The translations under genes were made by a program, and so were the position numbers. The notes beneath the pieces are model-generated. The model searched no databases. It saw only the letters and a program-made list of their open reading frames with translations, and was not told the origin of the DNA. 64,000 bases of DNA from Azolla caroliniana (lineage: Eukaryota > Plantae > Polypodiophyta): assembly GCA_043228905.1 (NCBI GenBank), contig JBHGNT010000018.1, positions 17,732,001 to 17,796,000 of the forward strand, in the 5' to 3' direction. This document shows, one piece after another, positions 1 through 64,000 of this stretch. Within the stretch, counting starts at the first letter, position 1, and each line of letters starts with the position of its first letter.

Positions 1-1603
1 TCGACCTCCATGATGAATGGTTTGTTGGTATCCACATGAGCTAGAATCGGTGCTGATGTAAAGGCTTTCTTAAGATGCCGAAAAGCCATATCTGCTTCAA
101 TGGACCAAAGAAATGCTTGGCCCTTCTTCGTAAGTTGTGTGAGGGGTAAAATAATCTTCGAGTAATATTGTATAAACTTACGGTAGAAGTTAGCAAAACC
201 TAGAAAACATTGTACATCTCGTACCGACCGTGGAATTTGCCACTCTAGTACAGTTTGGACTTTAGCTGGATCCATGGCGATTCCCTTTGAGGAGATGACG
301 TAGCCTAGAAATTCCACTTGCTTGCAGTCAAAGCTACATTTTTCTAGCTTGGCATAAAGACCATTCTCGCGGAGTCGTTTTAGTACTAATAGTACATGAG
401 AATCGTGCTCTTGCTGGGTCTTCGAATAAATCAATAGATCATCCAGATAGATGATCAAACAGATATCCAAGAGGTCTCTGAATATATCATTTGCCATGTG
501 TTGGAAGACTGTGGGTGCATTGGTTAAGCCGAACGGCATAACAGTATACTCGAAATGCCCATATCGCGTGCGAAAGGTGGTCTTCCATTCATCTCCCGGT
601 CAGATCCGCACGAGGTTATACGCTCCTCGTAGATCAATTTTGGTAAAAAACTTGGCACCATTAACTCGCTCCAAAAGACTTGATATAAGAGGAAGTGCAT
701 AACTATTCCGGATGGTGACTTTATTCAATCTGCGGTAATCAACGACGAGACGAAGTGAGCCATCTTTCTTCTTGACAAAGAAGATGGGTGCACCGGCCGG
801 AGATTTCGAATGACGGATGAACCCGCTTGCCAAGTTCTCCTCTATGTAGGCTCGAAGGACTTCTAACTCGGTGGGTGACAAGTTGTAAATTGGTCCCCAT
901 GGTGGCTCGGTTCCTGGTTGTAAATCGATGGGACAGTCATAGGGACGGTGATGAGGAAGGGTACCGGCTTTTACCTTGTCAAATACATCGGCATAAGGAT
1001 GATATTTTGCCGGAAGTTGTACTGAGGATTCCTTCTTAATAGTACTGGAAGGATGTACTGATATTGCAAATAGGAACATTGCCTCCTTGTGTCCTTCTTC
1101 GTGTAATTGATGGAGTGAAATGGTCGAAACTCGGTGAGTAGATTCTTGGGGTGGTCGATATCGGACTTCTCTTGTTCTCCAATCTATGGCTGGATTATGT
1201 AATTCAAACCAAGGTAATCCTAGGACAATGGGATGCTCTGGACTACTAATTATATTAAATGATATTACACACACAAAACTACCTATGACAACTTGAATGG
1301 GTTCTGATTCTTCTACAATATTCCCGGAAGCAATGGGACGACCATCAATGACTACTACAGATGCGGGACAAGGAAGTTTTCTTAAGGATATCTGAGAAGC
1401 TTGGGCAAAATTTTGATCCATGAAACAGGAATTAGCTTCGGAATCTAAAAGTGCTAGGACGGGTACTGGAGGAGTACTTTTAGTACTAACAATGACTTGG
1501 GCTAGGAACACATTGCTAACTTGCTTAGAAGGAATGGAACCACTAATGGGCTATATAGATCTAGGGCTGCTGTCCAACCAAACGACTCCTATTTTGGTTG
1601 GAC

Positions 1604-2762
1604 TCAATCGTTTAACTCTTCATCTAATTGACTAAGGATTTCAAATTTATTTGAGATACTTGGGCTATTAGTACTATGAATACTATCTGACACTCTATTA
1701 GTACTATTAATACTATCAGACACTCCGAAGGGAATAATTGACTCGGGTTTAGTACAGGCGACGATTTGATTTACCTGTCTTCTTGGCCTATGGGGACAAT
1801 TGATGGCGATATGCCCTGGTCCACCGCAATAAAGACATAATCGATTGGCACGTCGTCGTTGCTTTTCTTCTTCCGATAACGGACCGTGTCGACGCATGGT
1901 GTCGATCTCCATTGGTGTCGAAATATTGGCTTGAGGTACATCGCGTGCAAACAAATTTAGCCGTGACTGAGGCGTATGTGGGTTCCAGTCGAGAGCGTGG
2001 TATTTGTAACTGACGTTCCGAACGCCGTTTGAAAAGGCGATTGTCGCATCGGACCGCTCGACTGATTGCCTTCGTAAGAGACTTTGGTTCCTCGGGGAAG
2101 GTTAAAAGCAAGTCTTTGACATCGTTGCGCAAGCCGTAGCGAAACTGCTCCATGAGGGCCTGATCATCCCAGGGGATATCGGAGGCGAGTAGACGGAAAT
2201 CTGCCGCATAGGCCGAGGCTGGATGATCGCCTTGACGCAATCTTCGAATCTTGTTGATCGCTGTCCTGATGCTGTCAGTATCTCCAATGCAGGCTTTAAA
2301 CTCACCAATAAAATCTTCAAAGTTATTAAGCAAGGGTGATTGTTTTTCTAGAAGTGGAGCGAACCATGCCAAGGCTAAGCCGCTAAGTAATGTGCCTATT
2401 AGGCCGACTCGAGATGCATTAGTGGGATATCGGGAAGGATGCATCTGGATGACTAAGCGTACCTGATTAAGGAATCCCCAGAATTGCGATCGTGTTCCAT
2501 CAAATTTCACAGGAAGTCCAATCTTGGGCTCTTTATGAAATCCTTGGGGACTTGATCCTTGTTGTTGCAATGCTACTTCGAGTTGTTGTACCCGTAACGC
2601 TAACTCCCCATGTTGTTGTTGCGTTTGTTGTTTTTTGAGAGCGATTTGTTGCAGATCCCCTATCAACCGTTGGTTTTCTTGTTCCAGGGCAACAAACTTT
2701 TCTTTTAGGCATTGTAACTCGGAGAAAACGGATTGATATTCTTGGGCACTAACAGTAACCAT
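1604..2762 (-). pseudogene. gag: gag of copy A (frameshifted)
   Basis: Two overlapping ORFs that together match the 375-aa gag at 53166. Confidence 0.9.
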
Positions 2763-2838
2763 AATATAGGGAAAAGGGTAGGAGGATGAGGGAGAACGAC
2801 AAGTAGGCTGGAGGAAAGGAAGAAAAATTGTTTCAAAC

Positions 2839-3267
2839 TGTCAGGAATAGTATTAAAGCAGAGATGGAATTAGTACTAATAAGAGAAGTACTATTAGTAC
2901 TAAGAAGACGGGACTGCGTGAGATTCCCGAGAGAGGAAGTGAGAAGAGGAGAGAGAGAGATAGCGAGGATGAGAGAGAGAGAAAGATGATGACAACAACT
3001 AATATATTATGTGAAAAGATAAGTACAAAGCGGCTACGAGGCTTAAGACTGGCGTTGAACCAATTTGGTTCAACATAATGCCTAGTGCCTTCTTTTATAG
3101 TGTTGTCAGGAGTAATCCTGAAACTTCTAGAATGTTCCAGAGAAATCTGGAATATACATTACTTTCTTATAATAAAATAAATGAAAATAATATCCTATGA
3201 ATTATAATAGATGGTGTGATGGTTAAGAGCTCGACCCATATACCATAAGGTCATGGGTTCGAGTCTT
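2839..3267 (-). repeat. 5' LTR of chromovirus copy A, missing about 14 terminal bp
   Basis: Reverse complement aligns to LTR 52655-53092. Starts TGTCAGGAA at 2839 on the + strand; homology stops after GGTTCGAGTCTT at 3267. Confidence 0.88.
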
Positions 3268-5537
3268 CGGCGTGTTCCTCCATTTCTACCAAAAGCGTAA
3301 GCTCGTAGTGACCACATAGTCTGAATCACGAACCAAATATCCATGATCAATTCCTCTGGGAGGGCGTACTAGATCTTGGAAAACTTGTAGGCATACCAAA
3401 GGGTGAAGCTTGCTATCAACATCTAAATCTCCATGAAACGAGGGGATGCAACCTTGAAGCCTCTCTCGAATCGGTTCTTGATTACTTTACCTCTTGTGCA
3501 TTTATAGCACCAACTCCATGCATTGAAAGAGTCTATCTAGGTATTAGCTGAGGGATTGATCTAGGTCGCTACGCTCCACGATGTTGTCCCTTCCACTTCA
3601 CAAGTAACTAGGAGGTGAATCAACTTGTCCCATACCCTTTGAGCTTTAGTGCAATCCCTCAAACAGTGTCTCAGAGTCTCGATATGCGCAAAACAAAGTG
3701 GGCAAGCTATCGGGCTTCCATTTACTTAGCCATTCACTAGTGGGGAACACGTTATGATTGAGCTACCACCAAAAGAGCTTAATCTTCTCCGGCACATAGA
3801 GATGCTAGAGACTCTTCCAAAAGGTACCGAGCACCTCAACAGGAATGCCAAATATCCACTAACCATTGCATTTGTAGAGCTTGGCCCAATTTAGTGTAGT
3901 AATTGAAGAAGTGGCATAGTTTGCCGCCATGTTTCCACACGAAATCCCTTGGGTCTCATTCTAATTCCGCGATGGGGCGATTACTATACACCCACAACTT
4001 CTAGTGGGTTTTCACCTTAGCAATGTTAGGGTGCGTCTTCCAGTTGTTGCCAACTTGCGTCACCACTCAGATTGGGTGCCAGGTGCCACCACTCTAGCTC
4101 TCCCCAAATAATGTTGCTCCTCTAAATATGCTCATGCCCTTCAACAGATTAACTATTCCGGCCTCATCAAAGAGACTGAACCATGTATCTCCACTCGCAT
4201 CCCCCACATGAACCCTATCAACCACCTTTGTAATCAGTCTCCTCATTTTCTTAACTCCCTTGAGGGGAGGACTAGGTCCTCCCTCGCCTAGGATGGAGCC
4301 CTGTTTGTGCCAGCTTTCCCCATGCAAAGCCCTTCAGCTTAAGCTGCCCTATCATCATGTTGTCAATTGTTCACACCTGTGGATTCCAAAATAAAAGTTG
4401 TCTAGTCCATTTGATTAGTGTCTTGGGGGTGTGCTTGACCAAATGTTGTCACATGTGACACCATGCCCGCAAGATGGAGCCCTATCCTCCAGATTATAGA
4501 CCATCTTGGGTGGGAATCCATTCATGCAACACCAATTCAAGGATTCATGCCAAGACCTGCCATACTTGGGAGTCCCTACTTGTAACATGTTATGAAGGAA
4601 TACCTTCCAACGCTCCTTACCTTGCAGGAGGCACCGAACCACCATTTTGCTCTAGCAATGCTCGCCTCCACCTTAACCAACGCCATGACACTCTGGCGGT
4701 TGCCGTTGGTTTGTCCTTACCTGAACATATGAACCCCTTAATGGTGACCTTAATCATGAGCATAGTTGTAGGGTCCATAATCCAACATGAGACTAGGTGT
4801 CAAATGGTGGCAAGCATCACCTGGTTCACACAAGTACCTTGCCAACAAATGATAGTTTAGAGCTGCTCTACTAGTTCCGCTTGCTGCTTATTTCTGACTA
4901 CACATGGGACAGTTGCCCCCCCTTTGGGATCCCAACCCCCATCATAATGCCTACGTACTTGGAAGGTCTTCCTGTTTGGAACCCAATTAAAATCGATGTG
5001 GGATTGCCACCTTGGTTTCTCCTATGTGTTAATCTAGAGGCTTTGGGTTTTATCTTGATTGACCTTGGTCTTAGAGGCCTAGAAAAAGTCCTTAACAAGT
5101 TGTTCTGCCCATTGCAAATTCTCCCTTTTGTCATCTAGATGGACATTCCCCTCAATCTGCTACAAAGGAAGTCTCAGTTATCAATAGATAAAGATATGGG
5201 GCCAGAAGACAAGCCTGCCACATTGAACGCTGCAGTTCAAAGGAGGGGTCCTTGATGCCAGCTAGCAACATGCTAATGGTACTCGCCCTATAAAGTGCAA
5301 AAGTATAGTTCTTCCATTTTTTGTGTAGGCCCATTACTCACATCATGTTCTCCAAGAAGGGCTAGAGTACTCTATCGTAGGCCTTCTAGAATTCTACCAA
5401 TAGAATAGCAGAGCTCGGCACAGAACAATTTGTCAATGCCATAGCTTCCCATAACAATAACACATTATCAAAGATGCACCAACTTCTGATAAACCCTGTT
5501 TGACTCTCATGAATGATGTCTGATAAGAATATTGCCA
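3268..5537 (-). mobile_element. Degenerate LINE (L1/Tx1-like) ORF2 fragment: RT and downstream region
   Basis: Read via its inverted copy: DIIHESQTGFI, EF*KAYDRV and QGCLLAPYLYLL RT motifs. Many stops. Confidence 0.75.
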
Positions 5538-6655
5538 TGTGTAGCCTTTCTGGGCCCTTCACACATTGATGCCCTTTTTTGGCTCTTTTTGTATGTTGGG
5601 CGCTTCACACACTTCAAATGTTGAGGCTCAATAGTTGGCAATATTCTTATCAGACATCATTCATGAGAGTCAAACAGGGTTTATCAGAAGTTGGTGCATT
5701 TTTGATAATGTGTTATTGTTATGGGAAGCTATGGCATTGACAAATTGTTCCGTGCCGAGCTCTGCTATTCTATTGGTAGAATTCTAGAAGGCCTACGATA
5801 GAGTACTCTAGCCCTTCTTGGAGAACGTGATGTGAGTAATGGGCCTACACAAAAAATGGAGGAACTATACTTTTGACTTTATAGGACGAGTACCATTAGC
5901 ATGTTGCTAGCTGGCATCAAGGACCCCTCCTTTGAACTGCAGTGTTCAGTGTGGCAGGGTTGTCTCCTGGCCCCATATCTTTATCTATTGATAACTGAGA
6001 CTTCCTTTGTAGCAGATTGAGGGGAATGTCCATCTAGATGACAAAAAGGAGAATTTGCAACGGGCAGAACAACTTGTTAAGGACTTTTTCTAGGCCTCTA
6101 AGACCAAGGTCAATCAAGATAAAACCCAAAGCCTCTAGATTAACACATAGGAGAAACCAAGGTGGCAATCCCACATCGATTTTAATTGGGTTCCAAACGT
6201 GAAGACCTTCAAGTACGTAGGCATTATGATGGGGGTTGGGATCCCAAAGGGGGGGCAACTGTCCCATGTGTAGTCAGAAATAAGCAGCAAGCGGAACTAG
6301 TAGAGCAGCTCTAAACTATCATTTGTTGGCAAGGTACTTGTGTGAACCAGGTGATGCTTGCCACCATTTGACACCTAGTCTCATGTTGGATTATGGACCC
6401 TACAACTATGCTCATGATTAAGGCCACCATTAAGGGGTTCATATGTTCAGGTAAGGACAAACCAACGGCAACTGCCAGAGTGTCATGGCGTTGGTTAAGG
6501 TAGAGACGAGCATTGCTAGAGCAAAATGGTGGTTCGGTGCCTTCTGAAAGGTAAGGAGTGTTGGAAGGTATTCCTTCATAACATGTTACAAGTAGGGACT
6601 CCCAAGTATGGCAGGTCTTGGCATGAATCCTTGAATTGGTGTTGCATGAATGGAT
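4516..6655. repeat. About 1.02 kb inverted repeat (arms 4516-5537 and 5636-6655, 98-bp spacer)
   Basis: Arms are near-exact reverse complements. ORFs 4881-5138(+) and 6034-6267(-) encode near-identical peptides. Confidence 0.95.
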
Positions 6656-9600
6656 AGTCTCCCGAATCGGTAAAACCTTCTAGCACAGGTTTTCCGACAC
6701 CATACCTTAGGCACACCTCCGAGATGCCTTTCAGGTACCTGAGTATCCACTTCACTGTTGCCTAGTGTTCTCTCGTTGGATTACTCATATATCAGCTTAT
6801 TGTTCCCACAACAAATGCTATGTCCGGTCTCGTACAGACCATAACATACATTAGACTACTGACGGCCGAGGTATATGGTACCTTCTTCATCTCAGCCTTT
6901 TCCTTCTACCCTTTCGGACACTGCTTCGCATTCAATTTGCAATTTGTCGACAACACTGAGCCGATCGGCTTTGCGTTCGACATGTTGAACCTCTCTGGGA
7001 TCTTCGTCACATACTTCTGTTGTGACAACCATAGCACCTTCCGAGCTCTGTCTCGGGTTATGTGCATTCCTAAGATTTGCTTTGCTGGTCCAAGGTCTTT
7101 CATGGCAAATGACTTGCTGAGAACTTTCTTCAAGCTTCCAATCTTCCTTGCATCTTGACCGACTATCAACATATCATCAACATATAGCAAGAGAATCAAG
7201 AAATCTCCTTCCTCGTACCTTTTGACGAACACACAATGATCGACCTGTGTTTTCTGGAACCGATGTTCCATCATGAAGGACTCAAATTTCTTGTACCATT
7301 GGCATGGAGCTTGTTTCACTCCGTATAAGATTTTCCCCAATCGACACACCAGATTCTCTTAAATTCCCTTTCTCCTCAAAGCCTTTGGGTTGCTGCATGT
7401 AGATCTCTTCGTCTAACTCCCTGTGCAGAAATGTGGTTTTGACATCCAGTTGTTCGATCTCCAGGTCCAAACTAGCCACTATGCTCAGAACAGTTCGAAT
7501 GGATGTCATCTTCACGACTGGTGGGAGTATTTCGTCAAAGTCGATGCCCTTCTTCTGTTGGAAACCCTTCAACACTATGCGGGCTTTATACCTGGGCTCG
7601 CTGTCGACTTCTCTAGTCTTCACCTTGTAGACCCATTTATTCATGAGTGATCTCTTACCTTTCGGCAACTCTACTAGGTCGTAGGTGTAATTCTCGTGCA
7701 CAGATTCCATCTCCTCTTGCATTGCGCTCAACCATTTTTCTTTGCTCTCGTCAGCAATGGCTTCTTCATAGCACTCCGGTTCACCATCATCAGTCAAGAG
7801 GAAGTATTGACTGGAATATGTAATCGGTGCCTTCCTTTCTCTGAGTGGGTATCTTCGTCCACTCGTTGTTGGCTCCAGTCCGGATGTCTCTGCCAACTCT
7901 TCTCTCTGCTTGGGATTCTGCTCGTCAATCGGCATCTCCAGGTTGGATAATTCCAACTCATATTCATCAATTGACTTCAGCAGCTCTGCCGACTCTGACT
8001 CATAGTTTGTCAGTCTTTCCGAGTCGACCGACTCGGATTCGGCTTTGTCGGCCAACTGTCTCCTTACAGCTGTTGGTGACGACTCACTTGGCCTTAAGTT
8101 GATGGTAGTCGAGATTGACTGGGGAGTCGGTTCCGACTTTTGTTGCTTCCAGTCTTCAATTGTCTTATCTTCAAGAAAGACGACATCCCGACTTCTCACT
8201 ACCTTCTTGTCGACTAGGTCCCATAGCTTTTAGCCGAACTCATCTTCCGTGTATTCCATGAATATGCATGCTTTCGACTTGTTGTCGAGCTTTGACCTCT
8301 GATCCTTTGGTACATGCATATATGCCAAACATCCAAACACCCTCAGGTGTTGGTAAGAGACATCCTTCCCTGTCCACACCCTTTGTGGGACATCACCCTT
8401 TAATGGCACTGAGGGAGACCTGTTGATCAGATAAACAACTGTGTACAATGCCTCAGCCCAATAGGATTTCGACAGTTTCGCATGAGAGAGCATGCCCCTC
8501 ACTCTCTCCATGATTGTTCGATTCATCCTCTCTGCAAGCCCGTTCAACTCTGGGGTCTTTGGTACTGTGTATTCGATTCGAATACCTTGGCTCTTGAAGT
8601 ATTCTTCGAACTGCCCTTTATATTCGCCACCATTGTTGGTTCGGACAACCTTCAGTTTCCGACCCGACTCTCTTTTTGTGCTTGTCTGGAACTCCTTGAA
8701 AAACGGCAGTACTTGATCCTTCGTCTTCAGTATGAAGGCCCATGTCTTCTGACTATGGTCGTCAATGAATGTGACGAAGTACTGTCCACCTCGATGCGAT
8801 GGAGCATCCACATAGCACACATCTGTGTGCACTAGTTCCAGTGCAGCTTCTCTTCTTCTTGGTGGTCTTGTGTGGAATGTTGCCCTGTTCTGCTTTCCGG
8901 CTAAACAATCGACACACTTCTCCAGGTGCACTCCCTTGACTTTTGGTAGAAGTTTCTGGTCGGCTAGCAGGTGCATTCCCTTTTCACTCATGTGGCCTAG
9001 TCTCTTATGCCATATCTCCCCTACCGAGTCTGCTGCCACGTTTACTTCCGATTTGCACAGTTGGGCATGCATAATTTACAATGTGCCTTCTTTATGTGCT
9101 CGGGCCACTATGGGGTTTCCTCGGCAGAACTTCCACTTGCCATTCCGAAAGCTACCATTGTAGCCTTCGTCGTCAAGCTTTCCAGTCGATATCAGATTCA
9201 ATTTGATATCGAGGACGTGTCGAACATCCTTCAACGTTAGTCGACACCCTGTCAACATCGTTAAGCACACACTTCCAACTTCGGTTATCTTGCACTCTCC
9301 ACTATCACCCATCTTTACATAGCCATGATCCCCGACTATGTAAGTCGAGAAATACTCTCTTGACGGAGTAATATGGAAGGATGCGCTGGAATCAATCACC
9401 CAAGTGCATTCTTCGCTTGCAAGGTTTGCACTTGTCTGTTCACAGATGAACAGGAGTTCCTCATTGCTTGTAGCAATGGCCGAAGTGTTCTTTTCATCTG
9501 GAATTTTCTGGGGTTCGACATTATTTCCGACACTCTTGTCTTTTCTCATGTGTCGACAGTCCTTTTGGAAGTGTCCAGGTTTTCTGCAATAGAAGCACAC

Positions 9601-10678
9601 AGGCTTACCTCTGGACTTCGATCTGGCGTGGGATTTGTCCGTTCGCTGCAGACTTCTTCTTCGCCGGTCCCTTCCTCTGTCCATATGTTGAGTCAGATTC
9701 GACTCCGTTTGGGACAGGACTCCTTTGTCTTTCCTCCTTGCCTCCTCATTTAGAATGCTTGTCTTCACCGTCTGTAAAGACAAGTTCTCTTCTTGATAGG
9801 AGGTGCTGAGAGTAACCACCAGGCTCTCCTAGCTTTCCGGCAATGTGCACATCAATAGGATGGCCTGCATTGTGTCATCCAGGGGAAACTTGGTCGCTAC
9901 AAGTTGATTCACATACCCCATGAATGTGCTGATGTGTTTGACGATGCTCTCACCATCTCTGTATTTCAGCCGTACGATTTTTCTCATCAGCGAGATTCTA
10001 TTGAGCGCGTTCTTCCTCTCATAAAGACCGGACAACTTCTGCCACATCTCATAAGCATTTGTGTTGTTCGCCACATGATGAAGGACACTTACATCGATGC
10101 ATTGTCGAATTGTGGCCACCGCCTTCCTATTAAGAAGCTTCTAGTCTGACTCCAATACCCCCTGGGTATTTCTGCTCTGTCGACTGGCTCGTACAGGTCT
10201 TTGACTATGAGAAGGTCCTCCATCTTGATCTTCCAGTCTGCATAGTTTTGTGAGTTGAGAACTATCATACCTGGGAAACCGCTCACACCTCCTTCCATGC
10301 TTGCACCTCAAGCTCTAATACCAGTTTGTCGAGAAATCGTTGCGGAATTTAAATCACAATGAATAGACAATGCTAAAATACGAATCACAGAAAGACAAGA
10401 TAGACAGCTATGCACAGAGATTTACGTGGAAACCCTATAACGGGGAAAACCACGGGAACAGAACTTCACTATAGACAGTGGATATACAATATAGAGAGGA
10501 TTACAACACTCTTGCGAGTGGATCAGCCGCACAGGGCTCTTCGCGTCTGCTGTTGCTCACATAACTATGGCGCGGCTCACGCTTCTCTCTCGCGTTTTAC
10601 AACTTCTGTTCATACACTATTCTAACTAAAAGTTTGCCCTAGTTGCATATATACTTACGCAACTTTTCTGGCTATTTA
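6656..10678 (-). mobile_element. Ty1/copia (Tork/Tnt1-like) element B, 3'-truncated in RT/RNase H; its 5' LTR is split by a 20.7 kb nest and resumes at 31346-31643
   Basis: Gag (CFYCRKPGHFQKDC), PR (WVIDSSAS), INT (HKRLGH..CVDC, VHTDVC) and RT (LYVDDML) in stop-broken ORFs 6906-10298. iMet PBS at 10312-10323; LTR from 10327. Confidence 0.93.
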
Positions 10679-10706
10679 TGTTGTCCGCCGGAATAGTAAC
10701 CGACGG

Positions 10707-13700
10707 TGTTGTGAAGATTTTCGTCCACAAGCGGAAACCCGAGCAACGAGAGCCAAAGAGCGACGTGCAACGTTGCACACGTACATAATGTATTTGTAAT
10801 AGTAATAAAGGTATAAAGGTGATGTGGTTGTACGCACATCCACGCGAGAGAGAGAGAGAGAGGTACCATGCGGTACATAGGTACCTAGTTGTTTGTGAGG
10901 AGGTGGGAGTTAAGGGGCCATCAATCTCACCCTTCCCCAAATTAAGGCAAATATCCCCTTTGAATGAAAGGGGATATTTTAGTCTCACTTTTGTAGACAG
11001 TCTTCCCTCGTGCTATAAAAGGAGAGAGAAGGCACCATTGTGGGGGTTGCCTATTTTGAGTGTGCGAGGTATACCACATAGGTTGTGCGTTAGGGTTCGG
11101 TTAGGGTTTTCTTCTTGGGTTTTCCTTTAGGGTTTTCTTATAGTCGTTTGGTGCGGCCATGGCGGCCACCATTATAAAGCGTTTATGTTTCCTTAATCGA
11201 ACTTCTTGTTGAGTATCTTGATGGCATCTTCTTCTTCTATCATAATGTCATATTCATTCTCTTCTCCTCTTGAGCTAATCTTTCTCCTCCACTCCCTAGT
11301 CCAAGACCCCCGTGGTCCCGCCCTTCTACACGCACGCGCGTAATAACGCGACATATTTGGTGAACCCGACGTGAAGGGCGGCAAGGGAGCATGGAGATGG
11401 AAGAAGACTTTGACTTTGAGGAGATGATGACAAAGATCGTGATGGAAGCCGGACGGAAGATGGCGAAGCGAGATGCGGCTCAACAAGCCGTCGAAAGGGT
11501 GGTCGATCGAGTTGGCCGGTTCAATGGGAATGAGGTCCTAAAAATTTTGGGAGCCTACAAGGCCGAGATGGCGAAAGGGGGCGTGGACGAGGCGATGCGA
11601 CTAGAGTATTTTCCGCGAGTGGCGGCCGTATCGGTGCACAAGGACGTCAAGGAGCTACGAGAAGCTCATGAGTCATGGGAGTCCTTCGAGGGAGCTCTAT
11701 TGGAAGCGTACGGATACGTGAAACCGGAGTGGGTATGCGGGCAACCCGATGGGGAGCGGTCGGCAACAACATGGCCCAAGAACGGTGGAGAAGAGAGAGC
11801 GGCGAGTGAGTACGCACTACCGCCGGAAGAGAGCTCAACGCAAAACGGTTCGGAGGAGCTTGACCTAGAAGCGCTAATACGGGAGGCATGCGAGCTTGTG
11901 AAGGGGAAAATCGAAGCCGAAGAAGGGCTTATTATGGAGTCGGGCGGGAGGCGATCGGAGGTTGAGGAGGCCGAAAGAGAATGGTACATCGGTACCACGG
12001 GAGAGGGTGCGGAGCGAGCCACCCTCTCGACATGTGGAGAAAGATCGACTGAGGACGAGGTCGGGGACGGTGAGGCGGCGATCGCCGATTCGAGCGGACA
12101 TGAGGGAGTTCGGGCATGGAGATCCGAAACATCGAGCGGGGAGAAGACGGGCGGTGGTGCCGCGACCTTACGCACACCGGGCCTAGAGACTCTGGCAACC
12201 GGCCCGAGAGCCGGTGTGAGACCTAGAGTGACGGGCGGTGATGGCAGCAAGGCGGGCGACCATGATGACAACGATGTGGGAGAGGGTGCGGAAAGAGCGA
12301 CTCTCTCGTCTTGCGGCGAATGGACGGCCATGGAGGTCGGTAACTACGGATTCGGGACATGGCGGCCCGAAACATCGAGGGAGGAGGAGACAAGCGGCGG
12401 TGCCGCGACCTTACGCACATCGGGCCTAGAGACTCCGGCAACCGGCCCGAGAGCCGGTGTGAGACATAGAGTGACGGACGGTGGCGGCGGCAAGGCGGGC
12501 AACCGAGACAACGGTAAGGAGACCGTGGAAGAGGAGGTGGCAAGCATAATTGATGCTTGCATATACGGAGGCGGGGTAGCCATGGACGACGATGTCCTAA
12601 TGGAGGTGGCTACGGGCATAACATTGATGAGCGGCGACGTTGCTACCCTATACGCACCGGTTCAAGAGACCCTGGCGGCCGGCCCGAGTGCCCGCGTGAG
12701 ACCTAGGGTAATGAACGGTGGCGGCGGCAAGGCGGGCAACCGAAATGACGAAGAGGAGGTTTGTAGCGGACGGAGGCGAGATCCCTCGACACCGGGGCCG
12801 GAGACTTCGGCGGTTGCGCCCGAGCGCGGACATAAGACCGGGGAGATGGGCGGTTGCCGTGAGGATGAGAGGCCCGGAGTGGGCACGTGCGAAAAGACCG
12901 AAGGAGAGGTCCGGAGCGGCATCGAGGAGCGAGTCGGGAACCGACCCGACTGAAAGATGAGCCGGTCGGTAATCCGACCCGACCAGGAGGCGGAGCGGAA
13001 GAAGAGTGAAGCGGGGGCCGGTCAACCGGGCACGAACCGAAGGAAGCCGGCAAGACCGGGATTGTTTGATCGATTCGTAGCCGGCCGGGTACGGTTACGG
13101 TGGGAGCTGGTGAGAGCGAGAAGGAGGCCTAGTGGGCACGGTGATTACGGCTTGCTAGAAGACCGAGAGCGAGAGGGACCTTCCACACCCATTCTAGAGA
13201 CTTCGGCGGTTGCGGATCAACGTGAGACCGGAGAGACGGCGGGTGGCGGCGAGGAGTCGGAGGCCGAAGCGGACAAAGTTATCGGAGCGGGTATCCGGTG
13301 TGAGATGATGGACGAGCGGGTCCAAGATGGCGAGCTCGGGTCGGAACGGGCTACAGTGACAAAGGAAGAAGTGGCCGACGTGGAGGTCAGGTCTACGGCG
13401 GATGAAGGGCGTAACACGAAGCATGCACTATGGTCGGTGAAGGGCCCAAGAACGAGCGTGCATCCGAGAGAGCATCAACGAGTGACCGGAAACGGTGGAC
13501 CGATTGAGCCTTTGAGAGGCGAGGACTCGGTGGTGAACCGAGAGTGGGAGGAACCCTCCACACCTACCCGTGAGGCATCGGCGGTCGCGAATCAAAAGGA
13601 GAACGAAGAAGCGGTGGGTGGCGGCGAGGAGTTGGAGACCGACGCGGAGGTTGGGTCTACGGCAGAAGCACGACACGAGACGCATGCAATACGGCCGGTG

Positions 13701-15308
13701 GAGGGCCAAGACACAAGCATGCATATGGCGGATGGGCGACAACGATTGACCGACAATGACGGTCGGGTCAAGCCTTCGAGAGGCAAGCGCGGGACGAAGG
13801 ACGGCGCGGCGAAACACCAAGATCGACGACATGCGCCGAGCGCGATCGGCATGAGCGGAGAGTCGTATCTAGGAAAACGGAGGAGATGCGCGGAGAACAA
13901 CGGGGTACAAACCGGGAAGAGAAAGCGCGACGGTTTTCTGGAGGGCATACAAGGCCAAGCGGGCCAAGAGGGCGCAAGTCGAGGCGAGGTGATAACGAGA
14001 GCCTCGAGGGACACCGACACGGAGGTCGGGATGACGATACACTCTACTACGAGAGAGCACGGCGAAAAAGGGGAAAGCGAAAAAAGCGTGATGGGGTCAT
14101 CGAAGGACCGAAGCACGAGCACGCATTCAGAGGGAAACATCGACATACGGGGAAAGCCTACGGAAGGGAAGCGCGGAGCGGAGAGAGTCGGCACGCCGAG
14201 GTGTGCGGCACGCAATGGGCGGAATCCGGCATGCGACCGGGAGTGCATCCGGAGGATATACGAGGCAGACAAAGGAAGAGCAACCGGGTCGGCGACGGCG
14301 TTCGGGAGGACCGAACGGGGAGGAAAGCACGGGCATCGGATACGGCGGGTCGGATGTAGTCGGTGGTTCAAGGACCCACGGTGGACGTGGCGGATCGGGT
14401 GGAGGCAACGACTCGGCGAACATCGTCGAGTGTGGCGGATCAGATGGCGCCGACGGTTCGAGACCTTTTGGCGAGGATGGTGGGCCGGAAGGCTGCGGCG
14501 GTTCGTGTGGACGGGGTGGTCTTGCTCGAAGTGGAAGACAAAGCCGGGCGGGCCCACGAGGACGCTAAGGACTCAGTCGGTTGTCGTGGCCGAAAATCTT
14601 GTGTTCTCTCCCCTATGTTTTGGCACATACCGGAGGATGTGCGGTTAGGTGGGGGCGGATGTCGTGAAGATTTTCGTCCACAAGCGGAAACCCGAGCAAC
14701 GAGAGCCAAAGAGCGATGTGCAACGTTGCACTCGTACATAATGTATTTGTAATAGTAATAAAGGTATAAAGGTGATGTGGTTGTACGCACATCCACGCGA
14801 GAGAGAGAGAGAGAGGTACTATGCGGTACATAGGTACCTAGTTGTTTGTGAGGAGGTGGGAGTTAAGGGGCCATCAATCTCACCCTTCCCCAAATTAAGG
14901 CAAATATCCCCTTTGAATGAAAGGGATATTTTAGTCTCACTTTTGTAGACGGTCTTCCTTCCTTGTGCTATAAAAGGAGAGAGAAGGCATCATTGTGGGG
15001 GTTGCCTATTTTGAGTGTGCGAGGTATACCACATAGGTCGTGCGTTAGGGTTCGGTTAGGGTTTTCTTCTTGGGTTTTCCTTTAGGGTTTTCTTATAGTC
15101 GTTTGGTGCGGCCATGGCGGCCACTATTGTAAAGCGTTTATGTTTCCTTAATCGAACTTCTTGTTGAGTATCTTGATGGCATCTTCTTCTTCTATCATAA
15201 TGTCATATTCGTTCTCTTCTCCTCTTGAGCTAATCTTTCTCCTCCACTCCCTGGTCCAAGACCCCTGTGGTCCCGCCCTTCTACACGCACGCGCATAATA
15301 ACACGACA
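10707..15308 (+). mobile_element. Non-autonomous gypsy element D (gag-like N-terminus plus long repetitive ORF, no pol)
   Basis: LTRs 10707-11353 and 14660-15308, tRNA-Trp PBS 11358-11375, G-rich PPT before 14660, 4-bp TSD ACGG. Confidence 0.92.
11391..14648 (+). CDS. Gag-derived ORF of D with acidic, Gly-rich internal repeats; one in-frame TGA at 12951-12953
   Basis: The 520-aa and 563-aa ORFs are in the same frame. N-terminus VGRFNGNEVLKILGAY resembles E gag IGMFDGTNISKYVNIY. Confidence 0.7.
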
Positions 15309-15736
15309 ACGGAAAAAAGCGCAGGAATAGGAAATAGTATAAGATTGTAACGCATGTAACAGTTCACGCGGGGAGTGTGAATGGCTAAAAGACCCTGCGT
15401 ATATAAAGGGCAGAAAACCTCTGATACAGGTAGCGTGTAATTTTGGGAATTTAAAGAAGCGTATCGTAATAGAATTCTATCATCTCTGATATCTGCGTAT
15501 ATCTACGGCTAATCTACTGTGTGTTTGTAACACCTGAGAGTGTAGAGTAAGCAATGGCGAGTGTGTATCCACTGATAAGGAGCTCGGTTGTAGCTATCTC
15601 TCTTATATGCCGCTAGGTTACGAGGAACATTCCCGTACGTATTACGCACAGACACTACTGTTCGTTGTCACACGGTCACTTGGAGGTCTAGGTCGAAGGA
15701 CTGACCGTAGACCGTGTTCCTAATAGGTAACACTTT

Positions 15737-15750
15737 TGGCACGCTTGGTG
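15737..15750 (+). promoter_or_regulatory. PBS of element C, complementary to the tRNA-Arg(UCU) 3' end
   Basis: TGGCACGCTTGGTG versus the complement of the recalled plant tRNA-Arg end CACCAGGCGTGCCA; 1 mismatch. Confidence 0.75.
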
Positions 15751-17541
15751 ATCTGTGTCTTCTCACAGACAAACAACAACGAATGGATGTTTAGCCGCAG
15801 ATGCCCTAGAGAACCGACACGACCAGATTGGCCAATCAGAAGGTCCATCACACGCTAGGCAGAGGACTGCGCACGGCAGAAACCTCGCCTCAGCGACCTC
15901 AACACTACCTGCTATGATCACAAAGGTGATTTTCCGCTCTCCAAATACCTCGATGATACGCGGGGAGCACGCTCACCACAATAGCACTGTGGTCTTTTTC
16001 GACCTGCCGTAGCCCTCAGCATGGCCTTTGCCTATCCCCGTTTTAACGGCGAAACCGACGCCGCAACTCATATTCACATGTTCCTCAATGTCTGGAATGC
16101 AAACCACATGGCGCAGAGTCTTTATGAGGCGACATCGCACCAGTCCAAAATGACGGAGTTTGGGTTAACATTGGATGGGCGAGCGGCATTCTAGCATTCA
16201 CAGATGGATTTGCCAGCAATCACGACCTTCGATCAGCTGTAGTCCGCCTTTTTGCGGTTCTTCCATCGGAGGGTTCCACAACGAGAAATCCTCGGACAGT
16301 TCTACACAATTAAGCAGCTGCCGACCAAGACAATCGCAGACTTCAGTTTATGGTTCCAAAATTTACGGCGGAAACTAGAATGGAGCCCTGCGGAGGACGA
16401 AGCTTGGTAGACATTTTTGGTAGCATTACACCGACCCATACGGAAAACGCTCAACAACAATAGCGTGAAAGGGGAAACAACGGATATGATCATTGAACGA
16501 GCATTACAGCTCGAGCTGGACGACGAAGAGGAAAGGTTTTCTATGTCCTCATTACGACAAGCGTTACCTCAGGACAAGGAACGATAGTTTCGTCAAGCAA
16601 TCCAGTGCACGATTTGTTTGAAATCGGGGCATTCCGCAGTGGAGTGCAACATGCGAATCCACTGCCCAATCTGCCACTCAAAGGCTCACACAGTCGAACA
16701 GTGCGAATCCAATATGTTGAACAGAGCCGCTCCCACAATATGCTGTCGTGAAGTATGAAAGCTTCACATTAAAAGTCTACAATAAGATAAAAGTCCCAGG
16801 CATATATTGTTTCATACATAAAAGCTCAAATGAGCGAGATGTTTATCATGCATCACATGTAATGCATGAACGCCAAATGGCGACCATGCATCACATGCAT
16901 GTCTTGTACCCTCCAATGCATCATATGCATGGGGGCACCTATTTAAAGGGTGAAAGAGAAGATCAAAAGGGGAAGAGGTATGAGATATCAATCAAATTAT
17001 GTATTACATAAGAGATACCATGAAAATAGAGAAAGAAGGGAAGAAGTTGAACATAAACATGGAGCTCTAGCTTGGCGGTCATGGCGGTCAACTCTCAACA
17101 AGAGGGAGGCGGTTCGAGCCTTATCTTCATCAAAATATTGAAGCAAAGATTGTAGTGGTCTACAATCAAGAAAGAGAAGAGCGATTACCTTGCAAGACAA
17201 AGTTCGGAGGTTCAACGACGTGCACAATCATTTTGTAACTCTTTCATGAAAATGATTATAAATTTCATACACTTTCTCATATATTATTTTATATCTTATC
17301 TTGTCTTATCTTATATTCCTTAAAAATCCTATTTTGTCATATCTTATTGATCTCTATTCACTCCATCTCTACTCTTTTGTCTCTTCCGTCCATAATCCCA
17401 GTGATTCCTTCCTCACTTTCACGTTATCCTTTGTGTGCGCAACGCTACGCTTCTAGGCGAGCCACGTCATGACACAATTTGGTGAACCCGACGTGAAACG
17501 GTGAAGTAGAAGAGACATCTAAAGTAAAGATCAACATCAAC

Positions 17542-20500
17542 ATGGCAATTACGAGTACAATGGATCTGGTAATGTTGTTTATTGAAAAGTTGAATCAAGA
17601 TCAATTATTTCATGCCTTACGAGAAGTCCGAGAGAAGATTGGTATGTTTGATGGCACAAATATTTCGAAGTATGTGAATATATATTATGATGAAATGGAA
17701 ATGTCTGGTATAAATGATGTCAATATGATAGCAAACTTTTATAAATGAGTGGAAATGTAATTAAGAGATAGAATTTGTGAAATACAAGCATTGCATAGTT
17801 TGGATTGGAATGCATTCAAAGAAGCACTTGTGTCTGAATATGCTCGTGAGGATTTCTCTCGAGTTACTATGCGTTCATTTCATGAATGGATTTTAAAAGA
17901 AGATAAAGGGTTATCTGTGGCTGACACAAAAAAAGAGTTTGATAGGATGTATGGACACTTAAAGCCAGAAGAAAGAAATTCTTTGTCTTGGCAAAAGGTT
18001 GCTTTATTTTTGCAGGCAGTTGACAAGAGATATAGAAAAGAATTGGAATTCATGCTTGAAGTACCAAATAATGAGGATGGTATAACTGCAGATTGGAATG
18101 AGGTAACAAATGCTTGTAATACATTTATGAAAAGAATGCAAAGGAATGGTGCAATGCTACAAATACCACATGTGGGAATCACAAATTGGCTTGAGCAAAA
18201 CATTGAAGTTCAAAGACTTGGTCGAGAACCATCACACGAAATGGTCCATCAACCACGAGAAATGATCGAAACTAAGAGTGAGTCTTTGCTTGATGATTTA
18301 GTTCAAAGTATGAAAGATCTAACAATTAAAGTGGCAAAGCTTGAGAATGGTCAGACTTCGAGGTCAAGGGAACCATTTCGACCTCGATGCATGTGGTGTG
18401 ATAGTCTCGAACATCGATTACGTGATTGTGCGGAATATAAAGACATGGAAAATCGAGACTTGGTGTATTGGAAAAATGGTAACATTTATTTAACTGAAAC
18501 TAGAAGTCCACTTACAAAGAACTTTGGTGATGGTGGTGTTAAGGTTAAATTTGAAGAAGCTGAAGCAAAGAAGGCTTCCGCAATGTACTACTCGGCAACG
18601 GCAGGAATGCCCCTCGATGACATGCCATCCCGATCATCATTCTGGGAGAAGGTTGTAAGTACCGCACAAAAGCAAAAGATGAAGATGGAAGACCTTCGTG
18701 TTGCCGGAGATTCTGTAAGGGAAAACACTGGATGAGATGTTCCAGTAGATGCTATGACGGTCTATGCTTAGATGGCAGAACACCAAGAGCATGAGGTGAT
18801 AGTGGAAGAAAAAAGGAAAAGGCCGGATGATGAGATTGGCTCAACAAAAAAGCATGAGACAAGGGACAACAAAAGGAAAGAGATGGACGCAAAGGTCGAA
18901 AAAGGTAAATCTGGTCCTTCATTCAAATTAATGTCTGATATTGAAAAGGATACAGATTTAAAGAAAGTTTTAGAAACAAGAATACTAGACAGTCGAGTAG
19001 AATTTACACTAAGAGAAGTGTTAGGTATTGCAAAAAAGGAATTTCATGATGAAATAATTGATATTGTGCGAAGAAAGAAGCAAGTAAATGAGCAGGTTAA
19101 AGAGACAAATCCGAAGGTGGCATATGAAGTGGTGAGCAACGAGTCAAACAATATCGTTGTTGACTCTCAACATGCATCAACCTCAATGATAAATTCAACA
19201 GATGTAAGAAGAAATTACTCTCGCAAATGTTGGGCAAGAGCCACTACTGAGCATCATGTGAAGATTGGAAATGTTCCAGAACCCGTGATGACACTTATTG
19301 ATCATGGTTCTGAAATAAATATAATGAGTGCTGATTTTTACAGGAAAGGTAGATGGCCAATTGATACTCAACATGGTTGGCGAGTAAAAGCTGCCACATC
19401 AGTCACGGAAGATTTATTTGGTGCATGCCCAAATGTAAAGGTTATTATTGGTGATATAGAGGTAGATCAACATTTCTTTGTGTAGGAAGGATTTACCTAT
19501 CCAATAATCCTGGGGCAACCATACATTACAGCGGTACGGATGGAGACCAAAGTCCTCGACAATGGTTCTGCCTATGTGAAAATCCTTAGCCAAGATGGAC
19601 GACGAACTGTACAATTTATGACAATTCACCCAAATCATGAGAGGAACAAGCAAGAGCTTCGTGATCATTCAAAACCAAAAGATTGTGATGATATTGATAA
19701 TCAGGTTTTTGACTAGGACTGTTGCGAGTGAGGATTGCAATAGTCCCATTATTAAAAGACCCTCATATAGGGCATTACAACATATGAATAAGTCATTTCA
19801 TGTTTCTGAAAGTGGTGCTATATGTGTGACTAGGATGTATGAATGCAAGAGGAACTTGAAAAAGAATGCTAATCTGTTTCAGCAGGCATTGAAGGATAAT
19901 GGAGTACTTGAAATGGAAGAGCAGATTGAAAGTGTTATGGAAGAAATTTCTTTTGCAAATACTTTAGAAGAGTTAGAAATGTATTTGAAAGAAGATGATG
20001 AGAATGTTAGAAAGATACATGTAAACTCAATTGATATGTATTATGTGATTGATAGGTATAATTGTAAATATGAAGAAGTAGAAAGTTTATGTAATACAAA
20101 ATACAAAACAATAGATAAAAAGGTCAAACCTGCTGTAGTACCATTACCTATTGGTAGTGAAGAGAAGATGGAGGCAGCAACAACCGAGCCTATGCTTCGA
20201 CCAATAGAGAAGATTGGACATCACTTCACTTCGGAGACAATAAATAACTTGAGAATCGGAAGGGGTGAATTTCTTCTGCAATCAGAGATCGCGACTTTCA
20301 AAGAAATGATCTTTAGGCATGGGAAAGCGTTCGCATTCAAAGCTGAGGAGATTGGTTGTGTAAATCCAAAGGTGGTGACGCCAATGGTAATATTTACTAT
20401 CCCTCATATTCCTTGGAATTTTAAATCTATTGCAGTACCGAGAGCTCGATTACCTCAATTGTTGGAGCTGCTAAAGGATAAAGTCAAGATGAAGATTTTA

Positions 20501-23164
20501 GAGCCTTCAAATGCACCATACTCCAATAGATGGTTCACAGTTCCAAAGAAAGATGGTTCTGTAAGATTCATTCAAGATCTACAATCAATCAACAAAGTCA
20601 CAATCCGAAATGCGGGAATCGGACCGATCGTTGATGAATTTGCGGAAGCGTTTGCTGGAAGAGCGATTTACTCTATGTGAGACCTATATTCAGGGTACGA
20701 CCAATTTCAACTAGCAATTGGTAGTCGCAATATCACAACAATGAAAACACCAATTGGGTTGGTTCGAATGTGCACCTACCTCAAGGTGCGACGAATTCGG
20801 TTGCTCATATGATGAATGCAATGAACAAAGTTCTACATGAATACATCCCAAAGGTAACTATGCCATTTTTAGATGATATTCCTATTAAGGGACGCTTAGA
20901 AAGAGAGAAAGATGAGACTATGGTTGGAAATGGTTGCAGAAAGTTTGTGATGGGTCACATTAATGACTGTGAAAGTATTTTAAATAAGCTTCAGCAGGTA
21001 CATTTGACACTATCAGGAACAAAGTCTTGCTTTGAGCAAAACGAAGTTCTAATAGTTGGTCATATGTGTGGGTGGTATGGGAGGAAGCCTTCACCGATCA
21101 AAATTAATGCAATACAAAATATGAAGGAAGTTTGCGACTCGGTAATAGAGGTGAGAAGATTTTTGGGTGCATGTGTGTTTTATCATATTTGGTTACCACA
21201 CTTTGCACATGTCTTAGATCCTCTCTACCAACTTTTAAGAAAAGGAAAGAAGTTTATTTGGACTGATGAACATACACAAGTTGTTCAACAGTTGAAAGAA
21301 GCATTACTGAAAGCACTAGTTCTTCATCAACCAGACTACAAAGGTGAAAGACCAATTATAGTAATAGTTGATACTAGCCCAATCGGGATCGGTTGGGTTA
21401 TCAACCAAGAAGGTGAAGACCAACATCGATATGCTATCAGATTTGGAGCAAAGATATTAAATGAAAGACAAAGAAACTATGCACAAGTTAAACGAGAATT
21501 GTGGGGTTTGCTTACTGCATTAAAAACAGATAGAGATTACTTGATTGGAGTAGATGTAGTGGTTGAAACAGATTGTTTGCCACTCATTGGAATGATAGCA
21601 AGTTGCACGACACCAGATATTGCAATGCTCCGGTGGATTGCATACATCAGAACCATGAACCCAGAATTGCGGCATATAAAGGGAAAAGACAACCCAGTTG
21701 CAGATATGCTGTCAAGGGCAAGGTTCATAAATGAAAAGGTGATGCAAACTAAAGATAAGAACTGGGCAACTACAAGCCATCAATTTGCTCATCAAGAATC
21801 TATTACGCCTCATGATGAGTTTAATGGAAGTATAATGTTCAAAGACACAGAGTATGAAGGTCAATGGTTAGAAATAGGAAATTTTCTAAAGACTCAAGAA
21901 GCCAACCCATCATGGTCGAAGAAACAATTAAATGAATTTCGAAGACGGGCATTCAAGTTTTTTTTACATGAAGGGCATTTATGGAGGCGTCCAAAAAGGC
22001 TAACCGAAAATCCTCTTCGAGTCATTTGTAAGGATGACATTAAGAGAAAATTAATTAATGAATTCCATGATAGTTTGTGGGCAGGACATAGAGGCATATG
22101 GGCGACATTTATGAAGTTGAAAGAAAAGTATTGGTGGACACATGTATAAAGATGTAACGAAATTTATGGAAACCTGTGAGGTTTGCGAGAGGTATTCAAC
22201 TATCCGGTATCGAGATGAGCTAAAACCAACATATTCATCATCAATGCATTATAAATGGATGGTCGATCTAGTGACAATGCCACTTGGGGAAGGTCAAATG
22301 CGATATTTAGTACTAGCAAGAGAAGACCTTACAAACCAAGTAGAAGGAAGACCACTACGACAAAAAACAACTAGAGCTGTATGTAAATTTTTGTTAGAAG
22401 ATGTAATATGTCGTTACGGGTGTGTTGGTAAAATAATTGCAGATAGAGGAGAACTCGACTCTGATGAAGCTAGAGAATTCTTCAACCGAATAGGGGTCAA
22501 ATTATCACTTACAACTGCGTATAATCCAGAAGCCAATGGAAAGATTGAAAGAGGACATAGCCCGATAGTTAAGGCGATTGTGAAAAGCTGTAAAGGTAAA
22601 ATAAGAGATTGGCCACGCATGCTACCTTGTGCACTATGGGCGGATCGAACAACTCATAGTTCAGTAACAGGATACATGCCAATTGAATTGATACTTGGCC
22701 AAAAGCCCATCATGCCGATAGAAGAATCAATTATGTCATGGATATCTATTCCATGGAGAGAAGAGGTGAGCAGAGAAGAATTACTTGCTTTGCGAATTCA
22801 ACAATTAGAGCGTCGACCTGAAGATATAGAAATAGCAACCCAACGATTGAAGGAGGCTCGACTAAAGAACAAAATTCATTTTGATAAAACTCATAGAATT
22901 CGACCTAAGAAAATAGAAGAAGGAGATTGGGTGCTCGTGTATGATAGCAATTTAGATAATCAACATAGCATTGTCCGCAAGTTCGCTGAAAGATGGTTTG
23001 GGCCTTATATAGTAAGAAAAGTATATGATAACTTTACTTATAAGCTTAGTGAATTGGATGGGACACTAATCCTAAACGTGGTAGTTGGAAAGAGGATAAA
23101 AGTATTTAAGAAAAGGTTTGAGCTTGAACCTCCTCCAATAGATCAACATGAAGATGAAAGATAG
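17542..23164 (+). pseudogene. gag-PR / RT-RNaseH-INT of element E
   Basis: CMWCDSLEHRLRDC knuckle, LIDHGSEINIM protease, DLYSGYDQF and PFLDDIP RT, IVDTSPIG RNase H, H-H-C-C plus IADRGEL integrase, WFGPY. Several stops and frameshifts. Confidence 0.92.
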
Positions 23165-23235
23165 TGGCACATGCCGGAGGATGTGCAAGTCTAGAGGGGG
23201 TGGATGTCGTGAAGTACGAAAGCTTCACATTAAAA

Positions 23236-26200
23236 TGTTGAAGACAGTGCTCGGCCACAACCGAGGAATAGGATCAACTCACACAGAAAACGGGAAATAC
23301 CAAAATGCACGAAGACAATAGAGAGAAGAGTACACAGGATATTTTACGTGGAAAACCCTAAATGGAAAAAAAACCACGGGAGTCCTCAAACTCCAACTAT
23401 CACTATGAACAGAGATGTACAATGGTGAAGCTTCAAGGCAACAACCTTGAGCTCACTGTCTTCGCCACAGGCGGCGGTAATACACAGAGGCAACGACCTC
23501 TTCGTCCCTCTCTCTCTGTCTCTCTCTCTCGGCTGCTCACTTAGCTCCCCCTAAGTGGAAAAACAGAAAAGTAAGTAACAACAGTGACAACTGTTTACCC
23601 TAAGTCATATTTATACACATATGACTTTCAGGCTATTTACAAATATAGCCTCAAGAGCCCTTGGCAAACATATTCACAAATATGTCCCCGTATCCGTATC
23701 TCTCTCCGGGTACATTCGTCATCCTGCTCCGTAACCGGGGTCTTCATCATCCGGCTCCGTAGCCGGGGTCTCCATCATCCGGCTCCGTAGCCGGGGTCTT
23801 CATCCGGCTTCATGCCGGGTACTCTTCATCCTCCGGTTCTGTAACTGCAACCGGGCTTGCCGTCATTCATCTCCGGACATCCCATCCGGAGGGACCGACA
23901 TCCCAACAAACTCCCCCTTCACTTCGGCATGGGATGTCTCTCCAATCCGACCCTCTTCCGGCATGCTTCCAGCTTGTCGGGTGTGAGCACCTTGGTCAGC
24001 ATATCCAACCCGTTCTCGTCCGTATGGATCTTCGCCAGCACGAACTCCTTGTCTTCTATCCTTTCCCGGATCCAGTGATATCTTCGCTGGATGTGCTTCG
24101 TCCGGGAGTGATAGGCCGCGTTCTTCGCAAGGTGGATGGCACTCTGACTGTCGCAGTAGAGTCGGTACTCCTCCTACCGGATACCGAGCTCTCTAATGAA
24201 GTCCTTCATCCATATTATTTCCTTGCCGGCTTCAACAGCCGCCATGTACTCCGCCTCCGTGGTTGACAACGCAACTGTCTTCTGCAGCCTCGACTGCCAT
24301 GAAACAGCTCCCCCTGCATACGTCATCACATACCCTGATGTGGACCGGCTGGTATCTGCATCAGCCGACATATCCGAATCGGTGAAGCCGTCGAGTTCGG
24401 GCTTACCGGAGCCGAATCGGAGGCACACGTTTGCCGTGCCCTTCAGGTATCGAAGTATCCACTTGGCCGCGTCCCAATGCTCTTTGCCGGGATTGCTCAT
24501 GTACCGGCTCACCACTCCGACTGCATATCCTATGTCCGGTCTTGTACACACCATTGCGTACATCAAGCTTCCGACGGCAGAGGCGTATGGTACTCTCATC
24601 ATGTCCTCCTTCTCAGCCTTTGTCTTGGGGCTTTGCTTGCTGGACAACTTGCAGGTTGCCGGGAGGGTTGAACCGACCGGTCTTGCTTCCGACATGTTGA
24701 ACCGGTGAAGCACCTTTGTCACGTACTTCTCCTGTGACAGCCACAACTGCTTCTTCTTCCGGTCCCGGATGATGTGCATCCCTAGTATTTGCCTCGCCGG
24801 ACCCAGGTCCTTCATTGAGAAGGTTCGGTGAAGAGCCTTCTTCAGCATCCGTATCTTGACCTGGTCTCGTCCGACGATCAACATGTCGTCCACGTACAGG
24901 AGGAGTATTAGAAAGTCTCCTCCTTCGAACTTCTTCACAAACACGCAGTGATCGGACTACGTTTTGTGGTACCCTTCGTCTGTCATGAAGGAGTCGAACT
25001 TCCGGTACCATTGCCGGGGAGCCTGCTTCAGACCGTAAAGGCTCTTCTTCAACCGGCATACCAGGTGCTCCTTCCCTTTCTTCTCGAATCCTTCCGGTTG
25101 CTGCATGTAGATCTCTTCTTCGAGGTCACCGTGAAGGAATGCCGTCTTCACGTCCATCTGTTCTATCTCGAGGTCCATGCTTGCCGCTATGCTCAGCACC
25201 GTCCGGATGGAGGTCATCTTCACTACCGGGGCAAATATCTCGTCGAAGTCGACGCCCTTCTTTTGTTGAAACCCCTTCACCACGATCCTGGCTTTGTATC
25301 TCGGGGGGTTTCCGGCATCTCCCGGTTTCAGCTTGAACACCCACTTGTTACGGAGTGCCCGTTTTCCTTTCGGCAACTCCACAAGTTCATATGTGTGGTT
25401 CTCATGCAGGGAATCCATCTCCTCCTGCATGGCACTTAACCACCTGCGGCTATGGGTGTCATGCTTCGCTTCTTCAAAGCTCTCCGGCTCCCCCTCGTCG
25501 GTTAGCAGCACGTGCTCTGGTTCCGGAAATCTCCGGGGAGCCCTTCTCTCTCTTAGAGGATATCTCCGTTCCGGAGCTTCGGTAACCGGTTCTTCCGATT
25601 CTTCTTCATCCGAATCCATTTCGGGATCGGGGCCGGTTCCGGTATCATTTTCATCTTCTTCGGCCGGTTCTATTTCTTCACCGTCTTCGGCCGGATCTTC
25701 GAGTGTTAACCGGTCCCTTGCCGGTCGGGACTGCTCCTCGTAGAGTTTATCCTCACCGGTCGACTTGGAGCTCTTCATCTTCTTCTCCGACTCCCAGTCG
25801 GCGAGTGTCTTGTTCTCCATGAAGATGATATCACGACTCCGGAATATCTTCTTGTCGACCGGGTCCCATACTCGGTAGCCGAACTCGTCGTTGCCGTAAC
25901 CGAGGAATATGCATGGCCGGGTCTTTGGATCTAGCTTTCCTCTCCGGTCCTTTGCCACATGCACGTATGCGAGACACCCGAACACCTTCAGATGCCGGTA
26001 GGACACTTCCTTACCGGTCCACACTCTCTGTGGCGTGTCTCCATCCAGGGGTACTGAGGGTGATCTATTTATCACATATGTCGCCGTCGACATTGCCTCA
26101 GCCCAAAGTCCCTTGGGTAATTTCGCATGTGCTAAGATACTCCGGACCCTCTCCATTATGGTCCGGTTCATCCTCTCGGCCAGCCCGTTCAGTTCCGGCG

Positions 26201-28695
26201 TCTTCGGCACAGTAAACTCGAGCCGAATTCCCATCGAACGGCAATACTCCTCAAATTGCCCTCGGTATTCTCCTCCATTATCTGCTCGTATCGCTTTCAG
26301 CTTCTTGCCGGATTCCCTTTCCACTCTCGCGTGGAGTTCTTTGAAGACGCACAATACTTGGTCCTTTGTCTTCAACGGTGCCGTCCACAGCTTCCGGCTA
26401 TGGTCATCTATGAATGTTACGAAGTACTGGGTTCCGCCATGTGACTTCGTTTCTACCTGGCACACATCAGTGTGTACCAACTCCAATGGTACACTACGTC
26501 TCATCGGTGGTCTTGAGCGGAAGGAGGTCCGGTTGTGCTTACCGGCCAGACAATCGGTACACTTCCCCAGGTGTACGTGCTTTACCGGTATCAAGTTGTC
26601 TTCGGCAAGCCTCTTCATCCCCTTCTCGCTCATGTGGCATAGTCTCTTGTGCCACAGCTCACCGTCAGTGTCAGCTGCCACGTTCAGCTCCTCCGGACAT
26701 AGCCGGGAATTCATCAGGTACAGTGTGTTGATCTTCCGGGCCCGAGCCACTATCAGGCTCCCTTTGCTGAACTTCATGACACCGTTCCGGATGCTACCCG
26801 TGTAGCCTTCATCGTCTAGCCTCCCGGCCGAAATCAGGTTCAATCGAACCTCCGGAACGTGTCGAACATCCTTCAGCAGCATCTTGCATCCGGTTGATGT
26901 CATCAGCCACACGTCTCCTATGCCGGCAATCCGGCATGTCCCTTCATTTCCCATCCGGACACAGCCGTGCTCACCGGCTGTGTAGGATGAGAAGTATTTC
27001 TTCTCCGGGGTCAGGTGGAACGACGCTCCGGAATCGACCACCCAGGTCATCTCTTCATCGGCAAGGTTCAGCTCCCTTTCTTCGGTAATGAGCATTATCT
27101 CTTCTTCACTTGCCGCGAGTGCCGTCGTTCCTTTCCGGTCCTGCCCTCGCCGATCCGGACCTCTCCGGTCCGTGGCTCCCCGGTATGCACCGTTCCTCTC
27201 CGGTGACTTCTTCGAATCGGTGTCGTCGGCACCGTTGTCCTTTCGGTAATGCCGACAGTTCTTCCGGAAGTGCCCCGGCTTCCCACAGTGGAAGCATGTG
27301 GGTCTTCCTCTTGACTGCGACCGGGTCCCCGACTTCTCCCGTCTTTGCGGACTCCGGTTCCAATGTCTTCCTCGTTCCGATTCGGTAAGCAGCATCTTCG
27401 GATCGGAAACCTGTTCCTTATCTCTCCGACGCGCTTCTTCGTTCAAAATGCTTGTCTTTACCGTTTGTAGAGACAAGTTATCTTCGGTGCAGGAGGTGCT
27501 GAGAGTCACGACCAAGTTCTCCCAGCTTTCCGGCAATGTACACATCAGAATGATGGCTTGCATTGCATCCTCCAACGGGAACTTGATCGCCGCAAGCTGG
27601 TTCACGAATCCCATGAACGTGCTCACGTGTTCCACCATATTCTCGCCGTCCCGGTACTTGAGGTTCACTATCTTCCTCATCAGGGAGGTCCGGTTCAACG
27701 CATTCTTCCTCTCGTAGAGGCCCGACAGCTTCTTCCACATCTCATAGGCGTTCGTATCGTTCGCCACATGTTGCAGGACACTTACATCGACATATTGCCG
27801 GATCGTCGCTACGGTTTTGCGGTTCAGGAGCTTCCACTCCGACTCTATTACCCCCTTGGGTATCTCGGCATTGTCGATCGGTTCGTACAGGTCTCGGACG
27901 ATGAGAAGGTCTTCCATCTTTATCTTCCAGTCGGCGTAGTTCTGTGAGTTCAACACCATCATGCCCGGAGGCCCACTACCGCCGCCTTCCATTTTCTGTG
28001 TTACCGTCGCTCTGATACCACTTTGTTGAAGACAGTGCTCGGCCACAACCGAGGAATAGGATCAACTCACACAGAAAACGGGAAATACCAAAATGCACGA
28101 AGACAATAGAGAGAAGAGTACACAGGATATTTTACGTGGAAAACCCTAAATGGAAAAAAACCACGGGAGTCCTCAAACTCCAACTATCACTATGAACAGA
28201 GATGTACAATGGTGAAGCTTCAAGGCAACAACCTTGAGCTCACTGTCTTCGCCACAGGCGGCGGTAATACACAGAGGCAACGACCTCTTCGTCCCTCTCT
28301 CTCTGTCTCTCTCTCTCGGCTGCTCACTTAGCTCCCCCTAAGTGGAAAAACAGAAAAGTAAGTAACAACAGTGACAACTGTTTACCCTAAGTCATATTTA
28401 TACACATATGACTTTCAGGCTATTTACAAATATAGCCTCAAGAGCCCTTGGCAAACATATTCACAAATATGTCCCCGTATCCGAATCTCTCTCCGGGTAC
28501 ATTCGTCATCCTGCTCCGTAACCGGGGTCTTCATCATCCGGCTCCGTAGCCGGGGTCTCCATCATCCGGCTCCGTAGCCGGGGTCTTCATCCGGCTTCAT
28601 GCCGGGTACTCTTCATCCTCCGGTTCTGTAACTGCAACCGGGCTTGCCGTCATTCATCTCCGGACATCCCATCCGGAGGGACCGACATCCCAACA
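23236..28695 (-). mobile_element. Young, complete Ty1/copia (Tork/Tnt1-like) element H
   Basis: LTRs 23236-23908 and 28024-28695 are nearly identical. TSD TAAAA. iMet PBS 28009-28020. PPT 23909-23920. Confidence 0.97.
23919..27992 (-). pseudogene. gag-pol polyprotein of H with two TAG stops (24957 and 24174)
   Basis: Single reading frame gag-PR-INT-RT-RH from MEGGGSG; LYVDDML RT motif and ALSTTEAEY RNase H motif. Confidence 0.95.
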
Positions 28696-28717
28696 TAAAA
28701 GTCTATAATAAGATAAA

Positions 28718-29175
28718 TACGTAACTAAAATAACATTTGATAATGTTTTATATATAAAGATAACATTAACAACACATATGATAATATTAGATATATATAA
28801 TGTTTTATATATAAAGATAACATTAACAACACATATGATAATATTAGATATATATGTAAAGAAAAATAATATATATATATATATATATATATAGATAAAT
28901 ATATTATATTACACGAACAAGAGAGGACTTGAACCAATAACCCCACCCTATGATTCTCAAATCTTACCATTTACTCTATACTAGTAATATACATAAAATA
29001 AAGCATACTTTATATTACATAAAGGATTTGCTTCATGATATAAAAATAAAGTTGTATGTTGTATTCAATAGTATCTAGAGACTCAAACCCACAACCTCAT
29101 ACACCAAAGTCAACACAACTACCATTAGGCTAGGTCCTTTCTCTTTAAGATTATATTTTCATGTTTATTGTTATT
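28718..29175 (-). other. 458-bp segment present only in the 3' LTR of E: two tRNA-like A/B-box modules, (TA)n and a short tandem duplication
   Basis: The 5' LTR has only AGTCCCAG at this position. Minus-strand boxes TAGCCTAATGG..GGTTTGAGTC (29132-29080) and TAGAGTAAATGG..GGTTCAAGTCC (28978-28925). Confidence 0.7.
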
Positions 29176-31345
29176 GCATATATTGTTTCATACATAAAAG
29201 CTCAAATGAGCGAGATGTTTATCATGCATCACATGTAATGCATGAACGCCAAATGGCGACCATGCATCACATGCATGTCTTGTACCCTCCAATGCATCAT
29301 ATGCATGGGGGCACCTATTTAAAGGGTGAAAGAGAAGATCAAAAGGGGAAGAGGTATGAGATATCAATCAAATTATGTATTACATAAGAGATACCATAAA
29401 AATAGAGAAAGAAGGGAAGAAGTTAAACATAAACATGGAGCTCTAGCTTGGCGGTCGTGGTGGTCAACTCTCAACAAGAGGGAGGCGGTTCAAGCCTTAT
29501 CTTCATCAAAATATTGAAGCAAAGATTGTAGTGGTCTACGATCAAGAAAGAGAAGAGCGATTACCTTGCAAGACAAAGTTCGGAGGTTCAACGACGTGCA
29601 CAATCATTTTGTAACTCTTTCATGAAAATGATTATAAATTTCATACACTTTCTCATATATTATTTTATATCTTATCTTGTCTTATCTTATATTCCTTAAA
29701 AATCCTATTTTGTCATATCTTATTGATCTCTATTCACTCCATCTCTACTCTTTTGTCTCTTCCGTCCATAATCCCAGTGATTCCTTCCTCACTTTCACGT
29801 TATCCTTTGTGTGTGCAACGCTACGCTTCTAGGCGAGGCACGTCACGACAACGCAACATGGACACACAATGTTCCCGATGCCGTACTGAACAAAGGAGGC
29901 AAGAAGACCGACCGCGGTATGTGGATCGCAACCCACGTGACGACCGGCACTACCGGAATCGTTGGAATCACAACGATTCCGAGGAAGACGAGCCAGAGGA
30001 TGAGGACTACCGTGGTCCCCCGTGTTATGCTAAAGGGGGCCGACGCTATGAGAATCACCGGCCGACAAACAAACGTGGTGGTTTCAATGGATGGCGTGGG
30101 TAGCACAAGCGGGGGAATTGCACGCGTATTGTGTGGACTGGGGAACCGGCGAAAAGACGGCCAAGGTTTCTATAAACTCAATGAGGAGAGCATTGCGACA
30201 GTACGCGAGGACCTAGCGCAAGACTATCGCGCGCTAGCGGATCAACATTCTGAAGAACTCGCGCAACTATTAGATGATTTTAGTGAAACCCAGGAGGAGT
30301 TGTTTCACCAGATCACACAAGCCGGCAGCACACAAACAAATGAGGAAGCCATCACGACACCAATTCCGGACACTACCGAAGAAGGGGAACCTCAGGCCAG
30401 GTCACCAGCAATTACAACTACGGTGAACAACGCGGAACGACGAGCGGAGTCTCCCCCATTACCAGATAGCGAAACCGCTGCCCAAGAGGAACCCCATCTA
30501 TCGGAGCATATGCTATCGACCAACCACACGGAGAATGTTGCGGACCAAGCGGAACCGCAACCCCACTCCCTAGAGTGTACAACGATGGCTGACACCACGA
30601 AGAAAGTGATAGATGAGACGAAGCCGCGATCGACCGCAAGCCCACTGACGGCTGAGCCCAACCCCCTAGCCCAAGAAGAGCCCATAGAACCTGGACTGCC
30701 CACACAGGACGATCGCGACACTAGGAGAAGCCCTCTCGACCAAACAGGGGAACCACACCACGACGCACCTACGGGCCCTACACCGTCCCCGGACGCGGAC
30801 ACCATAGCAGAGCCAAACATCCGGGCCATTTTGGAAGAACATTAACAAGATGGGTCCGACGTGCCATGGCACTGTCCCACAGGCGTGCCAGGTGTTGTCC
30901 GTTGGAATAGTAACCGACGGACAAAAGCGCAGGAATAGGAAATAGTATAAGATTGTAACACATGTAACGGTTCACGCGGGAAGCGTGAACAGCTAAAAGA
31001 CCCTGCGTATATAAAGGGCAGAAAACCTCTAATAGAGGTAGCGTGTAATTTTGGGAATGTAAAGAAGCGTATCGTAATAGAATTCTATCTTCTCTGATAT
31101 CTGCATATAGCTATAGCTAATCTAATGTGTGTCTGTAACACCTGAGAGTGTAGAATAAGCAACGGTGAGTGTGTATCCACTGATAAGGAGCTCGGTTGTA
31201 GCCATCTCCCTTATACGCCGTTAGGTTACGGGGAACATTCCCCTACGTATTACGCACAAACGCTACCGTTCGTTGTCACACGGTCACTTGGAGGTCTAGG
31301 TCAAAGGACTGACCGTAAACCGTGTTCCTAATCGGTAACACTTTA

Positions 31346-31643
31346 CATACGTAGCCCTCATGGGGTGCACATTCAGACTATTTACAATTATAGTCTCCCA
31401 AGTTGGCTATATACACGTTTTTGGTTGTCACTCATCAACTCTTTCCCATATGAAGGGACTTGTTTCCACATATCATAATAATAATAATAATAATAATAAT
31501 AATGGTCGAATCTTCAAACAATCGACTCATTGTTTTCGACTCTTCGACTGTCGGCTTTCCGAGCAGTCGGATCTTCCTTGTCATTGACTGTCGGCTTTCC
31601 GATTAGTCGGTTCTTCCTCCCACTAGAGGGACATATTTCCAAC
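31346..31643 (-). repeat. Remainder of the 5' LTR of copia B
   Basis: Continues the CTATTTAC-type copia LTR text and ends GAGGGACATATTTCCAACA like the other copia LTRs. Flanks of element C are ATTTA/CTTTA. Confidence 0.75.
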
Positions 31644-32697
31644 AACCCCTGGATGAGCTTGTTTTGTGTGCTCTTTTGTAATTCAATTACATTATCTTTC
31701 CTAAGAAACCATGTTAATTAACATCGTTAAAGTGGTTCTTAAGTTTGTGAATTACAAGTAATTTAGATCAATCTAACTAACAAGATAAAACCATTAAACT
31801 CCTTAAATTAGATAAGGTACGGGAGAGGTAAGATTAGGGCTTTGATTAAGGCTCATGAGTAAGGAAAATATTAAGTTTTCTTGAGTCTCGGCAAGGCTTC
31901 CTATGATCAAAGCTACATTGCCTCTAGTTTATACAATAAGATCCACATGGCCTTGTCAGCTTCCCTCCCAAACTTTTTAGAATTGAGAAGCTTATTCTTT
32001 TCCACATATAAGGTGTTTGTGTTAGCCGGTCGGCTACTAGGGTCAGAGGGTCGGAGTCAGACGAGTGTGAAAGGAAGTCAGAATCGACAATGTTCGTAGT
32101 CGAACAAGTGTGAAAGTGTCGGAGTCGGATCGTGGACGCGGATCATTGAGTCGGAAATAGAATGATAATATATTTTGCCAAGTAGAAAAATAGTAGAGTG
32201 AGTTAGGACAATTTTGTCATAGTTCTTGCCAAACATGGCAAGTGTAAATATTGAAGAGAGACTCTCGAATCACTTATAAAAAGGGACTGAGAGCATTGTA
32301 ATCCTATTGTTCTATTTTGGAATTAATATATGTTAGTAGTTAGAGTATATCTTTGTGCCAACTCTATTCGTAACTATTTTGTATCTCTGTTTGTGTTGAA
32401 CTCTGAGTACTATTTCTGCTAATTAATTATATTAAAACAAGTAGTCGATCACAAGTACTAAGAAGCAGAGCAGTGTCTCTATAGGACAATTTCAAACACT
32501 GACTAATACAATCTATCTAACTCTCACCACAATCATCTTGATAGAACTTTATGATCTGAACGTTGGACGCATTGTGTTTGTTGACTACAACAATTGGTTG
32601 TTGGCAGATCAATAGTTTGACTACAAGTGGGATCCTTGAGTGTTGAGTGTGGGTTTAGAAGTGTTAATAATCGTGGGTCTATTTTCCACTATCAACA
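31644..32697 (+). repeat. Probable LTR remnant of another family (5' end not identified)
   Basis: TATAAAAAGGG, TTGTAA and U5-like end TTCCACTATCAACA; no partner LTR in the window. Confidence 0.45.
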
Positions 32698-33020
32698 ATA
32701 GGTCAAACTTGTGAAACAAGATTTGAATTGCATTCTTTTTGCTTAGAGACCAATTCTAAGATGGTTCAATCATCATAACCACTCCATTTGCTTCTTGCTT
32801 AGCATATTGTTCTCCCATCACATAAAAGGTCAAGGAACCTCTAAGCTAGAAAGAAAGAGTCTCAAACTTTACAGATAGTTCTAAGATGCAACAACGTTAA
32901 CTAATGCACATAGGAATGGATTAAAAAGGAGTTAAATACCTAAAAAATAATTTCATTTATTGTTCAAAATTTTTTAGTCTTGTTTTTATTGATTATTCTA
33001 TGTTTTGTAATTTATGTATA

Positions 33021-34260
33021 GGTACATACATTTATATGGAAGATAGTCAAGCTACAACTCCTTTATCTTTACCCATAAAGGCCACAAGGGCCTATAGCTC
33101 ATCAGCTAAAGGCATCTTGGTTGAGGCTCTGTTACTATTTTCTTCCCAATTGTTAAGTTCATGGTCCGAGAAACACATGGTCTCCATCAAGGAGGGAGAT
33201 GCATCTAAATGTTGATGTGCTTATTGTCACTTGTTATGGTCAAGCTCCACATCTACCAATTCTATTGCCAAGCACTTATTAGATAAGCATAATATTAATA
33301 ACACATCACAACCACAAGCTTCTAGCAATGTTCTTGTCCAAACTCAAATAGATGCATCCACATCTACATTAGCTATATCTCATACTCTAGAGAAGAAATT
33401 TGATAGTACTATTGTTAGATATATAATTTCATCAATGCTACCTCATGCACGTATTGAGTCTTCTAGTTTTAAGAGATTAATGCATGATGTCTTGCCCAAT
33501 TATCAACTTAAATCAGCACATAAACTTAATAAAAGATTAGTGTTACAGATGTATGTTGTTCGTCACCATTTAGTTATTACTTATTTGTCCTCACAAAGTT
33601 TTAGATATGCTATAACACTTGATGGGTGGACAAATAATAGTTTGAAAGGAATTTATCCCATGACATTACATTGGATCTCTTTGGATTCTAGTAAGTCAAG
33701 TAGAGTGGTTTTAGACTTTCTAGATGTCTTTCCAAGAGATAGGGTAGGAAAATGTGTCAGAAAAGCTTTATTCTCAAGTCTAAAGTCATTTAGTATCTCT
33801 TCAGGTATTCTATCTACAACTTCTGATGGTGCTAGTGAATCTCTAGTTGCATCAAAGGAATTAGCTATGTTATTACTTAGTCATCATAGACAAGACATTT
33901 TACAATAATCGCATATGTTAAGATGCATGATGCATATATATCAACTTGGTATAAAGTCTGCATAATTTAGAAGTTGTTACTTCTTCTACCATGAAGTTAT
34001 GGAAGACATTACATTCTATACACACAAGTAAAGTGAGTAAAGCTATATTCAAAAAATATCCAAAAACCATGCATGAGAATGGGGAACAAGCACCATCATG
34101 TCTAGATTGCATTACTAGTCGATGGAATTCAACTATAATAATATATCAACAATCCCTAAAGTGAAGAGATGTCTTGATTTATACCACAAGTGACAAGGCC
34201 ATTGCTGATGTGTTTGTTGACCATACAATCTCCATAGAAGATTGGAGTCATATAAAAAGT
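33021..34260 (+). pseudogene. hAT (Ac-like) transposase, N-terminal BED finger and catalytic region
   Basis: CAYC..IAKHLLDKH BED finger, AITLDGWT, TTSDGAS, CMMH (CxxH) and RWNST motifs. Confidence 0.88.
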
Positions 34261-34458
34261 ATGCAACAGTGGTTGCTTAGTCATTTTGCGCCTGTACGTA
34301 TCTGACGCGTATCCGATTCTACTCGGAAGATCGTGGCTACGGATAGCCAACATCAAACAGAACTGGCAGAGAAATATCATCACCTTCCGAGAGGTACAAC
34401 AAACATTCGGGTACCGACGGAAGAGCGAACAACAATGGCAAAAGAGATAACGCTGCTT

Positions 34459-37400
34459 TGTTGCAAATAGTGCTCGGCCTCAACTGAGTTTTAATCACAC
34501 GATGGAAGAAACAAACATAAAACAAGAGATTCATGCACCTACACTCGTAATAAGAAGACACGGGATATTAACGTGGAAACCCTAATCGGGGAAAACCACG
34601 GGAGTTCACGGAACTCCAAACAGGATCACTATAGGGAAGAGGTATTATAGTAAGAGTCACAAAGGCAACAACCTCGAGCTCTTTATCTTCGCCAACCGGT
34701 GGTTACAATAGAAATGACTTTCTGTATCTCTCTCTCTCTCTCTCTCTCCCGCACACTTTCTTACAGTGGCAATAACAACATCATTATGATTGCCCTAATT
34801 TATATTTATACTTATATAGCTTATGGACTATTTACAAATTTGGCCTATAAGAAACATATTTACAAATCTGTCCTTTTTCACGGTCGATCCGGCCAACCTC
34901 CTTCCGGGTCCATCCGATTTGGTTTTCGGTGGATGTGCTTCGTCCTGGAGTGGTACGCCTCATTCTTTGCAAGGTGGATGGCACTTTGGCTGTCGTAGTG
35001 GAGCCAATATTCCTCTTGTCGGATTCCTAGCTCTCTTATGAAGTCCTTCATCCATACCATTTCCTTGCCAGCCTCCACGGCTGCCATGTACTCCACCTCC
35101 GTTGTCGACAATGCAATAGACTTTTGCAGCCTTGACTGCCACGATATGGCTCCCCCCTGCTAATGTCATGCATGGCACTCAACCACTTCAGGTTGTGGGT
35201 GTCCCTCTTTGCTTCTTCAAAGCTTTCCGGCTCCCCCTCGTTCGGTTAGAGGGTATCTCTGGCGGGTGCTTCTCTCTCTTAGAGGGTATCTACGTCCTTG
35301 GTTTTCGGCCACCTGTTCTTCCGTCTGTTCTTCATTCGAATCCAATTTAGGGTCTTGTCCAGTTCTAGTGTCCAATTCTTCTTCTTCGGTCAGTTCGGTT
35401 CCTTGTTTGAATCTAGCCAGTTCATCGAGTGTCATCTGGCTCTTGGCTGGATGGGTCCTTGTGTCTTTTGACCAATTTATATCAGTCGACCCAAAATCCA
35501 CTATCTTCTTCTCCAACTCCATGAAAATTATGTCTCAGCTCCGAAAGACCTTCTTGTCAACCAAGTCCACACTCAATAGCCAAATTCATCATTGACGTAT
35601 CCAAGGAATATTCATGGCGGGGATTTCGGGTCCAATTTCCCTCTCTTGTCCTTTGCTACATGCATGTAGGTGAGGCATCCAAACACCTTCAGATGTTGGT
35701 AAGACACATCTTTACCGGTCCATACTCTCTGCGGTGTGCTTCCATCCAAGGGAGCTGAGGGTGATCTATTTATCACATAGGTCATCGTCATCGGCGCCTC
35801 AACCTAGAACGTATTGGGCAACTTAGCATGTGCAGCAAGCATGCTCTGGACTCTCTCCATTAGAGTTTGATTCATCCATTCGGCTAGCCCATTCAGTTCT
35901 AGCGTCTTTGGCATGGTGAATTCGAGCTGGATTCCTTTCGACCGACAGTATTCCTCAAACTGCCCCTGGTACTCTCCACTGTCGGCGGCTCGAACTGCTT
36001 TCAGTTTCCATCTAGTTTCTCTCTCCAGTCTCGCGTGGAACTCCTTGAAGACTGTCAGTACCTGATCCTTCATCAGCGGTGAAACCCACAACTTCCGGCG
36101 GTGGTCATCTATGAATGTCACAAACTACTGCGATTCGACATGTGACTTCGTGTCCATTTGGCATACATCAGTATGCACAAGTTCCAACATTGCATTCCAT
36201 CTCATCTGTGGTCTTGTCCGGAAAGAGGTTCAGTTTAGCTTGTCGACCAAGCAGTCGGTGCACTTGTCAAGCTGCATGTTCTTCACCTCCAGAATGAGGT
36301 TATCCTCGGCAAGTATTCTCATCCCTTTTTGGTTCATGTGGCACAACCTCTTGTGCCACAACTCACCGGCGGTGTCGGATGCCATGTTCACTTCTTATTG
36401 GCATATCTGAGCATGCATTAGGTATAGAGTATTGATCTTCTAGGCTCGAGCCATTGTAACACTCCCTTTGCTGAACTTCATCCGTTTCGGATGCTACCCA
36501 TGTAGCCTTCATCATCTAGCTGACCGGTTGATATTAGGTTCAATCGAACCTCCGGAACATGCAGGACATCTTTCAACAACAACTTACACCCGGTTGACGT
36601 CGTCAACCACACATCTTTTATGCTGACTATTCGGCATGATCCTTCATTCCCCGTCTGCACGGAACCGTGGTCACCAACTTTGTAAGATGAGAAGCATTTC
36701 CGATCGGGGGTCAAATGGGACGACGCTTCGGAGTCAACCACCCACGTCGTTTCGCCGCTGACAAGATGCAATTCGCTCTCCCCGGCAATGAGTAGTAGTT
36801 CTTCTTTGCTTGTTGTGATTGCCAACATTCCTTTCCAATTCGAGCTCTTCCGGTTCGGACCCTTCTTCGAGTCGGCATTGTCGGTTCCCTCTTTCTCCTT
36901 CCACACATGGTAGTTGGAGCTAATGAGCTTGAAAATGCCACCAAATGAGGCTTCCATTTTTCTATTTGGGGTTTTAAAAAAAACCCTTGCTTTGATACTA
37001 GTTTGTTGCAAATAGTGCTTGGCCTCAACTGAGTCTTAATCACCTGATGAAAGAAATAAACATAAAACAAGAGATTAATGCACTTATGCTTGTAATAAGA
37101 CGACATAGGATATTAACGTGGAAACCCTAATCCGGGAAAACCACGGGAGTTCACGAAACTCCAAATTGGATCACTATAGGGAAGAGGTATTACAGTAAGA
37201 GTCACAGTGGCAACGACCTCAAGCTCTAAATCTTCGCCAATCCGCGGTTACAACAGAAACGACTTTCTATCTCTCTCTCCCTCTCTCTCTCCCACACACT
37301 TGCTTACAATGGTAACAACAACATCATTATGATTGCCCTAAGTTATATTTATATTTATATAACTTATGGACTATTTACAATGTGGCCTCAACCACCTATA

Positions 37401-37581
37401 AGAAACATATTTTCAAATCTATCTGTTTTCACGGTTCATACCGGACTCCTTTCGGGTCCATCCGATCCGGTTTCCGGATATCCTTCCGGATCACTCCGAT
37501 CCAGCTGGCTCTTCGTCGGCTTCTCCAATCCGACTATCTTGGCTTGCCCGATCCCCATCCGAAGGGACCGATATCTCAACA
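34459..37581 (-). mobile_element. Internally deleted copia element I related to H
   Basis: LTRs 34459 to about 34920 (truncated) and 37004-37581. Decayed iMet PBS 36989-37000. PR, INT and RH remnants with gag and RT deleted. Decayed TSD TGCTT/CGCTC. Confidence 0.88.
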
Positions 37582-37586
37582 CGCTC

Positions 37587-38740
37587 TACGCCGAGGGAGT
37601 TTATATGGTCGATGGATTGAACGACGACGAGGTTGCCCAATATTTAGAAGAGAATCCGAAACTAATATCACTATTCAAAATTGACATCATTGAAACAGTC
37701 AGCTCGTACGTGTCCAAGAGGGACACCAAGACGGAGGAAAACTTAAAGGAATCGAACCCAAAATCCGTGGAAGAACTCAATATATTTAGAGTATATATTC
37801 TTTAACTATATGTATAAGCACATCATTACAATGGTTAAGGATTTGACACGTATATAACAAAGTTGTGGGTTCAAATCCTTTCAAGGCATCATGTGAGTGC
37901 CATCATGACAAGATATCATCATTATGTGAGTGGCATCATGACAACCACCATCACAGACGTGTTGGACATCGTACCAAGCCACGAAATCTACAGCTTCATG
38001 GACAACTTTAGTGGATACAATCAAATCCAAATGAACCTAGAAGACCAAGAAAAGACAATGTTCATCATGGAATGGGGTGTTTTCGTGGCAGTTGTGATGA
38101 TGTTCGGCTTGAAAACGGTGCATGTGACATTCTAACGAATCATCATGAAAATCTTCAGTGATTATGTTCCTACATTTATGTAGTTCTTTTTAGATGATTT
38201 TGATGTATACAACCAATGACTTGAACATCTCGAACACCTATCCCTTTTCTTGGATAGATGTCGAGCGGCTCGACTAAGCTTGAATCCCGTGAAATGCCCA
38301 TTCTGCGTAACCACCAGAGCACTACTAGGTCACATCATCAGCCGAGAAGAAGTTGTAGTAGACCCCGAAAAGGTCAAAGAAATAATCGAGGCTTCAACAC
38401 AAGAAAACGTAAAAGCCTTGAGCAGATTTTTAGGACAAATTCGGTGGCACAACCGAATGTTACGATATTTGGCCGATTTCCCGATGCCACTACATGCGGC
38501 GGTACACCGCATGCCATTTTGATGGGCACCTACTGAGGACAAGGCATACCAGGGCCTCAAAGTCATGCTATCACAGGTACCTATCATCCAACCACCGAAT
38601 TGGACGAAACCATTCCACGTTTTTGTCGATGTCTTCGACACGACAATTGGCAATGCATTGATGCAATTCACAACACCAAATTGGTATCGGCTAGTATATT
38701 ATGCGGGCTGGAGACTCTCAACAATAGAGAAGGATTATGG
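37587..38740 (+). pseudogene. Gypsy pol fragment J (RT-RNase H), host of copia I
   Basis: SFMDNFSGYNQI, VMMFGLK, FLDDF and KPFHVFVD motifs. Confidence 0.85.
37782..37943 (-). repeat. Chromovirus-type LTR U3 fragment with duplicated terminus and tRNA-like module
   Basis: Ends CATCATGACA twice (37910, 37943; reverse complement TGTCATGATG, like copy F). ACAATGGTTAAGG..GGTTCAAATCC at 37824-37878. Confidence 0.6.
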
Positions 38741-39117
38741 GACAACAAATTTTAAAAACACAAGACCACTCATACAAGAAGAAAAATACACACCCAAATC
38801 ATTTTAATACTTAAAAGTACAAGTGTCGATTGGTGTGTGATCCAATCGCAAGGTTATTTTACAACTTGAAGATAATGCTGAAGTGAATGTACTGATTGGT
38901 GTGTGATCAATCACAATGATTTTCGTGTCAGGCTAATAGAACGGGAATGTTCGTGTCAACCAAGTTTTGATTGAAGTTATTGATCCAAGAACAATGTTCC
39001 GGTTGAGGGATTTCCGACCAATGAGAAAAGAGATGACCAATAGAGTTCTAGTCGACGAATTTTTGGCATGGGCCTGTGGGTTCGATGTGTAATGCACTGC
39101 CCCATAGGCATGTCAGG

Positions 39118-39340
39118 TGTTACTCGTACAAGTGTACGAGAGGGTTAATGGTGTAATGTATAAGATGTGTAATGTGTAAGGCACAATGTGAAATGTGTGA
39201 GGATGAGGATGAGTGTGTATGTAAACATGCACATTTGTGTGCATGTATACAAATATGTAATTGTCATATTATGTAACAGTCACATAATGTACTATACAAA
39301 CCCCACCCATGGGACATAAAATACAGGGAAAAGAAAGGTT
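39118..39340 (+). repeat. Start of a 3' LTR related to element C (end uncertain)
   Basis: TGTTAC preceded by the same pre-LTR motif as 30851-30892. Confidence 0.55.
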
Positions 39341-39344
39341 GAAT

Positions 39345-40828
39345 GGGTTCTACAAAAAGTGAGACAAAAGCTAAGCTATTGGCATATTGCAACATAGCCA
39401 CTCCATGTCAGATTGAGGATAGTGCAATCTATATTCATGGCTTACATGCAATATTACTTAATTATGATTGATTGGCCGAAACACATAATACAAAAGATTA
39501 ATCAGAAATCATAAGAATCTTTTGGTGCTCTAAGCAGTTGCATAGAGGTATACAACTTCTATCACTAGAGAAGATATGCACTCCATGATTGAGTGGAGGG
39601 CTAAATTTTCTTAATTTGCATTTGCATATGTTGGCTATAAAAGCTACTTTATTGCCAAAATTTGCTGAAAGAACATTGCCTTGGGCAAGAATGCTATCTG
39701 ATATGTTTGATCATTTGAAAACTCAGTCATTTGGCTCATGGAAAACTAACCATTGGGATGTAGTGTTTGGAAAGCTTGACGGGCACATCATAGGTTGTCC
39801 GTTTAGCTCAATGCTTCTAAAGCACTAGAAGGACGCATTGTACCACATAAAATGGAGAGGTAGGAATTCAGAATCGGGGAACTCTTTACACCTTGAAAGC
39901 TTACACTAGAGTGCTATATTCCCATGGTCACTAAGTGAACAAGGGCCTAGGAAAGCTTATTTTTTAGCAAAGAAGGGGCTGAAATCAATTGCAGATGTGG
40001 TAAATGACCAAGGTCACTTATTGCACTTCAATGACATGACATGTCATTATAGTCTTGGGCCACATCATCACGTTATCTAGAATCAAGTCACAGAGTTGGT
40101 GCTTTCCTTAGTACCTGTGCCAGCTCTCAATGGACATTGCAGGATTCAGGATTGGATATTACAAAAAGGGAAAATTGTTATTCCAATGCATAACATTACA
40201 ACACATATAGAGTATATGTTGTTGCAACTTGTCCCATGGTTTCACGAACATGCAAACATTATGGAACCTACACAAAACGCAGTCTTGGTGGAAAAACAAG
40301 CTTACAAGCTTATGGAGCTTTGGTCTTCCACTTAAGGAACGAGTATTCCTATGGAGATGCTTATTGGGTGTGCTCCGGAATGGGTTGAATCTTCAAAGAG
40401 ATCGATAACCTCGCCGCATTGTGCAAGATGTGGTGGATGATTGGAAACGGTTCCACACTTATTATGGACTTGTTCATTCACTACACTTTTGGATATTTGG
40501 ACAGATTCCATACGCCCTATCCAACAATGCCTATTTTCTCCAATGGACACGGTTTTGGGCACTCTGAACCATTTGGATAGACCGCAATAATAAGGTCTTT
40601 GATCGAAACCAACTGCATGAAGTTAGCCTCTTTAAGAAATCCCTCAGGAAATCTCTATTTGATTGTCTACAACTTAGAGACATCACACTCCAAATTTACA
40701 ACCTTTACATTGAGGGCTTTTAAGCTCTTTATTGTCTAATGGACACTTGTATATTTTTCTTTATTCTTTGTGGGTTTTCACCTCACTTTGAGGTTTCCCA
40801 CTAGTAATAAAAGTGTTACTAAAAAAAA
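39345..40828 (+). mobile_element. 5'-truncated LINE 3' end with polyadenylation signal and A tail
   Basis: SGGLNFLNL, zf-RVT-like CARCGG*LETVPHLLWTC, then AATAAA followed by an A run. Confidence 0.8.
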
Positions 40829-40999
40829 CAATAAGAAAGAGTTACCCCTCAATATTGTGTCTCATTTTCATTTTCATTTTCCTCTCCTTCTCTGTGTGTA
40901 TCTGTCTCTCCCTCTCCCCTCACGTACAAACCCCCTTGGGCGGGGGGGTGGAGCCGTTCTTGGCTCCACCCCCAACCCAACAACAGTAACCAACACATC

Positions 41000-41560
41000 C
41001 AATTGAGAGAGACCTAGATATAGAGTTGGTGCAAACTATTTTAACAAAATATTATGATGCATATGAAGGATCTCACTTTGAATATTTGAAATTTTGGGGA
41101 TATCAACAATGAGAAATATCATGAATCATCGGCCGGGTTAGAAATTGAAGTTTTCTTGAAGCTTCCATGAGTCAAGACTACCGTAAACCCTCTACATTGG
41201 TGGTTTACCAATAGTTTTCATCAATATTGCATCATGTTTTATTAAATAAATTTGTTGCTATTGTTGGTAATTAAGAAACACATTTTGACATTTTTTTTTT
41301 GATGATTTAAAACATGTCCAGTTTTCCAAGGATGTACAAAATGGGATGTGATTATTGGGCAATTCCAGCTCCATCAGTGCCTCTGGAGGAAGCTAACTCT
41401 GAAGCTTGTGATAACTTTGAAGATAGGCAATGGTTGCATTCATGCACTTTCAAGGCAAAGATGTGCATACAATCTTCAAGGTTGGATTTACTTAACAATG
41501 TAAACATTCCCCTACTTGAAGATATTAATGATGCCTATAATAGTTTAGATCTCAATTTAG
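41000..41560 (+). pseudogene. hAT transposase C-terminal dimerisation domain, probably the same element split by later insertions
   Basis: NPLHWW, a probable short intron, then FPRMYKMGCDYWAIPAPSVPLEEANS. Confidence 0.8.
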
Positions 41561-42392
41561 AATATCTTCTCCCACATGGCCTATGCCGATGTCCCCTTGG
41601 CCATGCCGAAGTAAACATTTTCGACCAAGTGCATCTGAATGGTTGATCTGGTGTTTTCGTCCAGAGAGCATCATTCTTCTGCAATCATCAAGGTCAACTT
41701 GCTATTGTGTCGGATCACATCGACTAGACGTTGGATGATTAATACATCCCGCATCATCTCCTTCCAGAGGGCAAAGTTTTTGCCATCAAATTATTTGATC
41801 TCGCAGTTGGTGTCGGATGTTGTGGCCATCATTCTATTTTCTTCCTCCTTGTGGTATTGTTGTTGGATCCCGATCCGCCCTAATACCAATTTGTGGGCCA
41901 CTGTTGTTGTGTCTTATAGGATAGGGCCAAGTACCAATTTCATCATGTAGGATAACAAGTAGGATCTTGTATGTGGATCCGACAACCAAAATGACAAGTG
42001 AGAATGAGAATATTATGCATTGTTCAATCCTTGAGATTACACAGGAAGATGAAGATGAAGACAGTTGCACAAATAGTTAGAGCTCAAGACAAACTACTTT
42101 ACAGAACTCATTTACACACTTTTATAGTTAGGCTAACAAAGCCCTAACTAAGATAGTGTGTTCACACTAGGAATACAACTTTTGGGCAAAGTAGGACTTT
42201 TAGTCAAACATGGCGAACCGTGAATAGAGGTCAGGAATTTTGGGGAAAGAAAAAAATTGATTTGCCTAATTATATTTCTGATAATCCTTTGCAATATTTT
42301 CTATTTTTTATTATTGTTTCACAATCGTTAGAAGGACATCATGAGACTTTACCTAGTGTTGCATTGGATGGTGTTGATACTTTGCAGGCTAT
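41560..42392 (-). mobile_element. Copia 5' fragment O (LTR part, PBS, gag N-terminus)
   Basis: PBS TGGTATTAGGGC at 41888-41877. ATG at 41829 gives MATTSDTNCEIK*FDGKNFALWKEMMRDVLI. LTR from 41892. Confidence 0.8.
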
Positions 42393-44100
42393 TATCACAT
42401 TCTAGACTCAAACCTCTGACTTTTAACACACACACAATACATTGTAAATACTTGTAACCTCCTTGGTCCCTTTCAAGGGATACAACACCAGCCATTGACA
42501 CATCAATCTAGTATTCTCGTTTCGCCTCATCTTTGTCTCCTTGATCTTTCTTTCTATCTTCATGCCCTCATGTCGCTCACAATATCTAGAGTTCTTAACC
42601 TCCTCACATCTAGCTCCAAGTTCATCCGTCGCTCGTAGCCTCATCATTTGTGCTCCATCCTAGTCTGCGCTTGGTGTGTCCGTGATAGTTTGAATCACTT
42701 CCAACTGATAGCACCACCCATCTTCATCATCGCCTTTGCTTCTAGAGTTACCATCATCACCGTCCTTACTTCCGAAGTTACCGCCATCAACATCCTTGTC
42801 TTCAACGTCATCATTTTCATCACCTCTTCGCCCAACCATCGTCGTCATCAACACTACTTGTCATCATTTTTAGGTATCATTTTGCATCACGGTTTTGGTG
42901 AGGAGTGCTTTCGATCGCTCACCTTCCCAGTTCTGGTGGGGGTCACACCTGCTCGCTTTCCTGGTGGGGATGGGATCATTGCTCGTTTGCACTGCATTTT
43001 CGTTATAGTTCAAGTCTCGCGCCACTTTTTGTTGGCGAGGACTGATTTCAATCGTTCACCTTCTAGTTTCGGTGGGGGTCACAACCGCTCACTTTCTTGG
43101 TGGGGATCGTGTGGGTTTTTCGCTAGAGTTACCGTTTGAACAGTGTCTTGGGTCAACCTCGACTATTTACCCTCTCATAAAAGAAGAAGTCGAGTCGACC
43201 GCTTCACTTGCATTCCTTCACCCGTTGTTGTTCTAGTTCTCGGTGATGGCCGCATGGTCGTTCACGTCCGTTTATGTTCAATTCTCGGTGAGGGTCACAT
43301 GGTCGCTCACATCCATTCGTGTTCCAGTTCTCGGTGAGGGCCGCATGGTCACGCTCACGCCCGTTCGTATTTTCGATGAGGACTGCACATGGTCGGTCAC
43401 GTTCCGGTTCTCAATGAGGGCCACACATGGTCGCTCATGTCCGTTTGTGTTCCAATTCTTGTTGAGGGCCACGTGGTTGTTCGCGTCCGTTCGTGTTCAT
43501 GTTCAAAATCTCAGTGAGGACCGACATGGTCTCTCATGCCTATTGGTGTCCATGTTCCCTATGAGGACTGCACATGGTCACTCACGCCTGTTGGTATTCA
43601 TGTTCCAGTCTCTGGTGAGAACTGCACATGGTCGCTCACTCCAGCTATTGTTCGTGTTCTAGATCCTGGCGAGGACCAGACATGGTCGCTCACGCCCATT
43701 GGTGGTCGTGTTCTAACTCTCAACAAGGACCGACATGGTCTCTCATGCCCGTTGGTGGTCGTATTCCAACTCTTGGTGAGGACCAACATGGTCTCTCATG
43801 CCCGTTGGTGTTCGTATTCCCCGTGAGGACCACACATGATCACTCACGCCTGTTGGTATTTGTGTTTCAGTTCATAACAACGACTGCACATGGTCGCTCA
43901 TGCCCGTTGGTGTTCAATACCTTGTCTTCTAGAAGGGTTACTTCTTGTCTAGGATTTACAAAATGCTTTGGAGGTGGTCTAAGATTTTCATCAACAATAT
44001 CCCCTTAATCCAACGACCGGTTTGGGAAGCCGGCGTAAGAGGGGGGATAATGTCACATTCTAGACTCAAACCTCTGACTTTTAACACACACAGGACATTG
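42393..44100 (+). mobile_element. TRIM-like non-coding LTR element K with about 95-bp LTRs
   Basis: Direct repeat T(A/G)TCACATTCTAGACTCAAACCTCTGAC at 42393 and 44051. PPT AAGAGGGGGGATAA before the second copy, which is cut by copia L. Confidence 0.72.
43220..43915 (+). repeat. Tandem array of about 14 units of 38-54 bp inside K
   Basis: Recurrent GTGAGGACC(N)CATGGTCGCTCACGCCCGTT. Confidence 0.9.
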
Positions 44101-45838
44101 TGTTGTGTTAACCATATCGAAACACTTGTGAACTGTCCACATTCGATTGTGAACTTGTATACATTGTAGAGTCTAGTGTATAGTATATTCGAGAATATTC
44201 TAGTCATTAGTATATTCTAGAATTATTCTGTGGTATGTTCTAAACGAGTATATTCTCGAGATATTTCTCGAGTATATTCTAGAGATATTTGTAAAGAATC
44301 AAGAGATGGATTCTGTGTAGCGGAATTGATATGAACTATGTGTGTGTATGAGAGAGAGAGAGTGAGTGAGAGAGACAAGGAGTAAGACACAGAGAATATG
44401 CAAGGTAAAGTATATTAACAAAGGAGAAAGACTCAACATTATACAAGGTGGGAGGAGGGTGCTTTATATAGTCACTCTCTCTCTTCATTAACTACAAGAC
44501 TCATGGAGCATGGGGAATGTGAAAGCTCATAAGTTATGTGTCATAGAATATGATTTTATGACTCATACTAAATGCTAGAATACAAAGTGGTGACATAATG
44601 GTGACTCTTGACCGTTGGAGTGTCTATTCACTCTCAAGGTGAGTTCACACACTAGACCAAGTTGAGCTTGATTCTCAACATGCCCCCTCAAGCTCAAGTC
44701 GGGTCGGTTTTAGACGGTATCCGAAATCCGCTTTGACTCGCGTTCCGGAGTCCGCGTCGACTCGCATTTATGTGGAGTTGTGGAATCCGTGCTCCAGCTT
44801 GTGTTGTGTGTAGTTCTGAAGTCTGTGCTTCGGCTTGTGTCTTTCTTCGTGGCTTTGCACGGTAGATCGACTCTTCGCGGCTTCGTTGCACGGTTGCAGA
44901 ATCCACGCGTTATTGCATAGTGTCTTTAGTACTCCCCCTCAAGCTTGGCAGGTCAGGGATCGTCAATCCGAGATCGGTCATGAATTGCCATAGCTTGTCG
45001 GCTCCTAACGCTTTAGTGAAGATGTCAGCCGTTTGAAGATTGGTGCTAATGTGTTGTAGGTCCACATCGCCAGCTAGAACGCACTCTCGGATGAAGTGAT
45101 AGTGCACTTCGTTGTGTTTTGTCCGCGCATGGAACATCGGGTTACGAGCCAGATAGATACTGCTCTTGTTGTCACAGTAAAGGGAAGTTGGATCCTTGAT
45201 GGGTACACCCAGATCCTTGAGTATCCTTTTGAGCCATATGGCTTCACACGCGGCCACTGCCGCGCCCCTGTATTCCACCTCTGTGCTCGAAAAAGCGACG
45301 GTTGGTTGGTTTTTGTTGCTCCAGGATATTGCTCCACTACCGAGGGAAGAAACAAATCCGGAGGTTGGTCTTCTATCGGCTTTGTAGCCAGTCCAATCGG
45401 CGTCTATGTACCCCTCGAGTCGTATTGGCATCGCAGTCTTGTAGAGGATGCCGCAATCCATTGTGCCGCTCACATATCGTAGAACTCGCTTAGCGCAATC
45501 CAAGTGAGTATCATGTGGAGACCGACCGGATAACTGAGATCGGGTCATGTGATCGTGAGGTAGATGAGACTCCTGATGAGTTGCCGATATTGAGTCGGCT
45601 CACACGCTTTGGTGCCAGAGTTTGCATCTAGTTTGAGATTGCGATCGAGCGGGGTTGCCGTGGATTTGCACTCAGCCATACCGAACTTGTATAACAAGTT
45701 GAGGATGTAGTGTCGTTGAGAGATCATGATTCCGGCCGGAGTCCGAATTACCTCGATGCTGAGGAAGTAGTGGAGCTCCTTCATGTCCGTCATCTCGAAC
45801 TTGTCGGAAAGGAGGGATTTGACCTCCTTTCCGACATC
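44101..45838 (-). mobile_element. Copia 3' fragment L (RT end, RNase H, 3' LTR 44101-44680)
   Basis: ORFs 45545-45886 and 44910-45548 (YIDADW, SSTEVEY, ARTKHNEVHYHF, ADIFTK). PPT at 44681-44692. Confidence 0.9.
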
Positions 45839-45849
45839 TATTAGTGTAG

Positions 45850-48800
45850 TTGTGGTTGTAGGGAATAGCAAAAATAGAGTATACAAAGATTCTAGGAATT
45901 CTAATATGGAAAAGAGAATTATTCAAGTGGTTTCCTCAACTCAAAAGGAACGGAGTGGTATCTTGAAAGATAAAAGGTTGGTACCTCTGTCCTCGTGATA
46001 TGGATTCTTTGACTTTACTCCCCTGGAATGTACAAGGGTTAGGAGGTGATCAATTTCATAAAGTCAAAGGTCTATTTAATCAGGAGTTATCATCTCAATA
46101 TGTGGGTAAATTTGATGTTTTACTAAGCTATTAGAGAAAAAAATTGGTTTCTTGAATGTTTATGCCCTAAATTCTGCCAGAGGAAGGGCACAATTTTGGT
46201 GCCAATTATGGAATGATCTCCTTGTAATGGATCGTTGGTGCATTGCTAGAGATTTTAATATGCTTGAAGACCCTTCTAATCATATGCGTGGGAGTACAGT
46301 TACAATTTTAGGTGTTGAATTAGTTGAGTGGGAAAATTTATGCTTTAAATTTAACTTACAAGAGTTTATGAAGTCTTTTGCAAGAAGGGTAGAGTCATTG
46401 CAATTTTTTCGGTCTAACAAACGTGTATCATGTGCCAAGGTCTCTAGGATTGACAAGCTTCATGTGGATCATTTTTTTGGGGACTTAGGTGGGTCTCTTG
46501 GGATAGTACCGGGTACAAACATTTCGGATCATGCACCGGTAAAACTAGCTTTGAAATTGCGATTTGTTGTATTTCATGATCATGTTCAGATTCTGATGTG
46601 GATTCTAAAGGATTATTCCATTAAGGAGAGTGTTGCTTCTCTTTGGTCTAGAGTCTTTTCTCCTGATAAGTTATTTAAGGTTTTTGTGGCTTTATTTTAG
46701 ATTAAGCAATTGCTTTTAGGCAAGGCTAAGGATAAGACAAACTTTCTTATCTCTCGATTGACAAATACAAGAAGAGGGTTGGCTTTGATTCAATGCTTGT
46801 ATGAAAGAGATATAAATTCAAATCATCTTGAAAACAACTTGTGGAGATTAAGATATGAGATTTTTCTTATGCAGTCTAAAATGACTAATTTTAAATATTA
46901 TGCATTTGCAGTCAAATGGTCTCAAAGAGGGGACAAAATGTCTAAATTATTTTTTGATATAGTTACTCCAAGACTGCGTAAGTTTCAGATGGGTGCATTG
47001 AAGATGGATGATGGTACTCTCTCAACGGATCCGGATGAAATGCAAGAGCTAGTGTTTCGGTATTATGAATAGTTGTTGTCCACTAAAGAGGTGATGAGTC
47101 AGAATGTATTGGAAATGAGGAATAATTTTTATTGCAATAAAGTAATGTGTAACGGATTGAATGGTTCAAACTCTTTTATGCCCTTTTTCTTCTTTTAAGG
47201 TTCTGCAAGCATTAAAATCTTTGGGTTCTGAGGTTTGCCTGGGAGAGGATGGACTAATACAAGATGTTTTCTTACAGTATTGGGAGATTATAGCTTATGA
47301 TTTTACTAGTGTTTTTCGAATAATTTTTTATTCTGGATCTATGCCAAAGGAATGGGAGGGGCTAATTTGTCTTATTCCTAACGGGGATGGATCTTCTAAG
47401 GACATTAGGGCATGGCATCCGATCACATTACTAAATACAACTTATAAAATTTATGCTAAGGTATTGGTGTTGCATTTGCAACCTTTATTGCCTGATATTA
47501 TTCATACTTCTCAGATAGGTTTCATGCAAGATAGGAGTATATTTGATAATATTTTTTTGTTTTGGGAGTTGTCCACTTCGGCTATTGCCAAGAAAGAGGA
47601 CCTAGTAATTTTATTATTAGATTTTGAAAAGGCCTATGATAGAGTGAATTGGGACTTTTTAGAAGAGGCTATTAGGGTTTCCAAAAGCTTGGATTATTCT
47701 AGTGGTAGCTTTGTATAGATTAGCTTGTAGTTATATCTTAGTTACATGAGGTAGAGGATGAAGATTTCAAATTTCATCAGTTCTTCAAGGGGGTTCATTA
47801 GCCCTTTCTTTTTTCTTATTGTTACAAAAGTATTTTCAGCATATTTAAATCATGTAAGTGCTGGGTTCCAAGGGTCGGTCACACCAATCTGTAATCAAAT
47901 TATTTTAGATGTGGAGTTTGCAGATGATACTACACTATACATGCATGCTAAAGAAGGTAATTTGTGTAAAGCACAGGCTACAATGGAAAAAATTTGCATT
48001 GCCTTTGGTGCAAAAGTTAATTGGTGTAAATCAATGGGTTTTTGGGTTTCTACGAGGCCACTACCATCATGGAGACCATTTGAGTCCTTTTGTTGGATTC
48101 AAGAAGGATTTTCAATTCATTGCTTAGGTTGTCACGTTGGTTGGTATAAATGTGCATAATGAGCAATTGTTAGCTCCTCTAATGTTATCACTCAAGAAAA
48201 AGTTATTGATTTGGGACAATACATAGTTGTCTTTGGCAAGCAGAGTTGTGATAGCTAATCAGGTTCTCCTTTGATCTATGTGGTATATTGCATCTACATC
48301 TTTGTTCTCTAGATCATGTTTGTTGCAGATTCAATGACTGTTTAAGAACTTTATTTGGGTAGGAAGAAGTAATTATGATGCTCATGCAAAGGTAGCTTAG
48401 TCTATACTTACTACACAATTATGTAATGGTGGTTTAGGGTTGGTAGATCCATACAGTCAATGTAAGGCTCTTTTGGCAAAAATTTTGTTAGAGCTATGTT
48501 GCCTGCTCAAGGTATATGGTCTGAATTGCTTTTAAACCAATTTGTTAATATTAAACCGTCTACTAGTGGTTCTTGGAAGTCATCTCCAAGATGGTCATTC
48601 ATGTCAAATTTTAAGACAAGACAAATACATGTTCCGAAAGATGGTTTTATGGTTAGCATTTGTAGAGTGTCGAATGTTGTTAAGGTTGTTTTGATCTGTT
48701 GAAACCCATCTTCAAATGAAGAACTATTGCAGCAGCCTTTGATGATAGGGTTGTTTTGCTTGGAAGTAGACCACAATTACATTGGGCTGAATTGGATAAT

Positions 48801-48880
48801 GGTAAGGCTCACAGTAGCCTCTTGGAGAAATTATGTTTGTCCATCTTCATAATTCTCAGATTGATGCACCCATGTGTAGG
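45850..48880 (+). mobile_element. LINE ORF2 (APE endonuclease plus RT), degenerate
   Basis: LNVYA, RDFN, SRID and SDHAPV endonuclease motifs; LDFEKAYDRVNW and EFADDT RT motifs. Confidence 0.92.
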
Positions 48881-48899
48881 GGTTTTACATTTATGTTTG

Positions 48900-50117
48900 T
48901 GTCAGGAATAGGACTAAAACAAAGAAAGAATTAGTACTAGAGAAGGGAAGTACTATTAGTACAAAGAGGATGGACTGCGTAAGACTCACGAGAAAGAAAG
49001 AAAGATAAGAAAGATATATTAACGTCTTCTAAGACCAAATTTGGCCCATGAGACAATTGGTTTACAACAAAAGAGTATTTATCCAGACATCATAACTAAA
49101 ATAAAATTAAATAAAAAATAGAACTTAAACTAAAAGAGTTCTAGTAGTGTACAATACGTAGTATACTCGAAAGTGACTATACACTAAGCCTAATTTTATT
49201 TCCACCCAAGCCTCTCGAAAAGAAGTGGAGGGTCAAAGGGTCTTGATGTGGGTGTGACCCGTGGTTCCAATGTAGAGAGTGCCCTAGCCATGGCTTCTAG
49301 GCGGTGTAGCTCACGTTCCCTTATTTTCAATATTGCTTCCACATCACGTCGAGTTGCTTTGAAACCTGGCACCCGAGGACGTCTGGTTCTTCTCTGGTTT
49401 TCTGCCTCATCAATGGAAAGGCCGAGTGGTGCAAGTGTGTCGGCATTCGTTGTCTCCCCCTATTCCTGAAAAATTTCATTTGTTACATGTTCGTTGTCGT
49501 GAAGATTTTGGTCCATAGGCGGAAACCGGGGTGGGAAGGGCAAGTCGGTGGTGTGCTACATGTGCACATGTAAACTAGGATATGGTGTATAGAAAGAGAG
49601 GGGAAATTTTATCCCACATTGTAAGGTCCCTCCCTCCTTGGGCTATAAAAGGAAGGGAGGGGTCACTTATGAAGGGTTGCCTATTTTGAGGGAGAGAGGC
49701 ATACCACTTAGGTCGAGGGTTTCCTATTTGGTTTTAGGGTTTCAGTTAGGGTTTTCTTCTTGGGTTTTCCTTTAGGGTTTTTCATATAGTCATTTGGTGC
49801 GGCCATGGCGGCCACCATTGTTGTAACCATTCGTTGTTTTAATATCACTTGTTGAACATCTTGCCTCCGCCGATCTCTCCTTCTATGTCGTGGTCTTATT
49901 CTTTCCTCTTCTCCTCTTGAGCGAAGCATCCATATCATGTCCTATTCTTTCTCCTCTACTCCCTAGTCCGAGACCTCGGTGGTCCCACCCCTTCTACACG
50001 CACGCGTGTAACAACGCGACATCGTGATCATTAGAAACATTATTGTCAACATTTTGTAACTTATTCTCTCTGTGTTGTTTTAGCTCTAGAATGTATTTGC
50101 CTAATTTCTTTATATCT

Positions 50118-50169
<52 letters not shown>

Positions 50170-51530
50170 TGATGATATATTATGTGAAGAGTAAGTACAA
50201 AATAGCTATGAGGCTTAAGACTGGCGTTGAACCAATTTGGTTCGAAATAATGCCTTGTGCCTCTTTTTATAGTGTTCTCAGGAATAGTCCGTAAAGTGGA
50301 GAATATCAGCCTAATCGTCTTGTTGATAACTCAGAAATCACCGAAGATATTGTTCCAGCATTTGATTCGTTCGTTTCGCTTGCCCATCGGTTTGGGGATG
50401 GTAGCCGAGGGAGAGGTTGCAAGAGACCTTCAACATCTTGAAGAGATGCCTCCAAAATTTGGAGAAGAATTGAGGTCCTCAGTCACTAATGATACTGTCT
50501 GGGAGGCCATGATGCCGAAATACCTCACGCATGACAAGGGCTGTGGTTTCCTCACTAGTGATGGCCTTAGTACAAGGCACAAAATGTGCCATCTTAGAAT
50601 ATCGATCGACAACAGTTAAGATAGCATCGAAACCCTTCGAGACTGGAAGATCTGTGATAAAATCAAGACAAATGAACTGCCACGGCTTACTAGGAATTGG
50701 TAAGGATTCTAACAAGCCATATGGATGATGTCGTGGCATCTTTGCTCGGCAACAAGCATCACAGGTCCGAACATAGTCGTCGACAAAACGTCGCATATGG
50801 GGCCACCAAAAGGATCGTCATACTAGATCCAACGTCTTAGTACTACCGAAATGTCCAATTATATGGGTGTCGTGACAATTTTGGACGATTTGAAGGTGAC
50901 AGGAGCAATCGGGAACATACACGAGCTTTTTAAAGAATAATAAACCATCATGATATTTGAATTGTCGGTAGTCCATACATGGTTGTTGAGTCTGGGAACA
51001 GGATGCCCGAGAAGCATCAATTTGCGCAAGAATGGCTTGAGCAAAACTATTCATCTTCAAGTTGGCACGTATGGCATCGATAATCTGGGAATCCAGTGCA
51101 ATGTGAAAAATCCGCGTTGTGTGCAAATGCCGTGATAGTGCATTTGCTTTTCCTTGCTGCTTCCCCGGCCGATATGTGATTTTGAAGTCAAAACGTGTGA
51201 GGAATTGGGCCCACCGAGCATCCCGTCGATTTAGTACACGAGTGTTCTAGAAGGAAGCAAGATTTTTGTGATCACTGAAGACGATGACCTAATGAGAAGA
51301 GCCCTCTAAGAAGTGCCGCCATTGCACAAACGAATCCACAATGGCTAATAACTCCTTGTCATGTATCTCGTAGTTAATTTCCGCGACATCAAATTTGCGT
51401 GAGTGGAAAACCACAAGATGTAACTTTTCTTTATCTCCTTGTTGTGAAAGGATGCTACCGAGGGCGAAATCCGATGCGTTGGCCTCCATGATGAATGGTT
51501 TGTTTGTATCCACATGAGCTAGAATAGGAC
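48900..51530 (-). mobile_element. Deleted Tcn1-like chromovirus copy N: 3' LTR pieces (48900 to about 49010, and about 50118-50290), INT and RNase H fragments
   Basis: LTR text matches copies A and F. ORFs 50479-50796, 50818-51126 and 51289-51513 match F pol. Confidence 0.87.
49495..50021 (+). repeat. Solo LTR of the D family
   Basis: TGTCGTGAAGATTTT..AACGCGACA, homologous to D LTRs, with exact 4-bp TSD TCGT. Confidence 0.92.
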
Positions 51531-53165
51531 CTTGTGTAGGATCTATGTATCGATGGAGTTAACTCCTCGATGTCGTTTGCGGAGTTGAGACCGGCGTATA
51601 CCCTTTTGATGGTGAATCGGGCAAAGATGGTTGTCGGACACCTCCGAGCCTCACACTCACTTAACGCTTAATAGATGATTAAACACGATATCTCTCTCAC
51701 TCTCACAAGCTCACTCTCATAGACAATAAGAGTAATGAATATGTTATTAACCCTCTTTGCTAAGAGGTCTAGCACCAACAAGGAAGAGAGATTAGTGTTC
51801 TCTAACTAAACACTTCAGTAATCTCTCTTAAGCTTAAAGGTTACAAGAAGGAGGAGAGGAAGTTCTAGCTGTTAATCAATAGGGAGATCTTTACAAATGG
51901 AAGAACCCTTACAAAGCCACCACCATGTGGTTTATATAGCATTTACATTTAGGGTATGGACCTTTCACACTTGGATGTCTCTTAGCCCTCTTTCCGCTTG
52001 CCATTCCCTCTTCGTAGGTCCTTTAGCTATACTATGGCCTTGTTGATGTGCTCTTCTTCATTACCAGTCGTGGTGCACTCCAAGCGCTTAACATCCCCCC
52101 CGACCTAATGAGTGCACACTCCCGGGTGCATTGTGGGAGGGGAGCTTCGGGCGTCGAGGCTGGTCGGTGGCGAGTTCGTGGGCTCATTGGACCTGTTGAG
52201 GATCATGTGTCAACTTGAGGAACTCACCAGTGATACGGTTGATGGCGTCGATGGCGGCAGTGTTACCGATCTAGGCGATGGCGCTACAACGATCGTGGAG
52301 GTGAGAGGGAATTTCGGTGAAACACCAACCCTCGCGTCCGGCATACTCGGAGTAGGTGGCAGAGATGATGTTGGAGACGACGCTAGGGGCTTTCGTGGTG
52401 CGGAAGGGGATGTCATCCACCAACAAATGTAGCATAGTGCAAACGTCGGCGATGTTGAACTGGAACTCAACAAGGGTAGCATCCACGAAGGTGTGCATGT
52501 AAACATGGCCGTAATCGGGGTTGTATCCTGTGAGGAACCGACTGACCAGCTCGGGAAGTACACCCCAAAGGCCAATCCTGAGGAAGAACGTGAGGCCTGG
52601 TAGGTACAACGGGTGTTGTTGAACTCGGGTTGAATTACCAGGACTCGCGCGGAGTGTCATGATATGGCAAGACTTGAACCCATGACCTTAGGTTATATGG
52701 GTCGAGCTCTTGACCATTAGACCATCTATTGTAATATGTAGGATATTATTTTCATTTACATTTTATTATAGGAAATTAGTGTATATTCCAGATTTCTCTG
52801 GAACATTCTAGAAGCTTCAGGATTACTCCTGAAAACACTATAAAAGAGGGCACTAGGCATTATGTTGAACCAAATTGGTTCAACACCAGTCTTAAGCCTT
52901 TTAGCCACCATTGTATATTCTCTTCATATAATACATATCTTTCTTATCATCTCTCTCTCTCTCTCTCTCGATCTCTCTCTTTCTCTCCGTCTCGCTCACT
53001 CCTTCCTTCTCTTGAAGAAGTTCTACACCTCTCATAGTACTAATCCTTCGTTTAGTACTAATTCCTTCTCTGTCTCAGTATTGTTCCTGACAGTTTGAAC
53101 CAATTTCCCTACCTTCTATCTCTCTCATTTCCTACTAATCTCTTATTCCTCTTTTCTTTCATCCC

Positions 53166-54317
53166 ATGGTCACTGTTAGCGCTGAAGAATATCAATCTAT
53201 TTTCTCGGAATTTCAATGCTTGAAAGAGAAGTTCCATGCTTTGGAACAAGAAAACCAACGGCTGTTGGGGGATCTTCAGCAAATCTCCTTAGAAAAGCAG
53301 CAAACGCAACAACAGCATGGGGAACTCGCGCTACGCGTGCAACAACTCGAAGCAACCATCATAGCGATGCAACAACAAGGGCCCGGAACACAAGGGATTC
53401 ATAAAGAACCCAAGATTGACCTTCCCACGAAGTTCGATGGAACGCGATCGCAGTTTAGAGGGTTCCTTAACCAGGTACGATTAGTTATCCAAATGCATCC
53501 TTCCCGATATCCCACCGATGCATCACTAGTGGGTTTAGTAGGCACTTTGTTAAGTGGCCCAGCGTTGTCATGGTTCGCTCCACTATTAAAAAAGGAATCT
53601 CCGTTACTCAACAATTTTGAAGAGTTTCTAGGTGAGTTTAAAGCATGTTTCGGAGATACTGACAGCATCAGGACCGCAATCAACAAAATTCGGCGATTAC
53701 GCCAAGGTGACCGTCCAGCCTCCGCATACGCTGCAGATTTTCGCCTACTCGCCGCCGATATCCCTTGGGATGATCAAGCGTTGATGGAGCAATTCCGTTA
53801 TGGTTTACGCAACGACGTCAAGGATTTACTCTTGACCTTCCCCGAAGATCCAAAGTCCTTAACAGAAGCAATCAGTCGCGCGGTGAGATGTGACAACCGC
53901 CTCTTTGAGCGACGTTCGGAAAGACAGCTACAGATGCTGAGGCCAAGATCAGAACCCACCTACGCCTCAGTGGTAGCAAGACCTTTTCCGAGGGAGTCAT
54001 ATAATGCGCCTCCAGCGAATACTCCGACTCCGATGGAGATTGACACTACACATCGTCGAGGGCCATTATCTGAAGAAGAAAAGCAGCGACGCCGTACAAA
54101 TCGACTATGTCTATACTGCAGTGGACCAGGACATATCGCAATAAATTGCCCCCATAGGCCTCGAAGACAGGTAAACCAAATAATCACTAGTTCTAATTGT
54201 ACTAAACCCGAGCCTATTTCAGTAGGGATATCTGATAGTCCTAATAGTACTAATAGCCCAAATCTAGCGAGCAAATTTGATGTCCTTAGTTAGTTAGAAG
54301 AAGAGTTAAACGACTAA
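53166..54317 (+). CDS. gag: gag of copy F (premature TAG at 54291-54293; family stop at 54317)
   Basis: Coiled coil, capsid-like region and CLYCSGPGHIAINC knuckle. Confidence 0.9.
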
Positions 54318-57300
54318 GTCCAGCCAAAATAGGAGCCGTTTGGTTGGACAGCCCTAGATCTGTGCAGCCCATTAGTGGTTCCATTCCCTCTAAGCAAGTT
54401 AGCGATGTGTTCGTAGCCCAAGTAATAGTTAGTACTAAAAGTAACCCTCCAGTACATGTCTTAGCACTCCTAGATTCCGGAGCTAACTCTTGCTTTATGG
54501 ATAAGAAATTTTCTCAAGCTCATAAGATATCCCTAAGAAAACTCCAGTGTCCAGCCTCTGTAGTAGTCATTGACGGACGTCCCATTGCTTCCGGAAATAT
54601 CATAGAAGAGTCAGAGCCCATTAATATTGTCCTAGATAACTTAGCATGTGTAGTATCATTTAATATTATTAGTATCCCAGAACATCCTATAGTTTTAGGA
54701 TTACCGTGGTTCGAGTTACATAACCCAGACATAGATTGGAGAACAAGAGAAATCCGGTGTCGACAAACCCAAGGGTCAACTCAGAAGATGGCAACCATTT
54801 CGCTACGTTAGTTGCGTAACGAAGGGCGCGAGGAGGAAATGTTCCTCTTTGCAATATCAGTAAACCCCTCCAGCACCACTAAAGAAGAATCCACCGTTCA
54901 ACTTCCCGAGAAGTATTGTCATTACGCCGATGTGTTTGATAAAGTACAAGCCAACACACTTCCTCATCATCGACCGTACAATTGCCCCATCGATTTACAA
55001 CCGGGAAAAGAGCCGCCATGGGGACCAATCTACAATTTGTCACCAACCGAGCTGGAAGTCCTTCAGGCCTATATCGAGGAGAATTTGGAAAATGGTTTCA
55101 TTCGACATTCGAAATCTCCAGCCGGCGCGCCCATTTTCTTCGTCAAGAAAAAAGATGGATCGCTTCGTCTCATTGTAGATTACCGTGGCTTGAATAAGGT
55201 TACAATCAGGAATAGGTATGCTCTTCCCCTTATCTCAAGTCTTTTAGAACGGATCAATGGTGCCAGGTTCTTCACAAAGATCGACTTACGGGGAGCATAT
55301 AACCTTGTACGGATCCGACCAGGAGACGAATGGAAGACCGTGTTTCACACCAGATATGGGCACTTCGAGTATACGGTCATGCCGTTCGGCCTCACTAATG
55401 CGCCGGCAGTCTTCCAGCACATGGCTAATGATATATTCCGAGATCTATTGGATGATTGTTTGATCATCTATTTGGATGATCTAATGGTTTATTCAAAGAC
55501 CCAAGAAGAACATGATTCTCATGTACTATTAGTACTAAAACGACTTCAAGAACATGGTCTGTATGCAAAGCTGGAAAAATGTAGTTTCGGGTGCAACCAA
55601 GTGGAATTTCTCGGCTACATCATTTCGTTAGAAGGCATCTCCATGGACCCAGCTAGGGTCAAAACGGTGGTAGAATGGCAGACTCCGCGTTCGGTGCGGG
55701 ATGTGCAATGCTTCCTAGGCTTTGCCAATTTTTACCGGAAGTTCATACAAGATTACTCAAAGATCGTTCTACCTCTCACACAACTTACCAGGAAGGGACA
55801 ACCGTTCATCTGGTCTGAAGAAACGGACATGGCTTTCGAGAGTCTTAAAAAGGCATTTACATCGACTCCAATTCTAGCTCATGTTGATCCGGAAAAAGCA
55901 TTCATTATCGAAGCTGACGCATCGGATTTTGCATTCGGGAGCATTCTGTCACAACAGGGGAATGATGAGAAGCTACATCCTGTGGCTTTTCACTCACACA
56001 AGTTTGACGCCGCCGAAATTAACTACGAAATTCATGATAAGGAGCTATTGGCAATAGTGGATTCTTTTATGCAATGGAGGCATTTTCTGGAGGGATCCTC
56101 TCATCCAGTCACCGTATTTAGTGATCACAAGAATCTTGCCTACTTTCAAGATGCTCGTGTGTTGAATCGACGTCAAGCTCGGTGGGTCCACTTCCTCGCG
56201 CATTTCGACTTCAAAACTACATATTGTCCCGAGAAGCACCAAGGGAAGGCAGATGCATTATCACGACGTTCGTATCTAGCACCCCATCCCGGCGAGCCAG
56301 CTTTCGATAACCAAAAACAAGTCATCTTGGGACCGGCACGACTACAAGCAACACAGATCTTTGACATGCCCATGGATTCCCGCGTTATCGATACCATACA
56401 TGAAGACTTGAAGATAGATGCGTTCGCCCAAGCTATACTAGCACAAATTGATCCCTCTCGAGCGTCGTGTTCACAGTCGCAACCACCAGGTACGGACTAT
56501 TGGCAATTCAAATACCAAAATGGATTACTCTTCTTTAAAGAACTTTTGTATGTTCCTAATGGTTCTTGCCGCCTTCGAGTAGCTCAAAACTGCCATGACA
56601 CATATACAGCTGGGCATTTTGGTAGTACTAAAACATTACATTTAGTACAACGATCATTCTGGTGGCCCTGTATGTGACAATTTGTCGAGGATTTTGTTCA
56701 GACTTGTGATACATGTTGCAGAGCGAAAATGCCAAGGCATCATCCATATGGTTTATTAGAACCATTACCAATTCCAAGCAAGCAGTGGCAATCCATTGCT
56801 CTCGACTTCATCACAGATCTTCCAGTCTCTAAGGGGTTCAATGCGATTCTAACGGTGGTCGATCGATACACGAAGATGGCTCATTTCTTGCCATGTACTA
56901 AGGAGATCTCCAGTGAAGACACTGCCGAAATTGTCATGCGTGAAGTATGTCGGCATCATGAACTTCCCGATAGTATCATCAGCGACCGTGGACCCCAGTT
57001 CGTGTCAAAATTCTGGAAGCACCTTTTTAACATGCTCAAGGTCTCTTGTAACCTCTCCTCCGGCTACCACCCACAAACCGACGGCCAAGCTGAACGAACA
57101 AATCAAACGCTGGAGCAGTATCTACGGTGCTTTCTCAGTTATCATCAGGACGACTGGGCAGATATTCTCCACTTCGCCGAATTTGCCTATAACAATTCTA
57201 TCGACGCATCCACTAAAGTTACGCCATTTTATGCTTATACAGGATGTCACCCCCGGTGGAGTGTACTTGAAACCCCAGAGGTGTCCACAAATCCGTGCGC

Positions 57301-57901
57301 GGAGGATCGTTTGGAGCGGTTACGCAAGATACAAGCGGATTTATCTACTCATCTCCAGCAAGCTCAACAAACACACAAGGTCTACGCGGATCGTCATTAA
57401 CTTCCATCCAGTTTTAATATTGGAGATCGGGTGTGGCTGCTACGACGACACATCAAGACTACTCGCCCATGTGAGAAGTTGGATTATCGGTGATTAGGTC
57501 CTTTCCGTATTATTGGACAGATTAATGATGTCGCTTTTCGTCTCGATCGACCTCCTCAACTTCGGATACATCCGGTGTTTCATAGTTCTCTCCTCGAACC
57601 CTACCACGAGAGCACCATCCCAGGACGTCTTATCCAACCTCCACCCCCGATCGAGCTTGAAGATGGGCCGGAGTACGAGGTTGCGGCCAACCTTGATTCC
57701 AAGATTGTTCGCAACAAGCTCTACTATCTAGTCGATTGGCTAGGCTATAGTCCCAGCGAACGTACTTGGGAACCGATCGAGAATGTGACCAATGCTCGTG
57801 CTCTTCTTGAAGACTTCCATCGTCAATATCCACACAAACTGGGTCCTCAATCCAAGACGACTCATGACACTCGTCGTTTTAAAGGGGGGATAGTGTCATG
57901 A
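54305..57901 (+). pseudogene. pol: pol of copy F: PR-RT-RNaseH-INT-chromodomain, in the -1 frame, with several stops
   Basis: LLDSGAN, YLDDL, IEADASD, ISDRGPQF, and chromodomain EYEV..YYLVDWLGYSPSERTWEP. Confidence 0.95.
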
Positions 57902-58629
57902 TATGGCAAGACTCGAACCCATGACCTTAGGTTATATGGGTCGAGCTCTTGACCATTAGACCATCTATTGTAATACATAGGATATTATTTTCATTTATAT
58001 TTTATTATAGGAAATTAGTGTATATTCCAGATTTCTCTGGAACATTCTAGAAGCTTCAGGATTACTCCTGAAAACACTATAAAAGAGGGAATTAGGCATT
58101 ATGTTGAACCAAATTGGTTCAACACCAGTCTTAAGCCTTTTAGCCACCATTGTATATTCTCTTCATATAATACATATCTTTCTTATCATCACTCTCTCTC
58201 TCTCTCTCGATCTCTCTCTTTCTCTCCGTCTCGCTCACTCCTTCCTTCTCTCGAAGAAGTTCTACACCTCTCATAGTACTAATCCTTCGTTTAGTACTAA
58301 TTCCTTCTCTATCTCAGTATTGTTCCTGACACGGAGGAGCTTGGTGAATTGGGTGGACGCCATCAATTATAACCTGCCAGGACAAAGGTTAGTAGTGTAC
58401 CCATTCTTGCGTGTCTTGACCCTTGTCTACCTCAAATTGTTCTTTTTCTTCTTCTTCTTCTTTTAGCTTTTTTTTTTGTTTTTTTATTTTTTTATTTTTT
58501 TATTTTTTTATTTTTTTATTTCAAAATTTTTTAAAATATTTTTTTTATATTGTTGACCACGATATTGTATGGACCTAATGACATGAACAGTTTATTCATG
58601 GGATGGGGGGTTTGGAGGAGTTAAGTGGG

Positions 58630-58822
58630 TAGGGGTTCAAGGAGAACCTCTCCTCGAACTGGTGGGTAGGGGTTCGAGGAGTTAGTCTCCTCGAACCGGG
58701 GGTAGCGGGTTCAAGGAGTAAGGGTGTGGAGAACTAGTGAGGGGTTTGAGGAGGAAGGGGTTTGAAGAGTTAGTCTCCTCGAACCGGGATTAGGGGGTTC
58801 GAAGAGAACCTCTCTTTGAACC
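58630..58822. repeat. Array of four 11-bp-stem hairpins
   Basis: GGTTCGAGGAG-(TTAGT or AACCT)-CTCCTCGAACC and variants. Confidence 0.85.
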
Positions 58823-59379
58823 GGTGGGTGCGGGGGGTGGGTCGTTCGAGTGTTGTCTGAGGGTCTTTGTATATTTTTAAGGACCCAGACCTATGACGTC
58901 TTTGTCAAAGGGATGAGGGGGGCTTGTGGAGTACTTTTATGGGGCGCTCAGCCCCCTAGCTGTTTAGTCTTGTCGATTTCTATGGCCTTAACCTGGGCGG
59001 GGTATTTGACTGATGTGCGCAATTGTCGGGTGTCCCATGTAGTCATGGTGTGGTCGCGGGTGGGGAGCCGGCTTCGTTTGGGACCCAGAAGCTAGGGACG
59101 CCTTTGTGCCAACCTTGGGTAGTTGTGAGTGCTTTTCTAACTGGCCAAATAGCACGTTCTCCACGGCGTGGTCCTTCTGCGAAAACCGTGTGGATGTTCA
59201 CCCATTTGCGTGGTGTGGGTGTCTTTGTTCTAATGCTAGCGGCGTTCTAGTCATAGATGGCCGGTGGGTGTTGGCATTCTGTTTGGTTGGGCGGTTTCAC
59301 GCTTTGGGGTTCATCGAGGTCAATGGGACGTGATTCGAGTGTTGTTGCAACGAGGTTCTTGGACCTCACCCCATTTTTC

Positions 59380-59676
59380 GTTTGGAAGGAGACGATGTTC
59401 TTGCTTGGCTACAAGAGGCATTCTCTTATGTGACACCAATCTAAACCGAGGAGGCACTATGTGTACATCACTTCGGGTGGGACTACCCGAACTCGGATTG
59501 AGTGGTCGTTGTATTCTGTCTTGATGTTACACATGAAGGTTCCAAGGCAGCATGATGTGGAACCATCGAAGCCACGAAAGTTGTCATTGCATACTTCGAG
59601 GTTTGGGCGACCTAGACGTCCCCATGTCGATTATCGCCGTTAAAGGTATGCCGTCGGCGAAGCATGGTAGTTGCAT
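59380..59676 (-). pseudogene. Second retropepsin-like domain downstream of the G integrase
   Basis: MQLPCFADGIPLTAIIDMGTSRS, then after a frameshift RPNLEVCNDNFRGFDGSTSCCLGTF..VRVVPPEVMYT*CLLGLDWC. Confidence 0.78.
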
Positions 59677-62600
59677 TGTCCCCTCATTAGAGTTGACCAC
59701 CTTAGCCATGGCTTCCGGCTGGGTGTCCCCTTGTCGTTTCAATCTCGCTTGCACATTGCGAAGGTCGGTTTCGAGTTGGGCCATTTGGCCTTCGGATGCC
59801 TTAAGTTTGGCTTCCACTTCTCGTTGCCAAGCCATGAGTAGAGCTTCGAGGGTGAGGGGTCTGTAGTAATGTTTGAGCTTGCTCCTGTTGATGAATCTGT
59901 TGATGTCGAGGCCCTCGAGCGCGCGTATTCGACATGCTCCCCTCTTGGTAATCTTTGAGACCACATATGGGCCTTCACCACGTAATTTAAGCTTCTTTCT
60001 GTGCCGTTGAGAGGCAAATTTGAGAGCCATGTCTCCTTCAGCGAGATCTTTATCTCTTACTTTGTTGTCGTGCCACGCCTTTCTATTGGCTTTCTTTGCC
60101 AAGAGTGCTTGGAATGCGAGAAGGCGAGTTTCGGTCAGTCGTTCTAGGTTCTCTAGGCGTGATAGGAGGGGGTCCCCATCCCATCGTTCTTGTACAACTA
60201 TCCAGAGGCTAGGGACAATACCACTTCTTGTCCATATACTAGTTTAAATGGCGTGTGGCGAGTTGCGACTTTGTAGGAAGTGCGGAAAGCCCATAATGCC
60301 GCTTGGAGTTTGGTGCTCCAATTAGACCGTGAGGCGGCGATTATCTTTGTGAGCACTGCACATAACACCTTATTCGTGCTTTCTACTTGTCTGTTGCATC
60401 GAGGGTAATAAGGGGAACTCTTGCTGTGTGTCACCATAAATTCGCCTAGTAGATGTGATATCACTTCGTTGAGGAAATGGGAGCCTTGATCGCTAATGAT
60501 CTCAAGCGGACATCCAAACCGTGATATGATGTTTTCGTATAGGAATTTGGCGGTGCTACGTGCGTTGGCATTAACGCAAGCTTTAGGTTCTACCCACTTG
60601 GTAGCGTAGTCAGTGGTAGTTATTATGTATCGATTGAGGTTGGAAGCTCGGCTGATTGGACCAATAAAATTGATACCCCATTTCTCGAACGGTTGTCATG
60701 CCACCACTAGGTTTAATGTGTTGAAATCCGCTTTTGGCGGATGTTTGAAATGTTGGCACTCATCACATCGGCTTACATACTCATATGTGTCTTTAAAAGA
60801 GTGTTGGCACCATAGGCCGGACTGGAGGATCTTGCGTGCGGTGACCTCGTGATTGAAATGACCGCTTCCACATCCGCAATGAGCTTGTTCGAGGACGGTG
60901 ACGACGTCATGGTCTGTTACACACCTCCGAAGTACATCATCGTTACCTCTTCAGTACAAGTTGTCTCTGAGTATCGTGAAGGGGCCACATTTCCTTAACC
61001 GACGTGAACGATGTTTGATGCCCATGCTGGTATGGTGTCGATCGTGAATAATGTTGCATATAGTGCTTCATCGTCGACCCTAGTGGCTTCTTCTCCATTT
61101 GGTATTCGGGAGAAATGATCGGCGAGTACATGGTATTTTCCTTTTCTCACCACCACCTTGAAGTCGAACTCTAGTAACGTTACAATCCATCATGATATGT
61201 GCGTCCTGTGGCGTGTGTTTTGTTTACCAAGTAGAGGAGGGCTTGATGATCTACAAAAAACGAGAAACGTGACGCCAAGAGGTAATGGCGGAATTTTTTT
61301 ACGTTGTAAACCATGGCCAAAGCTTCTCATTCCATCGTGGAGTAATTTCGTTCCGCGACATTCAGTTGACGACTAGCGAAGGTGATCGGTAGGTCGAGTG
61401 CCCCTTCACTGGGTTGAGCTAGCACTGTACCAATCGCGAAGGCAGAAGTGTCGGTGTGAACATGGAATTCTTTGGTCCAGTCTGGGAATCAGAGGATGGG
61501 GGCCTTAGTTAGGCACTCTTTCAAGATCTTGAACGAGTGTGTGCACTCTTCTGTCCAAGTGTACTGCTTTAGTAGGGCGTAGAGTGGTCTGGCCTTGTCT
61601 GCGAACATCTTAATGAAGCGTCTATAGTAACCTGCATATCCCATGAACCCTTTTAGTTGTTTCTCGTTGGCACGAGGTGGCATGTCTAGGATGAGTTTTA
61701 CTTTTGCCTCATCGGTCGAGATCCCATGTCGGGACACAACATGGCCTAATATTAATCCATGCTTGACCCAGAACTGACACTTGAGTGGGTTGAGGGAGAG
61801 TTGATAGGCCCTGCATTTTTCGAACGTCAAGTGGAGTAGCGCCAGATGGTCATGCCATTTCGAATGGCAACATAAATCGTCGACATAGGACTCCACCCCT
61901 TGTCGTAACCTTGCCGTGAAGATATGGTATGCCGCCTTTTGATAGGTGCTCAAGGCACTTTTCAGTCCGAAAGGCATCTGCTTATACACGAACATACCAA
62001 ATTCAGTGGCGAAGGCCGTCTTGTGTTGATCCTCAGGCACCACCGATATTTGGTTGTACCCCGAGAACCCATCAATGAAGCTATAAGCTTTCGCTCCCGC
62101 GATTCTTTTGAGTAAATGTTCGATGTAGAGTATCGGGTAGTTGTCCTTGATGGTGGCTTCGTTGACTTGGCGGTAGTCGACACATATGCGGATTTGGCCG
62201 TTTTTCTTCGGGACGACTACGATCGGGGAGACCCAAGTGGTTCGTTTGATCAGGTAGATGATGCCTACGTCTAACATTTTGTTGATTTCAGCTTTTACTT
62301 GTTGGGCGTAGTTAGGGTTCATTGGGCGCGGCCTTTGTCAGATTGAGCGGGTGTCGGCTCGCATGGGGATACTATGGGTGACGACCTCAGCCGAACCCCT
62401 TTCATATCTACGTACGACCATGCGAACACGTCGCTAAAATCCGGGAGGGGGGTGATCAAGGACGTCTCCTCGTCCGACTGGAGATCTGTGGCTATGAACA
62501 TTGGTTTGGAGTCCATCCCCTTCCCAAGGTTGATTTCTTTAACCCTCGCCGGTCCGTCGCATACCTCACCTAGGCTTTGAGGGGTGCGTTATGGTCTCTT

Positions 62601-64000
62601 ACAAGCCACTGCCCGATTCAATTGTTCATAAAGTTTGAATTGCTCTGGGCAGTCCACGTCTGTCGAGGTCTTTCGAGTGGTCGCAGTCTCATCTTGACAT
62701 GTGACTCGTTGTGCCAAGTCTTCGTCTTTTACGTCTACTTGTTTTCGCTGGGGTACGAGGGTGGTGACGTTCAAGCAAGAGATCGAGTCTCCATCCTCGT
62801 CGCAACACTTCGTACCAATGGGATATATTGCATCGATCGTGGCGAGAGCGTGTACCCAATTCATCTCTGACGTATCGAAAGCTACGGATTGGTCTTCTCT
62901 TTCTCTTGCATTCTCCGCTTTAGGATTGGCGGATTTTTGGGGGAACGGTTGGCCCCTGGCCAAGATCTGAATTGTTTTTGTGGGGTTTCACGCTAGGAGG
63001 TTGGTCTCAAACTCAATGGTTTCTGACTAGTCGTCCACGAGAGGGTTGCCCTCTTGTTCATGCACTCTTTGTGTGTATGCTTTGATGCGGAAGGTTTTGT
63101 TGTTTTTACGCATATAGATTGTATCATTCCCAACATCCATTACCAGGCGGCTTACACGTAGGAATGGTCTTCCTAGTAAGCACTCGTAGTCCACATGATT
63201 GGATGATCTTGTGACGACAAAGGTGAGATTGAACTCGACTCCGTGGATAGTGAAGTGATGTGTAGGGATCATGCCTTCTGGCCGTTGGATGGACCCATCT
63301 TCCATTCGTAGTTTGACATCTGAAGGAAGCATTTTTGGGCTCCTCCACTTACACCAACATTCATAGTTGACGATACTCACCAACATTCATAGCTGACGAT
63401 ACTTACCCATGCTCTGGAGTCAATGATTGCATCACACGTCGTACCATTCACGTAGACGGGTAGAGTGAAACTGGTATCGTTCCTCTCAAAGTGAGCTTCG
63501 CGTATATCGACTAGTGGTCCTTCGGGTTCCTTGAGGACTGTGGACGTACGAGGAATGTGGGTGTGTATCTTTTTGCCATAACTTGCTGATAGGCTTCCAT
63601 TGAGGCGGCGAAGGACGTTGTGCCATGGTTGGAGTCAAGTTTGAGTAGTTCTTCAAGTGTGAACTCTATTTCCTTAGCGAGGAGAGGTCGTAGTTGGGGG
63701 TTGTCGGCCACGAAGGTGCTAGTGTAGCTCTGTACTTCGCGTAATGTGAGTTGTAATTGTAAATTTAATATTTGTTGGAGCAGAGCTGTGTTGACCTCTT
63801 TGATCAGGTTAGGATGGCAGGTGGGAGGTGTATCCATGTGTTGGGGTGGGGGGTTTACCCATTCTTCGAGTTGGTCGAAGTTTAAGCTTGGGAGACTAAG
63901 CGATTTTTCGAACTGTTCGTGGCGTATGAGTTTAATGTACTCTTTGACCTTTTGTTTTTCAGCCACTGGGTTTGGGTATATGCTGCTAGGTGTGCCAGTA

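Follow-up and report, generated by a model that had tools for sequence, protein, structure and literature searches.

An outward-facing tRNA-type box module in the LTRs of a Tcn1-type chromovirus clade and its possible use as a chromatin barrier

Why should a protein-coding LTR retrotransposon with a predicted Pol II promoter carry the internal promoter boxes of a tRNA gene at the edge of its LTR, pointing outwards? The question arises from the window analysed here (the whole stretch of 64,000 nucleotides of Azolla caroliniana DNA). The original prediction had placed antisense A and B boxes in the U3 of a chromovirus LTR and had proposed either an insulator or a source of antisense RNA across the polypurine tract (PPT).

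Element B and the module at its LTR edge

The module lies in element B, which spans 52655-58331 (5677 bp) within a 5-bp target duplication. Its parts, and the other module copies of the window, are as follows.

52650-52654: target duplication CGGAG, left side, preceding the 5' LTR
52655..53092, plus strand: 5' LTR of element B, 438 bp, TGTCA...TGACA, with 9 differences from the 3' LTR
52669..52711, no strand: imperfect inverted repeat across parts of spacer and B box, predicted to fold into a non-tRNA hairpin (z -2.6)
52671..52680, minus strand: B box (tRNA positions 52-61), CpG changed to CpA in the 5' LTR only
52684..52688, minus strand: AGGTC (tRNA variable-loop positions 44-48), the best-kept non-anchor motif
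52714..52724, minus strand: A box (tRNA positions 8-19) of the 5' LTR
52725..52784, no strand: AT-rich stretch preceding the A box of the antisense module (83% AT in its 3' LTR counterpart), predicted TFIIIB seat
52800..52814, plus strand: GAAnnTTCnnGAA array, which we take to be heat-shock-element-like
52839..52845, plus strand: TATA box of the predicted Pol II promoter
52863..52885, no strand: palindrome at the predicted RNA start, complementary to the primer-binding site (self-priming)
53093..53106, plus strand: primer-binding site, a 12-nt complement of the LTR palindrome and not of a tRNA
53139..54293, plus strand: gag frame, Retrotrans_gag and Ty3_capsid
54290..57901, plus strand: pol frame, PR-RT-RH-IN-chromodomain, with four in-frame stops, overlapping gag at 54290-54293
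57881..57890, plus strand: PPT
57894..58331, plus strand: 3' LTR of element B, followed by target duplication CGGAG at 58332-58336
57910..57963, minus strand: A/AGGTC/B module of the 3' LTR, facing PPT and pol, first T4 run 899 nt off
3212..3265, plus strand: module in the 5' LTR of copy A, an element on the minus strand
37824..37877, plus strand: module in an LTR fragment from a different family of the same clade, 42.6 bits

By its architecture, element B is a self-priming Tcn1-type chromovirus. The Tcn1 clade is described by a self-priming primer-binding site, a 5-bp target duplication, overlapping gag and pol and a size of 5.5-9.4 kb (PMC6317226, passages on clade traits). Element B has each of these features, as well as the order gag-PR-RT-RH-IN with a C-terminal chromodomain, which resembles the chromodomains of SUV39H1 and HP1. 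The pol frame crosses the PPT and stops inside the 3' LTR (57894-57901), and many relatives share the same end residues. The element had been called autonomous; the gag-pol architecture is indeed present, but the pol frame of this copy contains four in-frame stops, and element B is thus autonomous in architecture only. Its named RT relatives include amphibian, fungal and algal records and a few from seed plants, and by eye its RT is close to that of SM-Tcn1 of Selaginella; the clade tree used below holds no reference Tcn1 element. In plants, Tcn1 is restricted to mosses and club-mosses according to the same passages of PMC6317226, which would suggest a non-seed plant host, likely a moss, for the lineage. 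No relatives were found among viral contigs. The family occurs at high depth in DNA runs of several organisms, so that its module sites could shape host chromatin and compete for TFIIIC. Truncated pieces of the family lie on the minus strand at 50120-51529 and 48900-49000, with the module-bearing part of U3 missing.

On the minus strand of the 5' LTR, the A box TGGTCTAATGG (52724-52714) is followed after 33 nt by the B box GGTTCAAGTC (52680-52671), which ends 16 bp inside the LTR, the LTR start being at 52655. The second copy at 57963-57910, with GGTTCGAGTC, and the boxes of copy A at 3212-3222 and 3256-3265 are likewise present, all in agreement with the original prediction. Copy A is about 78% identical to element B over 3.3 kb, and its LTR is without an outer terminus beyond 3267. 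The LTR fragment of the other family begins near 37911 on the minus strand, so that its module is again antisense and two families carry the module within the window itself. When LTR starts were shuffled by dinucleotides, a zero-mismatch A+B pair at a spacing of 32-34 appeared in 0/1080 shuffles, and a pair with up to 2 mismatches in 1/1080. A profile built without the window's copy gave 44-47 bits at the element B and copy A sites, compared with a maximum of 23.5 in 20 shuffled windows. Together, shuffle counts and profile scores indicate that the module in element B is not a chance match. In DNA-run reads over the A box of element B, G18, G19, T16, A15 and T20 are without listed variants, while positions 8-14 are variable. 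The same read tables list no variant at 52655-52687, yet miss a known inter-LTR difference there, and they were left unused for the B box.

Distribution and conservation of the module in the clade

To define the family, metagenome contigs (40/64 parts) were searched with an alignment of 28 chromodomain-region proteins, which returned at least 597 stretches, at least 354 of them encoding a relative. The best 80 were kept, representing 79 distinct loci; they were picked by chromodomain, blind to LTR and U3. In a protein tree obtained by a quick method from 135 columns, 52 rows including the window copy formed a clade with an SH-aLRT of 90, which is provisional. L047 was joined to it by 91% identity, giving 53 clade and 27 outgroup rows. 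At least 130 nt of LTR was required, leaving 41/53 clade and 21/27 outgroup rows usable; 12 and 6 rows, respectively, were dropped for a short LTR or an unlocated start. Collapsing clade loci at 75% identity yielded a non-redundant set of 27. Nearly all clade loci carry accessions of one series, and the host range of the sample may therefore be narrow.

A module was scored when A and B box occurred with at most 2 mismatches at a spacing of 32-34 in the first 130 nt of the LTR. Among these best 80 of at least 354 relatives, the antisense module was present in 26/41 clade loci and in 14/27 of the non-redundant set. The same sample had no sense-strand module in LTR starts of clade loci (0/41), no antisense module in outgroup LTR starts (0/21) and none in the next 130-nt windows of the LTR (0/24), and presence in clade versus outgroup differed with a Fisher p of 1.6e-4. 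When the spacing was freed to 20-60 nt, 10/15 best matches stayed at 32-33; the other 5/15 shifted to 25 nt, where the same D-loop word is read in an overlapping register. When up to 4 mismatches were allowed over both boxes and up to 2 in the B box, 18/27 non-redundant rows passed, and these provide the 18 modules analysed below; their chromodomain-region identity is 49-89% (median 63%). The remaining 9/27 rows fail this looser cut, although the profile gives 26 bits for two of them, L018 and L033. SM-Tcn1 has no module in its LTR when read by eye; the module is thus not universal to plant Tcn1 and, considering also the nine rows below the cut, is dispensable or lineage-limited.

The 18 modules had been selected on box matches, which inflates identity at anchor positions; therefore, the fair test lies in the positions left free in the patterns. 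Many of these are kept, namely T16 (16/18), T20, T20a and A21 (15/18 each) and A22 (14/18), within the variable loop A44 and G45 (17/18 each), G46 and T47 (18/18 each) and C48 (13/18), and elsewhere T60 (16/18) and T35 (17/18). Mean pairwise identity reaches 0.87 at positions 44-48 and 0.68 at positions 20-22, neither of which was used as anchor; the corresponding values are 0.37 for the spacer (23-43), 0.36 for the upstream flank and 0.33 for positions 66-72. In the coding part, second codon positions reach 0.78 and four-fold sites 0.42, with saturation at 0.29. The contrast persists among the 77 most distant pairs, with 0.33 for the spacer and 0.86 for AGGTC. The CpG of the B box is kept in 13/18 modules against local CpG depletion (39 observed, 64 expected). 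The module is thus conserved above neutral. Whether the boxes decay like the rest of U3 had been named as the decisive check; run across diverged families, it found box identity far above spacer, flank and synonymous sites and hence fails to refute an outward-facing tRNA-type module in a chromovirus U3, for which the conservation of the boxes across families speaks. In having a B box of consensus sequence and an A box at 30-60 nt, the module resembles a type 2 Pol III promoter. RVTGG and GTTCRA, the box motifs of plant SINEs (PMC7315354, passage on motifs), are both matched in 13/18 modules; G10 of the textbook A box is found in only 4/18. The free positions track protein relationships (Mantel rho 0.30, p 0.004), which is consistent with a single capture, although related elements share traits of this kind in any case.

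What is conserved is not a tRNA. ARAGORN reported no tRNA gene in the window and none in 43 loci, and the window's module had no tRNA match in Rfam, bearing out the earlier remark that the cloverleaf is not intact. With lowered thresholds, ARAGORN made 12 calls at 90% and 197 at 80%, mostly noise. One clade locus, L060, which is also among the nine rows below the looser cut, gave a full-model match to the Rfam tRNA family in a blind scan (27.7 bits, slightly below the gathering score of 29; E 0.0005 for a 213-nt search). The supposed resemblance to Met-type tRNAs fails across the family, where positions 34-36 hold 9 different triplets in 18 modules. A Met isotype was rejected also on T33 (8/18) and purine 37 (5/18), and no isotype can be assigned since positions 33-37 do not form an anticodon loop. 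In none of the four tRNA stems (acceptor, D, anticodon, T) was pairing better than with shuffled partners (Watson-Crick p 0.25-0.86), and alifold found no consensus fold of the 18 modules; accordingly, the constraint is on sequence and not on a tRNA product. Such retention of boxes without an RNA structure is what would be expected of a type 2 Pol III promoter bound by protein (PMC13578239 and PMC7990762, passages on such promoters). Judged from this conservation, the boxes are very probably selected TFIIIC-type sites acting at the DNA level.

The surroundings of the module follow one order, which inward from the module is AT-rich stretch, family-specific enhancer-like arrays and TATA box. Across families the distance of the module from the LTR edge is 16-65 nt, which places it outside the enhancer, whereas the arrays have been exchanged: those of L007, L012, L021 and L037 differ from those of L026, L028, L029, L032, L036 and L056. 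Some families have repeats that we label heat-shock-element-like and others repeats presumably of the G-box/CATGCA type, and the difference suggests different stress triggers, as far as motifs can tell. A fixed distance between A box and TATA box was rejected, as it varies from 113 to 196 nt where a TATA box was found. A CATGCA-type stretch also occurs in the LTR of an unrelated gypsy element (16745-17474).

This gypsy element has further features. Its 3' LTR, which starts at 23206 and is interrupted by a copia element, contains a 460-bp AT-rich segment (28716-29175) with two tandem antisense tRNA-like modules on the minus strand, at 29132-29078 (28.1 bits) and 28977-28924 (19.9 bits; null maximum 23.5). 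Its 5' LTR at 16745 has 8 other bases instead. The segment is either native U3 deleted from one LTR, which would make it a convergent case, or an insertion, and it matched none of the 79 loci of the best-80 sample. Both LTRs also have a sense A+B-like match on the plus strand (17068-17122 and 29444-29496, spacing 32), which at 16.3 bits is within the null range. Elsewhere in the window we noted a near-perfect, foldback-like 1-kb inverted repeat at 4516-6655 (98%, loop of about 98 nt), a degenerate tandem array of about 54-bp units at 43222-43916, and, at 10707-15308, an LTR pair (97%) whose two enclosed long reading frames match nothing in Pfam and which may be a non-autonomous element with a cargo that Pfam does not recognise.

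A barrier and its alternatives

The module is real and conserved and probably functional, and we consider it likely that its function is a selected TFIIIC-binding role of some kind. Our preferred reading, to which we assign a rough probability of 0.45, is that it is a site for host TFIIIC acting as a chromatin barrier that would protect the Pol II promoter of the element. An ancestor would have captured a tRNA or SINE head once, and this would have been inherited with the element. TFIIIC would bind the boxes and set TFIIIB on the AT-rich stretch between module and enhancer, a role that we take over from PMC13578239 (passage on TFIIIB placement). The stable complex would then hold the LTR edge open and limit the spread of silencing from the flank, while Pol III transcripts, if any, would be by-products differing in length. 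Such a barrier would make sense for an element that is expected, from its chromodomain integrase, to integrate into heterochromatin, as has been suggested for RLG1 (PMC7466625, passage on integration), and TFIIIC/tRNA barriers are documented in yeasts (PMC7990762, passage on barriers). Genomic RNA cannot come from the module, since it faces outward. In favour of a barrier or open-chromatin role, the module always lies outside the enhancer, whatever the type of that enhancer; its A box is weak in the 5' half, and no RNA product is shared. Several findings are contrary to it. The excess of T4 runs after the B box (see below) favours real short transcripts in some families, the module is not kept throughout the clade, and the 3' LTR copy faces into pol, a direction in which a barrier would serve no evident purpose. 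Moreover, the spacing of 32-33 nt is tighter than TFIIIC would need, and textbook box binding leaves this spacing, the better conservation of AGGT than of the A box and T35 unexplained.

In the first alternative the module works as a Pol III promoter and selection acts on its antisense RNA, with short transcripts ending near the LTR edge in some families and long read-through across the PPT into pol in others; the RNA would tune the element's own silencing or reverse transcription. Both boxes, the tRNA spacing and the AT-rich upstream stretch are kept as this would demand, and a T4 run follows within 60 nt of the B box in 12/18 modules (shuffle mean 7.2, p 0.013, the rows not being independent), in 8/18 inside the LTR (p 0.028). 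Several T4-bearing modules belong to one subclade. CAA lies within 20 nt upstream of T8 in 7/18 modules, and in the element B family the module can form a stable hairpin. However, there is no shared product, neither cloverleaf nor consensus fold; T4 is absent within 600 nt in 4/18 modules and a nearby T5 is present in only 1/18. From the 3' LTR of element B no T4 occurs for 899 nt, which together with the rarity of G10 makes the module a poor unit for a defined RNA. Antisense RNA also usually hinders LTR elements (PMC12786077, passage on antisense transcripts). We regard a selected RNA as unlikely.

Somewhat less likely is that a sequence of tRNA or SINE-head origin is now kept for a role other than TFIIIC binding, either as a hairpin beside the PPT in genomic RNA or cDNA, or for the TAACCA and TGAC cores on its plus strand, which we take to be Pol II factor sites. 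A hairpin would account for the fixed spacing and for T35. In the 3' LTR of element B, positions 21-36 pair with 48-63 at a z of -3.8 on the minus and -3.9 on the plus strand, and in 16 other modules the same register gives 105/240 Watson-Crick cells compared with 45-79 when slid. Covariation is weak, however (partner shuffle p 0.04-0.08 for Watson-Crick pairs, 0.14-0.46 with G-U), z falls below -2 in only 3/18 modules on the minus and 1/18 on the plus strand, alifold returns nothing, and the conserved A-box loop and AGGT lie outside the stem.

Alternatively, a TFIIIC site could serve targeting or nuclear positioning, as a tether to Pol III compartments or as a landing mark for the element's own integrase, as tRNA genes are for Ty3 and Tj1. 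Ty3 integration is directed by Pol III. The module does lie near the end of the cDNA, and Pol III-directed integration is found in related groups (PMC4600332, passage on integration sites), but within the window no insertion of the clade lies just upstream of a module; we hold this to be quite improbable.

Least probable, and largely refuted on the conservation data, is a neutral relic or a series of chance SINE insertions without function for the element: SINE-head-like modules do occur outside LTR starts (L009, L034, L070) and one of the 9 LTR differences of element B hits the B-box CpG, but either model predicts decay in a dead inserted copy, box positions are retained while spacer, flank and synonymous sites are near background, the module has a single orientation and place, and no SINE body or tail stands between B box and LTR end. 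The SINE-head-like modules themselves were seen at 2941-3010 of L009 (minus strand), next to pol sequence and with two similar stretches in L008, at 4984-5057 (plus) and about 583-640 (minus) of L070, and at 143-200 of L034 (plus). SINE-type donors thus appear to be common, and these modules could belong to undescribed SINE families that possibly donated the LTR module.

To return to the barrier, its fullest form, a heterochromatin-seeking autonomous clade with a portable outward TFIIIC barrier that keeps the Pol II promoter of each new copy open, is conceivable but in our estimate falls short of even odds. If true, it would be the first TFIIIC barrier in plants, where such barriers are undescribed according to a 2026 review (PMC13578239, passage on plants), and host genomes would be seeded with very many boundary sites. 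It would also suggest an answer to how chromoviruses stay expressible after insertion into heterochromatin, and offer a direct handle on whether TFIIIC barriers exist in plants.

Comparison with known systems

Among the Tcn1 chromoviruses of mosses and club-mosses (PMC6317226, PMC2864245; RLG1 of Physcomitrium, PMC7466625), self-priming and a chromodomain integrase are common to element B. In contrast to element B, the passages describing those elements mention no Pol III module. For SM-Tcn1, the paper gives no evidence of self-priming (PMC2864245, supplement S3); by eye, the sequence just behind its 5' LTR seems able to pair with a word of the LTR ~80 nt past a TATA-like box, as in element B. 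The full-text literature searched, which mostly leaves subscription papers and Repbase notes outside, does not describe antisense tRNA-type modules in the LTRs of Tcn1 or any other autonomous plant element.

tRNA-derived plant SINE heads resemble the module in their RVTGG and GTTCRA boxes and decayed cloverleaf. Unlike a SINE, the module has no body, tail or target duplication of its own; the LTR ends 16-65 nt after the B box, and the module moves as part of it. Yeast tRNA-gene/TFIIIC barriers (PMC7990762, passage on barriers) offer what may be a functional analogue, with A and B boxes and an AT-rich upstream stretch at a boundary of active and silent chromatin. They are host-encoded and experimentally shown, whereas the module is borne by a mobile element.

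Closest in LTR content are the Helenus TRIMs (Kojima 2024; PMC10886601, passages on Helenus), in which tRNA-derived LTR sequence is likewise conserved at boxes A and B without a functional tRNA, a feature shared by Helenus, TRIMp3 and the element B clade. Helenus elements are non-coding, 311-1263 bp long and tRNA-primed; their tRNA part is proposed to stem from a SINE insertion and the boxes to drive the element's own transcription. Its orientation is left unstated in those passages and would be sense by inference. Element B instead has 5.7 kb with gag-pol, is self-priming, possesses an extra TATA promoter and bears its module facing outward. It thus departs from Helenus and TRIMp3 in coding capacity and size (those being non-autonomous, non-coding and under about 1.3 kb), in lacking a tRNA-complementary primer-binding site, and in having no Pol III promoter for genomic RNA, with sense modules in 0/41 loci of the best-80 sample. 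Only elements under 1 kb were analysed for Helenus, and autonomous partners were said to require Pol II promoters; 'not a few' Repbase LTRs were mentioned, without description, as resembling part of a tRNA (PMC10886601, same passages). As LTRs over 1 kb were set aside there, the resemblance of LTRs to tRNAs may have been glimpsed without study. Cassandra and Ajax (PMC7215508, PMC10886601, passages on these TRIMs) are alike in having long kept the Pol III promoter of a small-RNA gene in their LTRs, but theirs is of the 5S type (A/C boxes) and they are non-autonomous. Cassandra makes its genomic RNA from this promoter (PMC7215508, passage on transcription), which the module of element B, facing away, cannot do. 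LTR small-RNA promoters have so far come from tiny non-autonomous TRIMs, which they serve as element promoter; in the element B clade, which is protein-coding and whose boxes face outward beside a Pol II promoter, they must do something else.
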